Assembly (NCBI GenBank): GCA_010909165.1 | Contig: MU008186.1 | Location: forward strand, 434,001-498,000 | Source of the DNA: Anthoceros angustus | Lineage: Eukaryota; Plantae; Anthocerotophyta | Length of the DNA stretch: 64,000 nt | Direction of reading: 5' to 3' | Part shown: in pieces, positions 1-64,000 of the stretch | Position numbering within the stretch: position 1 is the first letter of the stretch | How the letters are laid out: the number at the start of each line of letters is the position of its first letter | The notes under the pieces: model-generated | Databases searched by the model: none | The model's input: the letters and a program-made list of their open reading frames with translations, nothing else | What the model was told of the DNA's origin: nothing | Program-made: the position numbers and the translations under genes

Positions 1-887
1 TCAAAGACAATATGGGCAAGTTTGGTCATTGCATCATCAAGTGGATTTGTTTCAAAAAAGAATGGCACCCTAGATCTTGCAAGACAATTTGGCACGAAAT
101 CGCGGAAATGTGACTCACAATGTTGCAAAACATCTAGGAAAATCATTATACTATATTGATGTGGGTATAGATGATTTTATAGAGAGGATTTTTGCCAGAC
201 AAACTATTTCTTCTAGCTTGTTTTGTAAAACTCTCATTAGCAGAATGAGAGATAACATCTGTAGGTTATATAAACAAGGAGCGCGAAAGTTTATTATAGC
301 TAATAGTGGGCCTATAGGGTGTTCTCCTTTGGTTATGCATGCTACTATATCATCAGGATGCAATAAAAAGGTCAGCAGCCATGTCCAAAGTTATAATCAG
401 AAGTTGAATCAAATGCTTGACAAAGAATTTCAGCACCATCTTAGAGGAGCTCACCTTGTTGTTCTTCCTACCTTTCATGCCTTTAATGAAATTTTTCATC
501 ATCATTCTATGTAGGAATTCCAACACAATACAAAAGCATATTGTGGGGATGGAAAAACACCATGTAGGAAGGGATCAAAACTCTGCAAGCATGCCAAAAA
601 ATTTATTTGGTGGGATCATCTCATATGTCACATAATACTATCCATATTGCAGGTCAATGGTTCTTCAATGGAACAAATTTTCCTCGAAATGGCAAGGATT
701 GCCTTCTATACAAGTTCTATGTCATGCAAATGTAAACATCGATTCTAATATAATCATTGATTGGAATGGCCACAACAATAGTGGAAACTCTGCACCTGAA
801 CCTAACACACCTTATGATAATCCTTTGCCAAGTGGTAATAGTCCATATGTTTCTTCACCAATGATGTTCACCACTGGTGTTCATTGA
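1..887 (+). pseudogene. GDSL esterase/lipase, 5'-truncated by the window and disrupted, followed by a Ser/Pro-rich tail
   Basis: ORF 77..514 has GDSL-block-like motifs (SLYYIDVGIDDF; RLYKQGARKFII..GPIGCSP; YNQKL). After the in-frame TAG at 512-514 the same frame continues ...AYCG..C..C..FIWWDHL, and the expected DxxH motif appears broken. Confidence 0.8.
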
Positions 888-1560
888 TATAGCTGTGATA
901 TACCAGATGTTCAGGTCCTGCTGGTCCCTCTTCTGGCGATGAACCTTCTCCTTCACCTTCCTCTAGTGATTTTACTTCTCGTGGTGTGTCACCTTCTAGT
1001 GCACCGATGACCTCATTGTAAATGGAGATGACGGTATTAGTTTGATAGATACGGACAATGAAGATCATTAGAACAGAAAAGTTTGTACCATAAAATATTT
1101 TATAAAGATATATAGTATAATATTATTTTAATTTATATATATAAATTAAAATTTTAGACCAATTATATCGATGTAAAAGTTTTATATGAATTAAAATATA
1201 CTTGTGCAGTTCATGTATGTCGTTCATATATGTCATTACACTCGATTGTGTCCCTTTCTTGCTATGGCCATAGGCTTTATCGCAGCTAGTTGGACTATAT
1301 GTTCATGCATAAAGGCCAGACAACATTGGGCAGCTCGAGATTGCTGGGTGAGAACATCGCGTAAGTGAAGCTGATAACCTCGAAATATAGGTTTTGATTC
1401 TATCTGCGAACAAGTTTGTCTCTTTCCTGACTGACCTCAGAAACTGGGGACAGGCATCTTAGGCCGGCTAGCAATGTACACGATGGTTCAGTTCATGAAG
1501 GCCCAGATCATGAAATGTAAGTGGCAGCTAAGGTTGTAAGTTGCAGAGAAGGTTTTAACG

Positions 1561-3492
1561 ATGGAGGTAGCATGGATGATTGTAACGGGACTTGTTGTCA
1601 TTCTGTGTTGCCTTAAATTGTTGTTGCAGGTGGGTTCCAAGTTGAAGCTGCCTCCAGGGCCTCCACCCAAGTTGTGTTTTGGGCACCTTTCGATCTTTGG
1701 CTCCCCGCACAAACATGCAGTGTTGGCGGACCTGAGCAAGAAGTATGGACCGCTCATGTTTTTCAAGCTGGGATCCACCCCTGTCGTCGTGGTGTCTTCA
1801 CCTGATGTGGCTGAGGAGTTGTTCAAAACCCAAGATCAGGTGTTTGCAAATCGCTTCCAGACAACAGCCGTGAAGTCGCTGCTCTGTAACCCTGAGTCGA
1901 TTACCTGGGCACCATATGGACCGCGATGGAGGTTTCTGAGGTAACTGTGCTGGTACAAACCTTCGTAAATGTTAAGCTCGGTGTGTGTCCTTCATGCCCA
2001 TGTTGAGCATCTTGTTCATATGTATTGGGGCTTGCAGGAAGATAAGTACTTCGGAGCTGTTGAGCCCGAGGCGGTTGCAACAGTACGAGACTGGCCGAGA
2101 TGAGGAAATCTCTGCCCTAGTGAAGGCCATTTGGAATAATGCAACGAAGGAGGCTGCAGAACCCATGAATATGCGACCTTTGCTAAGATCACTTACCACG
2201 AATAATATGACAAGAATGTGTATGGGCCGAAGATTCTTTAGCTATGATATTGTTGCTGATGCCTCTGTTTTCGACATGGCCGACAAGGAACAGGTGATTG
2301 TGGATGAACTTGAAAGAGGGTGCTTGTGAAATATGGTCAAGGGTTGACTTGATAGAAGGCAATCAACAGGGTGTGACTTCACTCTTCTTTCGTCTGCAGG
2401 ACGAGGCTTATCAGTTTAAGCAAGCCTCCGAGCATTTATTTCAGCTGTTAGGAGTCCAGTTTGTGGGAGACTTCATCCCCTACCTCAGATTTTTGGACAG
2501 AAACAGTGTGAAAGACGAGATGAAGAAAATTGTCGCGACGATGGACAACTTTGTGAGCAGGATTCTTCAGCTTCATCATGGCCGTAAATTGCATGAAGTG
2601 CCCTCAGCTGACTTCATGGATCTGCTGATGAACATGCCCGGGGGAGCAGGTCCAGAGCAGTGGATAGATGATGCCACCGTCAAGTCCCTGGCCTTGGTAA
2701 GTCTAAGTGCACTTGGGTGCTTAAGTATGCTTCAATTTTGCCATGCTCTTCTGATCTATTAATGGAGAGTCTCTCTCAGGCCATGGTGAATGGAGGATCA
2801 GACACCACTGCTGTTGCATCAGATTGGACTTTTTTCGAGCTAGTTCGCCATCCCCATGCTGCAAGGAGGGTGCAGGAGGAAATAGATTCTGTTGTAGGGA
2901 ACGAGCGAAAGGTAAAGGAATCAGATCTGCCTAACTTGCCTTACGTGCAAGCTGTCGTGAAGGAGTCTTTGAGACTGCATCCTCCAGGGCCACTGCTTGT
3001 ACCTCACAGATCTGTGGAACCATCCAAGCTCATGGGCTATGACATTCCTGCTAACACAGTGGCTTTTGTGAATGCCTGGGCTATTGGGCGTGATCCTGCT
3101 CTGTGGAAGAACCCTCACGTGTTCTCTCCTGAGAGATTCCTCGACAGGTGAGATACCCACGCAGCTAAGGCTTGCTTCTGCTGTTCCTGCATCCCGGTTT
3201 CATTCACATAAGTGATGAAGTGGCATATGACAGTGAGATTGATGTAAGGGGCAAGCACTACCAACTGTTGCCATTCGGTGCGGGGAGGAGAGGTTGCCCT
3301 GGCGTATCCTTGGCACTGACCGTGGTGCAGTTGGCAATAGCCAGGCTGCTGCACAGTTTCAACTGGTCCCTTCCACAAGGATTAAAGCCTGAAGATTTGG
3401 ATCCATCCGAAGCACCAGGCGGTATTATCTGTGCAAAGAAGGTGGAGATGGAAGTTTTTGCAACTCCTCGTTTACCACGTCATCTGTATTGA
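1561..3492 (+). CDS. Cytochrome P450, CYP71 clan (A-type), 5 exons: 1561-1940, 2038-2293, 2400-2696, 2780-3147, 3234-3492
   Basis: N-terminal TM anchor, LPPGP hinge, [14 protein letters not shown]-helix NGGSDTT, KESLR (ExxR), PERF and heme motif [11 protein letters not shown]. All four introns are GT-AG and phase-compatible. Confidence 0.95.
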
Positions 3493-5148
3493 CAATGTGG
3501 TATGTGCTCAGGAGAGCAGGAACGATAAAACGTTTTTCGGGCATGCTATGGTTTTGAAGTACCTTAGTCCCTGTCATGGATTAGTTGAGTGAAACAAAAC
3601 AATCGGCTCAATCGATTGTGACCCAAAGGACTCAGTGCAGAATCTCACTAATACCTCACAATTGTTTAGTTTCGAGTTACAAGTACGGTCAGCAATGGAC
3701 CCACCATGCCATTTCTGTTTTGAATCCCGTCCTGAGAGGTTCTTCCCCCCATAAACTGCCATTGCTTGTTTGAAATTCGAGAGTGGTTGGCGAAAACAGA
3801 GCAGTACCAAGGACACTGCTCTGTCGTATGCAAGAAGAAGGAAGGACAACTAAAAGACGTTTTACCATCGGTTTGGACGGCACTCTGACCTGAATGATGC
3901 ATACTTATCACCACAATAGAGGAGGGATGAGAGTCGTGGAGTAGGGACAGCCGCCTGCGTCTCAATGTCCGAAGCAATAAATGCTTCGCGCATGTAACAC
4001 CCTCCGCGGCATGTCATGCCCATGTCCTCCCCATAGCGACCTGATGCGCATTCTTCTTGTGTAGGCATACAGTAGTGACATATGATTAACATATCTTCCT
4101 CAGTTCGCCTGGCATTCCGATCGTATCGCGGGTAGAGAGGGAACGGGTCTGGAGGGGAAGGCCCAGGGACAGGAGATTGGAGCCCTTCCTCCAGTAGCTA
4201 GCTGGGGCGGGCACACTGGTTGGGAGCTCAACACCAGGCATTGATTTGTTTCTGAGCTGCTGGTCACGACAGGAACGGTGGCCTCCAGTTGATCTTGGCT
4301 TTGGTTGCAGTTCATCTAGATATTGCAGGGAAGATCAAGCTCAACTTCTGAGAAGAAAATGATGTGTCCAAGTTCTCCATTTCAACAGTGCACATTGTGT
4401 GTTCTCAGGATCGGTAATCAAATCGCTCTGAAAATCTAAACAATGAGTTCACCGAACCACATGAGCACACACGGCCTTCACTGCAGCCACTTTCACAGAA
4501 GCATCCTTTACAAGCCAAAACGTTAGGGCACATCCAAAACCTTTCAATTATGGGACACCAACATGCCGATATGCTTTGAATGTTTGGATCCAGACTAACC
4601 CCTGCACTTTCCGATGTTTGCTATTCTAGCGCGCAAATCCGACTTTCGGAGGCGTCTTCGCCTGCCCGTGGAGCCTTAGCGTGGCAAAATGAAAACGGCG
4701 TTGTGATGTTAGGTACTGGAGAGTGCTTGTGTGTGCGTTCCTGCTACTCGAGAGCTACTGAGAATGCTGAAGCTTCTTGAGGGAGTTCAGGGACGGTTTA
4801 GGGTGCGTGCATTTCTGCTACAGGAGGGTTACCGAGAATACTGAAGGTTCTGCCCGATTTGCAACCTGACTACGAAATGCAAGCCATGTCTCCCGGCTCC
4901 CCGTCTCTCCTGAGAAGATCCAGGATTCGATAGGCAGTGGCACTAGCTATGCAGCTTGCCGCGGTACGATGCACTCTGTCCAGCAAGAATCGGTGAGGGC
5001 ACACGGTACGTTTGCCAAATGGAAAGTGGAAAGAAAGGAAGGATAGAAGCTCGAAGCCCGCTCGGCCGCCGCCGACTCCCGTTCCCCGATCCTCACGGTC
5101 CCCTAAGGCTTGCCTCTCCCGCTGGTTTGAAACATTTATGACCCGCGC

Positions 5149-5181
5149 ACGGTAACGGTAACGGTAACGGTAACGGTAACG
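5149..5181. repeat. (ACGGTA)5 microsatellite
   Basis: Read directly from the sequence. Confidence 0.9.
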
Positions 5182-5974
5182 TATTCATCGATATGGGGAT
5201 TTGCCATGGCGAAATATGAAGACAAAATGTATGTATGCCGCTCCATACGAGTGGAGTGCGCATGGCGAGGTTATGATAGATACATTGTCCTGCAAACTCA
5301 AAAATTGAAAAAGAACCATCGTCAGGCTGAAGCTGCGGCTAGACATCAAGCAGCGCTCAGGTGGGAAATAGAACCAGGGGTTGTGGAATTATCATGTTCG
5401 CTTGGCGGCTTTGAGCTCATTCCTCCAAGACCGAAATGTTCAGGGAAGAGAACTGCTAGAATCAGGGATGCTCCAACGCTTGGACCAATAACTGTCCGCA
5501 GCCTCAAGCCTGACATAGACGGCGCTGGGAGAAGAGATCTGCAAGCTCATGGATGGCCATCCCACGAGCAAGAGTAGTAACTTTACGGTGAGTCTAAAGT
5601 GATACTTGTATGTCGTCCTACAGCTCCCTGCAGAAAAAGTGAAATCTCGAAAATCTTCATATGGAAGAACTTCCTCGGGCAGAGCACCCGAAGTCATAAT
5701 ATGAGATGAAGGATAGGTCGGCAAGCCTGAAACTCACCAAGCAAAATACCCCGTCTCGAATGCTTCCAGAAACCTAGTACCAAAGCAGACAATTTGCCAG
5801 ATACGTCAGATACATCACCGGTGAAACATACTACGACTGGAGAGCAGTTTGGACTCTTCAACTAGTACTGGTGGCGGATTGCAAGCACTACCTTACTGCA
5901 TCGAGAAAAATCTAACAATTTGCTCCAACAAGACAACAAAACTGTGAAGGGAGCTGAAAATCTTTGAAGTTGGC

Positions 5975-6303
5975 TCACCACAAGTACTGACGGAACATCA
6001 GTCGACCGACTTTGAGGGTAATAGTGAACAAGAGGGTGAACACCACAATATCTAGTAACAGTTAAGGTGGCCCGCCAGGCCGCAGGTGCCTGTAAAATCG
6101 CCCTGCAGACGCCAATTGCCAAACCCAAAAATTGCAACACAAGATAGGATACTGAAAGTCAAGAACTCCCACCAGTCAAGCATGTACAATCCTAAGGCGA
6201 TGTTGTAGACGTAAATAATTCTCTTGATCTTTGTCGTGAGCATCAGAAGAAGGCGTTGAAACCATGCCCACGGGCTTTGTCGCAGCAAGCTCTCTTGGGG
6301 CAT
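5975..6303 (-). CDS. ssSPT: Serine palmitoyltransferase small subunit. Exon 1 ends at 6153, exon 2 is 6051-5975; start codon uncertain (6243, 6303 or further upstream)
   Basis: KIKRIIYVYNIALGLYMLDWWEFLTF matches the plant ssSPT signature (IYLYNVTFGLYMLDWWE). Splicing 6152-6052 restores F-N followed by the hydrophobic helix IVVFTLLFTITL. Confidence 0.88.
6052..6152 (-). other. U12-type (minor spliceosome) GT-AG intron
   Basis: 5' splice site GTATCCTA; branch site CACCTTAAC ends 9 nt before the 3' junction (…CCTTAAC TGTTACTAG|); no polypyrimidine tract. Confidence 0.85.
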
Positions 6304-7491
6304 TTGCGCTTCCTTGCGTCCAGAACGTTCAAGCGCAGGCCTGGCAACCGCGCCGTTCTGGCCCTTGGCAGGCCCCACTGCTGCTGTAGACATTAATTGA
6401 TCCCGCAGGAATTGCACTGCAACGGAAGAAACTCTCCCTCGGAAGACACAATCCGCGTCTACTGTCACTCGATTCCCGCGAATGACTGTACCGAAGACCT
6501 CACAAATTCTCGACTTCACGAATCCTCAGCCCATGAACAAAGAGCTAAAATGGACCTGTTGGTTTGCTTAAGGCAAATATCTGATGTGTGAGCCACACTG
6601 GCTGGCCCCCAGTTAGTAAGTTAAGTGCTGCAAGTCTACGTTTTCAAGTCTTCAACAAAATCTGCGACCCTGGAATTGTGTGGGCAAGACTGAGCTGTGG
6701 AAACGTCCTTTCCTTTCTTGGTGATTTGTTTTGGAAGCTTCTCCCAGCATGCCTGATTGATGTGTGTTTCGTTCTACTTTATGATCAACATGCCTTCCAG
6801 ATTTGTTATCTGACTTGCCTCGCTGCTGCAGACCAGTTTTCCATTTCAGACAGCAGCCCCGTGATGACATCTTTGCCCGCTGGCCTCCGGCCATTTGTCC
6901 AAACTGACCCTGTAAACAAACGCATTGGCACATTTTGTCCAGTCACTGGCTCCTCTCTACTGCAGAAGGCACCAAACGTGAACAATCGTGATATCTCCTA
7001 CAGGTACCGGGGGAGGATTAACTTCCACCCTGTTTCCTCACTGCTGTCCTGTGCTTGATAGAATTACCAGACCCATGCATATGGGTAGTGCAGGACTGTG
7101 TAACGCAATTAAGGCATGACTAAGCTGGAGATGTACACACTGGGCTCTTGTGTGAATGCGCAGGGCCCTCAAGAAAAGCAATCGGCAGCTGCCGTGTGGA
7201 AAATTGCACAATGGAACACCCTGGTATGACGAACAAGGAACGAGGCTTGTGCAGTTTCACCTCTCATAGGTACAAGGGTTATAAACGGGCATTCGGTGTG
7301 CAGACTAGGGTTTAGTGAGGATGGGGAAGTGACAAGTGGAGGGAAGAAAAAGTATCGGCCATTAATGCTGAGTGCGAAATGCGTGTACGTCACGGCGCAC
7401 CAAATCCTGTTCCTGTTCCTGTTCCTTGTTCCGGTTTGCGTCCAGGCTTAGCCAGATTGCGGTCGGATGACAAGAGTGACATGAAGGGGTC

Positions 7492-9632
7492 ATGGAGGTG
7501 CAGCAGGAGCGGGAGCAGGACGGCCCGGCTTTCACCGGTGCTATGTCTCGCACTGGAGTTGCAGGCTCCAAGTACAGCGCGCGTCTGGCCTCTGAGGTGC
7601 AGCGCAAGCTGCAGAAGGTAGAGTGGGCTCGGGGCACCTCACTAGGGATGGATGAAATTGGCACCAGTGTGTGACTAACGGGATGCTGTCCTTGGCAGGC
7701 TCTGGATTCGCCGTCTCACCGGGGAGAATTGCTGCGGCAGCTCTTCACGGATGTAGCGCTGGAGGTGGATGCTCGTGCCCTGGGTACAGCCTGTGACCCT
7801 GCTTTGTTCATTTGTTTTGGGTGGTAGCTGGTGAGGTGAATGTGACGCTCCGGCTTGGTTGTGGGGTTGCAGCTCTTCTGTATGACGCTGAGAAGACCAG
7901 GGCAAGGTTGGATGTGGTGCACGATGGGAGAAAGAGTCCTCTATGTTTTTACGAGGTGCTCGCTGAGCACTATGCCCAAGTGCCGGAGACGGCAAATGCA
8001 GCTCTTGCCATTTTTCTACAGCTGTGGAGCCAGTCTTTTGCTTCTCAGATCTTTGCTCTTCTTTTCTATCAGTGGGTGAGTTCTGTCAGTGCTTGCCTTC
8101 GTTCCGGATGCACAATTTTCATGCATTAAGTGAGTTGAAGAATTGTTTTTCTTCTCGCGGATGTTTTGCCACTGCGGGTTGCAGTTATTTGAGGTTCCTA
8201 CAGCACATTCCGATACATTTGTGCGATACTCTCGAGCTTTCATCGAGGGTGCAAACTACATCTTCTGGTATGTGGCGTGGAATTTGGATTGCTTCGTGAG
8301 CTGCTCTGTAGTTTTAACTCATAGGGTGCATGCTCTAGGTGGGTTTGGTGTGTAGGGTTTAAGGGAATCTCTTCATCCGGTTTGTGACTTACCAGATTCA
8401 CCTCCTTGGGTGCGTAGGATTGATTTGCAGAGCAATGTCAGGCGATTCTTTTCAGTGTACAACGTAAGGTGACTCCATCTCACAAACAAACAGCATCCAG
8501 TTATTCATCAGAGTTCTTTCTTCACCGGTGCTTTGCACGGTGGACGCGCATTATCAGATCTCACATCGGTATCGCTGTTTGCGTGTAGTGCAGTATATAT
8601 TTGAGGAAGTTGCTATGGTGGCGTCACAGCTGAACAAGGCCCCTGTGAAGGTAGGCTCTCTACGGGAAGATTTGCAAGGGGGACGCTGTTTCTGTGGACA
8701 GGAGGTGTTCTGATGTAGGAATCCCAGTTTGCATTTGGCACCTTGTGGCTGATTCAGACTTGGCAAACATGTCGCAGCTTCAGCAAGATGTGTTTGTGTT
8801 GCTTTCCAAATTTTTCTTCTTTTATGAACCAGGTACTACTTTTACCGATCGCTCTACTGTTCTATTGAGTTGCGATGCTGTGTGCCTCTTCTCTCTAACC
8901 GCTGTGCCCTACATGTAGCTGACAGGTTGCAAACTTTCTTAAGTAGCTTTCCCAGTTTTTCAAAAGCAGTTGATATATTCGTGATCGAGCTGACTGTTCA
9001 GGTGCAGCAACACTCCATGTTTTGTTTTGCGTCTTTCTGGAGTTAGACGTGTGTCTCTGTACTTGCCGCGCTAACAAAGACATGGTTCTGCTTATTCATT
9101 GTCCCAGTTACAGAAAGTGAAAGTTGAACCCGTGCTGCTGCACTATTTGAGGAGCACCAAGAGTCTGAAAGGTAATTTTGCTTCGTAGTGCTCATTACTG
9201 TTGTTCGGAGGCCAGTTTTTAATCAGATTCGTTCTCCAATTTTTCCTAGGCATTGAGCTACGTGCAACTACGAGCACTCGGTTGAAATCTGCGCTGTACA
9301 GCTTCACTTCGCCAGGAGGTCCGATGTATCCAACAAGGCCTGTGCGTCATGATGCTTGGGAGACACTTGACTGCCTTTTTCCGGTACGTTGTTTGAAAGA
9401 AAGATTTTATCTGTAATTGGTCAAGGGCTATGGTGCACACTTAACCACCCACATCTTTTTCTTGTCTCAGGTCGGCAGACATTCACGGCATCTTATCAGT
9501 CTGTTCTTCCGATTGCTACATCCTTATTACTGGCCCGTCTCATTCTGGAATTTTGTGGTAACCGTTATCATGACTATTTTGGAGCGCATCTTTGATATTT
9601 GGCAAGAGCTCTGGCAAAGAGTTTTCGGTTAG
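7492..9632 (+). CDS. Conserved plant protein of unknown function, multi-exon
   Basis: GT-AG exon chain gives ...RKLQK|ALDSPSHRGELLRQLFTDVALEVD...YEVLAEHY...LWSQSFASQIFALLFYQW|LFE...ELRATTSTRLKSALYSFTSPGGPMYPTR...HLISLFFRLLHPYYWP. I recognise this as a conserved land-plant family but cannot name it. Confidence 0.8.
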
Positions 9633-9690
9633 TACTAAACTGGGAAAGCCTGGCTAGCTTGACTTTCCGAGGTATGTCGGCGCGTAGCTC

Positions 9691-10189
9691 TCATTTGCCC
9701 CCAATGGCTATTTGCGTGGTATCATTTTTCAACACATGCAAAAGGGCCTGTGAGCTTTCCAGGATCTGCGTCAAGGGAAGACGATTTTTCAAAGTATGAT
9801 GCCAAGTATGTAGCCCATCATGATCTTGCGCAAAGTGGTCAACAACTTACTTTGCAGTAGGCAGATTCCACCTCTTGTATGGTCTTCTCATATTCATTCA
9901 CATAGGCGTATCGCCTTGAGAGATTGTCGTCGATTTCTGCCAGTCTCTTTGTGAGAACCAAAAGGTCCTTCTGAATGGCAGCCTTCTCTTCTTCTTCCAC
10001 TTGCAAGATCTTCCTGAGATGGTCTCTCTTCTCTCGCAGCTCCCCAATATCTGCTGACCGTAGCTTTCTTGTTAATCCTTGCACCAGAAAATAAGGCGTA
10101 AAAACACACTTGCAGGAAGAGATGTGGATTTAACTCTGCACAAGCTCCATGTTGTAATCTTGAAGCGTCTGGCCTCCGTTGGCCGCCAT
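9691..10189 (-). CDS. SSNA1: SSNA1/DIP13/NA14 microtubule- and basal-body-associated coiled-coil protein, 109 aa; exons 10189-10135, 10050-9851, 9765-9691
   Basis: Spliced product MAANGGQTLQDYNMELVQNIGELREKRD...YEKTIQEVESAYCKILESSQALLHVLK matches the family pattern LQNYNNELV..IEEL..KRE...AY.KILESSQ.LL.VLK. Confidence 0.93.
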
Positions 10190-10339
10190 AAATACGCCTC
10201 TCGAACTTTCCGTTCCCCTGTGCACGAAGCACTGGCCGTGGGATGGGAGGTACAAAAACCGTTAGTGAAGGCAGCGGTTATAAGATGCAGCTGGCACTAA
10301 CCACAACTTAACCACTATGTGTAGCTTACCAGTTATTTA

Positions 10340-11310
10340 CTGTGCTGGAATGGATTCCAGATAGACGAGGCAAGGAAGTTCACCGAGTTGGTTGCAATGA
10401 GATTTTCATCCTGCTCGAGCTGATCGGAGAGTACATACGTGCCCTACCTCTCCTTCCTGGACAGTACCAACGACAACAAGGGCAGGCTGATCAAAGTGCA
10501 CAGGAGGTTCAACGAGTTTGTGACTAGAATAATGTATGAGCATAAGAAGGTTCCCGAGGAATCAAACCAAGCCTCCAGGACAAGATGGGTCGGAAACGTA
10601 TAGATGGCAACATCATAAAAGCGTTTGGCTGGTGCATGGCTTCGCTGGATTTTTCTTTCAGGAAAGGGGAAGAGTCAGCGACTGTGCTGTTCTGTACGTG
10701 TAGGACGTGCTGTGTGCAGGCACGGATACCTCGTCCAATGCCTTGAAATGGGCAATGGCCGAGGCAGTTCGGCATGCTGACATAGCTGCCAAGCTACAAG
10801 CCGAGCTGGACTCTGTGGTTGGGAAGGAGAGGCTGGTCACAATGGCTGACATCCCCTACCTGCCGTATCTCCAAGCCATGCTGAACTCAGATTTCACCGT
10901 CCTGGAGCTTTACTTTTGCCTCGCCTGTCCACCCAACACACCAAGTTCATGGGCTATGACGTCCCCGCTGCTGTTTGTCAGTAATTGGGGATTGGGTCGA
11001 GACCCCGTGGCTGAGAAAACCCATGGGAACTCCGTCCTGAGAGTCTTGGAGAGGCTGATGCTAACGTTGAATTTGGTTTCCACTCCAGATACCTCCACAA
11101 CATGACCTGACTCAGAGCGAATGAACTGCGAGTGCAGGCCGAGGATTGATGTCAAAGATCAGCCCTCCGAGCTGCTGCATTTTAGGGCAGGACGAAGGGG
11201 CTGACCTAGGGTGGATCTTGGGTCTCACCAGTGTGCGATGTGCTCTGGCTAGACTTGATGACGTTTTAGGTTGGTCTCGTCCGATGAGCCTAAACCCAGA
11301 GGATGTAGTG
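10340..11310 (+). pseudogene. CYP71-clan P450 pseudogene, 5'-truncated and frameshifted
   Basis: Fragments DVLCAGTDTSSNALKWAMAE, ELDSVVGKERLV..DIPYLPYLQA, VSNWGLGRDP and a heme region FRAGRRG* in which the Cys is replaced by a stop. Confidence 0.88.
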
Positions 11311-11964
11311 TTTCGATGCTGAAAATGAATTTTATATTTATGTAGGTAATATAATTTAAAACATTTTAAATTCTAATCAAATTTTAGATTATTCTATGAT
11401 AATAAATATAAATAACATATCATGAATTACATATTTAACCAATACCTTTCTTTGCATAGAATATATTCTTAATATATAGCATCCTTGCAACAATTTTTTA
11501 ATATCGCGATCATATCCTAAGCTCCCAATAGATGGTCATTTGGGTAGGGAAACCAAAAGTAATTAATGTGAAGAAGGCTACTTGGGAGGAAGGAGTTAAG
11601 TAGAACTTTGTAAGCATGATATCAATACCCATGTTTGTAAGTGATGAACCTTTGTCCTCACAAAATCATGCAAGGTAGTAGCTTTGGAGAAACCAGAAAA
11701 TAATAATTGTAACAGTGAATCTACAACAAAACATTATCAAGTTCGCATGCTAAGATAATTTTATCTTCATGACTTGATAAGAAGATTGAATAGCAAGATA
11801 GTTTCAAATTTATGTTTCTGGTTCAAAAATAAATGATATCAAATTTGTAGACTAGAAACTCATGATCATGAATAAGGGAAAAAGCAGTATGTCAAAAAAT
11901 TTGACTTCAAACACCATCTTATACAATGTATGCAGTCAATTTATAAAGACACTAATGTCCGAAG

Positions 11965-13323
11965 ATGACGTGCCAAACAACAACTATCCCACAATTTGGA
12001 GACCAGACCACGGCTGATGTAATTCTGAAACTTATACCGTTAGAAAATGATGGACTACCGGTTGCCCCTTTGTTTTTGCACTCCACAGTCTTGCGACGTT
12101 GTGAATTTTTTGAAGCACGTCTTTCTTTGCGTTGGAGTGTAGGTAGTGTTTCATGTTCACAACCTTTGGAGCTAACACTTGATAAATGTAAGAACCCTGA
12201 TGTGTATGTGCGATGTATTCATTTATTGTATCTTCCAAATAAAATTAAATCTAATTTTTTTAGTGATGTACAAGATGTGCTTAATATACTAGAAGTGGCA
12301 GCCGAGCTTTTGTTTCATGAATGCATTGATGCATGTATGAAATATTTGGATTCAATACCGTGGAATGCAGAAAATGAAACAAATATTCGAACTTTATTCA
12401 CCTCCCTTCACATCAAGCCTACATCAGATCTTGCTGCAAGGCTTAGTGTTTTTGAAGATGTACCCAATTTTAAACCAGCGGATATTATGAAAGATATCCT
12501 TGGAGAGTTGCTGACACTGGTTACAAATGGTGCTCCACTAAAAACTCGAAATATTACACGAAAAATTTTACTTGGGAATGTGATGTCATCAAGTTCCCCT
12601 TCATTTGCAATAGTAAATGAAACAATCTTATTAAAAGAGCTTCAAAGAAACATAGAGCAGTTGAAAGTTCAACTCCGTAAATTTGCAAACTTTTTTACTT
12701 GGAACTCTCATCAAGTTACTTTATCATGTTCTACAATCCAATGGCTCTTAGAGGAAATGTTCACACTACAATTTGCAGATATAGCAATACAAATACTAGG
12801 AGAAGAGCAGGAATTGGCAGAACTCATGGTGTGTAGAATCTATCAAAACCCTTTTACAGAAACGTTATTTTTCATACTACTGCGTGTGCTCCAAGCACTA
12901 CAGGATGGAAATGCTATTGCACCTAAAGCTATCCGACTATCTCTTCTTACTACTTGGCTACCTGTGATGGCTAAACTTGGTAATGATGGTGATGACAATT
13001 TTAGGAAGAAAAATGATTTGCAACAAGATTTGGAGAGAGGATTAAATGCATTAGTCCAAACATTACCAATCATTGATCAAGAAAATATTTTCAAGATTTG
13101 GATAACTTCTTGCCTTAGTAGTAGAAGAGCGTGGCCAGACTTAAGTCAAGTATTTGACGTTTGGTGTGATAAGCTACGTGAAGCACAAAGAACAAAAGAC
13201 AATAATTCCTCATTAGGCAACACGAATGCAGATATTTCTTGTGTTGAAATAAACGTCGAAAAGAATGTGCAGATGGCATGTCTTGAAAAAAAGATTGAGG
13301 GAACCGAGAGTCATCCTTTATAA
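11965..13323 (+). CDS. BTB/POZ-domain protein (plant At3g50780/At1g63850-like class), intronless, 452 aa
   Basis: FGDQTTADVILKL...LFLHSTVL..CEFFEARLS.RW; ILEVAAELLFHECIDACMKYLDSIPW; RLSLLTTWLP; TLPIIDQENIF..W; WPDLSQVFDVWC. Confidence 0.9.
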   Translation: MTCQTTTIPQFGDQTTADVILKLIPLENDGLPVAPLFLHSTVLRRCEFFEARLSLRWSVGSVSCSQPLELTLDKCKNPDVYVRCIHLLYLPNKIKSNFFSDVQDVLNILEVAAELLFHECIDACMKYLDSIPWNAENETNIRTLFTSLHIKPTSDLAARLSVFEDVPNFKPADIMKDILGELLTLVTNGAPLKTRNITRKILLGNVMSSSSPSFAIVNETILLKELQRNIEQLKVQLRKFANFFTWNSHQVTLSCSTIQWLLEEMFTLQFADIAIQILGEEQELAELMVCRIYQNPFTETLFFILLRVLQALQDGNAIAPKAIRLSLLTTWLPVMAKLGNDGDDNFRKKNDLQQDLERGLNALVQTLPIIDQENIFKIWITSCLSSRRAWPDLSQVFDVWCDKLREAQRTKDNNSSLGNTNADISCVEINVEKNVQMACLEKKIEGTESHPL

Positions 13324-13959
13324 CAAAATATATCTATCACGGAGCTTGGTTGCTCCTTCTTAACTGTGACCCATAGGGTCTCCCCTTGATGTCCTTTAGT
13401 AGATGGGTTCAGTCGTCTCTTTTTTCTTTAATAAAAACTTATGTCTACCTATTCCATGCAAGACACATTTTGCTACTTTTTGTTCCAATTAAAAACTTTG
13501 AAAACTTTTTGATATATATATCTACATTCATAGGTACCTAGGTTACCATTACCAAAGGTTAACATTACCAAATACGTATCTCCATAAATATTTTCTTAAA
13601 AGAAAAAAGAATAGAGTTCTAGTACCCCATCACGTACGACCTAACGAATCGCTATGGTAAGACTCTTCTCTTTTCTTCGTTTGTGCAAAATCACGACTCA
13701 AAGGTGAGGGTGGCTGACTTTTCCCAACACCCTCATTTTTCTTGCATCACTTTGTCTACTTTTTGGGGAACAAGCTTACATTTGCTTGTTGAGCAAGTCT
13801 AACTTTCATCTCTTATTATCCCCAAGATATCTAATAATTAAATTACTAAAGAGAGAATGTGAAGACTTTATAAATATGCAATGATGGGAAGTCCCATCCA
13901 CACCGGGCGATGGGAAACAACCTTATGAAGGGTCCTAGGCCAAGGGGGACTAAGGAAGG

Positions 13960-14600
13960 GCCTACTTACCCGTCCTACCCCGTTCTTGCATATGTAGATA
14001 ATGCTTTAGCACAAGCCTTGATAAACCTCGAGAAGTCCTTGCCCATGTCCCTATGAGTCTCAATGGCAAGGGAAATGAAAGCATGGCCTTTCTGCATGGG
14101 GGTGTCATTGTGGACCATAGCGCATGCCTCCGCTGCCCATCCCATAGGATTGATGAAGACATGCTCCTAGACGGTGTCATGAGTATGGTCTGTTACAACT
14201 ACATCTGCAATAGAGACCTGGACCCCACAGGTTAGAAATAGGTCAACCCTGAGAGAAGTGCCAATACATAAAGCATACAGGCTCTCGCAGAAAGGAAAAA
14301 ATTCGCTCTCCCTGGCAATGGAGCATGACGTCTTGGACTGCGTTGTGTGTAGCAATGTATTGCTCTCCAATTGGACAATGAGCTAAGTGGGTCTCAGAGT
14401 CGTCGATGCGGCCCCCACAATTGCAGGTCCTTAGAGAATAGGGCCAAAGGTTGAACCAAGCCCAGGCAAAACCTCAATGCGGTAGAAAAAGAATCCAGTG
14501 CAAATCAGAAGGCTTGGATGCAAGGTTGGGCTAGAAGCCAAGAAACCTGCTCACTTCCCAGAACAAGAATGAGGGCGAGCTCAAGTGGGTTGAGCATTGG
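13960..14600 (-). mobile_element. Degraded 3' fragment of an RLE-type (CRE-like) non-LTR retrotransposon
   Basis: Stitched minus-strand frames give SWLLAQP..STALRFCLGL, then a zinc knuckle CNCGGRIDDSETHLAHC..ATHNAVQD, then SIARE, LRVDLFL..IADVVVTD (PD..D nuclease core) and FISLAIETH. Confidence 0.72.
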
Positions 14601-15249
14601 AGGAATCCAGAAGTAGGGCTTGTTGCGCCTACCCATACCCCTAGAGAGAGGCTTGAAGCCCACTAAATTCTCATGGAGTATGAAAAAGTAAATAAAAAAT
14701 TATCATAATTTTTTTTCCATTTATACAACTTCAAAAATCCTAAAAATACCATTGTCAACTAGGGGTTAATAAGAGTGATCTCCGCATGTGAACTCCACAT
14801 GTCTATGCACACCAAGTGGGTGTACCATTAGATGCACAACAAAGTTTCTTAAATTTTCTTTTTATTTTGATAAATATACCTCATTACATTATCCATTTCA
14901 TTCAATAAAACCCTCTTTCTTGCGATAAGCGGACCCACCTACCAATTCATGACTTTTGATGAAAAAGATCAAAACCGAGCGTCCTCAGTCCCAACCGATA
15001 ACCCCAAATTTGAAAGAAATGAAGGTTGAATAGCGTGAAGCTTGTGCAGCCTAAGAAACTACCGAAAATGTTGTGATAATCCTGGCATTTGGCCGTCAAA
15101 AACGCGCGATAGAGGTCGGACATCTATGGAATTGCTTTTAAACGAGGGAGAGGAAAACGACGCTTGTGGTGTTAACAGTTAAACATGCTGCACCAACAAG
15201 AGCATCTAGTTTCGCGTGCTTTGATGGTTTCCCACAAAAGGCATAGGTC

Positions 15250-18200
15250 TCAGACAGAGCCCACTTGAGGGCACACCATAACAGACTTCCCTGGCAGAAG
15301 GGGACTTCGCTGCTCTTGTCGACCTCCACCCTGCTTCAGTTCAACATTATGCTCTGCATCACCAACTACCAACACAGTTTTTTCTGCTGATGAAGGGGCA
15401 GGTTTCAGAGGCCCTTTCACAATATCCACAAGTTTTCCACTGCCCTCCTGCTCGGCGGCTTCCAATTTGGCAATCTCATCCGGAAAGTTCAGACGAGCTC
15501 CTCTTCCACACTTCCTATACACCATCTTATCATAAGCACGTGCTGCCACCTCTGGAGAATCAAAAATTCCAATATAGATGTGCTTCCTTGTTTTCGGCTC
15601 ATACATCTTCACCTTGAAACGTCCACTTGGTGTGACCTGCACACCTACATAGGGAGATTTGCTTGGCTTAGGAGTGAGGGACAAGTTGCTATAACTATCT
15701 TTTCCCTTACTGGCTGGTCCTTCGTTTTGGCAAGACGTCCTTGAGTCTGTTCGCACCTCCGGTGTGTCGTCAAGAGATTGGTGGCTGTCTTTCCCTCTCT
15801 CTGACATCGCCCGCCGCTTAGATGTTGTCTTGTACACCTTCGCATACTGAGAATCCACATAATAATCACCATCAACAACAAAAGCTTGCCTTAATGCTCT
15901 TTGTGATCCTTTCCCTGATCCTGATGCTGACCCCCGCCTCTTGTCAGAAACCTTCGTCTTTTCACAGCTCTCTCTGCTACTTGGTCTAGGGGTATTTCCA
16001 CTGGGCTTCTTGGTTAATTTTGCCACCTCTGTAGGAGAGCAGTCTAATGAATGCCCGACTAAGCACTTATCATCGTTACCCTGTGTAGGGATTACAGCCT
16101 CCAATGCTGCCCCATGATCTCCTGATTCCTTTTCTTCTACAGCTGAACTAGGCAGTGAACAACCGCCCTCCATCTCCCTCTCAGAGGCCATCTGGGCATT
16201 ATCTCCTGACCCACTGCCTGACAAGTGTTCTGCCAACCACGATGGAATCTGGTCCTGTTCCTTGTTCTTTTCTTTCTTACCCTTATCCTTGGAGGACTGT
16301 GAAATGTAGGACATCTCCTGCGAGCTGGTAGCACTTGCTGCGTTATCTGTTAATGTCTTCTCACTTCCTGATATACCATGCCCTTCACTTGAACTCTCAT
16401 CCTGCATGCCATTTGTTCTCAAGGAACCTGACTTTTCACTATTGGTGACCTGTCCTTGAGAAATTCCATCCTCAGAACGTCGATCTTCTGTGGCTTCATG
16501 ACTATGGTGATCGTTTCCCTCCCTAAGGCATTGGCTGCCATGATGTCGTTCATCAGAAAAGACCCCAGCATTTAGTGTCGACTCATCCCCAACTTTCAGA
16601 TGTGAAGCTAAGATGGCCGATGTTTGCTTCACACCAGACAAGTTGACCTCCACCTGATTTACACTAACCTCGTATCTTGGTGTTGAGCTCAGTAGCACAT
16701 ATTTTTCTGACACCAGACAACTTTCACTGCTGTTAACCTTGGCTCCTCTGACACTAGTTGTACCCAGCTTTGCCACTCCATTCGTACACTCTGCTACATC
16801 ATCTTGCACCGCGAGCAAACCATCAGCAGATTCCTCCTCCCTGCTTGAAAATTTAGAGCAGAGACCCCCTGTTGCTGGAACATCTGTGACCAACTGATCC
16901 ACCATGGTTCTCACAGGGTCGGGGACACAAACAATACCTTTGAACCTAGTCTGTTCCTCAGGTACGTTAAGGTCTTCGCCATCTGCTGGTGTCCTATGTG
17001 GAGAACAAGGACTAGAATGTTGGGAGCCAAGCTTTCCACATCCGCCATTTTCATTATTCCTGAGTTGTATATCCGCTCCAGTTTGGCTGAAATCAGCTCT
17101 CAAGATCACTTGTGAATCTCCATTCATTTCTTGCACAATCTCCTTCAGCCCATGCACAGTTGAATTCAATGTCTGCACTTCACTTGGATGATTTTCGTCA
17201 CCCTGGGTTGAGTACGCTCCCTTGTCAAAAGCTTCAACAGGAGCAGTGTTCGGATCTCCATTATTCTGTGGCTGGTCCTCCACAAGTAAGGAACAGCCAG
17301 GGGATACAACAATCTTATTCACCTTGCTAGCCATGCTAACTGAAATATCATCTACACTTGACGAGTTCAACGACTTCCGCTTCCTGGACACGTCTTGCGG
17401 AGTAACGGAGAACTCATTACACAGTTCAGTTGCTTGGGAACCGGCCACACCACCTGTTTCCACTGTAGATGGTAAAGAATCATCTTCTGACTCCTCCCTG
17501 ACAAAATTGGTCTTAGCTCTCTTGCCCCGAAACATGCGTGCCGCATCATCATAGGCATGTGCAGCTGCTTCTTCGGTGTCAAATGTTCCCAGCCATAACC
17601 GCTTTCCATCTGGAGTTCGGATTTCTGCGCCAAAAGCACCCCATGGCCTCTTTCGTACACCAACAAACTTAGAGAAAAAGATACGCCTACCATGACTTTT
17701 CCCTGTTGTTGATAGTTCCTTTAGAGAAGAGATAGCTTTCTTCATTGCTGAGAATTTATTTTCATGTACTGAGCACAGTAAACTCATGGTTGTCATATCC
17801 AGGCCTCCAATGTCGATGATGGATGGAAGGTGAATTTGGTGCTGGTTTACCTTAGACACCGTCCCCTTTACCTGTGATAAATAGGGCAAACATGCCAGGC
17901 CCACTCTAGTCAAATCCATTGAGCCAATGTCTACACAGCAAGGAACCGAAAGAGGCCCACCATGCTTCCTTTTGTCTAGTGAAAGTGTGATCCCAGGATA
18001 TTCTGTTCTATGCTGTGCTGTTCGCAGTGGCGAAACTGCACAAGCCTTGTTAGTAATACAAGGTGTAACCATTGTGCAATTTTCCACACTTGCAGCTGCC
18101 GATTGCTTTTCTTGAGGGCCCTTGGCTACTAGAGACCCAGGTGCTCTCCTTTGCGATTTTTCCCCATTTGAATATGGCATGTTTTTGCCTCTGCAAAGTG

Positions 18201-21200
18201 TGAGCATCTTTTTCCTGGCTGAAGACAGCACATCCAGGTCGGGGCGGTTCCCCACCTGCTTGACCTCTGCATGTTCCTCATGTGGGGCTTCAGCACACCG
18301 ACTTTGATGATCTGGGGGCAGGGCTTGTGGTGCCGCTTGATTCACAAGCTGCCTCCCAGGAGGATCAAACTGCATAATGACTGGAGCGTCAACCACCTCA
18401 ACATGGTGAGCCACTGTTGCAGCCAAAACCATCAGCGTATATTCACCACTCGCATTCTTCTCTGGATGCTGGGGTTTTGATGTAACTGGCTGGGATGTCA
18501 CATTGGCGGGAACCTTATGCATCTGACAGAATCTGCAACATACAAGCACACAGACAGTGTCAGAGAGTAAGCATAACCTTGAGAAACAATCCATGCAGGG
18601 TAGACAGCGCTGACTTGGCTCCTCTGGACATTCAAACCCGTTTTGGAGGTGATGACTGTAAAAACTTGACTCCGGGAAGAACTACTCATGCAGCGTCCCA
18701 CAATTCCTCAACAAAAGCCAAGAGACTTGTGAAATAACCAGTGTGCATTTACCCTTGCGTACAGACGAAGGGCCTGGCCAAGGATACCATCAGTTTGGAC
18801 ACTGTTCAAAGGTCTTCAGAAGTAGCAGAAACAGACCTGGTGTCCCGAGTGCTCAGGAATACAGAAAACTTGCAACGGCCTTGTGTAGAGTGGTCAATAT
18901 ATTCACATTGTCTGTACGGAGCAGAAGAGTCCTCCAGGATATGCTGCATGCAGAACTCGTAGCCATGCACAGCATACTGCAGGCATCTTTGCTTGTCTGA
19001 CTGACAGAAAAGGGTGCCATTGGGGGAAGACAATTTATGCCCTCCCTTAAACTGGACTCGGAAGCTGTTGGGATTATAGGAACGCAGGTGAAATCCTTCA
19101 TTCCCTGCAGATTTGACAAGGTCATTTGAAGGACTGCATCTTGTCCCATTCAAGCTATCCTTTGCTTTATCACTTTCGTTTGCTGCTGGCAAACACTTGG
19201 CGCTTTGTTGACTATAATGGGCACCAACTTCAGCTTTTGCTGTCGTGAGCATATTCACATCAGTCCTCTTCTGAGCCTTCCTTGATTTCTTCCAGCCGAG
19301 AGGTTGGCCTCGGCTCTCTTCAAAATCATCCGACCTCTCCTCTTTTGAGCAACCCAATTCGGTTTCAATAAATTTGCGCTTGCGTCCAGAGTTTTCATTA
19401 TTTAGGAGCAGACTTGCAATCGACTCTGAAGGTGTGTCGGTTTCCAAAGAATATTCTACCTGCATGGTGTTTCACAATAAGCTTCAGTTGACAAAATTCT
19501 GCAGGGAAAACTCTTCCAGCACCACTCAGCTTTGAGATGAGACCTATCTCACCTCCTGCGAGTGGGTACCCTTCATCTTGTTCCGGGAGAGAAACCTGAC
19601 CTTGAACAGGTCAGCTGATATGATTTCAAAGAGTAATACATCACCAATTTCTCCATCATGGTGCCCGACAAAAGCTGGCCATCCATTTGTGAGTGCAAGT
19701 CTGCGCCCAGATTGCTCCCAGGCACTCCAATCAGTCTTCCATCTGCAGCCCTGTGAGTCCTCAAGAGTAACCTGCCCCTTTGATCCTTGGAGGAAAGTAG
19801 ACATGAACATGACGGGGAAGCACTGCAGCAGGACGATGCTGTTAGCATTCAGATTGGAAACCAGGAAAGGTGGTCAGCTTGTACGCTTCATGACACACAG
19901 GATGTGTCTAAAACTTCATAAAAAAGCAGAGCTGAGCGAAAGACATTTACCAATTTTCCATTAGGACCGATTGATCTGCGCTGGAGAGCCCTTGCAAAAG
20001 AAGGACTCTTGGTAACAACATCTCGGACAAGCCTCGTGACCATCTTTCTGTTTGGGCTAAGGCGCCCTTCCCCAATGTAGGGGACATAACCTTGTTTGCA
20101 AACCCTTGGCAAGTCTGTTTTCAAACGACGATTACCACCCACGGATGCCTTCACTTGATAGGGTTTCTCATTTACGCCCTGGAAATGCAATGTGCACAAG
20201 AATCCACTTAGCCCTTCTTGATGACACTGTGAAAATGCTGCCTCGCTCGAAATCAACGTTTTTTAGAGTCAATATTGTCAAGGAAGCATACAGTGACCAC
20301 AAGGAGATCTGCAAAATACCCTTGTCTTTTTAGCAGGAAGCGACCAGCCCTGTCTTGTCCAATTCAGATGCAACCTTGTGCGCAGGTCATCTGTCAAATC
20401 AATTTTCCTCGAGCCATGGCAAGATGAGACCTGCTTCATATCCACAGACCCAAAATGAGCACCTGCTTACCCTAACACATCTCCAGCCGCATCGTCTTTG
20501 GGCATTCAGTTTAATCGGAGCCTTACCAAAACCTTCTTCCTCCCAGAATCCAAAACAATCCGCCCTGGCCACCAGCAGTTATCTGTGTGTACGTCCACGA
20601 GATCACCGGCCTCCCATTCCTCTTTCAGCAGCCTCACCTTCCTGGGAACTCCATCGCGGGACACAGACATGATCTCATCTGGAGGCTTGGGTCGAATAGA
20701 TGGGTTGTGATAACCATCCTTGGAGTCATAACCAGAATCTTCATGTGTGATCCACTCACTAGCTGCCGAGCCAGGAGCACAGACAGTTAGATGCACTCGC
20801 AGATTCTGAGACGACCGTACACAGATTTACATAAAGTCAAACACCTCCCATCACAACAGCGTGTGCCCACATGCATAAATATCAACGAACAGTTCACAAC
20901 ACCCTGTTAACGAAAAGCACCCAGCTTGACAAACAAGTGAAATGAAGACTCACGCTCGTCTGGAACACAGGGGTAGCACACGTAATACCGGACTTCCTTC
21001 TGCCTGTCCACTTTCAAAACCTGCGTAGTACCCACCACAAACGAGGTCAACCACCCGCCAAGCTGAGTACACACAAACACACACACAGTACTTAGACAAA
21101 ACAACCCAGAGACACAAGATTCCGCATAGCATCCAGGCCGCTCACAACAACCCAACTCCAGTTCCACACCGATCACGCACCTTGGCATCCACCCAGACCT

Positions 21201-21276
21201 TCCGATTCTCATTCTCGCAACTGATCTGCACCAAGTCCCCCGAGCCGAAACACGAACTCCCAGGCGCATCCCCCAT
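15250..21276 (-). CDS. Multi-domain nuclear protein, ~1637 aa: Agenet/Tudor x2, B3, zf-C3Hc3H, AP2/ERF x2. Exons 21276-21181, 21020-20954, 20762-20527, 20430-20320, 20178-19951, 19822-19553, 19459-18837, 18532-15250
   Basis: All 7 introns are GT-AG and keep frame (4914 nt total). Agenet: [20 protein letters not shown] and [27 protein letters not shown]3: [40 protein letters not shown]3H pair: [22 protein letters not shown]2: [33 protein letters not shown] and [24 protein letters not shown]. Confidence 0.85.
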
Positions 21277-22765
21277 TCTTGCTCGGGCCCCCAGCCCAGC
21301 CCACCACCCTGCCTGCCTTACGTGCCGGCCATGCGTCTCCCACGGGTAGGTATACGACGTCGCAAAATCGGACAGTGGGCGGTAACCGAAACTCCCGTTT
21401 TCTCTGCGGCGGCGTCAAAATCAAATAAGGCTGCTACAGGCCCACAAAATCTTGGCCTGCAATTACTGCCGCCTGCAGCCAGCCTTGGCGCATTCCGCAC
21501 TCCACTTCCCTCCCCCTTCCTCCTCCGCGCGGACGACAGGACCGATATCCCTAACCCACCCGTCGTAGCTTTCCTCCCGTGCTTGCCTTTCCTTTCCTTT
21601 CCTTTCCTTCCCTTTCCTTGCCGTCCCCGCCTCACTCACGGATCAAACCCCGCCCATCATCCACCTGCATCCCGCACCCCAACATTGCACCACGAAGAAA
21701 CCCGGCAATTGCTGCAATACCCGAATTCCCGGAACCCGTATCTTGCCGCGGATCCGCGACCTGGCGCATTCCCCCGGGCCTGGCCCTGTCCCGGCACCGG
21801 GATTCTGTTCCTCTGTTCACGGCCGCAATTAGCACACCACAGTCAGCTCACGTAAGCCACAAATCCAGGTTACCACTTCCACGTGCACGTCGCAGCCGCC
21901 TAAATTTCGAACGGCGCGACCAGCCCGATCGCAAATTTGAGCTAGACGCGAGCCCGGACCCGCGATTTGCCTTTGCTGCTGCCCGTCTCCGCGCTCCAAG
22001 TTTGCATCATTCCCTCCATCCACATGCATGACATGGAAGTCCGGCGCGGCAGCCCGGCCCCGGCCCGCCCGCCGGAGAAGCTGCTGCGGCTGCTGCTGCA
22101 ACGGCCATGGCCGCGGCAACGGCAAAACGGGAAGGAGAGGCAGACGACGCTCTTGCCGGGACAAGGAAAAGGAGATGGCGATACAGCGCACACGACAATA
22201 GTATGGCGATGTCGATGCCGCGCTGTGCAGGCTTGGCTTGGCCTGGCCTGGCCTGGCCCGGCCTGGCTGTGTGTGTCTGCGTGCGCTGCGAGGCCTCCCA
22301 CCACGGCCGACCGACGCCCTGCTTGTTAATAAATGTCCTTCGTCGTCGCCGTTGTCGTTAGGTGTCCCACCGACTCTGCTCTGCTACGTACATAGTTACA
22401 TACTCTGCGCTCTACTATGTTTCTTTTAGCGCGGGTCAGTGAAAATTGGCAATTGGCTCTGGCTGCGTCATTTGAACCCGACATCGGGGGCCTTGTGGCG
22501 GTTGCCGGTGAGAAGGAAAAACCCGTGGGTTTCACTGGCAACGCGCCCCGCCCCCGTTTCATGCTCCTCGGCTGCCCCGGCCGCGATGTACGTAGTAGTC
22601 GCTCCGACGACGCCCTAATGTGCGTTCGTGGAAGAAGAAGAAGAAGCTGGCTTTGTACGCTGCTTGTGAGAAAGACGACGATGGAAGACGAAGCTGGCTT
22701 TGCTAGCTGCTTGTAAACAAACCAAAGAGGATGGAAGAGTGAGATGTGAAGGAAGGAAAGGGGGG

Positions 22766-24850
22766 ATGGTGGAGCCGAAAATGGCAGATGCGACGAAGGG
22801 GATGGTGAAGGTGGAGCACAAACTTACCGTGAGGGACATGGTGCAGGATGTGGTGAGGATGTTCAGGGAGCAGCCGGAGAAGAAGAAGCCGAAGCACAGA
22901 GATTTTCTGGAGGTGATGGCGTGCTTCCACATTCGAGCCGCGATGCTGGAGCACAAGAGGTTCGGGGAGGACATGAGCGCGGCGGACTATGATGTGCTGC
23001 TTGCTGTGTGCGTGGAGCATCTGATGATGAACAATTGTCCTGCGGAAGAGACGATCCAATTGCAAGTGACAGTGCAAGGAGCGATGTTTGTGGAGACGAA
23101 TCACATGAAGAAAGACACGGAAGCCAAGAAGGCGAGATTGCAAGCGATCTTGGACGAGATAGTGGACACTAAGGTGAGGGACATCAGGAGGAGGTTGGAG
23201 ACGGCGGACCGGCTCTACTTCCTGGTGGTGGACTACATGCTGGAGTCGAGCCGGCAGATGGACGACGTCAAGGAACTGGATCCGCAGACGGAGGCGGAGA
23301 TTTACGCGGCGCTGGAGAGCGTGTTTCCGAAGTCGGGATGTCTGCATTTCATGGAGATTCCGAAGCTTGAGAAGGTGCAGCAGATCGAGGAGATCTCTGA
23401 ACTGGTGCCGGGGATCCGGTGCTTCAACAAGCATCTCGGGAGAGGAGGCGCGGTGACGGAGTACCTGTTTGATCTGTTCGAGCAGGAGACGGACGCGCTT
23501 GCGACGCAGGTGGCTGACACGCTCCGGGACCTGCACGACAGACTGGACGACTACATCACGGCCTTGGACCTGCAGCGCGGCGACCTAGGCATGCACCATG
23601 TGCTCATCATCCGGCTGCGGGACGAGATGGCGTACCATCTTCAGGCTGCGGCCTTCGTGGAGACCTTGGACGGGATGGTGAATTCGCGGTACGAATTGGT
23701 GAACGGGCTCTGGGGAGAGTGCCAGCAGCATCTGAGCCAGCTTCAGGACAGCATCAACTCGCTCAAGATCGTCCCGACCGAGATGGTGTACCCTGCCTTC
23801 ATCGCCGTCGGTCGCATCCACAAGCAGATTTCGGAGGAGCGCAAGACGCTGCATGCACACGCCCGGGCGGGGGCGCATTTGCTCAGTATGACCAACAAGC
23901 CGCCGTTCGTGCTCACTCCAACCACATGGAAGAAGCTCATGCTGAGGATTAAGAACTTCGAGTTCATTCCCTACAAGGTGGAGTTTCATGATGTCCCGGG
24001 GCGGGATGAGGATGCTCCTCCTGCGCCTCAGAAGGCCATGGTGATCAAGGAGGCCAACATCCAGGACGTGCTGCTGCGGGGGACGGAAATCAAGTTCGCA
24101 GGGTACTGTCCGGTGACGCTCACCACGACGGACGGGCTGCTGCTGCACGGCAACCCGGACATGGGCTTGGTGCAGGTGGATGACGTGCTAGTGGCATGCT
24201 ACGATGAGGATGCGTTCTCCGGCTTTTACAAGGGATTCGGGAACTACATGAAGGAGGCTTACCGGCTGGTGAAGAGGATGCCGCAGCTGGTACACATTCT
24301 GGGGTTGCAGGCCACGCCGCCCTTCACGAGCCTTTCCATCCCTGAGATTTTGCAGACCCTGACGGAGCCCCTCCCGAGCGAGTTCGGCACGCAGACGGAT
24401 GTGCACATGTACGAGGAGCATAGGTGGGATGAGGAGACGCTGCATCTGCGCAAGCTGCAGCTGGCCAGCAAGCTCACGCACGGGACGCAGACGGAGGCGA
24501 GCCATTTCAGGCGGGACAGTGAGACGCAGATGTGGCTGCCTAAGGAGAAGTGGACTCAGGGAGGGAAGTCCAGGGGCACTTCCATGTTCAGGAGGGTGAG
24601 GTTTATGCAGAACCTTATCGGGCAGCCCAAGCAGAAGTTCTACATGGTGAACATCACCTACGAGCTTGGAGACACACCCAAGTTGTCGCTCCACAAAGGC
24701 CTCTCATCTTACTCCAAGAAGGGGACCAGGCCCGCGGGTCCTGAGAGGAGCGGCCAGGCATTCTCCTTCAAGCACGGTCACTACCCGCATTGGTATCAGC
24801 CTGTCTTTCACCCTGTCAAGGAACATAGAGCATCCAACGCTTTCTTCTGA
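22766..24850 (+). CDS. CFAP206: Cilia- and flagella-associated protein 206, intronless (start at 22766 or 22781)
   Basis: EIYAALESVFP, L..GIR.FNK, FAGYCPVTL...DGLLLHGNP.MG, TQTDVH, THGTQT..SHFRRDSETQMWLPK are the CFAP206 family signatures. Confidence 0.92.
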   Translation: MVEPKMADATKGMVKVEHKLTVRDMVQDVVRMFREQPEKKKPKHRDFLEVMACFHIRAAMLEHKRFGEDMSAADYDVLLAVCVEHLMMNNCPAEETIQLQVTVQGAMFVETNHMKKDTEAKKARLQAILDEIVDTKVRDIRRRLETADRLYFLVVDYMLESSRQMDDVKELDPQTEAEIYAALESVFPKSGCLHFMEIPKLEKVQQIEEISELVPGIRCFNKHLGRGGAVTEYLFDLFEQETDALATQVADTLRDLHDRLDDYITALDLQRGDLGMHHVLIIRLRDEMAYHLQAAAFVETLDGMVNSRYELVNGLWGECQQHLSQLQDSINSLKIVPTEMVYPAFIAVGRIHKQISEERKTLHAHARAGAHLLSMTNKPPFVLTPTTWKKLMLRIKNFEFIPYKVEFHDVPGRDEDAPPAPQKAMVIKEANIQDVLLRGTEIKFAGYCPVTLTTTDGLLLHGNPDMGLVQVDDVLVACYDEDAFSGFYKGFGNYMKEAYRLVKRMPQLVHILGLQATPPFTSLSIPEILQTLTEPLPSEFGTQTDVHMYEEHRWDEETLHLRKLQLASKLTHGTQTEASHFRRDSETQMWLPKEKWTQGGKSRGTSMFRRVRFMQNLIGQPKQKFYMVNITYELGDTPKLSLHKGLSSYSKKGTRPAGPERSGQAFSFKHGHYPHWYQPVFHPVKEHRASNAFF

Positions 24851-24952
24851 CAGCCTGCCAAGCCTCGTGTGTACAAGCATCAAACACAGGAAGCACCTGA
24901 TGCAGCATGAAGTCACTTGTCGGCACAAGCCTGAGCACATTTCATTCGCCAT

Positions 24953-27799
24953 CTATAATTTGCCATAATCGTTCAGGCATGAAAGAATGATGAATAAAGC
25001 CCACAGGGAGAAGAAGTAGAAGGACGATGCCCAAGCCCATCCTCGGGGTCCACCGAGTTCCCCTCCGAGGCATATTCTCCGGACGTTGAGAACTACCAGG
25101 CACAGGGTGAAGCATACGAAGTAGACGACCACCGAAAAGCTAACTCCATTTGACGGCGTCCGGAAGTTTTTGTGGTGAGCAATCTGACTGTGGAACACCT
25201 GAATCAACCAAGGTATCCCCATACCCAGATAGATGTTGATAGAGTTGCTGCAACGGGCGGGTCACTGGAATCAAGTAGCGAAGGTGGAGCTTACACCTGG
25301 CGAGAGTAAGGGACAAGTATAGATAAGCCTCAGATGCACACCTGGCATTGATATTGGCGACCGCAGAATCGGCTGTGGCTGAGTCTTCAACAGCAATTTT
25401 GCAGGCTACAAGGTCAGGCCAGCTCGTTCCTGCTGCAAGGACAGTGATGGCAAGGACAAACGAGCTGATACCTGGAGCGACATCAGGATCATCATCAGGA
25501 TGAACACTCACACAGCAGCAAGACAGAAGCACATGACACTAGGGGCAATGTGAGCTTCACCTGTTACACAACCAAGGACATGTACCACTTTGATCACCAC
25601 AACCGAGAGCCCAATGATGCAGAAAATAGCACACACAAACGTGACCCAGCCATGGGCCAAATTCGGTGGTGGATTGCAAGCAAATAGTACTTTCCACGGT
25701 ATGGAGACGTAGTGCATCAACCTATATCGTCGGGACGAGCCCTTGTTGACAGTGCCATTGTCAGCACCGTTCACCTGTGGAAATTGGAAGGGTGAACATC
25801 CAAAAACTATTCATGGGAAGGAGAATACCGGAAGTGACAGCTATGGCCTCGAGAATTCACCTTTACAGCGTCACTAAACTGGTGTCCCCACATCTTCCAA
25901 ATATCCCCCCATGTATGGGACTCGTCCTCCCTACCGTTTGCGGCTGCTTGTATTGCATACGCGGGTGAATTCACCATGCCGTCTACCTGACCGGACTCTC
26001 CTGTCCACACCACAAACATTGGATCAACACACCAAACAGAAGACGTACACGTTTTAAGTTGACTTAAGACAGGCATGCGAGAAATATCTCAAGAACACAT
26101 CGTTAAGCCAGCATGTTACCAATAGCAGTAGCATCAAGTGCAACAAGCATAGGTGACACGAACCAAAACCAGCTGCCAAGAGAACACACACCAAATCTGA
26201 GCGTAGATACACACTGCCAATTTCACGTACCAGTGTATGATAAGCGCTGGAAAGGGGTCTTATGATCAACTCCCATCAAGTCACTTTGGCCAAGCCAGCC
26301 CGGCTTTTTCTGCTCCAGCCTATAAGTTCCAGTGAAAGTTCTGGTCAGGGAGATGAGCGAGCAACTGGTGAGGACTGCTGGAATGAGAACCAGCACAAGA
26401 AAGATGGACTTACTCGGTTGCTGGCTGAAATGGTGAGGCTCCTGGGCTCCTGGTCTCGTGTCCAGACTCAAGTCTTGAAAGCTCAGACGACATTTGTGTG
26501 GATGATCCATTCAATTGGTCTGACTTAAAAGGCATCGCAATATAAGGCCAACCCTTGTTTTGCGCATATGCATGTAGCATCAGAACTGGAAATTGCAACA
26601 CGGTGAAGATTGCCTCCCACACAGTGACAGACCCTTTGGATGAGAACTGAACAATGAGGACATCGTGAATAAGTCCACCGCACAGTAAGAAAAGACACAT
26701 AATCTTGAGGAACATATTCCAAAGAAGAAAACCTAGATGATTGCAGAGCTGCCAAACTACGATACCTGGAGAATAATCAGAAGCCAAATGTAAGCCCAAA
26801 TGGACCAGAGTAGCTCCACCAGGTGCACACCAAAGTCAGCAATCTTCTTCACGGTACCATTCTTAGGCACAAGTACAATGACAGCATAAATTGGGAAAAC
26901 ATTGAATGCTGCCGACCCTACGATTGTCCCAGGTCCTACGCCTGCAGCAGCAGATTTACAGTTAGGTGATGTCATCCTAGCATGAGCAAAGTCACATATA
27001 GACAAGAACACGCATGGCAGACATGCCACAACGACAGACAACACAGCAAGTCCTTCTACTTTTCATTGGCACCTCATGGAGTCAGACCTTACCCCCACCG
27101 TCAGTCTTTCCAAGCTGTTGAAAGGCATCAATAATTGAGATTGCAATTGGAGGAGCGCTAGTCCCGAGAGCTAGGAGAGTGATATCTGCAATTGCAGGGT
27201 TCCAAATCTTTTCTCGGATGATCTGTGTAACATTCGTCACAGGATCTGTTCGCCTCACTAGCCGAGTTTGTCTCACAATGGTCTCGAGGGCTCTCATGAA
27301 GACTGTGGTTATCACAGCCATTCCCACAAAGCAATAAAGAAGAATGAGAGAATACAGAAACGCTCGACCTTGATAACCCCATGTTTTCTCTGCCGAAAAC
27401 AAGACGAAGCGAGAGCAGTTGCCCTTCGAGCCAAAGATCGTTGCGTTGTCGTGTTCCGTCACCAGCTCAAGATAACTATGATTCATAATATCGGCATAAT
27501 GGCTCGTTCCACTCCAAGACAGAAGTCCCCGTGAAATGCCTGAGCTGGACTCTGGGTGACCAAAACCTGAAAGGCAGGATTTTATGAACATAGATCGCTA
27601 AAGAGAAAGCTCCTGGTCCAAACGGCATCATCCACTACGTGCATCCATGCTTAAAAGGCTCAACGTTTCTTCTAAACGGTTGAATGGAAGAGCATGAAAC
27701 ACGTGTACGGACCATCCTATGACCAAAGTAGGGATTCTGCAGGACCAGAACAAGCCCATTCAAATCTAAAAAATGAAGACCATAGTCCTTACCTTCCAT
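24953..27799 (-). CDS. MHX: Mg2+/H+ exchanger (CaCA superfamily, NCX/MHX group), multi-exon; start uncertain (27799 via a 7-nt coding micro-exon, or 27486)
   Basis: Alpha-1 repeat [13 protein letters not shown]...[11 protein letters not shown]; alpha-2 repeat [16 protein letters not shown]...[23 protein letters not shown]; C-terminal [12 protein letters not shown]. Confidence 0.92.
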
Positions 27800-27828
27800 T
27801 CCAGTGCCCTCAAGCTCTCAACAGCCAT
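27483..27828 (-). promoter_or_regulatory. Putative spliced, out-of-frame 39-codon uORF overlapping the MHX start region
   Basis: ATG at 27828, 12 codons to donor 27792, acceptor 27567, stop TGA at 27485-27483 overlapping the in-frame MHX ATG at 27486 (ATGA). Confidence 0.45.
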
Positions 27829-28524
27829 AAAGCCTTCTCCCTAAAATATCCCTCGTCTCATTTCGCCGGGCGCTTCCAAGCTTCCGAGTTTCTGGCAATT
27901 GGAGTGGAAAATATGCAGAAACTGGCCGGCCAGCTCCGCAACTGACTTTCTTAAGATCGTGAGCTGCAATGCGGACCTGCCAACACGAAAGAGAGCCCCA
28001 GCTGAGATCTCCTGCACCGTGCACATAAAACAGCACTCATTCCTCAATTCGACGCCAATTCTGCACGTACTGCAATTCAGCGCTGGTAGGCGAGGGCAGG
28101 ACACTAATAGTGCACGGATCTGTTGCAAAGCGCAGAGCTCCCAGCAGATTCACCTACAGCTCTCCGAGCACCGATTCCAGACAAGACGGAATGTGAGACA
28201 GATCTAAGTCCCAAGCTTGCATTGGGTAAACGCGTCGCCTGTGACTTTCGCGTGAAGAATGTATTCCGGCGTCGTAACGAAACGACCGCGAGAAGCGGCG
28301 GAGATGGACAGGAAAGAGCACTTTCGACCCCAAAATCATTTGCGGGAAGAGTTGGTGGAACACGGCAACAGGTGGTTGGTTCCACGATGTTAGTGTTTCC
28401 CTCTCTCAACTACATAATAGGATAATAGTTCGTCTAAACATTATGGCACACACCATAGACGGGAAAGAATAACGCTGGTGGTGAAATAAGATAGAAAGAT
28501 AAAAAAATTAATTAGTAACTCTTC

Positions 28525-30395
28525 TGTTGAGAAATGCATGTGCTGCATATATAAGGGCTAGAGCAAGAGGTTATTATTGGTTAGTTTATTGTGCACTGCA
28601 AGCCTTGTGTTCAGAAAACTGTGGAGAGCTTAGCTAGTTGAGAAATGCATGTGCTGCATATATAAGGCCTAGAGCAAGAGGTTATTATTGGTTAATTCCC
28701 TTGGCCAAGAACCCTGTATTCCACTCACGCACAAAACATGTGGAGGTGGAGTATCACTACATAAGAGATTTAGTGAAGGCAGGAACGATTGCTTTCGAAT
28801 ATGTGGCAACACAAAACAACCCAGCAGATATGTTGACGAAAGCTCTTCCAAGGGAGCTGCATAACAAACATGTCCAAAGTCTTAGCATGAGGAAGTCAGA
28901 GGACTTCCTCAGCCGCACTAAGAAGCCCTAGCTGGCTAGTGGCTAAAGTGGCCGGAGTAGTCAGACTGTATCCTGTAGAGGAGAGTAGCTCGGAGTCAAT
29001 CTCCTTAAGGTCTGGAGACGAGAGGTCATATAGCTCTCGGAATCAGGCTCAGTTGGTGAAGAAAAGCTTTCGTTCGAGCGAGGAAATTGTTTTTCTTTCT
29101 CTTTTCATAAGACATTCTCTCCTTGGACTCAAGCTCGTCTTTCTCTTCTAGCCTGATGATGGACCCTGTGGACAACCAGTGGGAGCAATTTAGCAAAGAT
29201 AGACAAGGGCATATGCACAGACACTTACTATAGAAGCTCACGACGTGCCCCTTATACGTCCTGCAGCAGTGAACTACGTGGCGCTTCATCAGAAGCCTGT
29301 TGGTGTCATGGCACCTGTACCAGACAGGCGTGCCTGGGTACCTCACCGTTCCACAGCTCACAATCTGTGTTTCTTCATACTCGTTTGCAGGCTCTGGGAA
29401 CTTGAAAGGGATTGGAGGCGAGGACTCTTCGTCAGAATAGGCAAAATCATGAGTAACGAACCTTTTGCTAGCAGCAGCAGCAGCTTTGGCTGCGTCCTTA
29501 TCTTGCTCGGCAACAAGTGCCTGTCTTGAAGGACCGTCCATGTTGGCAGTTTGTGCCTCCTTTCTCGCCCTAAGGACGGCGTTGGTCGTTCCCCTAGGGC
29601 ATCCGCGTGTCCTAGGAGCCTGCGAGCTTTCAGCAGCAGCCGCAGCAGCAGCCGCAGCAGCAGCCAACACAGGACGTGAGGCAGTTGTCCTAGTCTAGGA
29701 CACTGCTCTTCTCGCAAAACGACCGAGGTGGTCCCTGTGGTGCTGGCGCTTGGGCAGCTGGCTCTCTGAAGAAGACGACATAGTGAAGGTGAGCTTACGC
29801 TCAAAGACCTCCCTCAGTATAAGAGACAGCAGAAAGACTAAGGTCAGGAGCATAGCACACCTGACCGATAATGGTCTCCTGCTAGCCTGGCTTGTTAAAT
29901 AGTGGTAGGTATCGCCATGGGGCGTGGGCGGTAGCGAGCGCACTTACGATTAGAATCGATAAGCATTGCGGTGAAGAAAGTTAGAATCAGTAAGCATTGC
30001 AGCTGGACGAAGAAAGGACTGAAGCACACTCTCACCAATGATCAACAAGTGGGAGTGTTGAAGTGAATGAGTGCTAATCATTTACGGTATATTGGATAAT
30101 ATCTACTTAGGATAGAATACCAATAGTCATACCTTTTCATTAGGGTTGTGTCCCTAGGTTGAATAGACGTATCTTTCGGTTTTAAGTTAAGTTTGTCTTT
30201 TCATGTTTAATTAATTAACTCTTTCTTTCTTGATTGATACAATGTAATTATTCATTTATATATTTAATTGATCTATATAGTCCTATTTAAATTGTTACTT
30301 CACGTATGTGGTAGAGTATACGATGACATCGGATTCCAGATTGATATGCAAATAGAACCCTCTTCAGCAAGCACCTTCATTCTGATTTTTTAACA
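28525..30395 (+). mobile_element. Ty1/Copia remnant: LTR-like start with a 58-bp direct repeat, RNase H C-terminus, long 3' region, PPT and probable 3' LTR (30056 to ~30395)
   Basis: LAKNPVFHSRTKHVEVEYHYIRD...NPADMLTKAL is the Copia RNase H motif (28700-28931). AAGTGGGAG at 30047-30055 is followed by TGTTG. The repeat copies are at 28526-28583 and 28637-28694. Confidence 0.8.
29026..29781 (-). pseudogene. Antisense extra ORF inside the Copia 3' region (one premature stop), with poly-Ala and a degenerate AT-hook-like motif
   Basis: ORFs 29695..29943 and 29026..29670 are in the same frame and separated by a single TAG. Motifs: RDHLGRF, a long Ala run, RTRGCPRG. Confidence 0.5.
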
Positions 30396-32567
30396 GTCGC
30401 CCACATGGTTGTCACCAGCGACCGAATGCCGCAAGCCCTTGTCACAAGGTCCTGTTTCCTTTTGCATTCCACTACATTAGTCCAGGGTGGGGCAGCGCGA
30501 AGTCCTTCAAAGCAAATGACCGCCCTCTATGGGAACACAAAGGCCTTGTAATTCATGCACAATATTTCAATACCATACAAGTTAACCAAATCATGAGCTG
30601 TTGCTTTAAAACATTTTTATACATATGGAGTAAGTGGGATTAGTTCCCTTCATCATCAAAACCAGGGCCCCGAACCTAAAAGTATTGTTATGCTCCACAT
30701 TTTGGCGGGTACCTGAACATGCCCATATATTCTTCAAGAACGAAGCTGCACATAGTACAGTACGAGTGAATGAAAGTAGCTTCATAGGTTTTTTCGAAAA
30801 TGGGTGCAATCGTGGCATGAGAGAAGAATTTTAAAATACGCATCCATAAAAAGGACGCTGGCCGGCCGGCGCCCATCTGCTAAGGTATGGTTCAATAGAA
30901 GGACTAAGTGGGCATGATGTATGGTTCGATTCACATGTCCTTATTTTGGCCAACATAGTTAAGAATTTGTAGTTTTAAACCTAAATTCATAGCAAATATC
31001 TTTCAATCGTTGATTGAGAGTTTGAAATTACTCGTAATATTCTATTAATGGTCTCAAATTATAAAAGAATCAAAATGGTGAAGACAGCTACGGCTCAATC
31101 AACTCATTAAAGGCTGCGACCATTGTATTACGGAGGTCATAGCTCCTAGACATGTGTTTCAGTCCTAGACACCATTTTTGCGATCGATCAAGACTATACA
31201 TTGTGATTTGACATGTGAAAGATGTCATATTTTTGCTCATTCAATTTGAAACATACATTCAAATGGTTAAGGGAATGGGTTACTTGTTTGATTAAAAAGG
31301 CAATGATTCAAATCCGTGAAAGCTAAAACCTAGGCAGATGTGACCATCCTCGTAAACCAAAACGGCAAAGAAATGATGTATAGGCTACGACCACAGCTGC
31401 CACACGCTTACGCAAGTGCTTGGTGAGGCAGGAGTTGGGGAGAACGAAGATGCCAAGTCCATGGGTAAGAACAATGGTTTTGATGACCCAGAAGTGGAGC
31501 GCATGTGGAACTTAGAAGTGGTCATACATACAGTGTTGACTCAAGGCCCGGATGAGTCACAGATTGGTCCCCATGAGGTACCATTCCCGGTGTAGCCGCT
31601 TGCATGTGCTCTTTTGAAGTTTACCGTTTTTGTCCCAGTCGTTGTGGATGCCACCATGACGGCGTTCACACACAACCTTCGGTTTTGTTTCTTTCCAAAG
31701 TATATCCATGTTTAGTTTTGATATGAACTTATTGAATGGTGTCCATGAACACAACTCTATCATGTCGATGGAAAGAATGCAGACTTTCTGTTTGTGGACG
31801 GAATAAAGAGGCTAATGTCATTTTGAAGACCTAGGGTTTAAATCCTCTTTTAAGGACTGTGTCAATTTCGTGAAGGGGATCTTTCATAATTATGGTGTTG
31901 GTGGAACAAATGCGTAATTTAGCAATGGTGTTGGATTTAGTATCCGCTCAGGCACCGGATGAGTTACAACATAGCCCGCATCATATTCCTCCATTCTAAA
32001 GTAGACAGACTCAAAACATTGGATTGACGGTGAAAGGTCCATTTTTTTTGTGGTATAGAAAGTCCACCAGTAGTTCCCCACAATGTAGTACAAGGCTTGA
32101 GTGTTGTGATAGACCTATCAGGGCGCCGGCTGGCTAGCACCCCGATGGGTCATTATAGTGGAGGCAACTGGTATTGGTGTGTAAGTATATGTACCCCAGG
32201 AATGGGGGTGATGTTTTGAACCTGACGTAAAAAGGCTATTTTCGGACTGGGCAATGTTTGGTCAAGAGTCCGACCCCAAAAGAAGAGGGTTTGTATATTC
32301 CCCCTTGCAAAATTATCGTGTTATTGTCATTTGCTTGTACACTTGACCGGTTAACTTGATTTTTTGACATCCCGTTCCGCTCTTCATGGTACAAAATAAA
32401 CTATTTACATCATGAGGTTACGGTGCTTCACGATGGTAAACTCTTCATAATATCCCCATTTAGAGGGGCATTGCCGCAAGCTTGTCACTCCACGCCCGTT
32501 CACGCCTGTCATCTGCACAAGTTGCCTTTGCACAAGGTCTTCACAAGGCAATTGAGCTCGCCACACC

Positions 32568-33955
32568 ATGGAGGGGCATGAGAGTGAGATGGCTTCACAA
32601 GTACCTACAGTGATGGCCTTGGATAACCGTGAGGATACAAATGCAGCAATGCTGCAGGTACCTCCAATGATAGCTAGGGACAACAATGAGGACACAAATC
32701 TAGCAATGTCAGATGACGGACGTCGGGAGAAAATTTTACTTGCTTTGGGTGTGTTGTGTGCTCTTGAAATTTGTTCATCGTCTCTCCGGACATTCATAAA
32801 TGCCGCAGCAATGGCTTTGCCTCACGAAGTGTTTAAGTCCAGGGGGAGAAAAAAGAAATGACGATCAACATGGTGTGTGAAACGAAACCAAGGGTTTATG
32901 GATCAATCACTTCTCGGGTATTACACAGATGAGATGTTCAGGGAGCGTTGTCGAGTAAATTCCAGTTCTGTGCGCTGAAATTGGCCCTTTGGTGTTCAGG
33001 CAAGACACTACATTTCGGAGAGCCATTCTTGTGGATGCAAGAGTTGCGATGGCCCTCAGGAGGTTGGGCATCGGAGACACTCTTCAAACTCTTAGCAACT
33101 GCTATGGATACAGCACAACTGCAGTTTGTAATGCTGCTTTGGAATTCTGCAGAGCCCTAGTTTCCAAATTGCACAATACCTACATCATGTGGCATGGAAA
33201 GAGCAAAATGGCTGCAAGCATATGCACTAGAGTTCCTTGAATTGCAAGGTATCCCGTGGTTGGAGCCGTCAATGGGAGTCACATCCCCATTATTGCTCCT
33301 CGCAGAAAGAAGGGGGATTACTAGAACAGAAAATGGTTCTACTCTCAACTTCTTTAGTTAACCGTGGCTGCAAATTGTCTCGAGTGGGATTACGACTATG
33401 GATGGGCAGGCAGTTTCAATGATTGGAACCTGTTCACTAGATCTGAGCTTGGACAAAAAATGTGATGTAGGCAAGCTGGGACATTATTGTTTAGTCAGAG
33501 ACGTAGGCTACTGGCCTAGGCTCTACATGTTGACTCCTTATAGAGGGTCTAAGGACGGACGAACACTAGAGCAGGAACAGTGGAACTTTGTTCAAAGTTC
33601 CACCAGGATGGCTGCAGAAAGAGCATTTGGAATCTTGAAAGTGAGGTGGAGGTGTCTGCTTAAAAGATTGGACATGGAGCTGCAGAACATCCCTGTTGTC
33701 GTTCGGGCATGTTTAATTCTACACAACATGTGCGTCATCCATAAGGATGCATTCGATCAAGCTTGGCTAGAAGAGGCAGCATATTCATGTGTTCATGACA
33801 TGGATGATGACGAGGAGGCCACAAAAGCAGCTCGAGAAACTCTATATGAATTGAATATGGTGCGTCATGGTAGGGAGAATGTTCATAGGGTTCAATCTGC
33901 ACACGGAGAGGAACATGAAGAGAAGTTGAGATGCCTGGATATGAAGCAGGAGTGA
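32568..33955 (+). mobile_element. PIF/Harbinger DDE transposase (HARBI1-like), degraded by frameshifts and stops
   Basis: VAMALRRLGIGD..(HTH), VGAVNGSHIPI (first D mutated), LVRDVGY..MLTPY, WNFVQSSTRMAAERAFGILKVRWRCL, ACLILHNMC. Confidence 0.9.
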
Positions 33956-34147
33956 AGCGATTTCAGAACATAGCTAGAGCTCTGTATGAAACCAGACCCA
34001 GAAGAATATTAGGCTAGTTTTTTTGGAAGACATAGATTTAGAGTCTTGTGATGAAGAATTGTGATTAGCACTCAATCCGCTTGTGTACCTCAAGAGAGCC
34101 TGTTCTATATGAGGCTGATTTTTAAATCTTGTAAGGCAGAAGTAAAA

Positions 34148-34788
34148 CTAAGGCTGATTTTTCAATCCTGTGGACAGAGTGGCCACTAAACTCTCTAACA
34201 ATGCCACTTTCTTTTCCTCCAGGGCTTCCAATTTCTGGGACATGGAACTCAAGAGACTGATAGCATCAAATGCATTATCTTGACCAATCCTCCTCTTTTT
34301 GACCATGTCTTCATTGTTGACTCCGCTCATTGAAGAACTGTCCACACTCGACCTCTTGTGTGAAGAGGCATGAGCCTCACACACAACGTGAGCACGGTTA
34401 TGCATGTAGAGGTCAACAATGTCAAACCATGCACATTTTTCAGACCTGTCGTTGCCTGATATCGCATTGTGAGCCTTGTCCACCTTATAGTCCTTATAAA
34501 TCAATTTCTACTTCTGCCTATAGGCCTCTGAATTCTTGTCGAAATCATGGCAAGTTGTAGCTATTGCTGCAGCCACCTTGCTCCAAATATCAATTCCTGT
34601 AGGGGCCGAAAAGACTATAAGACCAAAAGTTGAATTTTATGGCTGTGTGCGCTTGAGCTGTAGCAAAAGCTAAGATACCTTGTTTTGGTGACTTGTCAAA
34701 TTCGGCCTACATCCCACCTTGTACATGGATGAGATTGATCACATGGTGCTCTTTCCATGCATCTGCCCTCTTACCACTTGTCGAAGGT
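34148..34788 (-). mobile_element. PIF/Harbinger ORF2 (Myb/SANT-like), C-terminal part
   Basis: ..KRADAWKEHHVINLIH.., ..YKDYKVDKAHNAISGNDR..CAWFDIVDLYM; convergent with the transposase. Confidence 0.75.
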
Positions 34789-35427
34789 TGTGGGCTATGC
34801 ACTTCCCTGGGGAGTTAGGAAATAAGTAGGGTTTCTGTTTTTTTTAGGATTGAAGGATAAATAAGGCGGAAAAGGAGGAATAAATTGGGGTAGGCCCGGA
34901 CGAGGCTCGGAGTATACTCCGGACTGAGTGAACAACGGACCCCGCATCACTATGGCAAGCTCCGACTACCGGAGTAACGGATAAGTCCGAACCCACCCGT
35001 GTCAAAATAGGATAAGTACGCCAGGAAAGTAACCTAGGAGCGAGGCGTGAGGATGACGAGGCGGCGCCACGGACGGCCCCGAGTGGAGGTCGGGCATGCA
35101 GAGGCCAGACAGAATTTTGCCGTAGGCCGCAGGCAGTATTCACGCCCGCTGCCGCGCGGCGTAAGGCCGCAGGAAGCGAGGGTCGAGTAAGCCATGCACT
35201 CGCGCTACGGACAACGAAGAGGCGCCTTCCGCCAGAAGCCATTTCCACAAGCGCGCCAAGGAGGGAGGCTGCCGCGCAGCCTCCGCATACAATCCTCACA
35301 GCCTTGCGCCCGCAATCCGCTCGCGCTCGGGCGCGCCGCCAGAGCGCGCATCAGGTTGGAGCAACGCGCGGCGAAGGAGGAACATCGTGCCACGACTCGC
35401 CAGAAAGAACAAGAGGAGGAGAAAGCA

Positions 35428-38119
35428 ATGGCACCCAAAAGCCGACGGAAGTCTGGGAGCCATGGACCGTGGAGCGCAACATTGTGACCCGCGCTATCCG
35501 GACTTCGGGCCCCGGCCGGAGGAAGCAGGGAATTGGTGGGGGAGTGGCATCCGGACGTGTTCCAAATGGTCGGACCTTTGACAACGCTACTCTAGTCCGG
35601 AGTTTGCCCGGAAGATGCCGGCGATCAACAAGGAGGTCCGATCCAAGAACCTCCGGAGGACTCGAGGCGATGGACCTTGAGGTCCCGAGGATGGCCTACA
35701 ACCGCCCAAGGAGGAAGAAGGGGCGTGGTGCCGAGCCCTTAAGGCGAAGGGAAGATAGGGCCACGCGCGCCGCTGAGGCTCGAACGCAATGGACAACCAA
35801 CGGATGGTTGATATCCGATCCGCCGGATACCGAGTAAGGGCGGTAGCCCGGATCATTGTCCATTGAACTCGCCACCAAGGTGGATCACCTTGGTGATAAC
35901 CGCTATTCTCGCATGCGCCCAATGGGAAGAGAGCGACTGGGAAGGATTATCTTCGCCCGGTTGATCGGGAGCACGCAAGCTAAGGAGCGAGAAGCCTCGC
36001 CATCGGTGACCCCATACCGATTCATGTATGGGGACATTTCGAGCTCAAGGAGGAGAGCTTGAGCGGGCGCCCAAGGGCCGGAGGCCCCGCCAAGTAGAGC
36101 GTGCAAGGGCGCCTGAGGTGGGGGTCGCCCTTCAAGACCAAGCGAGGAGGAGGACGAGGATTCCTGACTCCATACGTCGAGCGAACCCCTCACCACCCAG
36201 TGGAAGTTTGGGAGGCGATTCCCTTCCTCCTTTTGGTGCCCTCCGAGCAAGCCGTGAGGGAGCCGATGCCGGAGGGCGTTGGCGGCCCGCACGGCCAATG
36301 CCAACAACCACGACGGCCGCCGAGCCCCGACGAACCCGGGCGGAGCAAGAGGCGGAAGACGGTGCCGCTTACCAACGCAGACCAAGGTGCCAGACTTACC
36401 CCGCCCACGAGTGGCAAGAGGTCAAGAGGCGAAGGAGGGCGAAGGGACGTGGCCCAAGGAGCAGGAGGTCACCGTGCCCCCACCCCGAGCCCCTGCCCCG
36501 ACAGTGAAGGGGCAAAAGAGCTTGCTCCCGACCCCTCACCTCCTCCGAGCCCTGTGAGAAAGAGGGCACAAAGGAGTTAGAGGCCAAGAGGCCAAGAGGG
36601 TGAGACTGACCACCACTGTGACCCGAGGGTCCCGATTAGGTCCGAGAACCCACCGACTTACTCCGGATCAAGGGTATGGAGGTCCTTGGCGGATCGAGAA
36701 ATGCCGGCCCCACTACGGACTTTGTGGGGCCTCACTGTGGCCGTGGAAGAAACACGGCGAGTCCTGCCACATGGACGGAATGCTTTGGGGTCTCGTGGTA
36801 CAATGAGAAGACCTGTGAAGTGGAGGCCACCCGAGGAGGATGGTGGAACCCAAGAGCAAGTGAAGGCGCCGAGGCAAAGGAAAAGGCGGAGTCCCTCGCC
36901 GGATCGAGGAAGGGAACGCCGGGTGGCGGAGCGAGGCCCGGTTCAACAGATCAAGGTTCTTCACCGTCACATAAGCAAGCTCAGAGGCCCAAGCGCGGAG
37001 GACCTTGCAGCGAAGAGGGAAGCGCAGCAGAGGCGGAAGAGGCCCGGCACAAGCAGAGAGCTCGGACCGCGGAGGCGGCCCGGCCAGAGCCAATGGGCGA
37101 GGCCTGTAAAGGCGGCGAAGGAGCTCAAGCCGCAAAGAGCGACCGGATCACTACAGACGTGATCGGAACCGTGGAGAGAGTCACAGTACCGAGGCTAACT
37201 CAAGGCCGCAAAGGCCATGGAGCAGTAAGGGCCAAGACGGGAGATAGAGGATCTCCGAGTGCACAGGAGGTAGAAGGAGGCGCAGCAGATGGAGGATGAA
37301 GAAGGACACACTGGAGCTACAACCCAAGATGCGCTTGAGCAGCAGTGATTCTCAACGAGAGAATCCACGACTCGAGCACGAAACAGAGCCCCTCCGTCTC
37401 AAGACGGAGGAAAATCGGCGACTATCCAAGGAGTTGGACGCTGCTGCCGAGGAGGAGGAAGTCCGAGCCTGGACGGAGGTATCCGACCGCCTGAGAGGGA
37501 GTCATGAGCTAAAGGCCGTAATGAACGGGAGCGCGAGCACGAAGTGTAAAAGAAGCCGCCGTCCAAAGAAGGCGGAAGGGAACGCCGCGCTATGGCGGGT
37601 AAGCCGGGCAATGGAAAGGAAACGAGGGAGCCGAGCAGTGAGCAACAGGCATGCAGGAGGTGACCGAGGCCGCCTTGTAGCCTCGCGTGATACCCTGCCC
37701 ACCACAACTGGGAGAGGTGGCCCAACAAGCCGGCAAAAGACGCCTTTTAACACTTATGGCGGAGGGAGTATCGGCCCGCACACGTGGAAGAGGCAATTCA
37801 ACAAGTCGATTCGGACTTTGCCTATTACCACGCCGAGCTCTCAAGGCAGAAGCCTCCACGCCGCACGGGGACGGACTGGAAGGCTCAAGGAGATGAAGGC
37901 CACGGGGACAAAGACAGGACCCTAGTGGCCCTGCTTGGAGATGACGGAGCGGCGGAGAGGAGCAACCGAGGAGCAACGAGGAGCGATGCGATCGAGGTAA
38001 GCACCCCGCACCTCACCATGGAAGGAGGGCCAACGAAGGAGTCACGGGCGATCGAACAGCCGGAGGACTTCGAGGGAGAGCCACGGAGGAGTCCCGTGAG
38101 GGAGGAAACCTGGGCGTGA
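35428..38119 (+). other. Long, frameshift-broken coding frame inside the 5' LTR (second copy in the 3' LTR)
   Basis: Protein-like fragments run continuously from MAPK.. through NGWLISD, WITLVIT, DWGRIIFARL, TPY..MY and a charged, coiled-coil-like C-terminus to ..VREETWA*. Confidence 0.6.
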
Positions 38120-38290
38120 GTCCGGACTTTGTCCGGACCCCAGAGGAGGGACCAAGTCCGACCAAGTCCGGACCTCAAGTCCGGACTGAATAAGTCCGAC
38201 TCAAGTCCGGACTGAATAAGTCCGACCCCGAGGTCCGGACCAAGTCCGACCAAGTCCGGACCAAGTCCGGACTGAATAAGCCGACTTTCG
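38119..38290. repeat. Array of short AAGTCCG(G)AC(TGAAT) motifs in the LTR (second copy ~50385-50470)
   Basis: Read directly; copy number differs between the two LTRs. Confidence 0.85.
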
Positions 38291-39226
38291 GAGTCGAGAC
38301 AGACCTCGAGGACCGGCCGCAAGAAGGAGGAGCCCCTTCGACTTACGCTTAGGGGAGGGTGGCCCCACCGGGCCAAGGACCTGTGGAGGCCAGGGAGGAT
38401 GACGCCGTGGTAACGGCTGTCGACCGCCAGAGCCCAACCCGGCTGTGATTCCGGGAGAGGAGGGCCCGCCTCACGGATCATCCGATTGGGTGCACCACAA
38501 CCGCTGTGACGGGATTGACCACCCATTCCGAGGCGGGCCTGTGACCTTCCCACCTACAATGGAAGGAGATAGGGGAGAATAGGCCGATTAGGGTATACCG
38601 AGCTATCACCGTAATAGGGGTGTAATAAAGACGCCACCTTGGGCGCAGATAAGAGGGCCGAGGCCGCCTAGTAAAGCATCTTTCTCTTGGTGTTGATGCC
38701 GCTTGCACCTTTGTGAGTCTTCTTGCTAACGTGAGTCCCGAGTCACCGAAAGGTGCACGATACCCGGGAGATTGATCAAGGTCCCGTGACGACTTAACGC
38801 TGTGGTGTGTGCGGGGAAGGGTGAGGTGATCCGTGCCCGAGCCGCGTCCGACACCGAACGGACTGAACGCGTGAGCCGGAGGAACTCCGGAGGGTGTAGA
38901 GCCGGACGAGAGGCCCGCGAACGAGGAGGTCCGGATCACAGAACCGCCTTTTCTAAGATCAAGAGTGTAGCGTGAGAGGAGAGAGGAAAGGACCGATGCA
39001 AGGATGTATGTGAACGATACGGACGCGAACGGGTCCTTAACGCTTGGCCATACCGGCCCAGACGGTGAACGAGTAGTTAGGAGTATGTGTGTTGAGACCG
39101 AACGAGCGCTAAGGACGGTAAGAATCACCAAACGCAGAACGGGCCTATCATTCCCTTTGGGAACGGACTTCTTCCTACAACGACACGGATTGTGCGCCTA
39201 CCGCCATCAAGAAAAGTCCCGCCACA

Positions 39227-39245
39227 TTTTGGCGCTGCGGGGAAT
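39227..39245 (+). promoter_or_regulatory. Primer binding site
   Basis: TTTTGGCGCTGCGGGGAA immediately follows the 5' LTR and resembles the TGGCGCCGTTGCCGGGGA PBS of Athila-type elements. Confidence 0.75.
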
Positions 39246-39402
39246 GAAATCGGTCTGTGGTGCCGCAGTGCGCCCTTAGGAAGAGAAGGTAAGTGAATGC
39301 GTGAGTCGAGCGACGGTCAAGAGTGAACTGTCAGAGGATCGGACGTGGTCACCTCGCGTGCTCTCCGAGCCGTGAGAGGAGAGACGCCAAACCCAACGAG
39401 AG

Positions 39403-40970
39403 CACCGCCGATCGAGGAGGGAGAACGTGGTCGAATTGTCGACCAAGACGAGTACGGGTACGAGGGACGCCAACGGAAGAAGGTAGGACACCCACGCCTA
39501 ACCCATCGATGGCAGCCATGGCCCCTACCGACCAAACAAGCGACTCCATATTCGGAGGAAGAAGGAGCGGATGCGAGACCTTTGTGAGGACTTCATGTCC
39601 AAAGCCAACTTCAACGGAGAGGGAGTCGACGCACCATCCAATTTTCCAAGGGGTTCTCCGAGGACATGCTCAATGGTATCGGAGAAAGTACCGACCACCG
39701 GAGAATGCCCCACCCGCCTGCTTGAAGCTTTGAAAATGCCTTCTTAGAACGGTTTCGAGGGATCACCAGTGAGGGGTATGTATTATCAAAGTTGGAAAAT
39801 CAAGCGAGGAAGAAGGAGAAGCCGGGCTCAGACATCGAGCGGTTCTATGCCCGAGGGATCGCATCCAACCCATACCACGATGCAAGCGGACGGTGGTTCG
39901 CGCTCTAGCCAAACCCATGGCTGCACCGCCGATCGAGGAGGGAGAACGTGGTCGAATTGTCGACCAAGACGAGTACGGGTACGAGGGACGCCAACGGAAG
40001 AAGGTAGGACCCACGCCTAACCCATCGATGGCAGCCATGGCCCCTACCTCGACCAAACAAGCGACTCCATATTCGGAGGAAGAAGGAGCGGATGCGAGAC
40101 CTTTGTGGAGGACTTCGTGTCCAAAGCCAACTTCAACGGAGAGGGTCGACACAGCTCATCCAAATTTTCCAAGGGGTTCTCCGAGGACATGCTCAATGGT
40201 ATCGGAGAAAGTACCGACCACCGGAGAATGCCCCACCCGCCTGCTTGAAGCTTTGAAAATGCCTTCTTAGAACGGTTTCGAGGGATCACCAGTGAGGGGT
40301 ATGTATTATCAAAGTTGGAAAATCAAGCGAGGAAGAAGGAGAAGCCGGGCTCAGACATCGAGCGGTTCTATGCCCGAGGGATCGCATCCAACCCATACCA
40401 CGATGCAAGCGGACGGTGGTTCGCGCTCTAGCCAAACCCATGGCTGCACCGCCGATCGAGGAGGGAGAACGTGGTCGAATTGTGACCAAGACGAGTACGG
40501 GTACGAGGGACGCCAACGGAAGAAGGTAGGATGCCCCACGCCTAACCCATCGATGGCGCAGCCATGGCCCCTACCGACCAAACAAGCGACTCCATATTCG
40601 GAGGAAGAAGGAGCGGATGCGAGACCTTTGTGGAGGACTTCATGTCCAAAGCCAACTTCAACGGAGAGGGAGTCGAGCCTCATCCAAATTTTCCAAGGGG
40701 TTCTCCGAGGACATGCTCAATGGTATCGGAGAAAGTACCGACCACGGAGAATGCCCCACCCGCCTGCTTGAAGCTTTGAAAATGCCTTCTTAGAACGGTT
40801 TCGAGGGATCGACCGTGAGGGGTATGTATTATCAAAGTTGGAAAATCAAGCGAGGAAGAAGGAGAAGCCGGGCTCAGACATCGAGCGGTTCTATGCCCGA
40901 GGATCGGCATCCAACCCATACCACGATGCAAGTGACGGTGGGCCGGTCTAGCCAAACCCATGGCTGTGCA
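39403..40970. repeat. Three tandem ~520-bp copies in the gag region
   Basis: Marker gtgaggggtatgtattatcaaagttgg recurs at ~39769, 40292 and 40815. Confidence 0.92.
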
Positions 40971-42479
40971 CGCCCCGCCGCCGAGAAGGACGTGGGCAAG
41001 GCGGTCGAGCGCCGAAAACTACGAGGAATCGCTACATCGAGGATAAAGAAATCCGCTCAAGGAGGCAAGAAGAAGAAGAAGAAACGGGTTCGATCGAGGA
41101 GGAAGAGTCTTCGTGAGGAGGAGGAAGACCAATCGGAGGTGTCTTGAGGAGGAAGAGTCTTCGAGGAGGAGGAAGACCAATCGGAGGTGTCTTGAGGAGG
41201 AGCAGTCCAAGAAGAGACGGAGGTCTCTAGCGAGGAAGAGTATCCCCGCAAGAAGAAGAGCAAGAAAGCCCCGCCAAAAGAAGTGGTAAGAAGGAGGTGG
41301 TGACACCAAGACCGTCCGAGAAGCTCCACGGACCCGACTCCCTCAAAGGAGGTAGCAGGTGTCCGGGAGGACCGGAAAAGTGATAAAGAGAGTAGAGGAC
41401 CGCGATAAACTGTGTTAAGGACCGAGAGCGGAAAACACCGACCACGGCGAACGATCGTGTGCCGTGCCAACACGCCATTCGAAGTCCAACCGCCTCAAGG
41501 CCGGTGCATCAAGTGGACTACGAATACGAGGAGGAGGCCGAGGAGCAATGGGAAGAGGCCTATCGTGTGAAGCCCTCCGGGCCGCGATATCCCAAAACCA
41601 TGTATCCGCCAACCGGAGGTCCGTCAATACAACGAGCCCCACCGATGCAAAGACCGCATGGGAGCCCCTTCGTATCCTCCGACGGCCGTGGTCCGTTGGA
41701 ACGGAATCCCGCCATTACTCCAACGCGTGTCCGCACTCCAACGAGGCAGGTGGTAATGGGGACTTCGAGCAGGTGGCGATCGCAAGGCCGGGCATATGAC
41801 AAAGACGCTATGTCCCAACCCCGCAAGGACGATATGCCACACCAAGCGGAGAACCCCGACCACCAACGCCACCTCCTAAGACTCACTGACGGCAAGTCAA
41901 GATGCTGGGCCATGGAGGAAGAGATTCCCAGTGCGAGATGGAAAAGAACAAGAAGGTACGGGGTGTCGAAAGGAAGGGAGTTGGAGTGGAAAATCTTGAG
42001 GTGTCTACTCAGAAGGAAGGAGCGACGAGAAAGGCGCCATTGAAGAAGAACAAGTGGAGGCCACGGACCGAGGAAGGCAATCAAACCAAATACCAGCAGA
42101 GGATCCGACCGATGAAGGAGGGCTGACGGGCAGCCTCCGAGGGATTACCCAAGGAAGTTCTCCCAGATGTGACAGGAGAAGGGAACGGTGCCTCCGCGAC
42201 GTTAGCTTCCACGGACGAGTCCGGAGGTGACCGAGATGTTGCAGGAGGAAATGCGCAAGCATCCGGAGAATACCGTAACACGGTGACCGGGAGAGGATGA
42301 GGACGCAGCAGGATCCTCGATTGGGGTAGAAGCCTTTAATGTGGCGACCGATGATGAATCAGACCTTGTGTCCTTTCGACACCGAGGGATAACCCAAATA
42401 CCGCAAGAGGTCCGGCCGTTAGGGGAAACCCACCGGCGGAGCACCAAAGCCGTGAAGGGTAGCATGGAAGTGAGGGTGG

Positions 42480-45400
42480 TGTCCCATACGACCTGGGGCG
42501 CCAGTGGTACAAGTGGAGATTGGATGTATCATCAAGGATGTACTGCTGGACACGGGTCCGAGTCAACCTCATCACCAAGCCACGCACGAAAATTGGGCTT
42601 CACATCCTTCAACCTCAACGAAGACTCGAGAATGGCGTATATGTCAAGAAGAGATCCGCGGGAGTTAACCGAGTCTTGGCCACCATAGCCGCGGCACCTA
42701 CAAACCGGATTTTGTTGTGATCAAACCGCCGGACCATTAGGGTATGAGGTGTTGTCGCCATGGTCGGGTTGGCCTGCAAGCTACACTTTGGAAGGAAGGA
42801 GATTCACTTCAAGCCGGTGGACCGGGACCCTAAGGTGCGAGAAGGGAGGGTTGCTATCACCGGAGCAAGGACACCTATTGTGGGAAACCGTGAGCACTAC
42901 CGAAGGGTATACCTCGTGGAGGACTCCAGCGGAACAAGATAGTTCCGAGGAGGCGACTTTCGCCAAGATCCGCCGGGTCCGAGGAGGAGATGGACCATCA
43001 TGGATGCCTTTGGTGCGGAAGTGATTGATTGTTTTGAGTAAACGCCACAACGGGCCGGAGGAAGGAAGTGAAGAGGAGGTCGGACCAAGACAAGGGGAGA
43101 CAACAAGAGTCGGACCAAGGAAAAGCGACATCAAGGAGTAACACGATTCACCTCCGACGAGCTCTTGAGAGAATGGGGATGCGAGAGGACGATCCCGAGA
43201 GGAGGACGAGGGGTTTGGACGCAGCAAAGACGAACGGAGACGTGAACCCGGACGACGTGGAAGAAGTGGAGGTCCGCAAATTCTCAAGTTTAAGAAAGGC
43301 ATGCCTCCGGACCAAGGAAGGACTAAAGCCGGGGAGTTTTATGAGGTGTTCGCCTCAAGGTCACGACATGAAGGGCATTCAAGAAGTGGGAGAGCATAAG
43401 ATCGATTTGAAGCCGGAGCGGTGCGGTCGAATCCGACAATACAAGCTCAACCCCAAGTATTCGATCAAGGTGAAGGAGGTCCTTGATAAGTACCGGAGGC
43501 AGACATCATTTTCCCCATCATCCGAGTGGGTCGCTGATTGTGGTGGTTCCCAAGAAACAAGACAAATTCGGTATGCCAAGATTGGAGGAAGCTCAACGAG
43601 AAGAAGGACCACTTCCGATGCCATTCAGAGACGACATTTTGGACAAGGTGGACGGACTACTTACTCCTTCCGGATGGCTACTCCGGATACAACCAATTGC
43701 ACCTAAGGGAGCGACCGGGACAAGACGACCTTCACTACGGAGTGGGGTACGCTTGCCTACAAGAGAAGTGCCTTTGGGATGACCGAGCGCTGTGGTCGCT
43801 CATGCGATGGTGACCAACGCCTTCCGTGACTTCGAGGGACTTCATGGAGATATTCCCGGATGATTTTGTGTGCATGGGGAGCAGGACAAACACCTTGGGC
43901 ATCTAAGAAGGTGCTTGAGCGCCGGAGACTCAATTGAGCCTACACCCGAGAAATGCTACTTTGGAATGACGGAGGGAATCTTGTGACTGTGTCGGGTGGA
44001 ATCGAGGTGGACCAGACAAGGTCCGGTCATCCGCCTCCACACGAACCTAAAGGAGCCGAGAGGTTTCGGAATGGTGGGATACTACCGTTTATTAAGGACT
44101 TTGCAAGAGGGCTAAGTTGATGTATCATCAAGGAGGAGGTTTGGACCGTGTGAGCGAGAGGAGGCCTTCGGATTTACGTAACACCTTGGTAAGCGCACCG
44201 CCTAAGAGGACCGGATCGAGCAGAAATTTCATGTGTATGTAGATGTCCGCTTTTGCTATCGGAGTAGTGCCGAGCCGGACGGCGGCGGATTATCCCGATA
44301 CTACCGACACCACCCACGCGAACGAAAATACACAACTAAGCGCACGGGTATGGTATATGCCAAGAAATTCGACACTACCTACTACCCAAAGGAGTTTGTG
44401 TTCTATGTAGACCACTTCCGTCAAGCATCCGGTGAATAAGACGGACCGTCCGGACGGATAGCAAGGTGGATATTGTTGCTGCAGGAGTTCACGTCAAGTG
44501 GAAACAAGACAAGGGAGGCAAGACCAAAATGCGATTTCGCACGATTGAAAACAGAAGGTGTTGAGAGATCGTGAAGATGCGCTCCTGATGAGACATTGGT
44601 TGCCGCAGAAAAGTACAACCGAGGAGCCCACCGACCGAACCCCAAGCTACGAGAATCGCATTTTAGAAGCGGGAGGGTCTGCACGTCCGACCCACGAAGA
44701 AATAGAGCGGTACTGGGAATGGAGCTCAAAATCGACTCGTGATGAGGGAGGCATTCGTGCACTATGCTCGACCCTTCGTAATGTACAACGGTGTGTGTTC
44801 AAATTAGGGCCTGACGGAGTAGAACGAAGGTACTTGCAACCGCAGACAGAGCGGCCGCTGGGGGCACGACGAAGGATTGGGGGAGGACACTACGCAAGAC
44901 AGTCACCACCAAAAGATTTTGAAGCGGATACCGTGGCCAACAATGTATGGGGACACCCACCGCTTAGAAGAAGTGTGATGCTTGTCACGGATCGGAAGCC
45001 AACCCCGACGACACAGGGCCGCTAGTACCGATATTGGCACCGCACCTTCAAAAGTGGGTATTGACTTTGTTGGACCTATACCCCACGACAAGACACACAC
45101 AAAGGAGATACATCCCGTGGCAACGACCATCGCACTGTGGGTAGAGGCGGTATGACAAGAACGGACTCGCAAATACCGTGGCCAAATTCTGTGAGAACAT
45201 CATAACCCGCACGGATGTCCGCAGCTTGGTAAGTGATAGGGGAACCCATTTCCTTAATGATGTGGTGGCCGCCATGACGGAGTATTTCGCATCAATCATC
45301 GCAAGACGGCACCCTACAATCCTAAGGCCAATCGACAGAGAAGACAAATGGGCTCATCCGCAGGATCTCAATAAACTCACAATGAACTACGCCCATGATC

Positions 45401-45849
45401 GATACCAAGTCGCCATCCGCACTGTATGCCCGGACAGCAGAAGGTGACCACACAACGGACCCTTTACTTGACCTACGACACTCTCCGTAATGCCGAGAGT
45501 TTGAAGTGCCCACTTTTCGAGTAATGATGGAAGGAGACTCGTAAGAGGAAAGCCACCGAGCGACTCTTGGGGTTTGTGCAACATACAGAGGACAGGAAGA
45601 AGCTCACCAAGATGCAGCTGGTGCAAAACCAACAAAGATTTGGCACGATCGCCGATCGCGAATCGTGAGTATGTAAAGGAAGGGGACCGCCTCCTTTATG
45701 ATAGTCGCTACATGCATTTTCCGTGCAAACTTCACCGAGATGGATGGGTCCGCACTAAGTGGTGCAAGTATATGACAACGGGTCCGGCACCACGCCTAGA
45801 TGGAGAGCTGCCCACTGTAAACGGGTGGGTGAAGAAGTATCATGTTTAG
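42480..45849 (+). mobile_element. pol: protease, RT, RNase H and integrase; heavily frameshifted as assembled
   Basis: PR DVLLDTGS.VNL (~42540); RT VVVPKK, DWRKLN, DGYSGYNQ, KTTFTTEWG, MEIF(P)DD; RH FHVYVD, ERKYTT; INT GGHYA, GIDFVGP, LVSDRGTHF, LLYDSR..KLH..W, VNG.VKKY. Confidence 0.9.
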
Positions 45850-45870
45850 TGTTGGCGAGACGCCAATGAT

Positions 45871-45882
45871 GAGAAGGGAGTA
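45871..45882 (+). promoter_or_regulatory. Polypurine tract
   Basis: GAGAAGGGAG(TA) directly precedes the TGTGG of the 3' LTR. Confidence 0.85.
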
Positions 45883-48800
45883 TGTGGGCTATGCACTTCG
45901 GGAGTTAGAAATAAGTAGGGTTTCGCTTTTAGGATTGAAGGATAAATAAGGGAAAAGGAGGAATAAATTGGGGTAGCGCCGGACGAGGCTCGGAGTATAC
46001 TCCGACTGGAGTGAACAACGGACCCCGCATTACTATGGCAAGCTCCGGACCACGGAGTAACGGATAAGTCCGAACCCACCTGTGTCAAAATAGGATAAGT
46101 ACGCCAGGAAAGTAACCAGGAGCGAGGCGTGAGGATGACGAGGCGGCGCCACGGACGGCCCCGAGTGGAGGTCGGGCATGCGTGAGGTCAGACCGTAACC
46201 TTGCAGGCCGTTATAGCGGTATTCACGCCCGCGGCCGCGCGCGCGAAGGCCGTAAGCAAGCGAGGGTCGAGTAAGCCATGCACTCGCGCTACGGACAACG
46301 AAGAGGCGCCCCGCCGAGCTTACTTCCACAAGCGCGCCAAGGAGGGAGGTCATTCGGCAGCCTCCGCAATCACCCTTGCGCCCGCAATCCGCTCGGCGCG
46401 CCTTTTGGGCGCACCAGAGCGGACCGCCAAGGTTGGAGCAACGAACGCGGCGAGGAACATCGTGCGCCGACCGCCGCCAGCCTACAAAGAATAAGAGGAG
46501 GAGAAAGCAATGGCACCCAAAAGCCGACGGAGTCTGGGAGCCATGGACCGTGGAGCGCAACATTGTGACCCGCGCTATCCGGACCCCGCCGGAGGAAGTG
46601 GGGAATTGGTGCGGAGTGGCATCCGGACGTGTTCCAAATGGTCTCGACCTTTGACAACGCTACCTAGTCCGGAGTTTGCCCGAAGATGCGGCGATCAACA
46701 AGGAGGTCCGATCCAAGAACCTCCGGAGGACCCGAGGCGATGGACCTTGAGGTCCCGAGGATGGCCTACAACCGCCCAAGGAGGAAGAAGGGGCGTGGTG
46801 CCGAGCCCCTTAAGGCGAAGGGAAGATAGGGCCACGCCGCGCGGAGGCTCGAACGCAATGACAACCAACGGATGGTTGATATCCGATCCGCCGGATCCGA
46901 GTAAGGGCGGTAGCCCGGATCATTGTCCATTGAACTCGCCACCAAGGTGGATCACCTTGGTGATAACCTGCTGGTATTCTCGCATGCGCCCAGCTGGGAA
47001 GAGAGCGACTGGGAAGGATTATCTTCGCCTGGCTCAGAGGCACGCAAGCTAAGGAGCGAGAAGCCTCGCTTATCAGATCGACCCCATACCGATTCATGTA
47101 TGGGGACATTTCGAGCTCAAGGAGGAGAGCTTGAGCGGCGCTAAGGGGCCGGAGGCCCCGCTGTAGAGCGTGCAAGGGCGCCTGAGGTGGGGGTCGCCCT
47201 TCAAGACCAAGCGACTGGAGGAGGACGATCGAGGATTCCTGACTCCATACGCCCTGAGCGAACCCCTCACCACCTGTGGAAGTTTGGGAGGCGATTCCCC
47301 TTCCTCCTTTTGGTGCCCTCCGAGCAGCACAGGAGAGGGCGCTGGCGGCCCGCACCGGGTAACAACAACAACAACCACGACGGCCGCCGAGCCCCGACGA
47401 ACTCACGGGAGCAAGAGGCGAAGACGGTGCCGCTTACCAACGCAAAGACCGAAGGTGCTTACCCCGCCTACGAGTGGCAAGAGGTCAAGAGGCGTAAGGA
47501 GGGCGAAGGGGACGTGGCCAAGGAGGGAGGTCATGCCGCAGCCTCCGCAATCCTCAGCCCTTGCGCCCGCAATCCGGCCTCGGGCGCCTTTTGGGCGCCC
47601 AGAGCGCACCGCCAAGGTTGGAGCAACGAACGCGCGAAGGAGGAACATCGGCCGGACTGCCCAGCAGAACAAGAGGAGGAGAAAGCAATGGCACCCAAAA
47701 GCCGACGGAAACTGGGAGCCATGGACCGTGGAGCGCAACATTGTGACCCGCTATCCGGACTTCGGGCCGGAGGAAGCAGGGGAATTGGTGCAGAGTGGCA
47801 TCCGGACGTGTTCCAAATGGTCTCGACCTTTGACAACGCTACTCTAGTCCGGAGTTTGCCCGAAGATGCCGGGCGGCGATCAACAAGGAGGTCCGATCCA
47901 AGAACCTCCGGAGGACCCGAGGCGATGGACCTTGAGGTCCCGAGGATGGCCTACAACCGCCCAAGGAGGAAGAAGGGGCGTGGTGCCGAGCCCCTTAAGG
48001 CGAAGGGAAGATAGGCCGCCCACGCCGGCCGAGGCTCGAACGCAATGGACAACCAACGGATGGTTGATATCCGATCCGCCGGATCCGAGTAAGGGCGGTA
48101 GCCCGGATCATTGTCCATTGAACTCGCCACCAAGGTGGATCACCTTGGTGATAACCTGGTATTCTCGCATGCGCCCAATGGGAAGAGAGCGGGAAGGATT
48201 ATCTTCGCCTGCCTGGGCCAGAGGCACGCAAGCTAAGGAGCGAGAAGCCTCGCCATCAGATCGACCCCATACCGATTCATGTATGGGGACATTTCGAGCC
48301 TCAAGGAGGGAGAGCTTGAGCGCCCAAGGAGGCCCCGCTGTAGAGCGTGCAAGGGCGCCTGAGGTGGGGGTCGCCCTTCAAGACCAAGCGACTGGAGGAG
48401 GACGATCGAGGATTCCTGACTCCATACGCCCTGAGCGAACCCCTCACCACCTGTGGAAGTTTGGGAGGCGATTCTTCCTTCCTCCTTTTGGTGCCCTCCG
48501 AGCCCCTTAAGGCGAAGGAGGGAGCCGATGGAGGGGCCGACCGGCTGCAAACAATGTACCAACCACGACACAACCCGACGGGAGCCGGAGTCAAGAGGCG
48601 AAGACGGTGCCGCTTACCAACGCAAAGACTCGGGTGATTTACCCCGCCTACTGAGTGGCAAGAGGTCAAGAGGCGAAGGAGGAGGCGAAGGGGACGTGGC
48701 CCAAGGAGCAGGAGGTCACCGCGCACACCCCGAGCCGGCCCCTGCCCCCGGCTGTGGGGCAAAAGAGCTTGCTCCTGACCCCTCACCTCCTCCGAGCCCT

Positions 48801-51476
48801 GTGAGAAAGAGGGCACAAAGGAGTTAGAGGCCAAGAGGGCCAAGAGGGTGAGACTCGGACCTCACCACTGTGACCCGAGGGTCCCGATTAGGTCCGAGAA
48901 CCCACCGACTTACTCGGATCAAGGTATGGAGGTCCTTGGCGATCGAGAAATGCCGGCTCCACTACGGACTTTGTGGGGCCTCACTGATGGCCGTGGAAGA
49001 AACACGGCGAGTCCTGCTACCGCCATGGACGGAATGCTTTGGGGTCTGTGCAGAGAAGACCTGTGAAGTGGAGGCCACCCGAGGAGGATGGTGGAACCCA
49101 AGAGCAAGTGAAGGCGGCCGAGGGCAAAGGAAAAGGCGGAGTCCTCGCCGGATCGAGGAAGGGAAACGCCGGCGGTGAGCGAGGCCCGTTCAACAGATCT
49201 AAGGTTCTTCACTGCAACAAGCAAGCTCAGGGAGGCCCAAGCGGCGGAGGACCTTGCAGAAGAGGGAAGCGCAGCAGAGGCGGAAGAGGCCCGGCACAAG
49301 AGAGAGCTCGGGACTGGCGGAGGCGGCCAGAGCGGCCAAATGGGCGAGGCCTGTAAAGGCGGCGAAGGAGTCAAGTCGAAGAGCGACCGGATCACCATGC
49401 ACGTGATCGAACCGTGGAGAGAGTCACAGTACCGAGGCTAACTCAAGGCCGTGACAAAGGCCATGGAGTGGGGGCCAAGACGGGAGATAGAGGATCTCCG
49501 AGTACAGGGAGGTAGAAGGAGGCGCAGATGGAGGACAAGAAGGACACTGAGCTACAACCCAAGATGCGCTTGAGCAGCAGTGATTCTCAACGAGAGAATC
49601 CACGACTCGAGCACGAAATGAGCCCGCCCGTCTCAAGACGGAGGAAAATCGCGACTATCCAAGGAGTTGGACGCTGCTGTGCTATGAGCCGGAGGAAGTC
49701 CGAGCCTGGACGGAGGTATCCGACCGAGAGGGAGTCATGAGCTAAAGGCCGTAATGAACGGAGCGCGAGCACCGGAAGCGTAAAAGAAGCCGCCGTCCAC
49801 CGAAAGGCGGAAGGGAACGCCGCGCTATGGCGGTAAGCTGGCGGAAAGGAAACGACGGAGCCGGAGCAGCAATGCTGGCAGCAGAGGTGACCGAGGCCGC
49901 CTTGTAGCCTCACGATACCGGCCCCACCACACAACCGGGCAGAGAGGTGGCCCAACAAGCCGGCAAAAGACGCTCCAACACTTATGGCGAGGGAGTATCG
50001 GTCCCGCACACGTGGAAGAGGCAATTCAACAAGTCGATCTGACTTTGCCTATTACCACGCCGAGCTCCTCAAGGCGAGAAGCCTCGACGGCCGCCGCACG
50101 GACGGACCGGAAGGCTCAAGGAGATGAAGGCCACGGGAAAGACAGGGACCCTAGTGGCCCCTGCTTGAGATGACGGAGCGGAGAGGAGCAACCGGAGGAG
50201 CAGAACGAGGAGCGCGGATGCGATCGAGGTAAGCACCCGCACCTCACCATGGAAGGAGGGCCAACGGGAGTCACCGGGCGATCGGGAAGCTGAGGACTTC
50301 GAGGGAGAGCCACGGAGGAGTCCCGTGAGGGAGGAAACCCGGTGGGCGTGAGTCCTGACTTTGTCCGACCCCAGAGGAGGCCGGACCAAGTCCGACTGAA
50401 TAAGTCCGGACCAAGTCCGACTAATAAGTCCGACTCAAGTCCGGACTGAATAACTGACCCGAGGTCCGGACCCCGAGACAAGGTCCTACCCACGACCTGC
50501 CGGACTCAAGTTCTGTGAGTCGAGACAGACCTCGAGGACCGGCGGCAAGAAGGAGGAGCCCCTTCGACTTACGCTTAGGGGAGCCGAGCGGGTCCCCCAC
50601 CGGCAAGGACCTGGGAGGCCAGGAGGATGACGCCGTGGTAACGGCGGCTGTCGATCACAGAGCCCAACCCGATGTGATTCCGGGAGAGGAGGGCCCGCCT
50701 CACGGATCATCCGATTGGGTGCACCACAACCGCTGTGACGGGGATTGACCACCCATTCCGAGGAGGGGCCTGTGACCTTCCCACAACGGCGAAGGAGATA
50801 GGGGGATAGGGGGTAGGCGGCCGATTAGGGTATACCGAAAGCACGCCGTAATAGGGGTGTAATAAAGACGCCACCTTGGGCGCAGATAAGAGGGCCGAGG
50901 CCTAGTAAAGCATCTTTCTTGGTGTTGATGCCGCTCTGCACCTTTGTGAGTCTTCTTGCTAACGTGAGTCCCGAGTCACCGAAAGGTGCACGGCGCCCGG
51001 GAGATTGATCAAGGTCCCGTGACGACTTAACGCTGTGGTGTGTGTGGAAGGGTGATCGGTGATCCGTGCTCGTCGAGCCGCGTCCGACACCGAACGGACG
51101 AACGCTGTGAGCCGAGGAACTCCGGAGGGTGTAGAGCCCGGACGGAGAGGCCCGGAACGACGAGGAGGTCCGGATCACAGAATCCGGCCTTTTCTAAGAT
51201 CAAGAGTGTAGCGTGAGAGGAGAGAGGAAAGGACCGATGCGTGAAGGATGTATGTGAACGATACGGACGCGAACGGTCCTTAAACGCTTGGCCATACCGG
51301 CCTCAGACGGTGAACGCTAGAGTAGTTAGGTGTGTGAGTTGAGACCGAACGCTAAGGACGGTAAGAATCACCGAAACGCGGTAAACGGGCCTATCATTCC
51401 CTTGGGAACGGACTTCTTCCTACAACGACACGGGATTGTGCGCGCCCGGCTGGCCATCAGCAAAAGTCCCGCCACA
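45883..51476 (+). repeat. 3' LTR (5594 bp), containing an internal ~1.18-kb tandem duplication (~46335-47517 and ~47518-48700)
   Basis: Same termini as the 5' LTR; the segment from ccaaggag onward occurs twice. Confidence 0.93.
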
Positions 51477-51888
51477 AAGGTTCAGCTTCTGCCTTCACAT
51501 TTGGCTCCTCCTTCACTCCACGACGACATCGTTTGGTGGGGGCAAGTGCAATTTGCACGCAATCTTCATCCTGATGGAGCTGATTGCCTCCAGACTAAGA
51601 TGCTGGATGCACCTGTAAGAAAGGGCTCGCTGGCGACTGCCACATAGCAAGAGGTGGCAAGGAATTGCCAACAGCTGACGCCCCAAGGATGGGCACTGTG
51701 TAAGGCAATGGAAAGTTATTGGCAGAAGAAAAACCGCTCACTTGTGAGCCTTGCGAGAAGCTGGTTATTTGTGAGCCTTCTGCGAAGCCGTTCCTTCGCC
51801 ACTGAACTTGAACATTGAAACGACCATTGAAACCACCACTGACGTACGAGAACATACTTTCATGAGGCTGACGCAGAAACGAATCCAT
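51477..51888 (-). mobile_element. PIF/Harbinger ORF2, N-terminal part
   Basis: Removing the Gypsy element and one TSD copy joins ..VKAEAEP|STSGKRADAWK.. in frame; there is one internal TAG at 51595-51597. Confidence 0.75.
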
Positions 51889-52168
51889 GTTTGCCTTGCT
51901 TAAGCAAAGCAATGGTTTCTAAATGAGGTTCACGACTTATGGAAGAAGGTGCGCTTCCCGCTACAAAATGAAGTGAGTCACTAGGTTGAACGGCATGGTG
52001 AACGGGGTGTCCAAACAGACGTGAGAGATAAATTATTTACCGTAATAAAGTCTTAAAAAATATTACATGTCTATATACCATTGCTTAGAAGTTTTTGGGT
52101 CCGACATAAACAGACCCTGTCGGTAGCTACTAACACCTTTCACAAGTGAGAGAACTTGCCAAGTCACC

Positions 52169-52304
52169 ATGGCATGACCGGGCAGTGTATAGGTTAAGGG
52201 TTTACGGGCAACACCCAATCCCGGCTATGGCATGACCGGGTAGTGTATAAGGGGTTTACGGGCAACCCAATCCCTGATAAGGTGGTCATAGTGTAAACCC
52301 GGCC
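52169..52304. repeat. Two ~50-bp direct repeats and a candidate Harbinger terminus (…GTGTAAACCCGGCC)
   Basis: atggcatgaccggg.agtgtata…gggtttacgggcaac..ccaatccc occurs twice. The reverse complement of the end (GGCCGGGTTTACAC) resembles PIF TIRs; I found no partner TIR. Confidence 0.55.
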
Positions 52305-52500
52305 TCAAAGTGCAGTGGCAGTACACACGTGCCGACAAGAACGCCAGTGGTTGCGCAACCCGACGTGGAATTGCATACATTTGGCTTCCCGTCGCACATG
52401 AGATAGTGGCATTTCCAGCAAAGCATCATGCCTGAAGAGTCCTGCGTCTTCCAGTGAAGCCTGTAGCCAGCGCTGAGCAGGAGTGGAACTGTTGGTCGTC

Positions 52501-55500
52501 ATGGCGAAGGTGTGGCTTGAAGTGGGGAGTGATGGCGTCGGTGTTATCACATTTGAGAACCCACCTGTGAATGCACTCAGTGTCGCTGGTCAGTGGATTC
52601 AGCTCCACTATCGGAAACAAGTTTGACCTGGTACTGTGTCGCGGGTTTGGTTCACGGAGCACTCGATTATTTAGACATGTTTGCAAACTTGTGCAGTTTG
52701 GAATGGATTGTACTTGCGCTACAAAGAGGCCTACGACAGAGAGGATGTCAAAGCCATTGTTCTCACTGGTCAGATTCCCAGCGGATGTATAAGATGTTGT
52801 TTCGGATTTTGCCATTTTTTCCAGTCACTTGCTGCTGGGATACACTCCCCTGTTGAACACGGTGTGGGTTTGAAGGTGGGGGCAGCAAGTTCTGTGGAGG
52901 AGCGGACGCTACTGGTTTCAAGAGTGTTAATGAGCCAAGTAAGTAGACCGAGCTTCGACTGGCAAGCCCAATTCTCTACGGCCAGCCATCTTCTTTTTCT
53001 TTCTAATCTGTGGCTGGAATCTTGTGCAGAGCGGGATGATTTGGTGCCTATGGACAGGCGTGACTTTGCGAACAAGTTCCTTGAAGGTTTGGTGGTGGCT
53101 GTCCTCTCCATTCCCTGTGCAGTGTGTGTGTAATTTCCCTTCCCTCTCGGCCTGATTTATATCGTGTTTGAGCAGACGGGCCTAAGCCAAGTGTTGCTGC
53201 AATCGAGACCTTTGCGTTGGGTGGAGGCTTGGAGGTTGCCATGGTACTACTGTGTAACTGAGCTCCTTTTGAGAAGGCTATTTGCCTTCTGTATCTGATT
53301 GTCGGCACCGTGCATCGGAGGCAGAAATCCTGATGTGATACTGGTGTAACAGGTTTGCCATGCAAGAATAGCTGTTCCAAAAGCAACCCTTGGCCTGCCA
53401 GAACTGCAACTGGGAATCATCCCAGGATTGGGTGGTAATCACACGCATGCATTTAAAGTGGAAGGGTCCAGGCAAAATGATGTCCAGATCTGTTGCAAAG
53501 GTTTCTGAGGCTTTTGGTCTGTTCGGTGAAGGTACTCAGCGCCTGCCACGGTTAGTAGGAGTGAAGAAAGCATTGGAGATGATGCTGGTATATCGGCTTA
53601 TTTCTTCACACCAAACATTTGCAACCAGTATGTCTGGAATTGGCCAAGAGCATACGTGGGCAGTGACTTGTGATTAAGGGTGACAGTGCATGGAACATGC
53701 AGGCATCAAAGACTATCTCCTCAGAGGAGGCAAAGGAATTAGGACTTGTGGACGAAATTGCGCAGCCTGAAGAGTTACTCAAGGTTGCTCGCAGCTGGGC
53801 TCTGGACATTGCCCAACGAAAGCAAATCTGGCAAGTATCACTGTTGAAGGTGGATCGGATAGGGCCCATTGAAGAGGCTTTGCAAGCAGTTCGTGAGGCT
53901 AGAACTAAAGCTCAGAAGGCACTACGAAATGTGATCCACCCTTTCAAGTGTTTAGATGTGATTGAGGAAGGCTTGCGCAGAGGTGGTTTAGCAGGAACTG
54001 CTGAGGTCAGTATGGTCAGTGTTTGAAAGTGTCATGCGATCATTACCATGCCTTGAGCTAAGGTGTGGATTGTCCTTGACAGGAAGCAAAGGTAGCCAAT
54101 GAGTTGATGCAGACTTCACAATCCAAAGCCCTTACTCATGTCTTCTTTGCACAACGTGCAGCCAGTAAGGTGAATGGTCAAGCCTTCAAATGGTTTCCCA
54201 TAATGGTTGTGACTATCTTTGCTAATCTTTTCTCCGACTCAGATTCCTGGCATCTCAGATCAGAAACTGAAGCCCCGGCCCATCAGAACGGTTGCTATCG
54301 TGGGCGGTGGTTTGATGGGTTCAGGAATTGCAACTTCTCTGATACTGAGTGGAATTCCGATTTATTTGAAAGAGGTTAACAACGCATTCCTACAGGCTGG
54401 CACTGATCGTATTGCAGGTATGCATGTAGCATGTCGTCATAATGTAGTGATGGAATAGGTCTTTTGTGAGCGTTTGCGTGTCCTGTGCAGAAAATCTAAA
54501 AAGACGTTTTCCTAGAAGTCATACACGACAGGATTTGTTGCAAGTTAAGTTACAGGAGACGCTCAATCTTGTGAAAGGCACTCTCGACTACAACGACTTC
54601 CAGAATGTTGATCTTGTGATTGAGGTACTTGGACTGGAGGATGTTTCTGACTTGCGTTATCAGGTAGCATTGGTGGCTAATTTTGTTTTCTAGCACTATA
54701 GGCTGTGGTGGAAAACGTTCGCCTCAAGCAAGAAATATTCTACAATTTAGAGAAGTATTGCAGCCCTCAGTGCATACTCGCATCAAATACTTCAACAATT
54801 GATCTACGTGTTGTTGGTGCAAGGACTAATGCTCAGCATCGTATTGTTGGGCTACACTACTTCAGGTATGACTGGACAATACATGTGGAACTTTTTCCAG
54901 TTTATTTCTGGGACTCGACTTAAACTTTGTGGGATACTTACATCTTTGTGCTCATGCGGTGCAGTCCAGCCCATGTGATGCCCCTGTTGGAGATAGTCCG
55001 CACTGAACATACATCAGCGCAAGTTCTTGTGGACTCATTAGCGCTAGCTAGGATTACCAAGAAAGTTTCTGTCGTTGTGGAGAGCTCAATAGGCTTTGCA
55101 GTGAACAGAGTATTCTTCCCGTATAGCATGGCAGCTGTCTTCCTAGCAGTTGCAGGAGTGGATCCGAATCGATTGGACAGGGTTATTGAAGGCTTTGGCA
55201 TGCCCATGGGTCCTTTTAGGTACTTGCCTGCACTTTCAGTTTCCTTAATTTGAGCTTTGTTGTCTGGAGGTGATCTTGAGGATATTCCATTCAGTGCACC
55301 ACAACCAACCAGATCACATTTGAGAGTTTGCAGACTGTCGGACCTTACGGGAATAGAGGTGGCTGCTGCAGTTACCAAAATATGGTGCCAAGCGTTTCCA
55401 GATCGAACATATGAAATAAGCTTCTGGGATTCTCTCATCAAGGCTGAAAGATTGGGTGAGTGCACAGTTCAATAACGACATTCAAACTATCTCCATACAA

Positions 55501-56266
55501 GTTGAGGTCTACCGACATGTGGGCTCACTTATACTTTCAAATGCAGGGGAAAAAGTTGGTAAGGGAACTTATGACTATAAGCCAGGAACCAGAGCACCTA
55601 CAACTAGTATTGAGACAGAGAATATCCTGCAAGAGTTGAGGAGATCTTCAGGTGTCAGGCAGGTATGTCAATGTTCCGGTTGCCAGCTAGCAGTTGCTGC
55701 CAGTGTCCGATAGCAGAAGGGTGCAAAAGACTCACTGCCTTCCTGTGGCTGGGTGCAACAGGGAGCAAGTTGGACAGATGAGGAGATAGTGGAAATGGTA
55801 TTGTTTCCTGTTGTGAATGAAGCATGTCGAACCCTCGAGGAAGGGGTGGTCATTCGTGCATCAGATTTGGATCTTGCATCGGTCCTGGGAATGTGTTTCC
55901 CGAAGTACAGGTAAACAAATTTGTCCTCGGGCCTGAAAGCCGTGTCATTGCGTGTTCTGCTTCTCAAGGCTTGTGTACTACGCAGAGGTGGTATCGTCTT
56001 CTGGGCTGACGTCGTTGGTCCGGGGCATATCTGTTCGCGGTTGGCACACTGGTCGAGTTTGTATGGAGATTTTTTCAAGCCGTCTTCTGCTTTAGAAAGG
56101 GTGGCGGCCCAGAAGCGGCAAGTCGTAAGTGGAAAGACCTAAGACCATTTGTTCTTGCTGATTGCAGATGTTTCCAAATGCAATGACGGCAGTCCAATCA
56201 AACCATACTAACGATGGATGCTTTGGGCAGGCTGACATCCCAGCTATACTGCCGGCCAGGTTATGA
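52501..56266 (+). CDS. MFP: Peroxisomal fatty-acid beta-oxidation multifunctional protein (AIM1/MFP2 family), multi-exon
   Basis: Hydratase: [40 protein letters not shown]. Dehydrogenase: [41 protein letters not shown]. The last exon (56231-56266) ends in PTS1 ARL*. Confidence 0.95.
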
Positions 56267-58914
56267 GGTTTCAAGTACCGAGGCCAATCCCCGCTTGACC
56301 CAAGAAAGTTGTACCTGGCAGAAAAGGACGATGGCCGTTTTAAAATTGTGGGAAGCTCGCAGCGAAAGTTGGAGATGGGCAGGTCACCGAGGTGCGTTAA
56401 GGATTGTTTGTGCAAGCTTGGAACCAGTCTCTGTCGATGGCTTGTACCCGACCATTGTGAACTAGCACTTAGATTTAGCACAGATTCACGTGACAAATTG
56501 AGTACAGAAATGCTGAACGCAAATAGTGCAACCAATACTAATTAACCCAACACCATCAAAGTTTGATTGTCTCCCGGAAAAGTAGGCCCGCAATCTTCAC
56601 TGCACTGAGAAAATCTCCTACTTGCATTTTCTTTTCTCGGAAGAAGATGGAGTTATTGCAGGGAAGGCCCCTCTTTATCTCCTGGGAAGTAAGACTGTTA
56701 ACTACAGTCTTGCTCATAGAACTTGACTACTGACAATGTAAGACATCACCCTCATCCCTCGCTCTTGCTTTCCTTGTTATTCTGCTCATCTGCTCCAAGT
56801 TCTTGTGATAGCCTGAATCCTTCATCCGAGTAAATACAGTTCTCGCAAATCTCACCAAATCTGACAAATGCCAAACTCGGTTCATCTGGTCTCCCCTTTC
56901 GGAGCCGGGGACTGTATCCTTTGAAGCATTCAGGCATCACGTCCTGAGAGACAGCCAGAGCAGAGGATTTGGTGTTACTAGCACAGTCAGGACTGCAAGA
57001 CTTGCTTCCTGTATCAAACCATGACATGTATGTACGTATGCACTGTCAAGGTTGTGATCATTGCCTCCGTCTCCTTCGATGCAGCCCTCGTGTCAGGAAT
57101 CCGCTGAAGGGTATGTGTCTCACGACGTAAGTCCAGGTGCGCACAACCACCCTTGGCAACCTTATTGCATGCTTGCACTTGCCATAGCATTTGTGTAGTA
57201 AAATGGCAAGCAGGAGGGTGATGAGCATCACCTGCAGCAACCACCAAAAATTTGTTAAACATCATGTCGAGAGCATCTGGGTGTTTTAAAATTCTTCAGA
57301 TTAATGGTGAACAAAACACAAAAGGTATTGCTCTATGCGAGCAGGGTGGACCAGGTTCATCCAGCAAGCTCTAGGCTAACTAATTTCGAGAGACTTGGTG
57401 ATGCATCCGATGCTTCACCCCAGTTTGCCCTCTGCCAGATTTGGGGCATTGCTGTCCATGACACTCTTTCTGAAACATCACGTAACCTGTCCATCTAAAC
57501 CTTGCCTGTCAGCTGTCTGCACTGACCTTGATTGGAGACGCAAGACGAATCTCACGCACTGCAGCATGGCAGTGGTGGTATATATCCCTGTAAGTCCCAA
57601 CGACCATGGAAGTCACCCAGTTACCATGTATCTTGCACCACCACATTATGAGGCTCAGCGGTGAGTGCGCCAAGAATTACGGATTTAGGGAGCTGTTTAC
57701 TAGGAGATCACACCTATCTTCTCTTCAGATCAGAAAGGAAATTGGGCAACCAGATGCCTCATAGGTTTGGGGGCTTTGCTAACTCGTGGCTTGTGTGTTT
57801 CTACAGGTCACATCGCTGGACTTCAAGACAGGTCATATCAGTACCTTGACTAAGCATGTGCAGCCACCTGTAGGTGGGGTGGGAAATTCCTGTTGTGGAT
57901 GATGAGTTGAGCGATTACAGTACCTGCATGTACTGGCCCCATGGTCCGCTGAAAATGTTGAAGGGATTGACGATGTGCACCGCCCAGGGATGGGCTCGAG
58001 TGAAGCGCTTCAGCCCGGTAGTGACGTGGTGGACATATGCATGGCACCACCCTGTTTTCCTGCTGAAAAAAGACATATTCCAACGCTGGAGAATGCAGCG
58101 CTCAAAGTTCTCCTCCCTGGAAGGATGTGGAGCCTTCGGGTGACAGCTGCTTGTGCTGGCTCATCTTCCGGGTTAAACACAAAACCATAGTTTCTGTTGC
58201 ATTTCTGTGGCCATCTGCTGTAATAGTCGGACGCGAGGATGGAATATATTCGAAGTCTTCGACAAAACAATCTTGCGCCTCCCGATGGATCTTCTCTACG
58301 CCATCAACCTTCGCAATGCGGCTACATCCAGCGAGCCACAGAACAGGTGCAAAGACGCAGATGGCGAGCGAGAGATACAAAGGAAGCGTGGCGTGCCTGG
58401 AGGCGCGAGAGATAGCGAACGGCGGTTAGTGTCCGGTACCCCAGCGGACACCGCCAGTGTCCGTGTCCCGGGAAGGGGATCCCCCCGGGACAGCGGTTAA
58501 GCCTTTTCCTCCTTAAAAAAAAAAAAAGGATCTTTTACCTTCTGTAATTCCCGTGAACCGCTACTTTGTCCTTCAACGTTTGTCTTTCCAAACGACCTAT
58601 GTACCTTAGTAGAGTCCGACCTGGCATCTCGTTTTCCACTGGGAGACTCGACTGCTATACCTTCGGGCTTCCAGCAGCTTCCATGGAAACAGTGGAATTG
58701 GATCCTAAAGTCTCGGCCCTTGAGGCGTGCTGTCTGTGCTGAAGCCCCTAGGGTTGTCCCACAGCTTTGCTACCAACCCCTAAATCAACTTCTTCAGAAA
58801 AGCTGTCTGGGATCTGGAACAGGCTTTCCAAGGGTGACTGTGTGATCCCTGAGCTCTGGATGTGTTGGAGGTTGTCCTCGAGATTATAAAGCTTCGGAAC
58901 CGCTAGGCCAAGAA

Positions 58915-59096
58915 GGCCGAGCCCTCTCCGTTCTTCACCTGACCGAGCCCACTCCGTTCTTCACCTGACCGAGCCCTCTCCCTTCTTCACCTGACCGAGC
59001 CCTCTCCCTTCTTCACCTGACCGAGCCCTCTCCCTTCTTCACCTGACCGAGCCCTCTCCCTTCTTCACCTGACCGAGCCCTCTCCTTTTTTCACCT
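58915..59096. repeat. 26-bp minisatellite, 7 copies (GACCGAGCCCTCTCCCTTCTTCACCT)
   Basis: Read directly from the sequence. Confidence 0.95.
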
Positions 59097-59109
59097 AGTT
59101 GACTCCTCT

Positions 59110-59225
59110 CCTTTCCATCACAATTGATTGTGAGGACAGTTTTTACACGATCCTTTCCATGGCATTTGATTGTGAGGACAGTGCTTACACGATCCTTTCC
59201 ATCACAATTGATTGTGAGGACAGTA
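59110..59225. repeat. 42-bp tandem repeat, ~2.7 copies, with internal palindrome TCACAAT-TG-ATTGTGA
   Basis: Read directly from the sequence. Confidence 0.9.
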
Positions 59226-59543
59226 CCTGCTCGCGTAAGCAGCTCAACAAAGTTCATCCTTGGCCTGTGACAAGCTACCGTTCTATAGTACGGAGTTTGA
59301 ACATTCACGGTGTCTTGTTGCCTGCTTCCCTGGCCACGCGAGCTTCCAACATGATCGTCTCCAAGGTACATCTGCCCAACATAACGAGAATTGCTGGACT
59401 CCAGATTCTTCCCTGTACAACAGAAGCTGACGGGTTTTCTTCTGTACCACCACCAGGAACACAAGCCAGAAATCGTGATGAAACCACCGGATCGTACCTG
59501 AACGTGCGACCTGATTTTCATAAGGCGGCAGGAAGCCTGCATC

Positions 59544-60716
59544 CTACACCAGAGAAGCCAGCCGCGGTTGAAAAGGCAAAAGCATTCTCCTGCGCGGATC
59601 CGCGATACCGAAATCCCAAGCACACCAAGTCTGCCGCCTGGTGTCGTAAGCAAGCGTGTGCTGCGACATGGCTAAATTGTTGATCCTTTCAATGCAGAGG
59701 CAGATGAAGCCACCAAGACCTGCTACCTTTGTGAGCACCGGTAGCTTGCAGCAACCTTTGAGTTTCGTGTAGTGCTTGGAGGGGCAGGCAGAGACATGCT
59801 CCCAAGCAGATTTCTCCTCATCTAGCTTCCAGATGGAGATTCCTGAAAATAATTCCAGGAATGAGACGAGATACAGAGACCCATTCTGCTCCAAAAGCTT
59901 GCGGAATAGAGCCGGTGGTGGATTGGCCATGGCTACCTCCCGCTCCTTCCTGATGGAAAACGAGTCCAGAATCTTCTCCGAAGGTAAGAGCCTCAAGGCA
60001 TGAATCACTCCTCTGCACAACACGGGCTCACAATTCGTGCATGCGCCAGCTGATCTCCATTCCAGCCTCTTCCACCTGCTCACTCTGGAGTTGTAGACGA
60101 ACACGAAGCAGCTTCCTGCCAGAGTCTTGGCTAGTAGGACAATCTCATACTGGTGTGAGCTTGTATCCACTTGCAAGAAAGCACGGTGCAACACCTCGAA
60201 CTGGTCGAACCTGAGAGTAGGCAAGTCCCTCCACCTCCTTGACAACGGGTTGCAGATCCCTAAGCATGCCTCGCCGTACGAATGCTTCCGCTTGCTGAAG
60301 CACAGCAGGCCCTTGTCTGCCGCCCACAGGTCCAGATGGTCTACTGGTAGGAAGGACAGATCAAATCTGTGTGGCCTGAGGCTGGACTGGGGCAACCGCA
60401 ACACAGACTCTCCACCAGACAGTCCAGACTCGAAGCCGAAGCCACAGAAGCAAGGAGGAGGAGAAATATCGGTACTGCCGTTTTCAGCCAGTGAACGCAG
60501 GTCGGACAACAAACAACGCCACTTCTTGCACACTGCCATGAATCTCAGGTGGCTCATGAGCGGCAATCTCATCAGCACAGCAATTAAAAGGTCTTCTGGC
60601 AACCTGCTCCATATTTCCCCTTCCATTCGCTCTCCTCCCGCTTGTAAAGCACCTGCAAGCTGGTCGTCCACAAAGAGATACAGTGATTCCTTGATCGCCA
60701 TGCATGATCCTGTCAT
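59544..60716 (-). CDS. F-box protein with F-box-associated/kelch-like C-terminus, intronless (likely start 60626)
   Basis: IWSRLPEDLLIAVLMRLP..RFMAVCKKWR; ADKGLLC; ICNPLSRRWRDLP; VYNS..W; FQPRL. Confidence 0.9.
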   Translation of the reverse strand: MTGSCMAIKESLYLFVDDQLAGALQAGGERMEGEIWSRLPEDLLIAVLMRLPLMSHLRFMAVCKKWRCLLSDLRSLAENGSTDISPPPCFCGFGFESGLSGGESVLRLPQSSLRPHRFDLSFLPVDHLDLWAADKGLLCFSKRKHSYGEACLGICNPLSRRWRDLPTLRFDQFEVLHRAFLQVDTSSHQYEIVLLAKTLAGSCFVFVYNSRVSRWKRLEWRSAGACTNCEPVLCRGVIHALRLLPSEKILDSFSIRKEREVAMANPPPALFRKLLEQNGSLYLVSFLELFSGISIWKLDEEKSAWEHVSACPSKHYTKLKGCCKLPVLTKVAGLGGFICLCIERINNLAMSQHTLAYDTRRQTWCAWDFGIADPRRRMLLPFQPRLASLV

Positions 60717-61599
60717 CGGATGGAAGTCGCAGAATTGAACAACAAGCAGGCCGCCAGAGGATTTGGAGAGGGCATCTCATTAGCCCTAAATTCCCAGCTT
60801 GAACGCCGAGATTTCAGAGACAGGTCCCTGATTTGTGGCTGCTCTGCCCTTACTAATTTGAGAGGAATGACAAGGGGTGGCACGATACATTTCCAAACCG
60901 AAGAGCAAAACCACCTCCGTGATTCTGTGGAATGATGTTATATCGGCGTCATTTGAGACTGAACATGGGGCTTTCCAGATGAGGCAAGTGTGTTCCAGGA
61001 AGACTGCAGTCTTCAAAGCACCTGTGGGATAATGACCAATTGCAGCCCAAGGCAAAGTGTGACAAAACTTGCAGTTTCAAGAAAGGTGAGGGGCGTGAAG
61101 AGCCCACAGTTTCGGGTCAGTTGACTGGTAGATATGCTCTGACGTCATATGAACCAAGTTTTAGGAGCTCATGTAGTACCAGGAGTTTGGGCCCAGTGAG
61201 AGATGCTTTGAGTGTGTAGCTCTGAGTGCAAAGGTTTTTGAAGCCTGTTGGTTGACTCGTCGTTACCATAACGAGTTACCATCCACCAGGTCCACAGGGC
61301 AGGGTTACTCCTCCCACAACCCACCCGAACTGGAGCTTTCCAGAAATGGGAATATGCCCAACCAGCCCAATTCAAGATCGATGATGGCCTTGGGATGAGA
61401 ACCAGCTGCGTGTGCACTATTTGTCAAGACAAAGCACGAACCGCTCCAAAAGGCTTCTGCTGGTCCCTGTCGTAAACACTATGTTCACCTTCTGCCAGGA
61501 GGAGCTCTCAAGACTGTTGTTGATTTTAAAATGCAGCTATGTAAGCTTGCAGTCCAGTTTGTTAGCCGGGGGGCGGAGAGGGGGGTGGGGGCAACCGAC

Positions 61600-61770
61600 A
61601 TAACCTGTACTGGGACCCTTCTCAGACCCCATCGAAATGTACTGGAGTTCTCCCATGTTTTGTGGGCCCGTCATGCTGCTCAAGCTGGAACAGGCTCATG
61701 TGGTGTGGGTCTCGAATCCCCCTGTTGCACAAGAATGCTTGAAGACAAGTCATCAAGCTCTAGTATATGA
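61600..61770 (+). pseudogene. Isolated N-terminal P450 fragment
   Basis: PHRNVLEFS / GPVMLLKLEQAHVVWVSNPPVAQECLKT parallels the [29 protein letters not shown] segment of the P450 at 1561; it contains a frameshift. Confidence 0.6.
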
Positions 61771-62840
61771 GCTTTCAGAATTACAAGCTTTGAACGGCCA
61801 CGCCAATACCGGTGCCTCCCACTTCTTCACTACCAAGTGCTCACCCATGGCGACATACATATTGTATCTTACGAACCAGATCCACAAGCACATGGCGGAG
61901 TCGCAGCAGTCTCAGCAAGTTCGGACAGAGGAGCTGGACTTGTTGGTTTCTCTGGCATCTCACACCAAGAAGGCCTTGAAACCTGCCCGACACACTGGAC
62001 ATGCATGATGTTTGTGAGCTACAATACAACCCAGCAGTACCATTCTTCACCTTCAAGGCCGCTATGGTGAAGCACACCCTGGCGCACTACATCCCTACTA
62101 TCCTGGCTCACTAGGCTCTCGGCATGCACAACCAAGATGAGGACAGCCTTGCACCTTCCACACAAACACCTCCAATCCCTGCTCCACGATCGCACCCAAA
62201 GGCTGCAGCAGATCTCCCCGCAGGCCCGCCAGGACCACCTTCATTCAGGGTGAGCAGATCGAACTGAGCGGTGCGGACTATAATCCGTGAGCGTAACCTT
62301 TAGGATGGCAATCCCTGCAGACGCGAACCCTGTGTAACATATATCAGCTGCCTTCAAGGCGGGCTCTAAAACCGTGGAAGAGAAAGTGCAACCTCCTGTT
62401 AGGTTCACCTGCGTTTGAAGACGAAGCAATAAGCAGAGCAAATCAGCAGGGCAAGCTAGGCAGTTCTTTTCCAGAGTCATTCCATCTGTCAGTCGGGTGT
62501 CGTAGTTGCTATCTACTGTGAAAGTGTTCTCTTTCATGGGTGGATCCCATCGTTTTCCCATCGTGTGCTTTCAAAGCGCACTTCCAAGCACTGCTTCGAA
62601 GTGTTCCTTTTGCTTGGGATTGTCACTTCGTGCTAGCATTGCATGCTCTCTTTTGGAGACGCGATTGGACTGGTGAGACCACCCACCGTTTCCAGTGAGG
62701 CGTTTTGGCCTCGGTACGTGGGTCCTGGAGGTGACGTGTGAAGCTGAAAAGAGGTTCCAAGAAACGTGCATTTCATCAGGAGCACCTTCCACCAAGTTGT
62801 TTAGGTCGCTGTACATGATTTCAACCTCAAACGGGGAGAG

Positions 62841-64000
62841 CTAGTGGTATAAGTGGGGAGGCAAGCGGGGAGTAGCAACAGCCTGCAAAGGGACGGTCTT
62901 GGGCATGGTCAATCCAAAGGTTTCCTTCATGTCCATGTGCTCAGGTGTTTGGCCCTGAGGCAGTTGCCAATCAAAGCTATGCAGTAGCTGGGCCACAGCA
63001 TAATACACATGGGTGAGGCCCAATTGTATGCCAGGACAACCTCTCCTGCCAGCTCCGAAAGGGATGAACTCAAAATTCTGGCCAGATATGTCAAAATCCC
63101 TGCAGCACACCATCACACACGTTCGGGACCACTATTGTGAGACTACTCCTGCAAAGGATTTAGCAACTTGCTGCCAAAGGCTTGGCTATATACCTTCCCA
63201 CGAATCTTTCTGGGTTGAACTCCGCAGGGCTCTCCCATACGGATTTGGCCTGTGCGATGCTCCAAATATTGACAAGCACTTGCATCCCAGCGGGGATATC
63301 GTACCCGGCAACTTGACAAGAATCGATGGCTGCATGTGGGATGAGATGTGCAACTGCAGGATGTACACGCATACTTTCTTTGACGATGGCTTGAAGATAT
63401 GGCAAATTCGAAATGTCTGATTCCTGTAGCCTGCGGTCTCGCCCAACTACAAAGTCAAGCTCCTTGTGAGCCCGTTGCATAACGTCAGGGTTGCGGATCA
63501 CCTCTGCCAGAGCCCACTCCATGGTCACTGCAGAGGTGTCCACTCCAGCACCGATCAAATCCTGCAGCAGCGAATCAACATGATACGACATCCCCGACAA
63601 GTTCTGGAAGCACGAATTCCTGCGCACAACCACTGAGGTATATTCTTAAGGTGTTCAGGTATGTTGCGCAGCAACTCACAAGTATTAGCCCTTTGATCAT
63701 GGTGTCGGTGTTGGGTACAGCTCCCTCCTCAGCCGGCAGAGAAAGCAGCACATCCATGAAGTCCTGCTCTGCTTCTGCTTTCTGCTGCACCTCATTCTGC
63801 TTTCTGTGCTCCTCCAGCACCTTGCTCAGGAACTTGTCCAGCTTTACGTGCAAATTGGCAATCTGCTTCTTGGGCCACCAGTCCACAAATGCCAGGTACC
63901 GAGAATGATCTCCCACCATCGGAATTCCGTACAAGTGGAAGAGGTCGTTCAGCGTTCGCTTGAGTTCTGTACCCTCAGATTCAGCCTACAAGGCCAGGAA
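62841..64000 (-). CDS. Cytochrome P450, CYP71 clan; 3' exons only (5' part lies beyond the window)
   Basis: [37 protein letters not shown]; GT-AG introns at the same positions as in the P450 at 1561. Confidence 0.93.

What the first reader, a model, noticed from the sequence alone, without database searches (positions are those of the whole stretch)
15250..21276. One gene fusing 2x Agenet/Tudor, B3, zf-C3Hc3H and 2x AP2: a chromatin-reader and multi-DNA-binding composite
Seen: the ORF track splits this region into several unrelated pieces, but eight exons join through seven canonical, phase-compatible GT-AG introns into one ~1637-aa frame. Established: Agenet/Tudor domains read histone marks; B3 and AP2 are sequence-specific plant DNA-binding domains; zf-C3Hc3H occurs in KANSL2/INO80D-type chromatin-complex subunits. 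The familiar AP2+B3 family (RAV) has one AP2 followed by B3, and AP2-subfamily proteins have two closely linked AP2 repeats. Here B3 comes first and the AP2 domains are ~600 aa apart, with the second divergent (no WAAEIR). Inference: this is a lineage-specific regulator coupling histone-mark reading to DNA recognition, an architecture I do not recognise from described families.
Basis: partly seen in the sequence, partly recalled or inferred. Interest (0 to 1): 0.85.

Follow-up and report, generated by a model that had tools for sequence, protein, structure and literature searches.

The report
Known multi-domain plant transcription factor
This is a real, correctly spliced gene for a large DNA-binding regulator of a family already reported in liverworts, mosses and gymnosperms; this copy keeps two of the family's four AP2 DNA-binding repeats, and nobody has yet tested what the family does.

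Summary
Eight exons joined by seven GT-AG introns give 1637 aa, and all seven junctions lie on single spliced contigs in three organisms. Domain order: tandem Agenet, B3, zf-C3Hc3H, two AP2.

The novelty claim fails. Zhang et al. 2019 (PMC6781369) described this architecture as the TcA3Bz1 subgroup, including Marchantia PTQ32953.1 (MpAP2B3-2/MpREM3) with Agenet, B3, zf-C3Hc3H and three AP2. The window gene is its orthologue and shares all seven intron positions. It is not lineage-specific: members occur in liverworts, moss, a lycophyte, ferns and conifers.

First, the family has four distinct AP2 repeats (R1-R4), lost differently by lineage; this gene keeps R1 and R3. Second, the tandem Agenet has the ADCP1/AGDP1 fold but lacks most of its H3K9me2 cage, so histone-mark reading is unsupported.

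Best reading: a multi-site, sequence-specific transcription regulator. R1 is ERF-like; the B3 has its own conserved recognition loop. I found no functional test. The host is probably a hornwort (inferred).

The parts
21181..21276 (-). Exon 1 (ATG at 21276); start of Agenet repeat 1
   Evidence: 72% identical to L001 exon 1
20954..21020 (-). Exon 2; Agenet repeat 1 continued
20527..20762 (-). Exon 3; end of Agenet 1 (IRPKPP motif) and first half of Agenet 2 (D-V...W-W-P-G)
   Evidence: Pfam Agenet E 0.027; aligns to Marchantia and gymnosperm N-termini
20320..20430 (-). Exon 4; end of Agenet 2 (LR..L.W...W motif)
   Evidence: 77% identical to L001
19951..20178 (-). Exon 5; clade-specific motif before the B3 domain, and start of B3
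   Evidence: 55-63% identical to most family members
19553..19822 (-). Exon 6; B3 domain with recognition loop WEQSGRR
   Evidence: Pfam PF02362 E 1.4e-11; PDB hits TEM1/NGA1/RAV1; loop conserved
18837..19459 (-). Exon 7; basic/acidic linker and most of zf-C3Hc3H (from 19006)
   Evidence: Pfam PF13891 E 3.7e-11
15250..18532 (-). Exon 8 (3283 nt); last Cys/His of the zinc finger, clade motifs, both AP2 domains, stop at 15250
17746..17952 (-). Duplicated clade-specific (D/E)IG.(M/L)D motif upstream of AP2-R1; no Pfam or Atlas match
17500..17673 (-). AP2 repeat R1, ERF-like
   Evidence: PDB 1GCC E 2e-16; R1 clade 100/100
15840..17470 (-). Ser-rich, fast-evolving linker; the position where relatives carry AP2-R2, with no relic detectable here
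15481..15657 (-). AP2 repeat R3, divergent from ERF type
21277..22150 (-). Long 5' leader with many short upstream ORFs; the upper end is estimated from contig length and assumes no leader intron
   Evidence: contigs X1/X17 extend 770-811 nt beyond 21380; in-frame stops upstream of the ATG
21835..21914 (-). Conserved non-coding element with ACGT cores, shared with the L001 orthologue
   Evidence: 74% over 85 nt, E 1e-8

Best explanation
The gene is this plant's orthologue of the TcA3Bz1 / MpAP2B3-2 (MpREM3) family. The ancestral land-plant form carried tandem Agenet, B3, zf-C3Hc3H and four AP2 repeats; this copy keeps R1 and R3 (shown by sequence, tree and intron positions). It most likely works as a nuclear, sequence-specific transcription regulator that binds compound sites (inferred). 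AP2-R1 would read a GCC-box-like element; the B3, with its family-specific WEQSGRR loop, and AP2-R3 would read other motifs; long flexible linkers would let these sites lie far apart. The tandem Agenet and the zinc finger probably contact chromatin or partner proteins, but not through the ADCP1-type H3K9me2 cage (inferred from missing residues). Family membership is about 0.95; the mechanism is about 0.6.
For: One spliced transcript in three organisms. Domains. Same order in Marchantia, Riccia and Calypogeia. All 7 intron positions shared with Marchantia and L001. Repeat tree and repeat-specific HMMs place the two AP2 domains in R1 and R3. R1 keeps the Arg/Trp/Glu positions of AtERF1 in the 1GCC alignment (their DNA-contact role is from my own knowledge of that structure). 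B3 loop identical in the window, Marchantia, Riccia and Calypogeia. Selection: CDS indels in X8 are multiples of 3; Agenet exons 2-4 differ 2.2% from a relative versus 6.4% for exon 8, p = 2e-4. Marchantia orthologue listed among TFs up in antheridiophores and archegoniophores (PMC6174852 supplement).
Against: No DNA-binding, localisation or mutant data were found for any member. R1 has G/T at the positions that separate ERF (A/D) from DREB (V/E), so its exact site is uncertain. Physcomitrium members lack B3 and Agenet, and fern members lack Agenet, so these domains are dispensable in some lineages. No EAR or RLFG repression motif in exons 7-8.
Confidence: 0.65

Rival explanations
1. It is mainly a DNA-targeting subunit of a chromatin complex (NSL/MOF- or INO80-like), docking through zf-C3Hc3H as KANSL2/INO80D do, and not a stand-alone transcription factor.
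For: The zinc finger is PF13891 with all eight Cys/His ligands and is present in every lineage sampled. Its nearest Atlas clusters are KANSL2/NSL2, as a lead only (scores 0.84-0.85).
Against: Only the ~62-aa finger is shared with KANSL2; nothing else matched. No interaction data. This reading is compatible with the best explanation.
Confidence: 0.2
2. It reads H3K9me2 through its tandem Agenet as ADCP1/AGDP1 does and couples heterochromatin to DNA motifs.
For: The Marchantia N-terminus folds like the ADCP1/AGDP3 tandem Agenet (Foldseek E 2e-8; profile hits). The Agenet exons are the most conserved in the gene.
Against: The AGDP1 pocket is Tyr122, Trp127, Phe144 and Glu149 (PMC6208443). The window has Thr at the Tyr position, Trp kept, and no aromatic or acidic residue near the other two; liverworts also lack the Tyr and the Phe, and gymnosperms lack the Trp.
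Confidence: 0.1
3. The gene is decaying, as suggested by loss of two AP2 repeats and a degenerate cage.
For: R2 and R4 are absent from all six frames of the window. Of 40 listed changes, nearly all outside the AP2 domain, 23 are non-synonymous.
Against: Open frame over 1637 codons; in-frame indels in a relative; spliced contigs in three organisms; strong conservation of the folded domains. Repeat loss is common in this family.
Confidence: 0.03
4. The pieces are separate genes, as the ORF track suggests.
For: Automatic gene calling splits the L001 orthologue into B3, zinc-finger and AP2 pieces. An AATAAA lies at 17760.
Against: Single contigs carry all junctions. The zinc finger is completed only across intron 7. 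Full-length annotated orthologues exist.
Confidence: 0.01

Closest known systems
TcA3Bz1 subgroup of AP2/EREBP (Zhang et al. 2019, PMC6781369): Taxus TcA3Bz1, Ginkgo Gb_05581, Marchantia PTQ32953.1 = Mapoly0093s0032 = MpAP2B3-2/MpREM3, Physcomitrium Pp3c11_13860 and Pp3c7_17700
   Same: Order Agenet - B3 - zf-C3Hc3H - widely spaced AP2 repeats; clade-specific B3 and finger; all seven intron positions shared with Marchantia.
   Different: Two AP2 repeats (R1, R3), not the three in the paper's definition. Marchantia has R1+R3+R4, Cryptomeria R1+R2+R4, and Riccia, Calypogeia, Diphasiastrum and one Physcomitrium copy all four. 1637 aa versus 2171 aa in Marchantia.
RAV family (AP2 + B3; RAV1, TEM1, MpRAV)
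   Same: B3 and AP2 in one chain; RAV-type B3 domains are the nearest solved structures.
   Different: B3 comes first; the loop is WEQSGRR, not WNSSQS; no RLFG motif in exons 7-8; Marchantia has a separate RAV gene, Mapoly0072s0102.
ADCP1/AGDP1 and AGDP3 tandem-Agenet H3K9me2 readers
   Same: Tandem Agenet fold and motifs.
   Different: One pair only; the methyl-lysine cage is mostly absent; fused to DNA-binding domains.
Auxin response factors (B3 inside a double Tudor-like domain; PMC11685440)
   Same: A precedent for a Tudor-type pair joined to B3 in a plant transcription factor, where the cage proved dispensable.
   Different: In ARFs the B3 is inserted into a PHIP-derived Tudor pair; here it follows an Agenet pair. 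No PB1 domain.
KANSL2 / INO80D zf-C3Hc3H proteins
   Same: PF13891 double C3H finger.
   Different: No other shared region detected.

Membership tests
TcA3Bz1 / MpAP2B3-2 clade | B3 domain N-terminal to the AP2 repeats, of the clade's own type | tested here: met
   49-58% to members; WEQSGRR loop
TcA3Bz1 / MpAP2B3-2 clade | zf-C3Hc3H between B3 and the AP2 repeats | tested here: met
TcA3Bz1 / MpAP2B3-2 clade | Three AP2 domains (the paper's wording) | tested here: not met
   Only R1 and R3. The count is not a stable family trait: orthologues carry 1 to 4. Membership is filed on orthology, not on this count.
TcA3Bz1 / MpAP2B3-2 clade | AP2 repeats fall in the clade's repeat-specific groups | tested here: met
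   First AP2 in the R1 group (100/100); second in the R3 group (97/75)
TcA3Bz1 / MpAP2B3-2 clade | N-terminal Agenet as in Marchantia PTQ32953.1 | tested here: met
   Exons 1 and 3 align to Marchantia residues 17-134; Marchantia has two Agenet stretches, 42.4 bits
TcA3Bz1 / MpAP2B3-2 clade | Orthology by shared gene structure | tested here: met
   Seven intron positions match Marchantia and L001
RAV | AP2 before B3; WNSSQS loop; RLFG repression motif | tested here: not met
   (motif scan covered exons 7-8)
AP2 subfamily (AP2/ANT/WRI) | Two closely linked AP2 repeats of the AP2 type | tested here: not met
   Repeats about 610 aa apart; R1 groups with ERFs, apart from the algal double-AP2 proteins
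ADCP1/AGDP1-type H3K9me2 readers | Tandem Agenet fold | tested here: met
   Tested on the Marchantia orthologue, mapped to the window exon by exon
ADCP1/AGDP1-type H3K9me2 readers | Tyr/Trp/Phe cage plus Glu in the second Agenet | tested here: not met
   (by sequence offset from the conserved Trp, not by superposition)
ADCP1/AGDP1-type H3K9me2 readers | Measured binding to H3K9me2 peptide | not testable with these tools
   needs ITC or a peptide array
KANSL2/INO80D complex subunits | Stable membership of an NSL or INO80 complex | not testable with these tools
   needs affinity purification

The most novel reading that the evidence does not exclude
The family is an ancestral land-plant regulator, apparently lost in flowering plants, in which a tandem Agenet with a rebuilt pocket reads a ligand other than H3K9me2 and the KANSL2-type finger brings an acetyltransferase or remodelling complex to compound DNA sites. 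Lineage-wise loss of AP2 repeats R2-R4 would then have rewired its targets, for example in reproductive structures.
Probability: 0.2. Interest if true: 0.65.

Novelty: new member of a known kind. Interest (0 to 1): 0.3.

Why it matters
The gene itself is an expected orthologue. The family is still a gap: it is found across non-flowering land plants, has unusually many DNA- and chromatin-type domains, and has no functional study that I could find. Marchantia's copy (MpREM3) makes it directly testable. The four-repeat ancestor with different losses per lineage corrects the published 'three AP2' picture: the middle repeat of Marchantia (R3) is not the same repeat as the middle one of conifers (R2).

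Tried and rejected
Relic of AP2-R2 in the linker: I saw a faint look-alike by eye near exon-8 residues 625-675, but the R2 profile gave no hit and the best local score (25) was below the shuffle mean (30), so it was rejected. A hidden downstream exon with R4: none in six frames of the window. Direct Agenet detection in window exons 1, 2 and 4, and a PDB search with exon 3: nothing significant, because the exons are short. PDB search with the zinc finger: no solved relative. Atlas search with the DIG motifs: no usable hit. Synteny of the BTB and CFAP206 neighbours with L001-L003: none seen in the DNA held. Exact look-up of window proteins to place the organism: not in the collection. Paper searches for a functional study under TcA3Bz1, MpREM3, MpAP2B3, gene ids or 'four AP2 domains': only PMC6781369 and a gene list.
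Full report
Observation. The minus strand holds eight exons (21276-21181, 21020-20954, 20762-20527, 20430-20320, 20178-19951, 19822-19553, 19459-18837, 18532-15250). They total 4914 nt, or 1637 codons plus stop, and all seven introns (93-304 nt) are GT-AG and phase-compatible. The frame upstream of the ATG is closed by stops. Contigs laid on 15400-21380 skip exactly these introns in run X1 (same organism, no mismatches) and in X8 and X17 (two relatives, about 94% identical), each on one contig from exon 1 to the second AP2. The runs are labelled RNA only as a guess, but precise removal of seven introns shows spliced transcripts. Contigs do not prove a single molecule; long reads would. Coding indels in X8 are all multiples of three.

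Domains. Pfam finds B3 in exon 6, zf-C3Hc3H in exon 7 and two AP2 domains in exon 8. The last Cys and His of the finger lie in exon 8, so the domain is complete only after splicing. Agenet scores weakly in the window (exon 3, E 0.027). The matching N-terminus of the Marchantia orthologue has two Agenet stretches above cut-off, and its predicted fold (mean pLDDT 65) matches the tandem Agenet of ADCP1/AGDP1 and AGDP3 best (E 2e-8). Window exons 1 and 3 align to that region.

What it is. The architecture is published. Zhang et al. 2019 (PMC6781369) named a subgroup after Taxus TcA3Bz1 (B3, zf-C3Hc3H, three AP2), with Ginkgo Gb_05581, Physcomitrium members without B3, and Marchantia PTQ32953.1, which also has an N-terminal Agenet; they report none in angiosperms or Selaginella and no function. 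PTQ32953.1 was among my top hits. It is Mapoly0093s0032, named MpAP2B3-2/MpREM3 and listed among factors up in antheridiophores and archegoniophores (PMC6174852 supplement). The Marchantia gene shares all seven intron positions with the window gene and has two more. Further members came from Marchantia paleacea, Riccia, Calypogeia, Physcomitrium, Diphasiastrum, Ceratopteris, Adiantum and Cryptomeria. I found no angiosperm or algal member; the named angiosperm hits I checked were tandem ERF-type proteins. These searches were not exhaustive. The closest relative, L001 from an unnamed sample, has the same eight exons at 44-82% identity.

Host. The window gene and L001 form their own branch, apart from liverworts, the lycophyte, ferns and conifers. 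With short introns and a CFAP206 flagellar gene next door, a hornwort is my inference; it was not shown.

What is different here. Repeat-specific profiles and a tree sort the family's AP2 domains into four groups, R1-R4 (support is full for R1 and moderate for the others). Riccia, Calypogeia, Diphasiastrum and one Physcomitrium copy keep all four. Marchantia keeps R1, R3, R4; Cryptomeria R1, R2, R4; ferns R1 with or without R4; L001 R1, R2, R3; the window gene R1 and R3. So the ancestor most simply had tandem Agenet, B3, finger and four AP2 repeats, and lineages lost different repeats. The linker where R2 sits in L001 has the same length here (about 365 aa between anchors) but no detectable relic, which suggests decay in place. 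No R2 or R4 exists in any frame of the window.

How it most likely works. R1 aligns to AtERF1 (1GCC) and keeps the Arg, Trp and Glu positions that contact the GCC box (their role is from my knowledge of that structure). R3 has replaced most of them but is conserved: the one listed change within it is synonymous (the table of changes was truncated), so it probably binds something else. The B3 loop reads WEQSGRR against WNSSQS in RAV proteins and is identical in the liverworts sampled, which points to a conserved specificity of its own. I infer a transcription regulator that binds compound sites through several domains on long flexible linkers.

The histone-reading claim. In AGDP1 the H3K9me2 pocket is Tyr122, Trp127, Phe144 and Glu149 of the second Agenet (PMC6208443). 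Counting from the conserved Trp, the window has Thr for the Tyr and no aromatic or acidic residue near the last two; liverworts also lack the Tyr and Phe, and gymnosperms lack the Trp. Yet exons 2-4 are the most conserved part of the gene (2.2% versus 6.4% in exon 8, p = 2e-4). The pair is therefore functional but probably not an ADCP1-type reader. ARFs give a precedent: their Tudor-like domain is essential while its cage is not (PMC11685440). The zinc finger resembles KANSL2 (lead only), which leaves open a link to a chromatin complex.

Verdict. A real, intact, transcribed gene, and a new member of a described but untested family. It misses the paper's literal 'three AP2' criterion, but that count varies from one to four among orthologues, so I file it by orthology. 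Interest 0.3.

Noticed in passing
window 21835-21914 (-): About 85 bp of non-coding DNA with ACGT/G-box-like cores is 74% identical to L001:159-242, upstream of the orthologue (E 1e-8); it lies in or near the long 5' leader.
   Followed up: partly
window 21277-22150 (-): The 5' leader appears to be about 870 nt long and holds 14 upstream ATGs with short ORFs (4-66 codons); L001 also has many upstream ATGs, with no obvious shared peptide.
   Followed up: partly
L002:872-5113: The sample that gave L001 also holds a divergent paralogue with zf-C3Hc3H and six AP2 repeats, including two R2-like ones; no B3 or Agenet in the 870 nt held upstream.
   Followed up: partly
window 22766-24850 (+): An apparently intronless CFAP206/FAP206 flagellar gene (PF12018, E 1e-27) lies head to head with this gene.
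   Followed up: partly
window 11965-13323 (+): Single-ORF BTB/POZ plus ankyrin-like protein of 452 aa (PF25553) downstream, tail to tail.
   Followed up: partly
window 18388-18447 and 17746-17952 (-): Family-specific motifs GE(Y/F)TL.VLAAT.A..VEV and a duplicated (D/E)IG.(M/L)D have no Pfam match; the second also has no Atlas match.
   Followed up: partly
P0005 and P0006 (Physcomitrium): Two similar Physcomitrium proteins differ in carrying R2 (R1+R3+R4 versus R1-R4), which may reflect alternative splicing of a repeat.
   Followed up: no
window 35000-52000: GC-rich stretch with strong A-over-T skew, matching an earlier unchecked note of a Gypsy element at 34789-51476.
   Followed up: no
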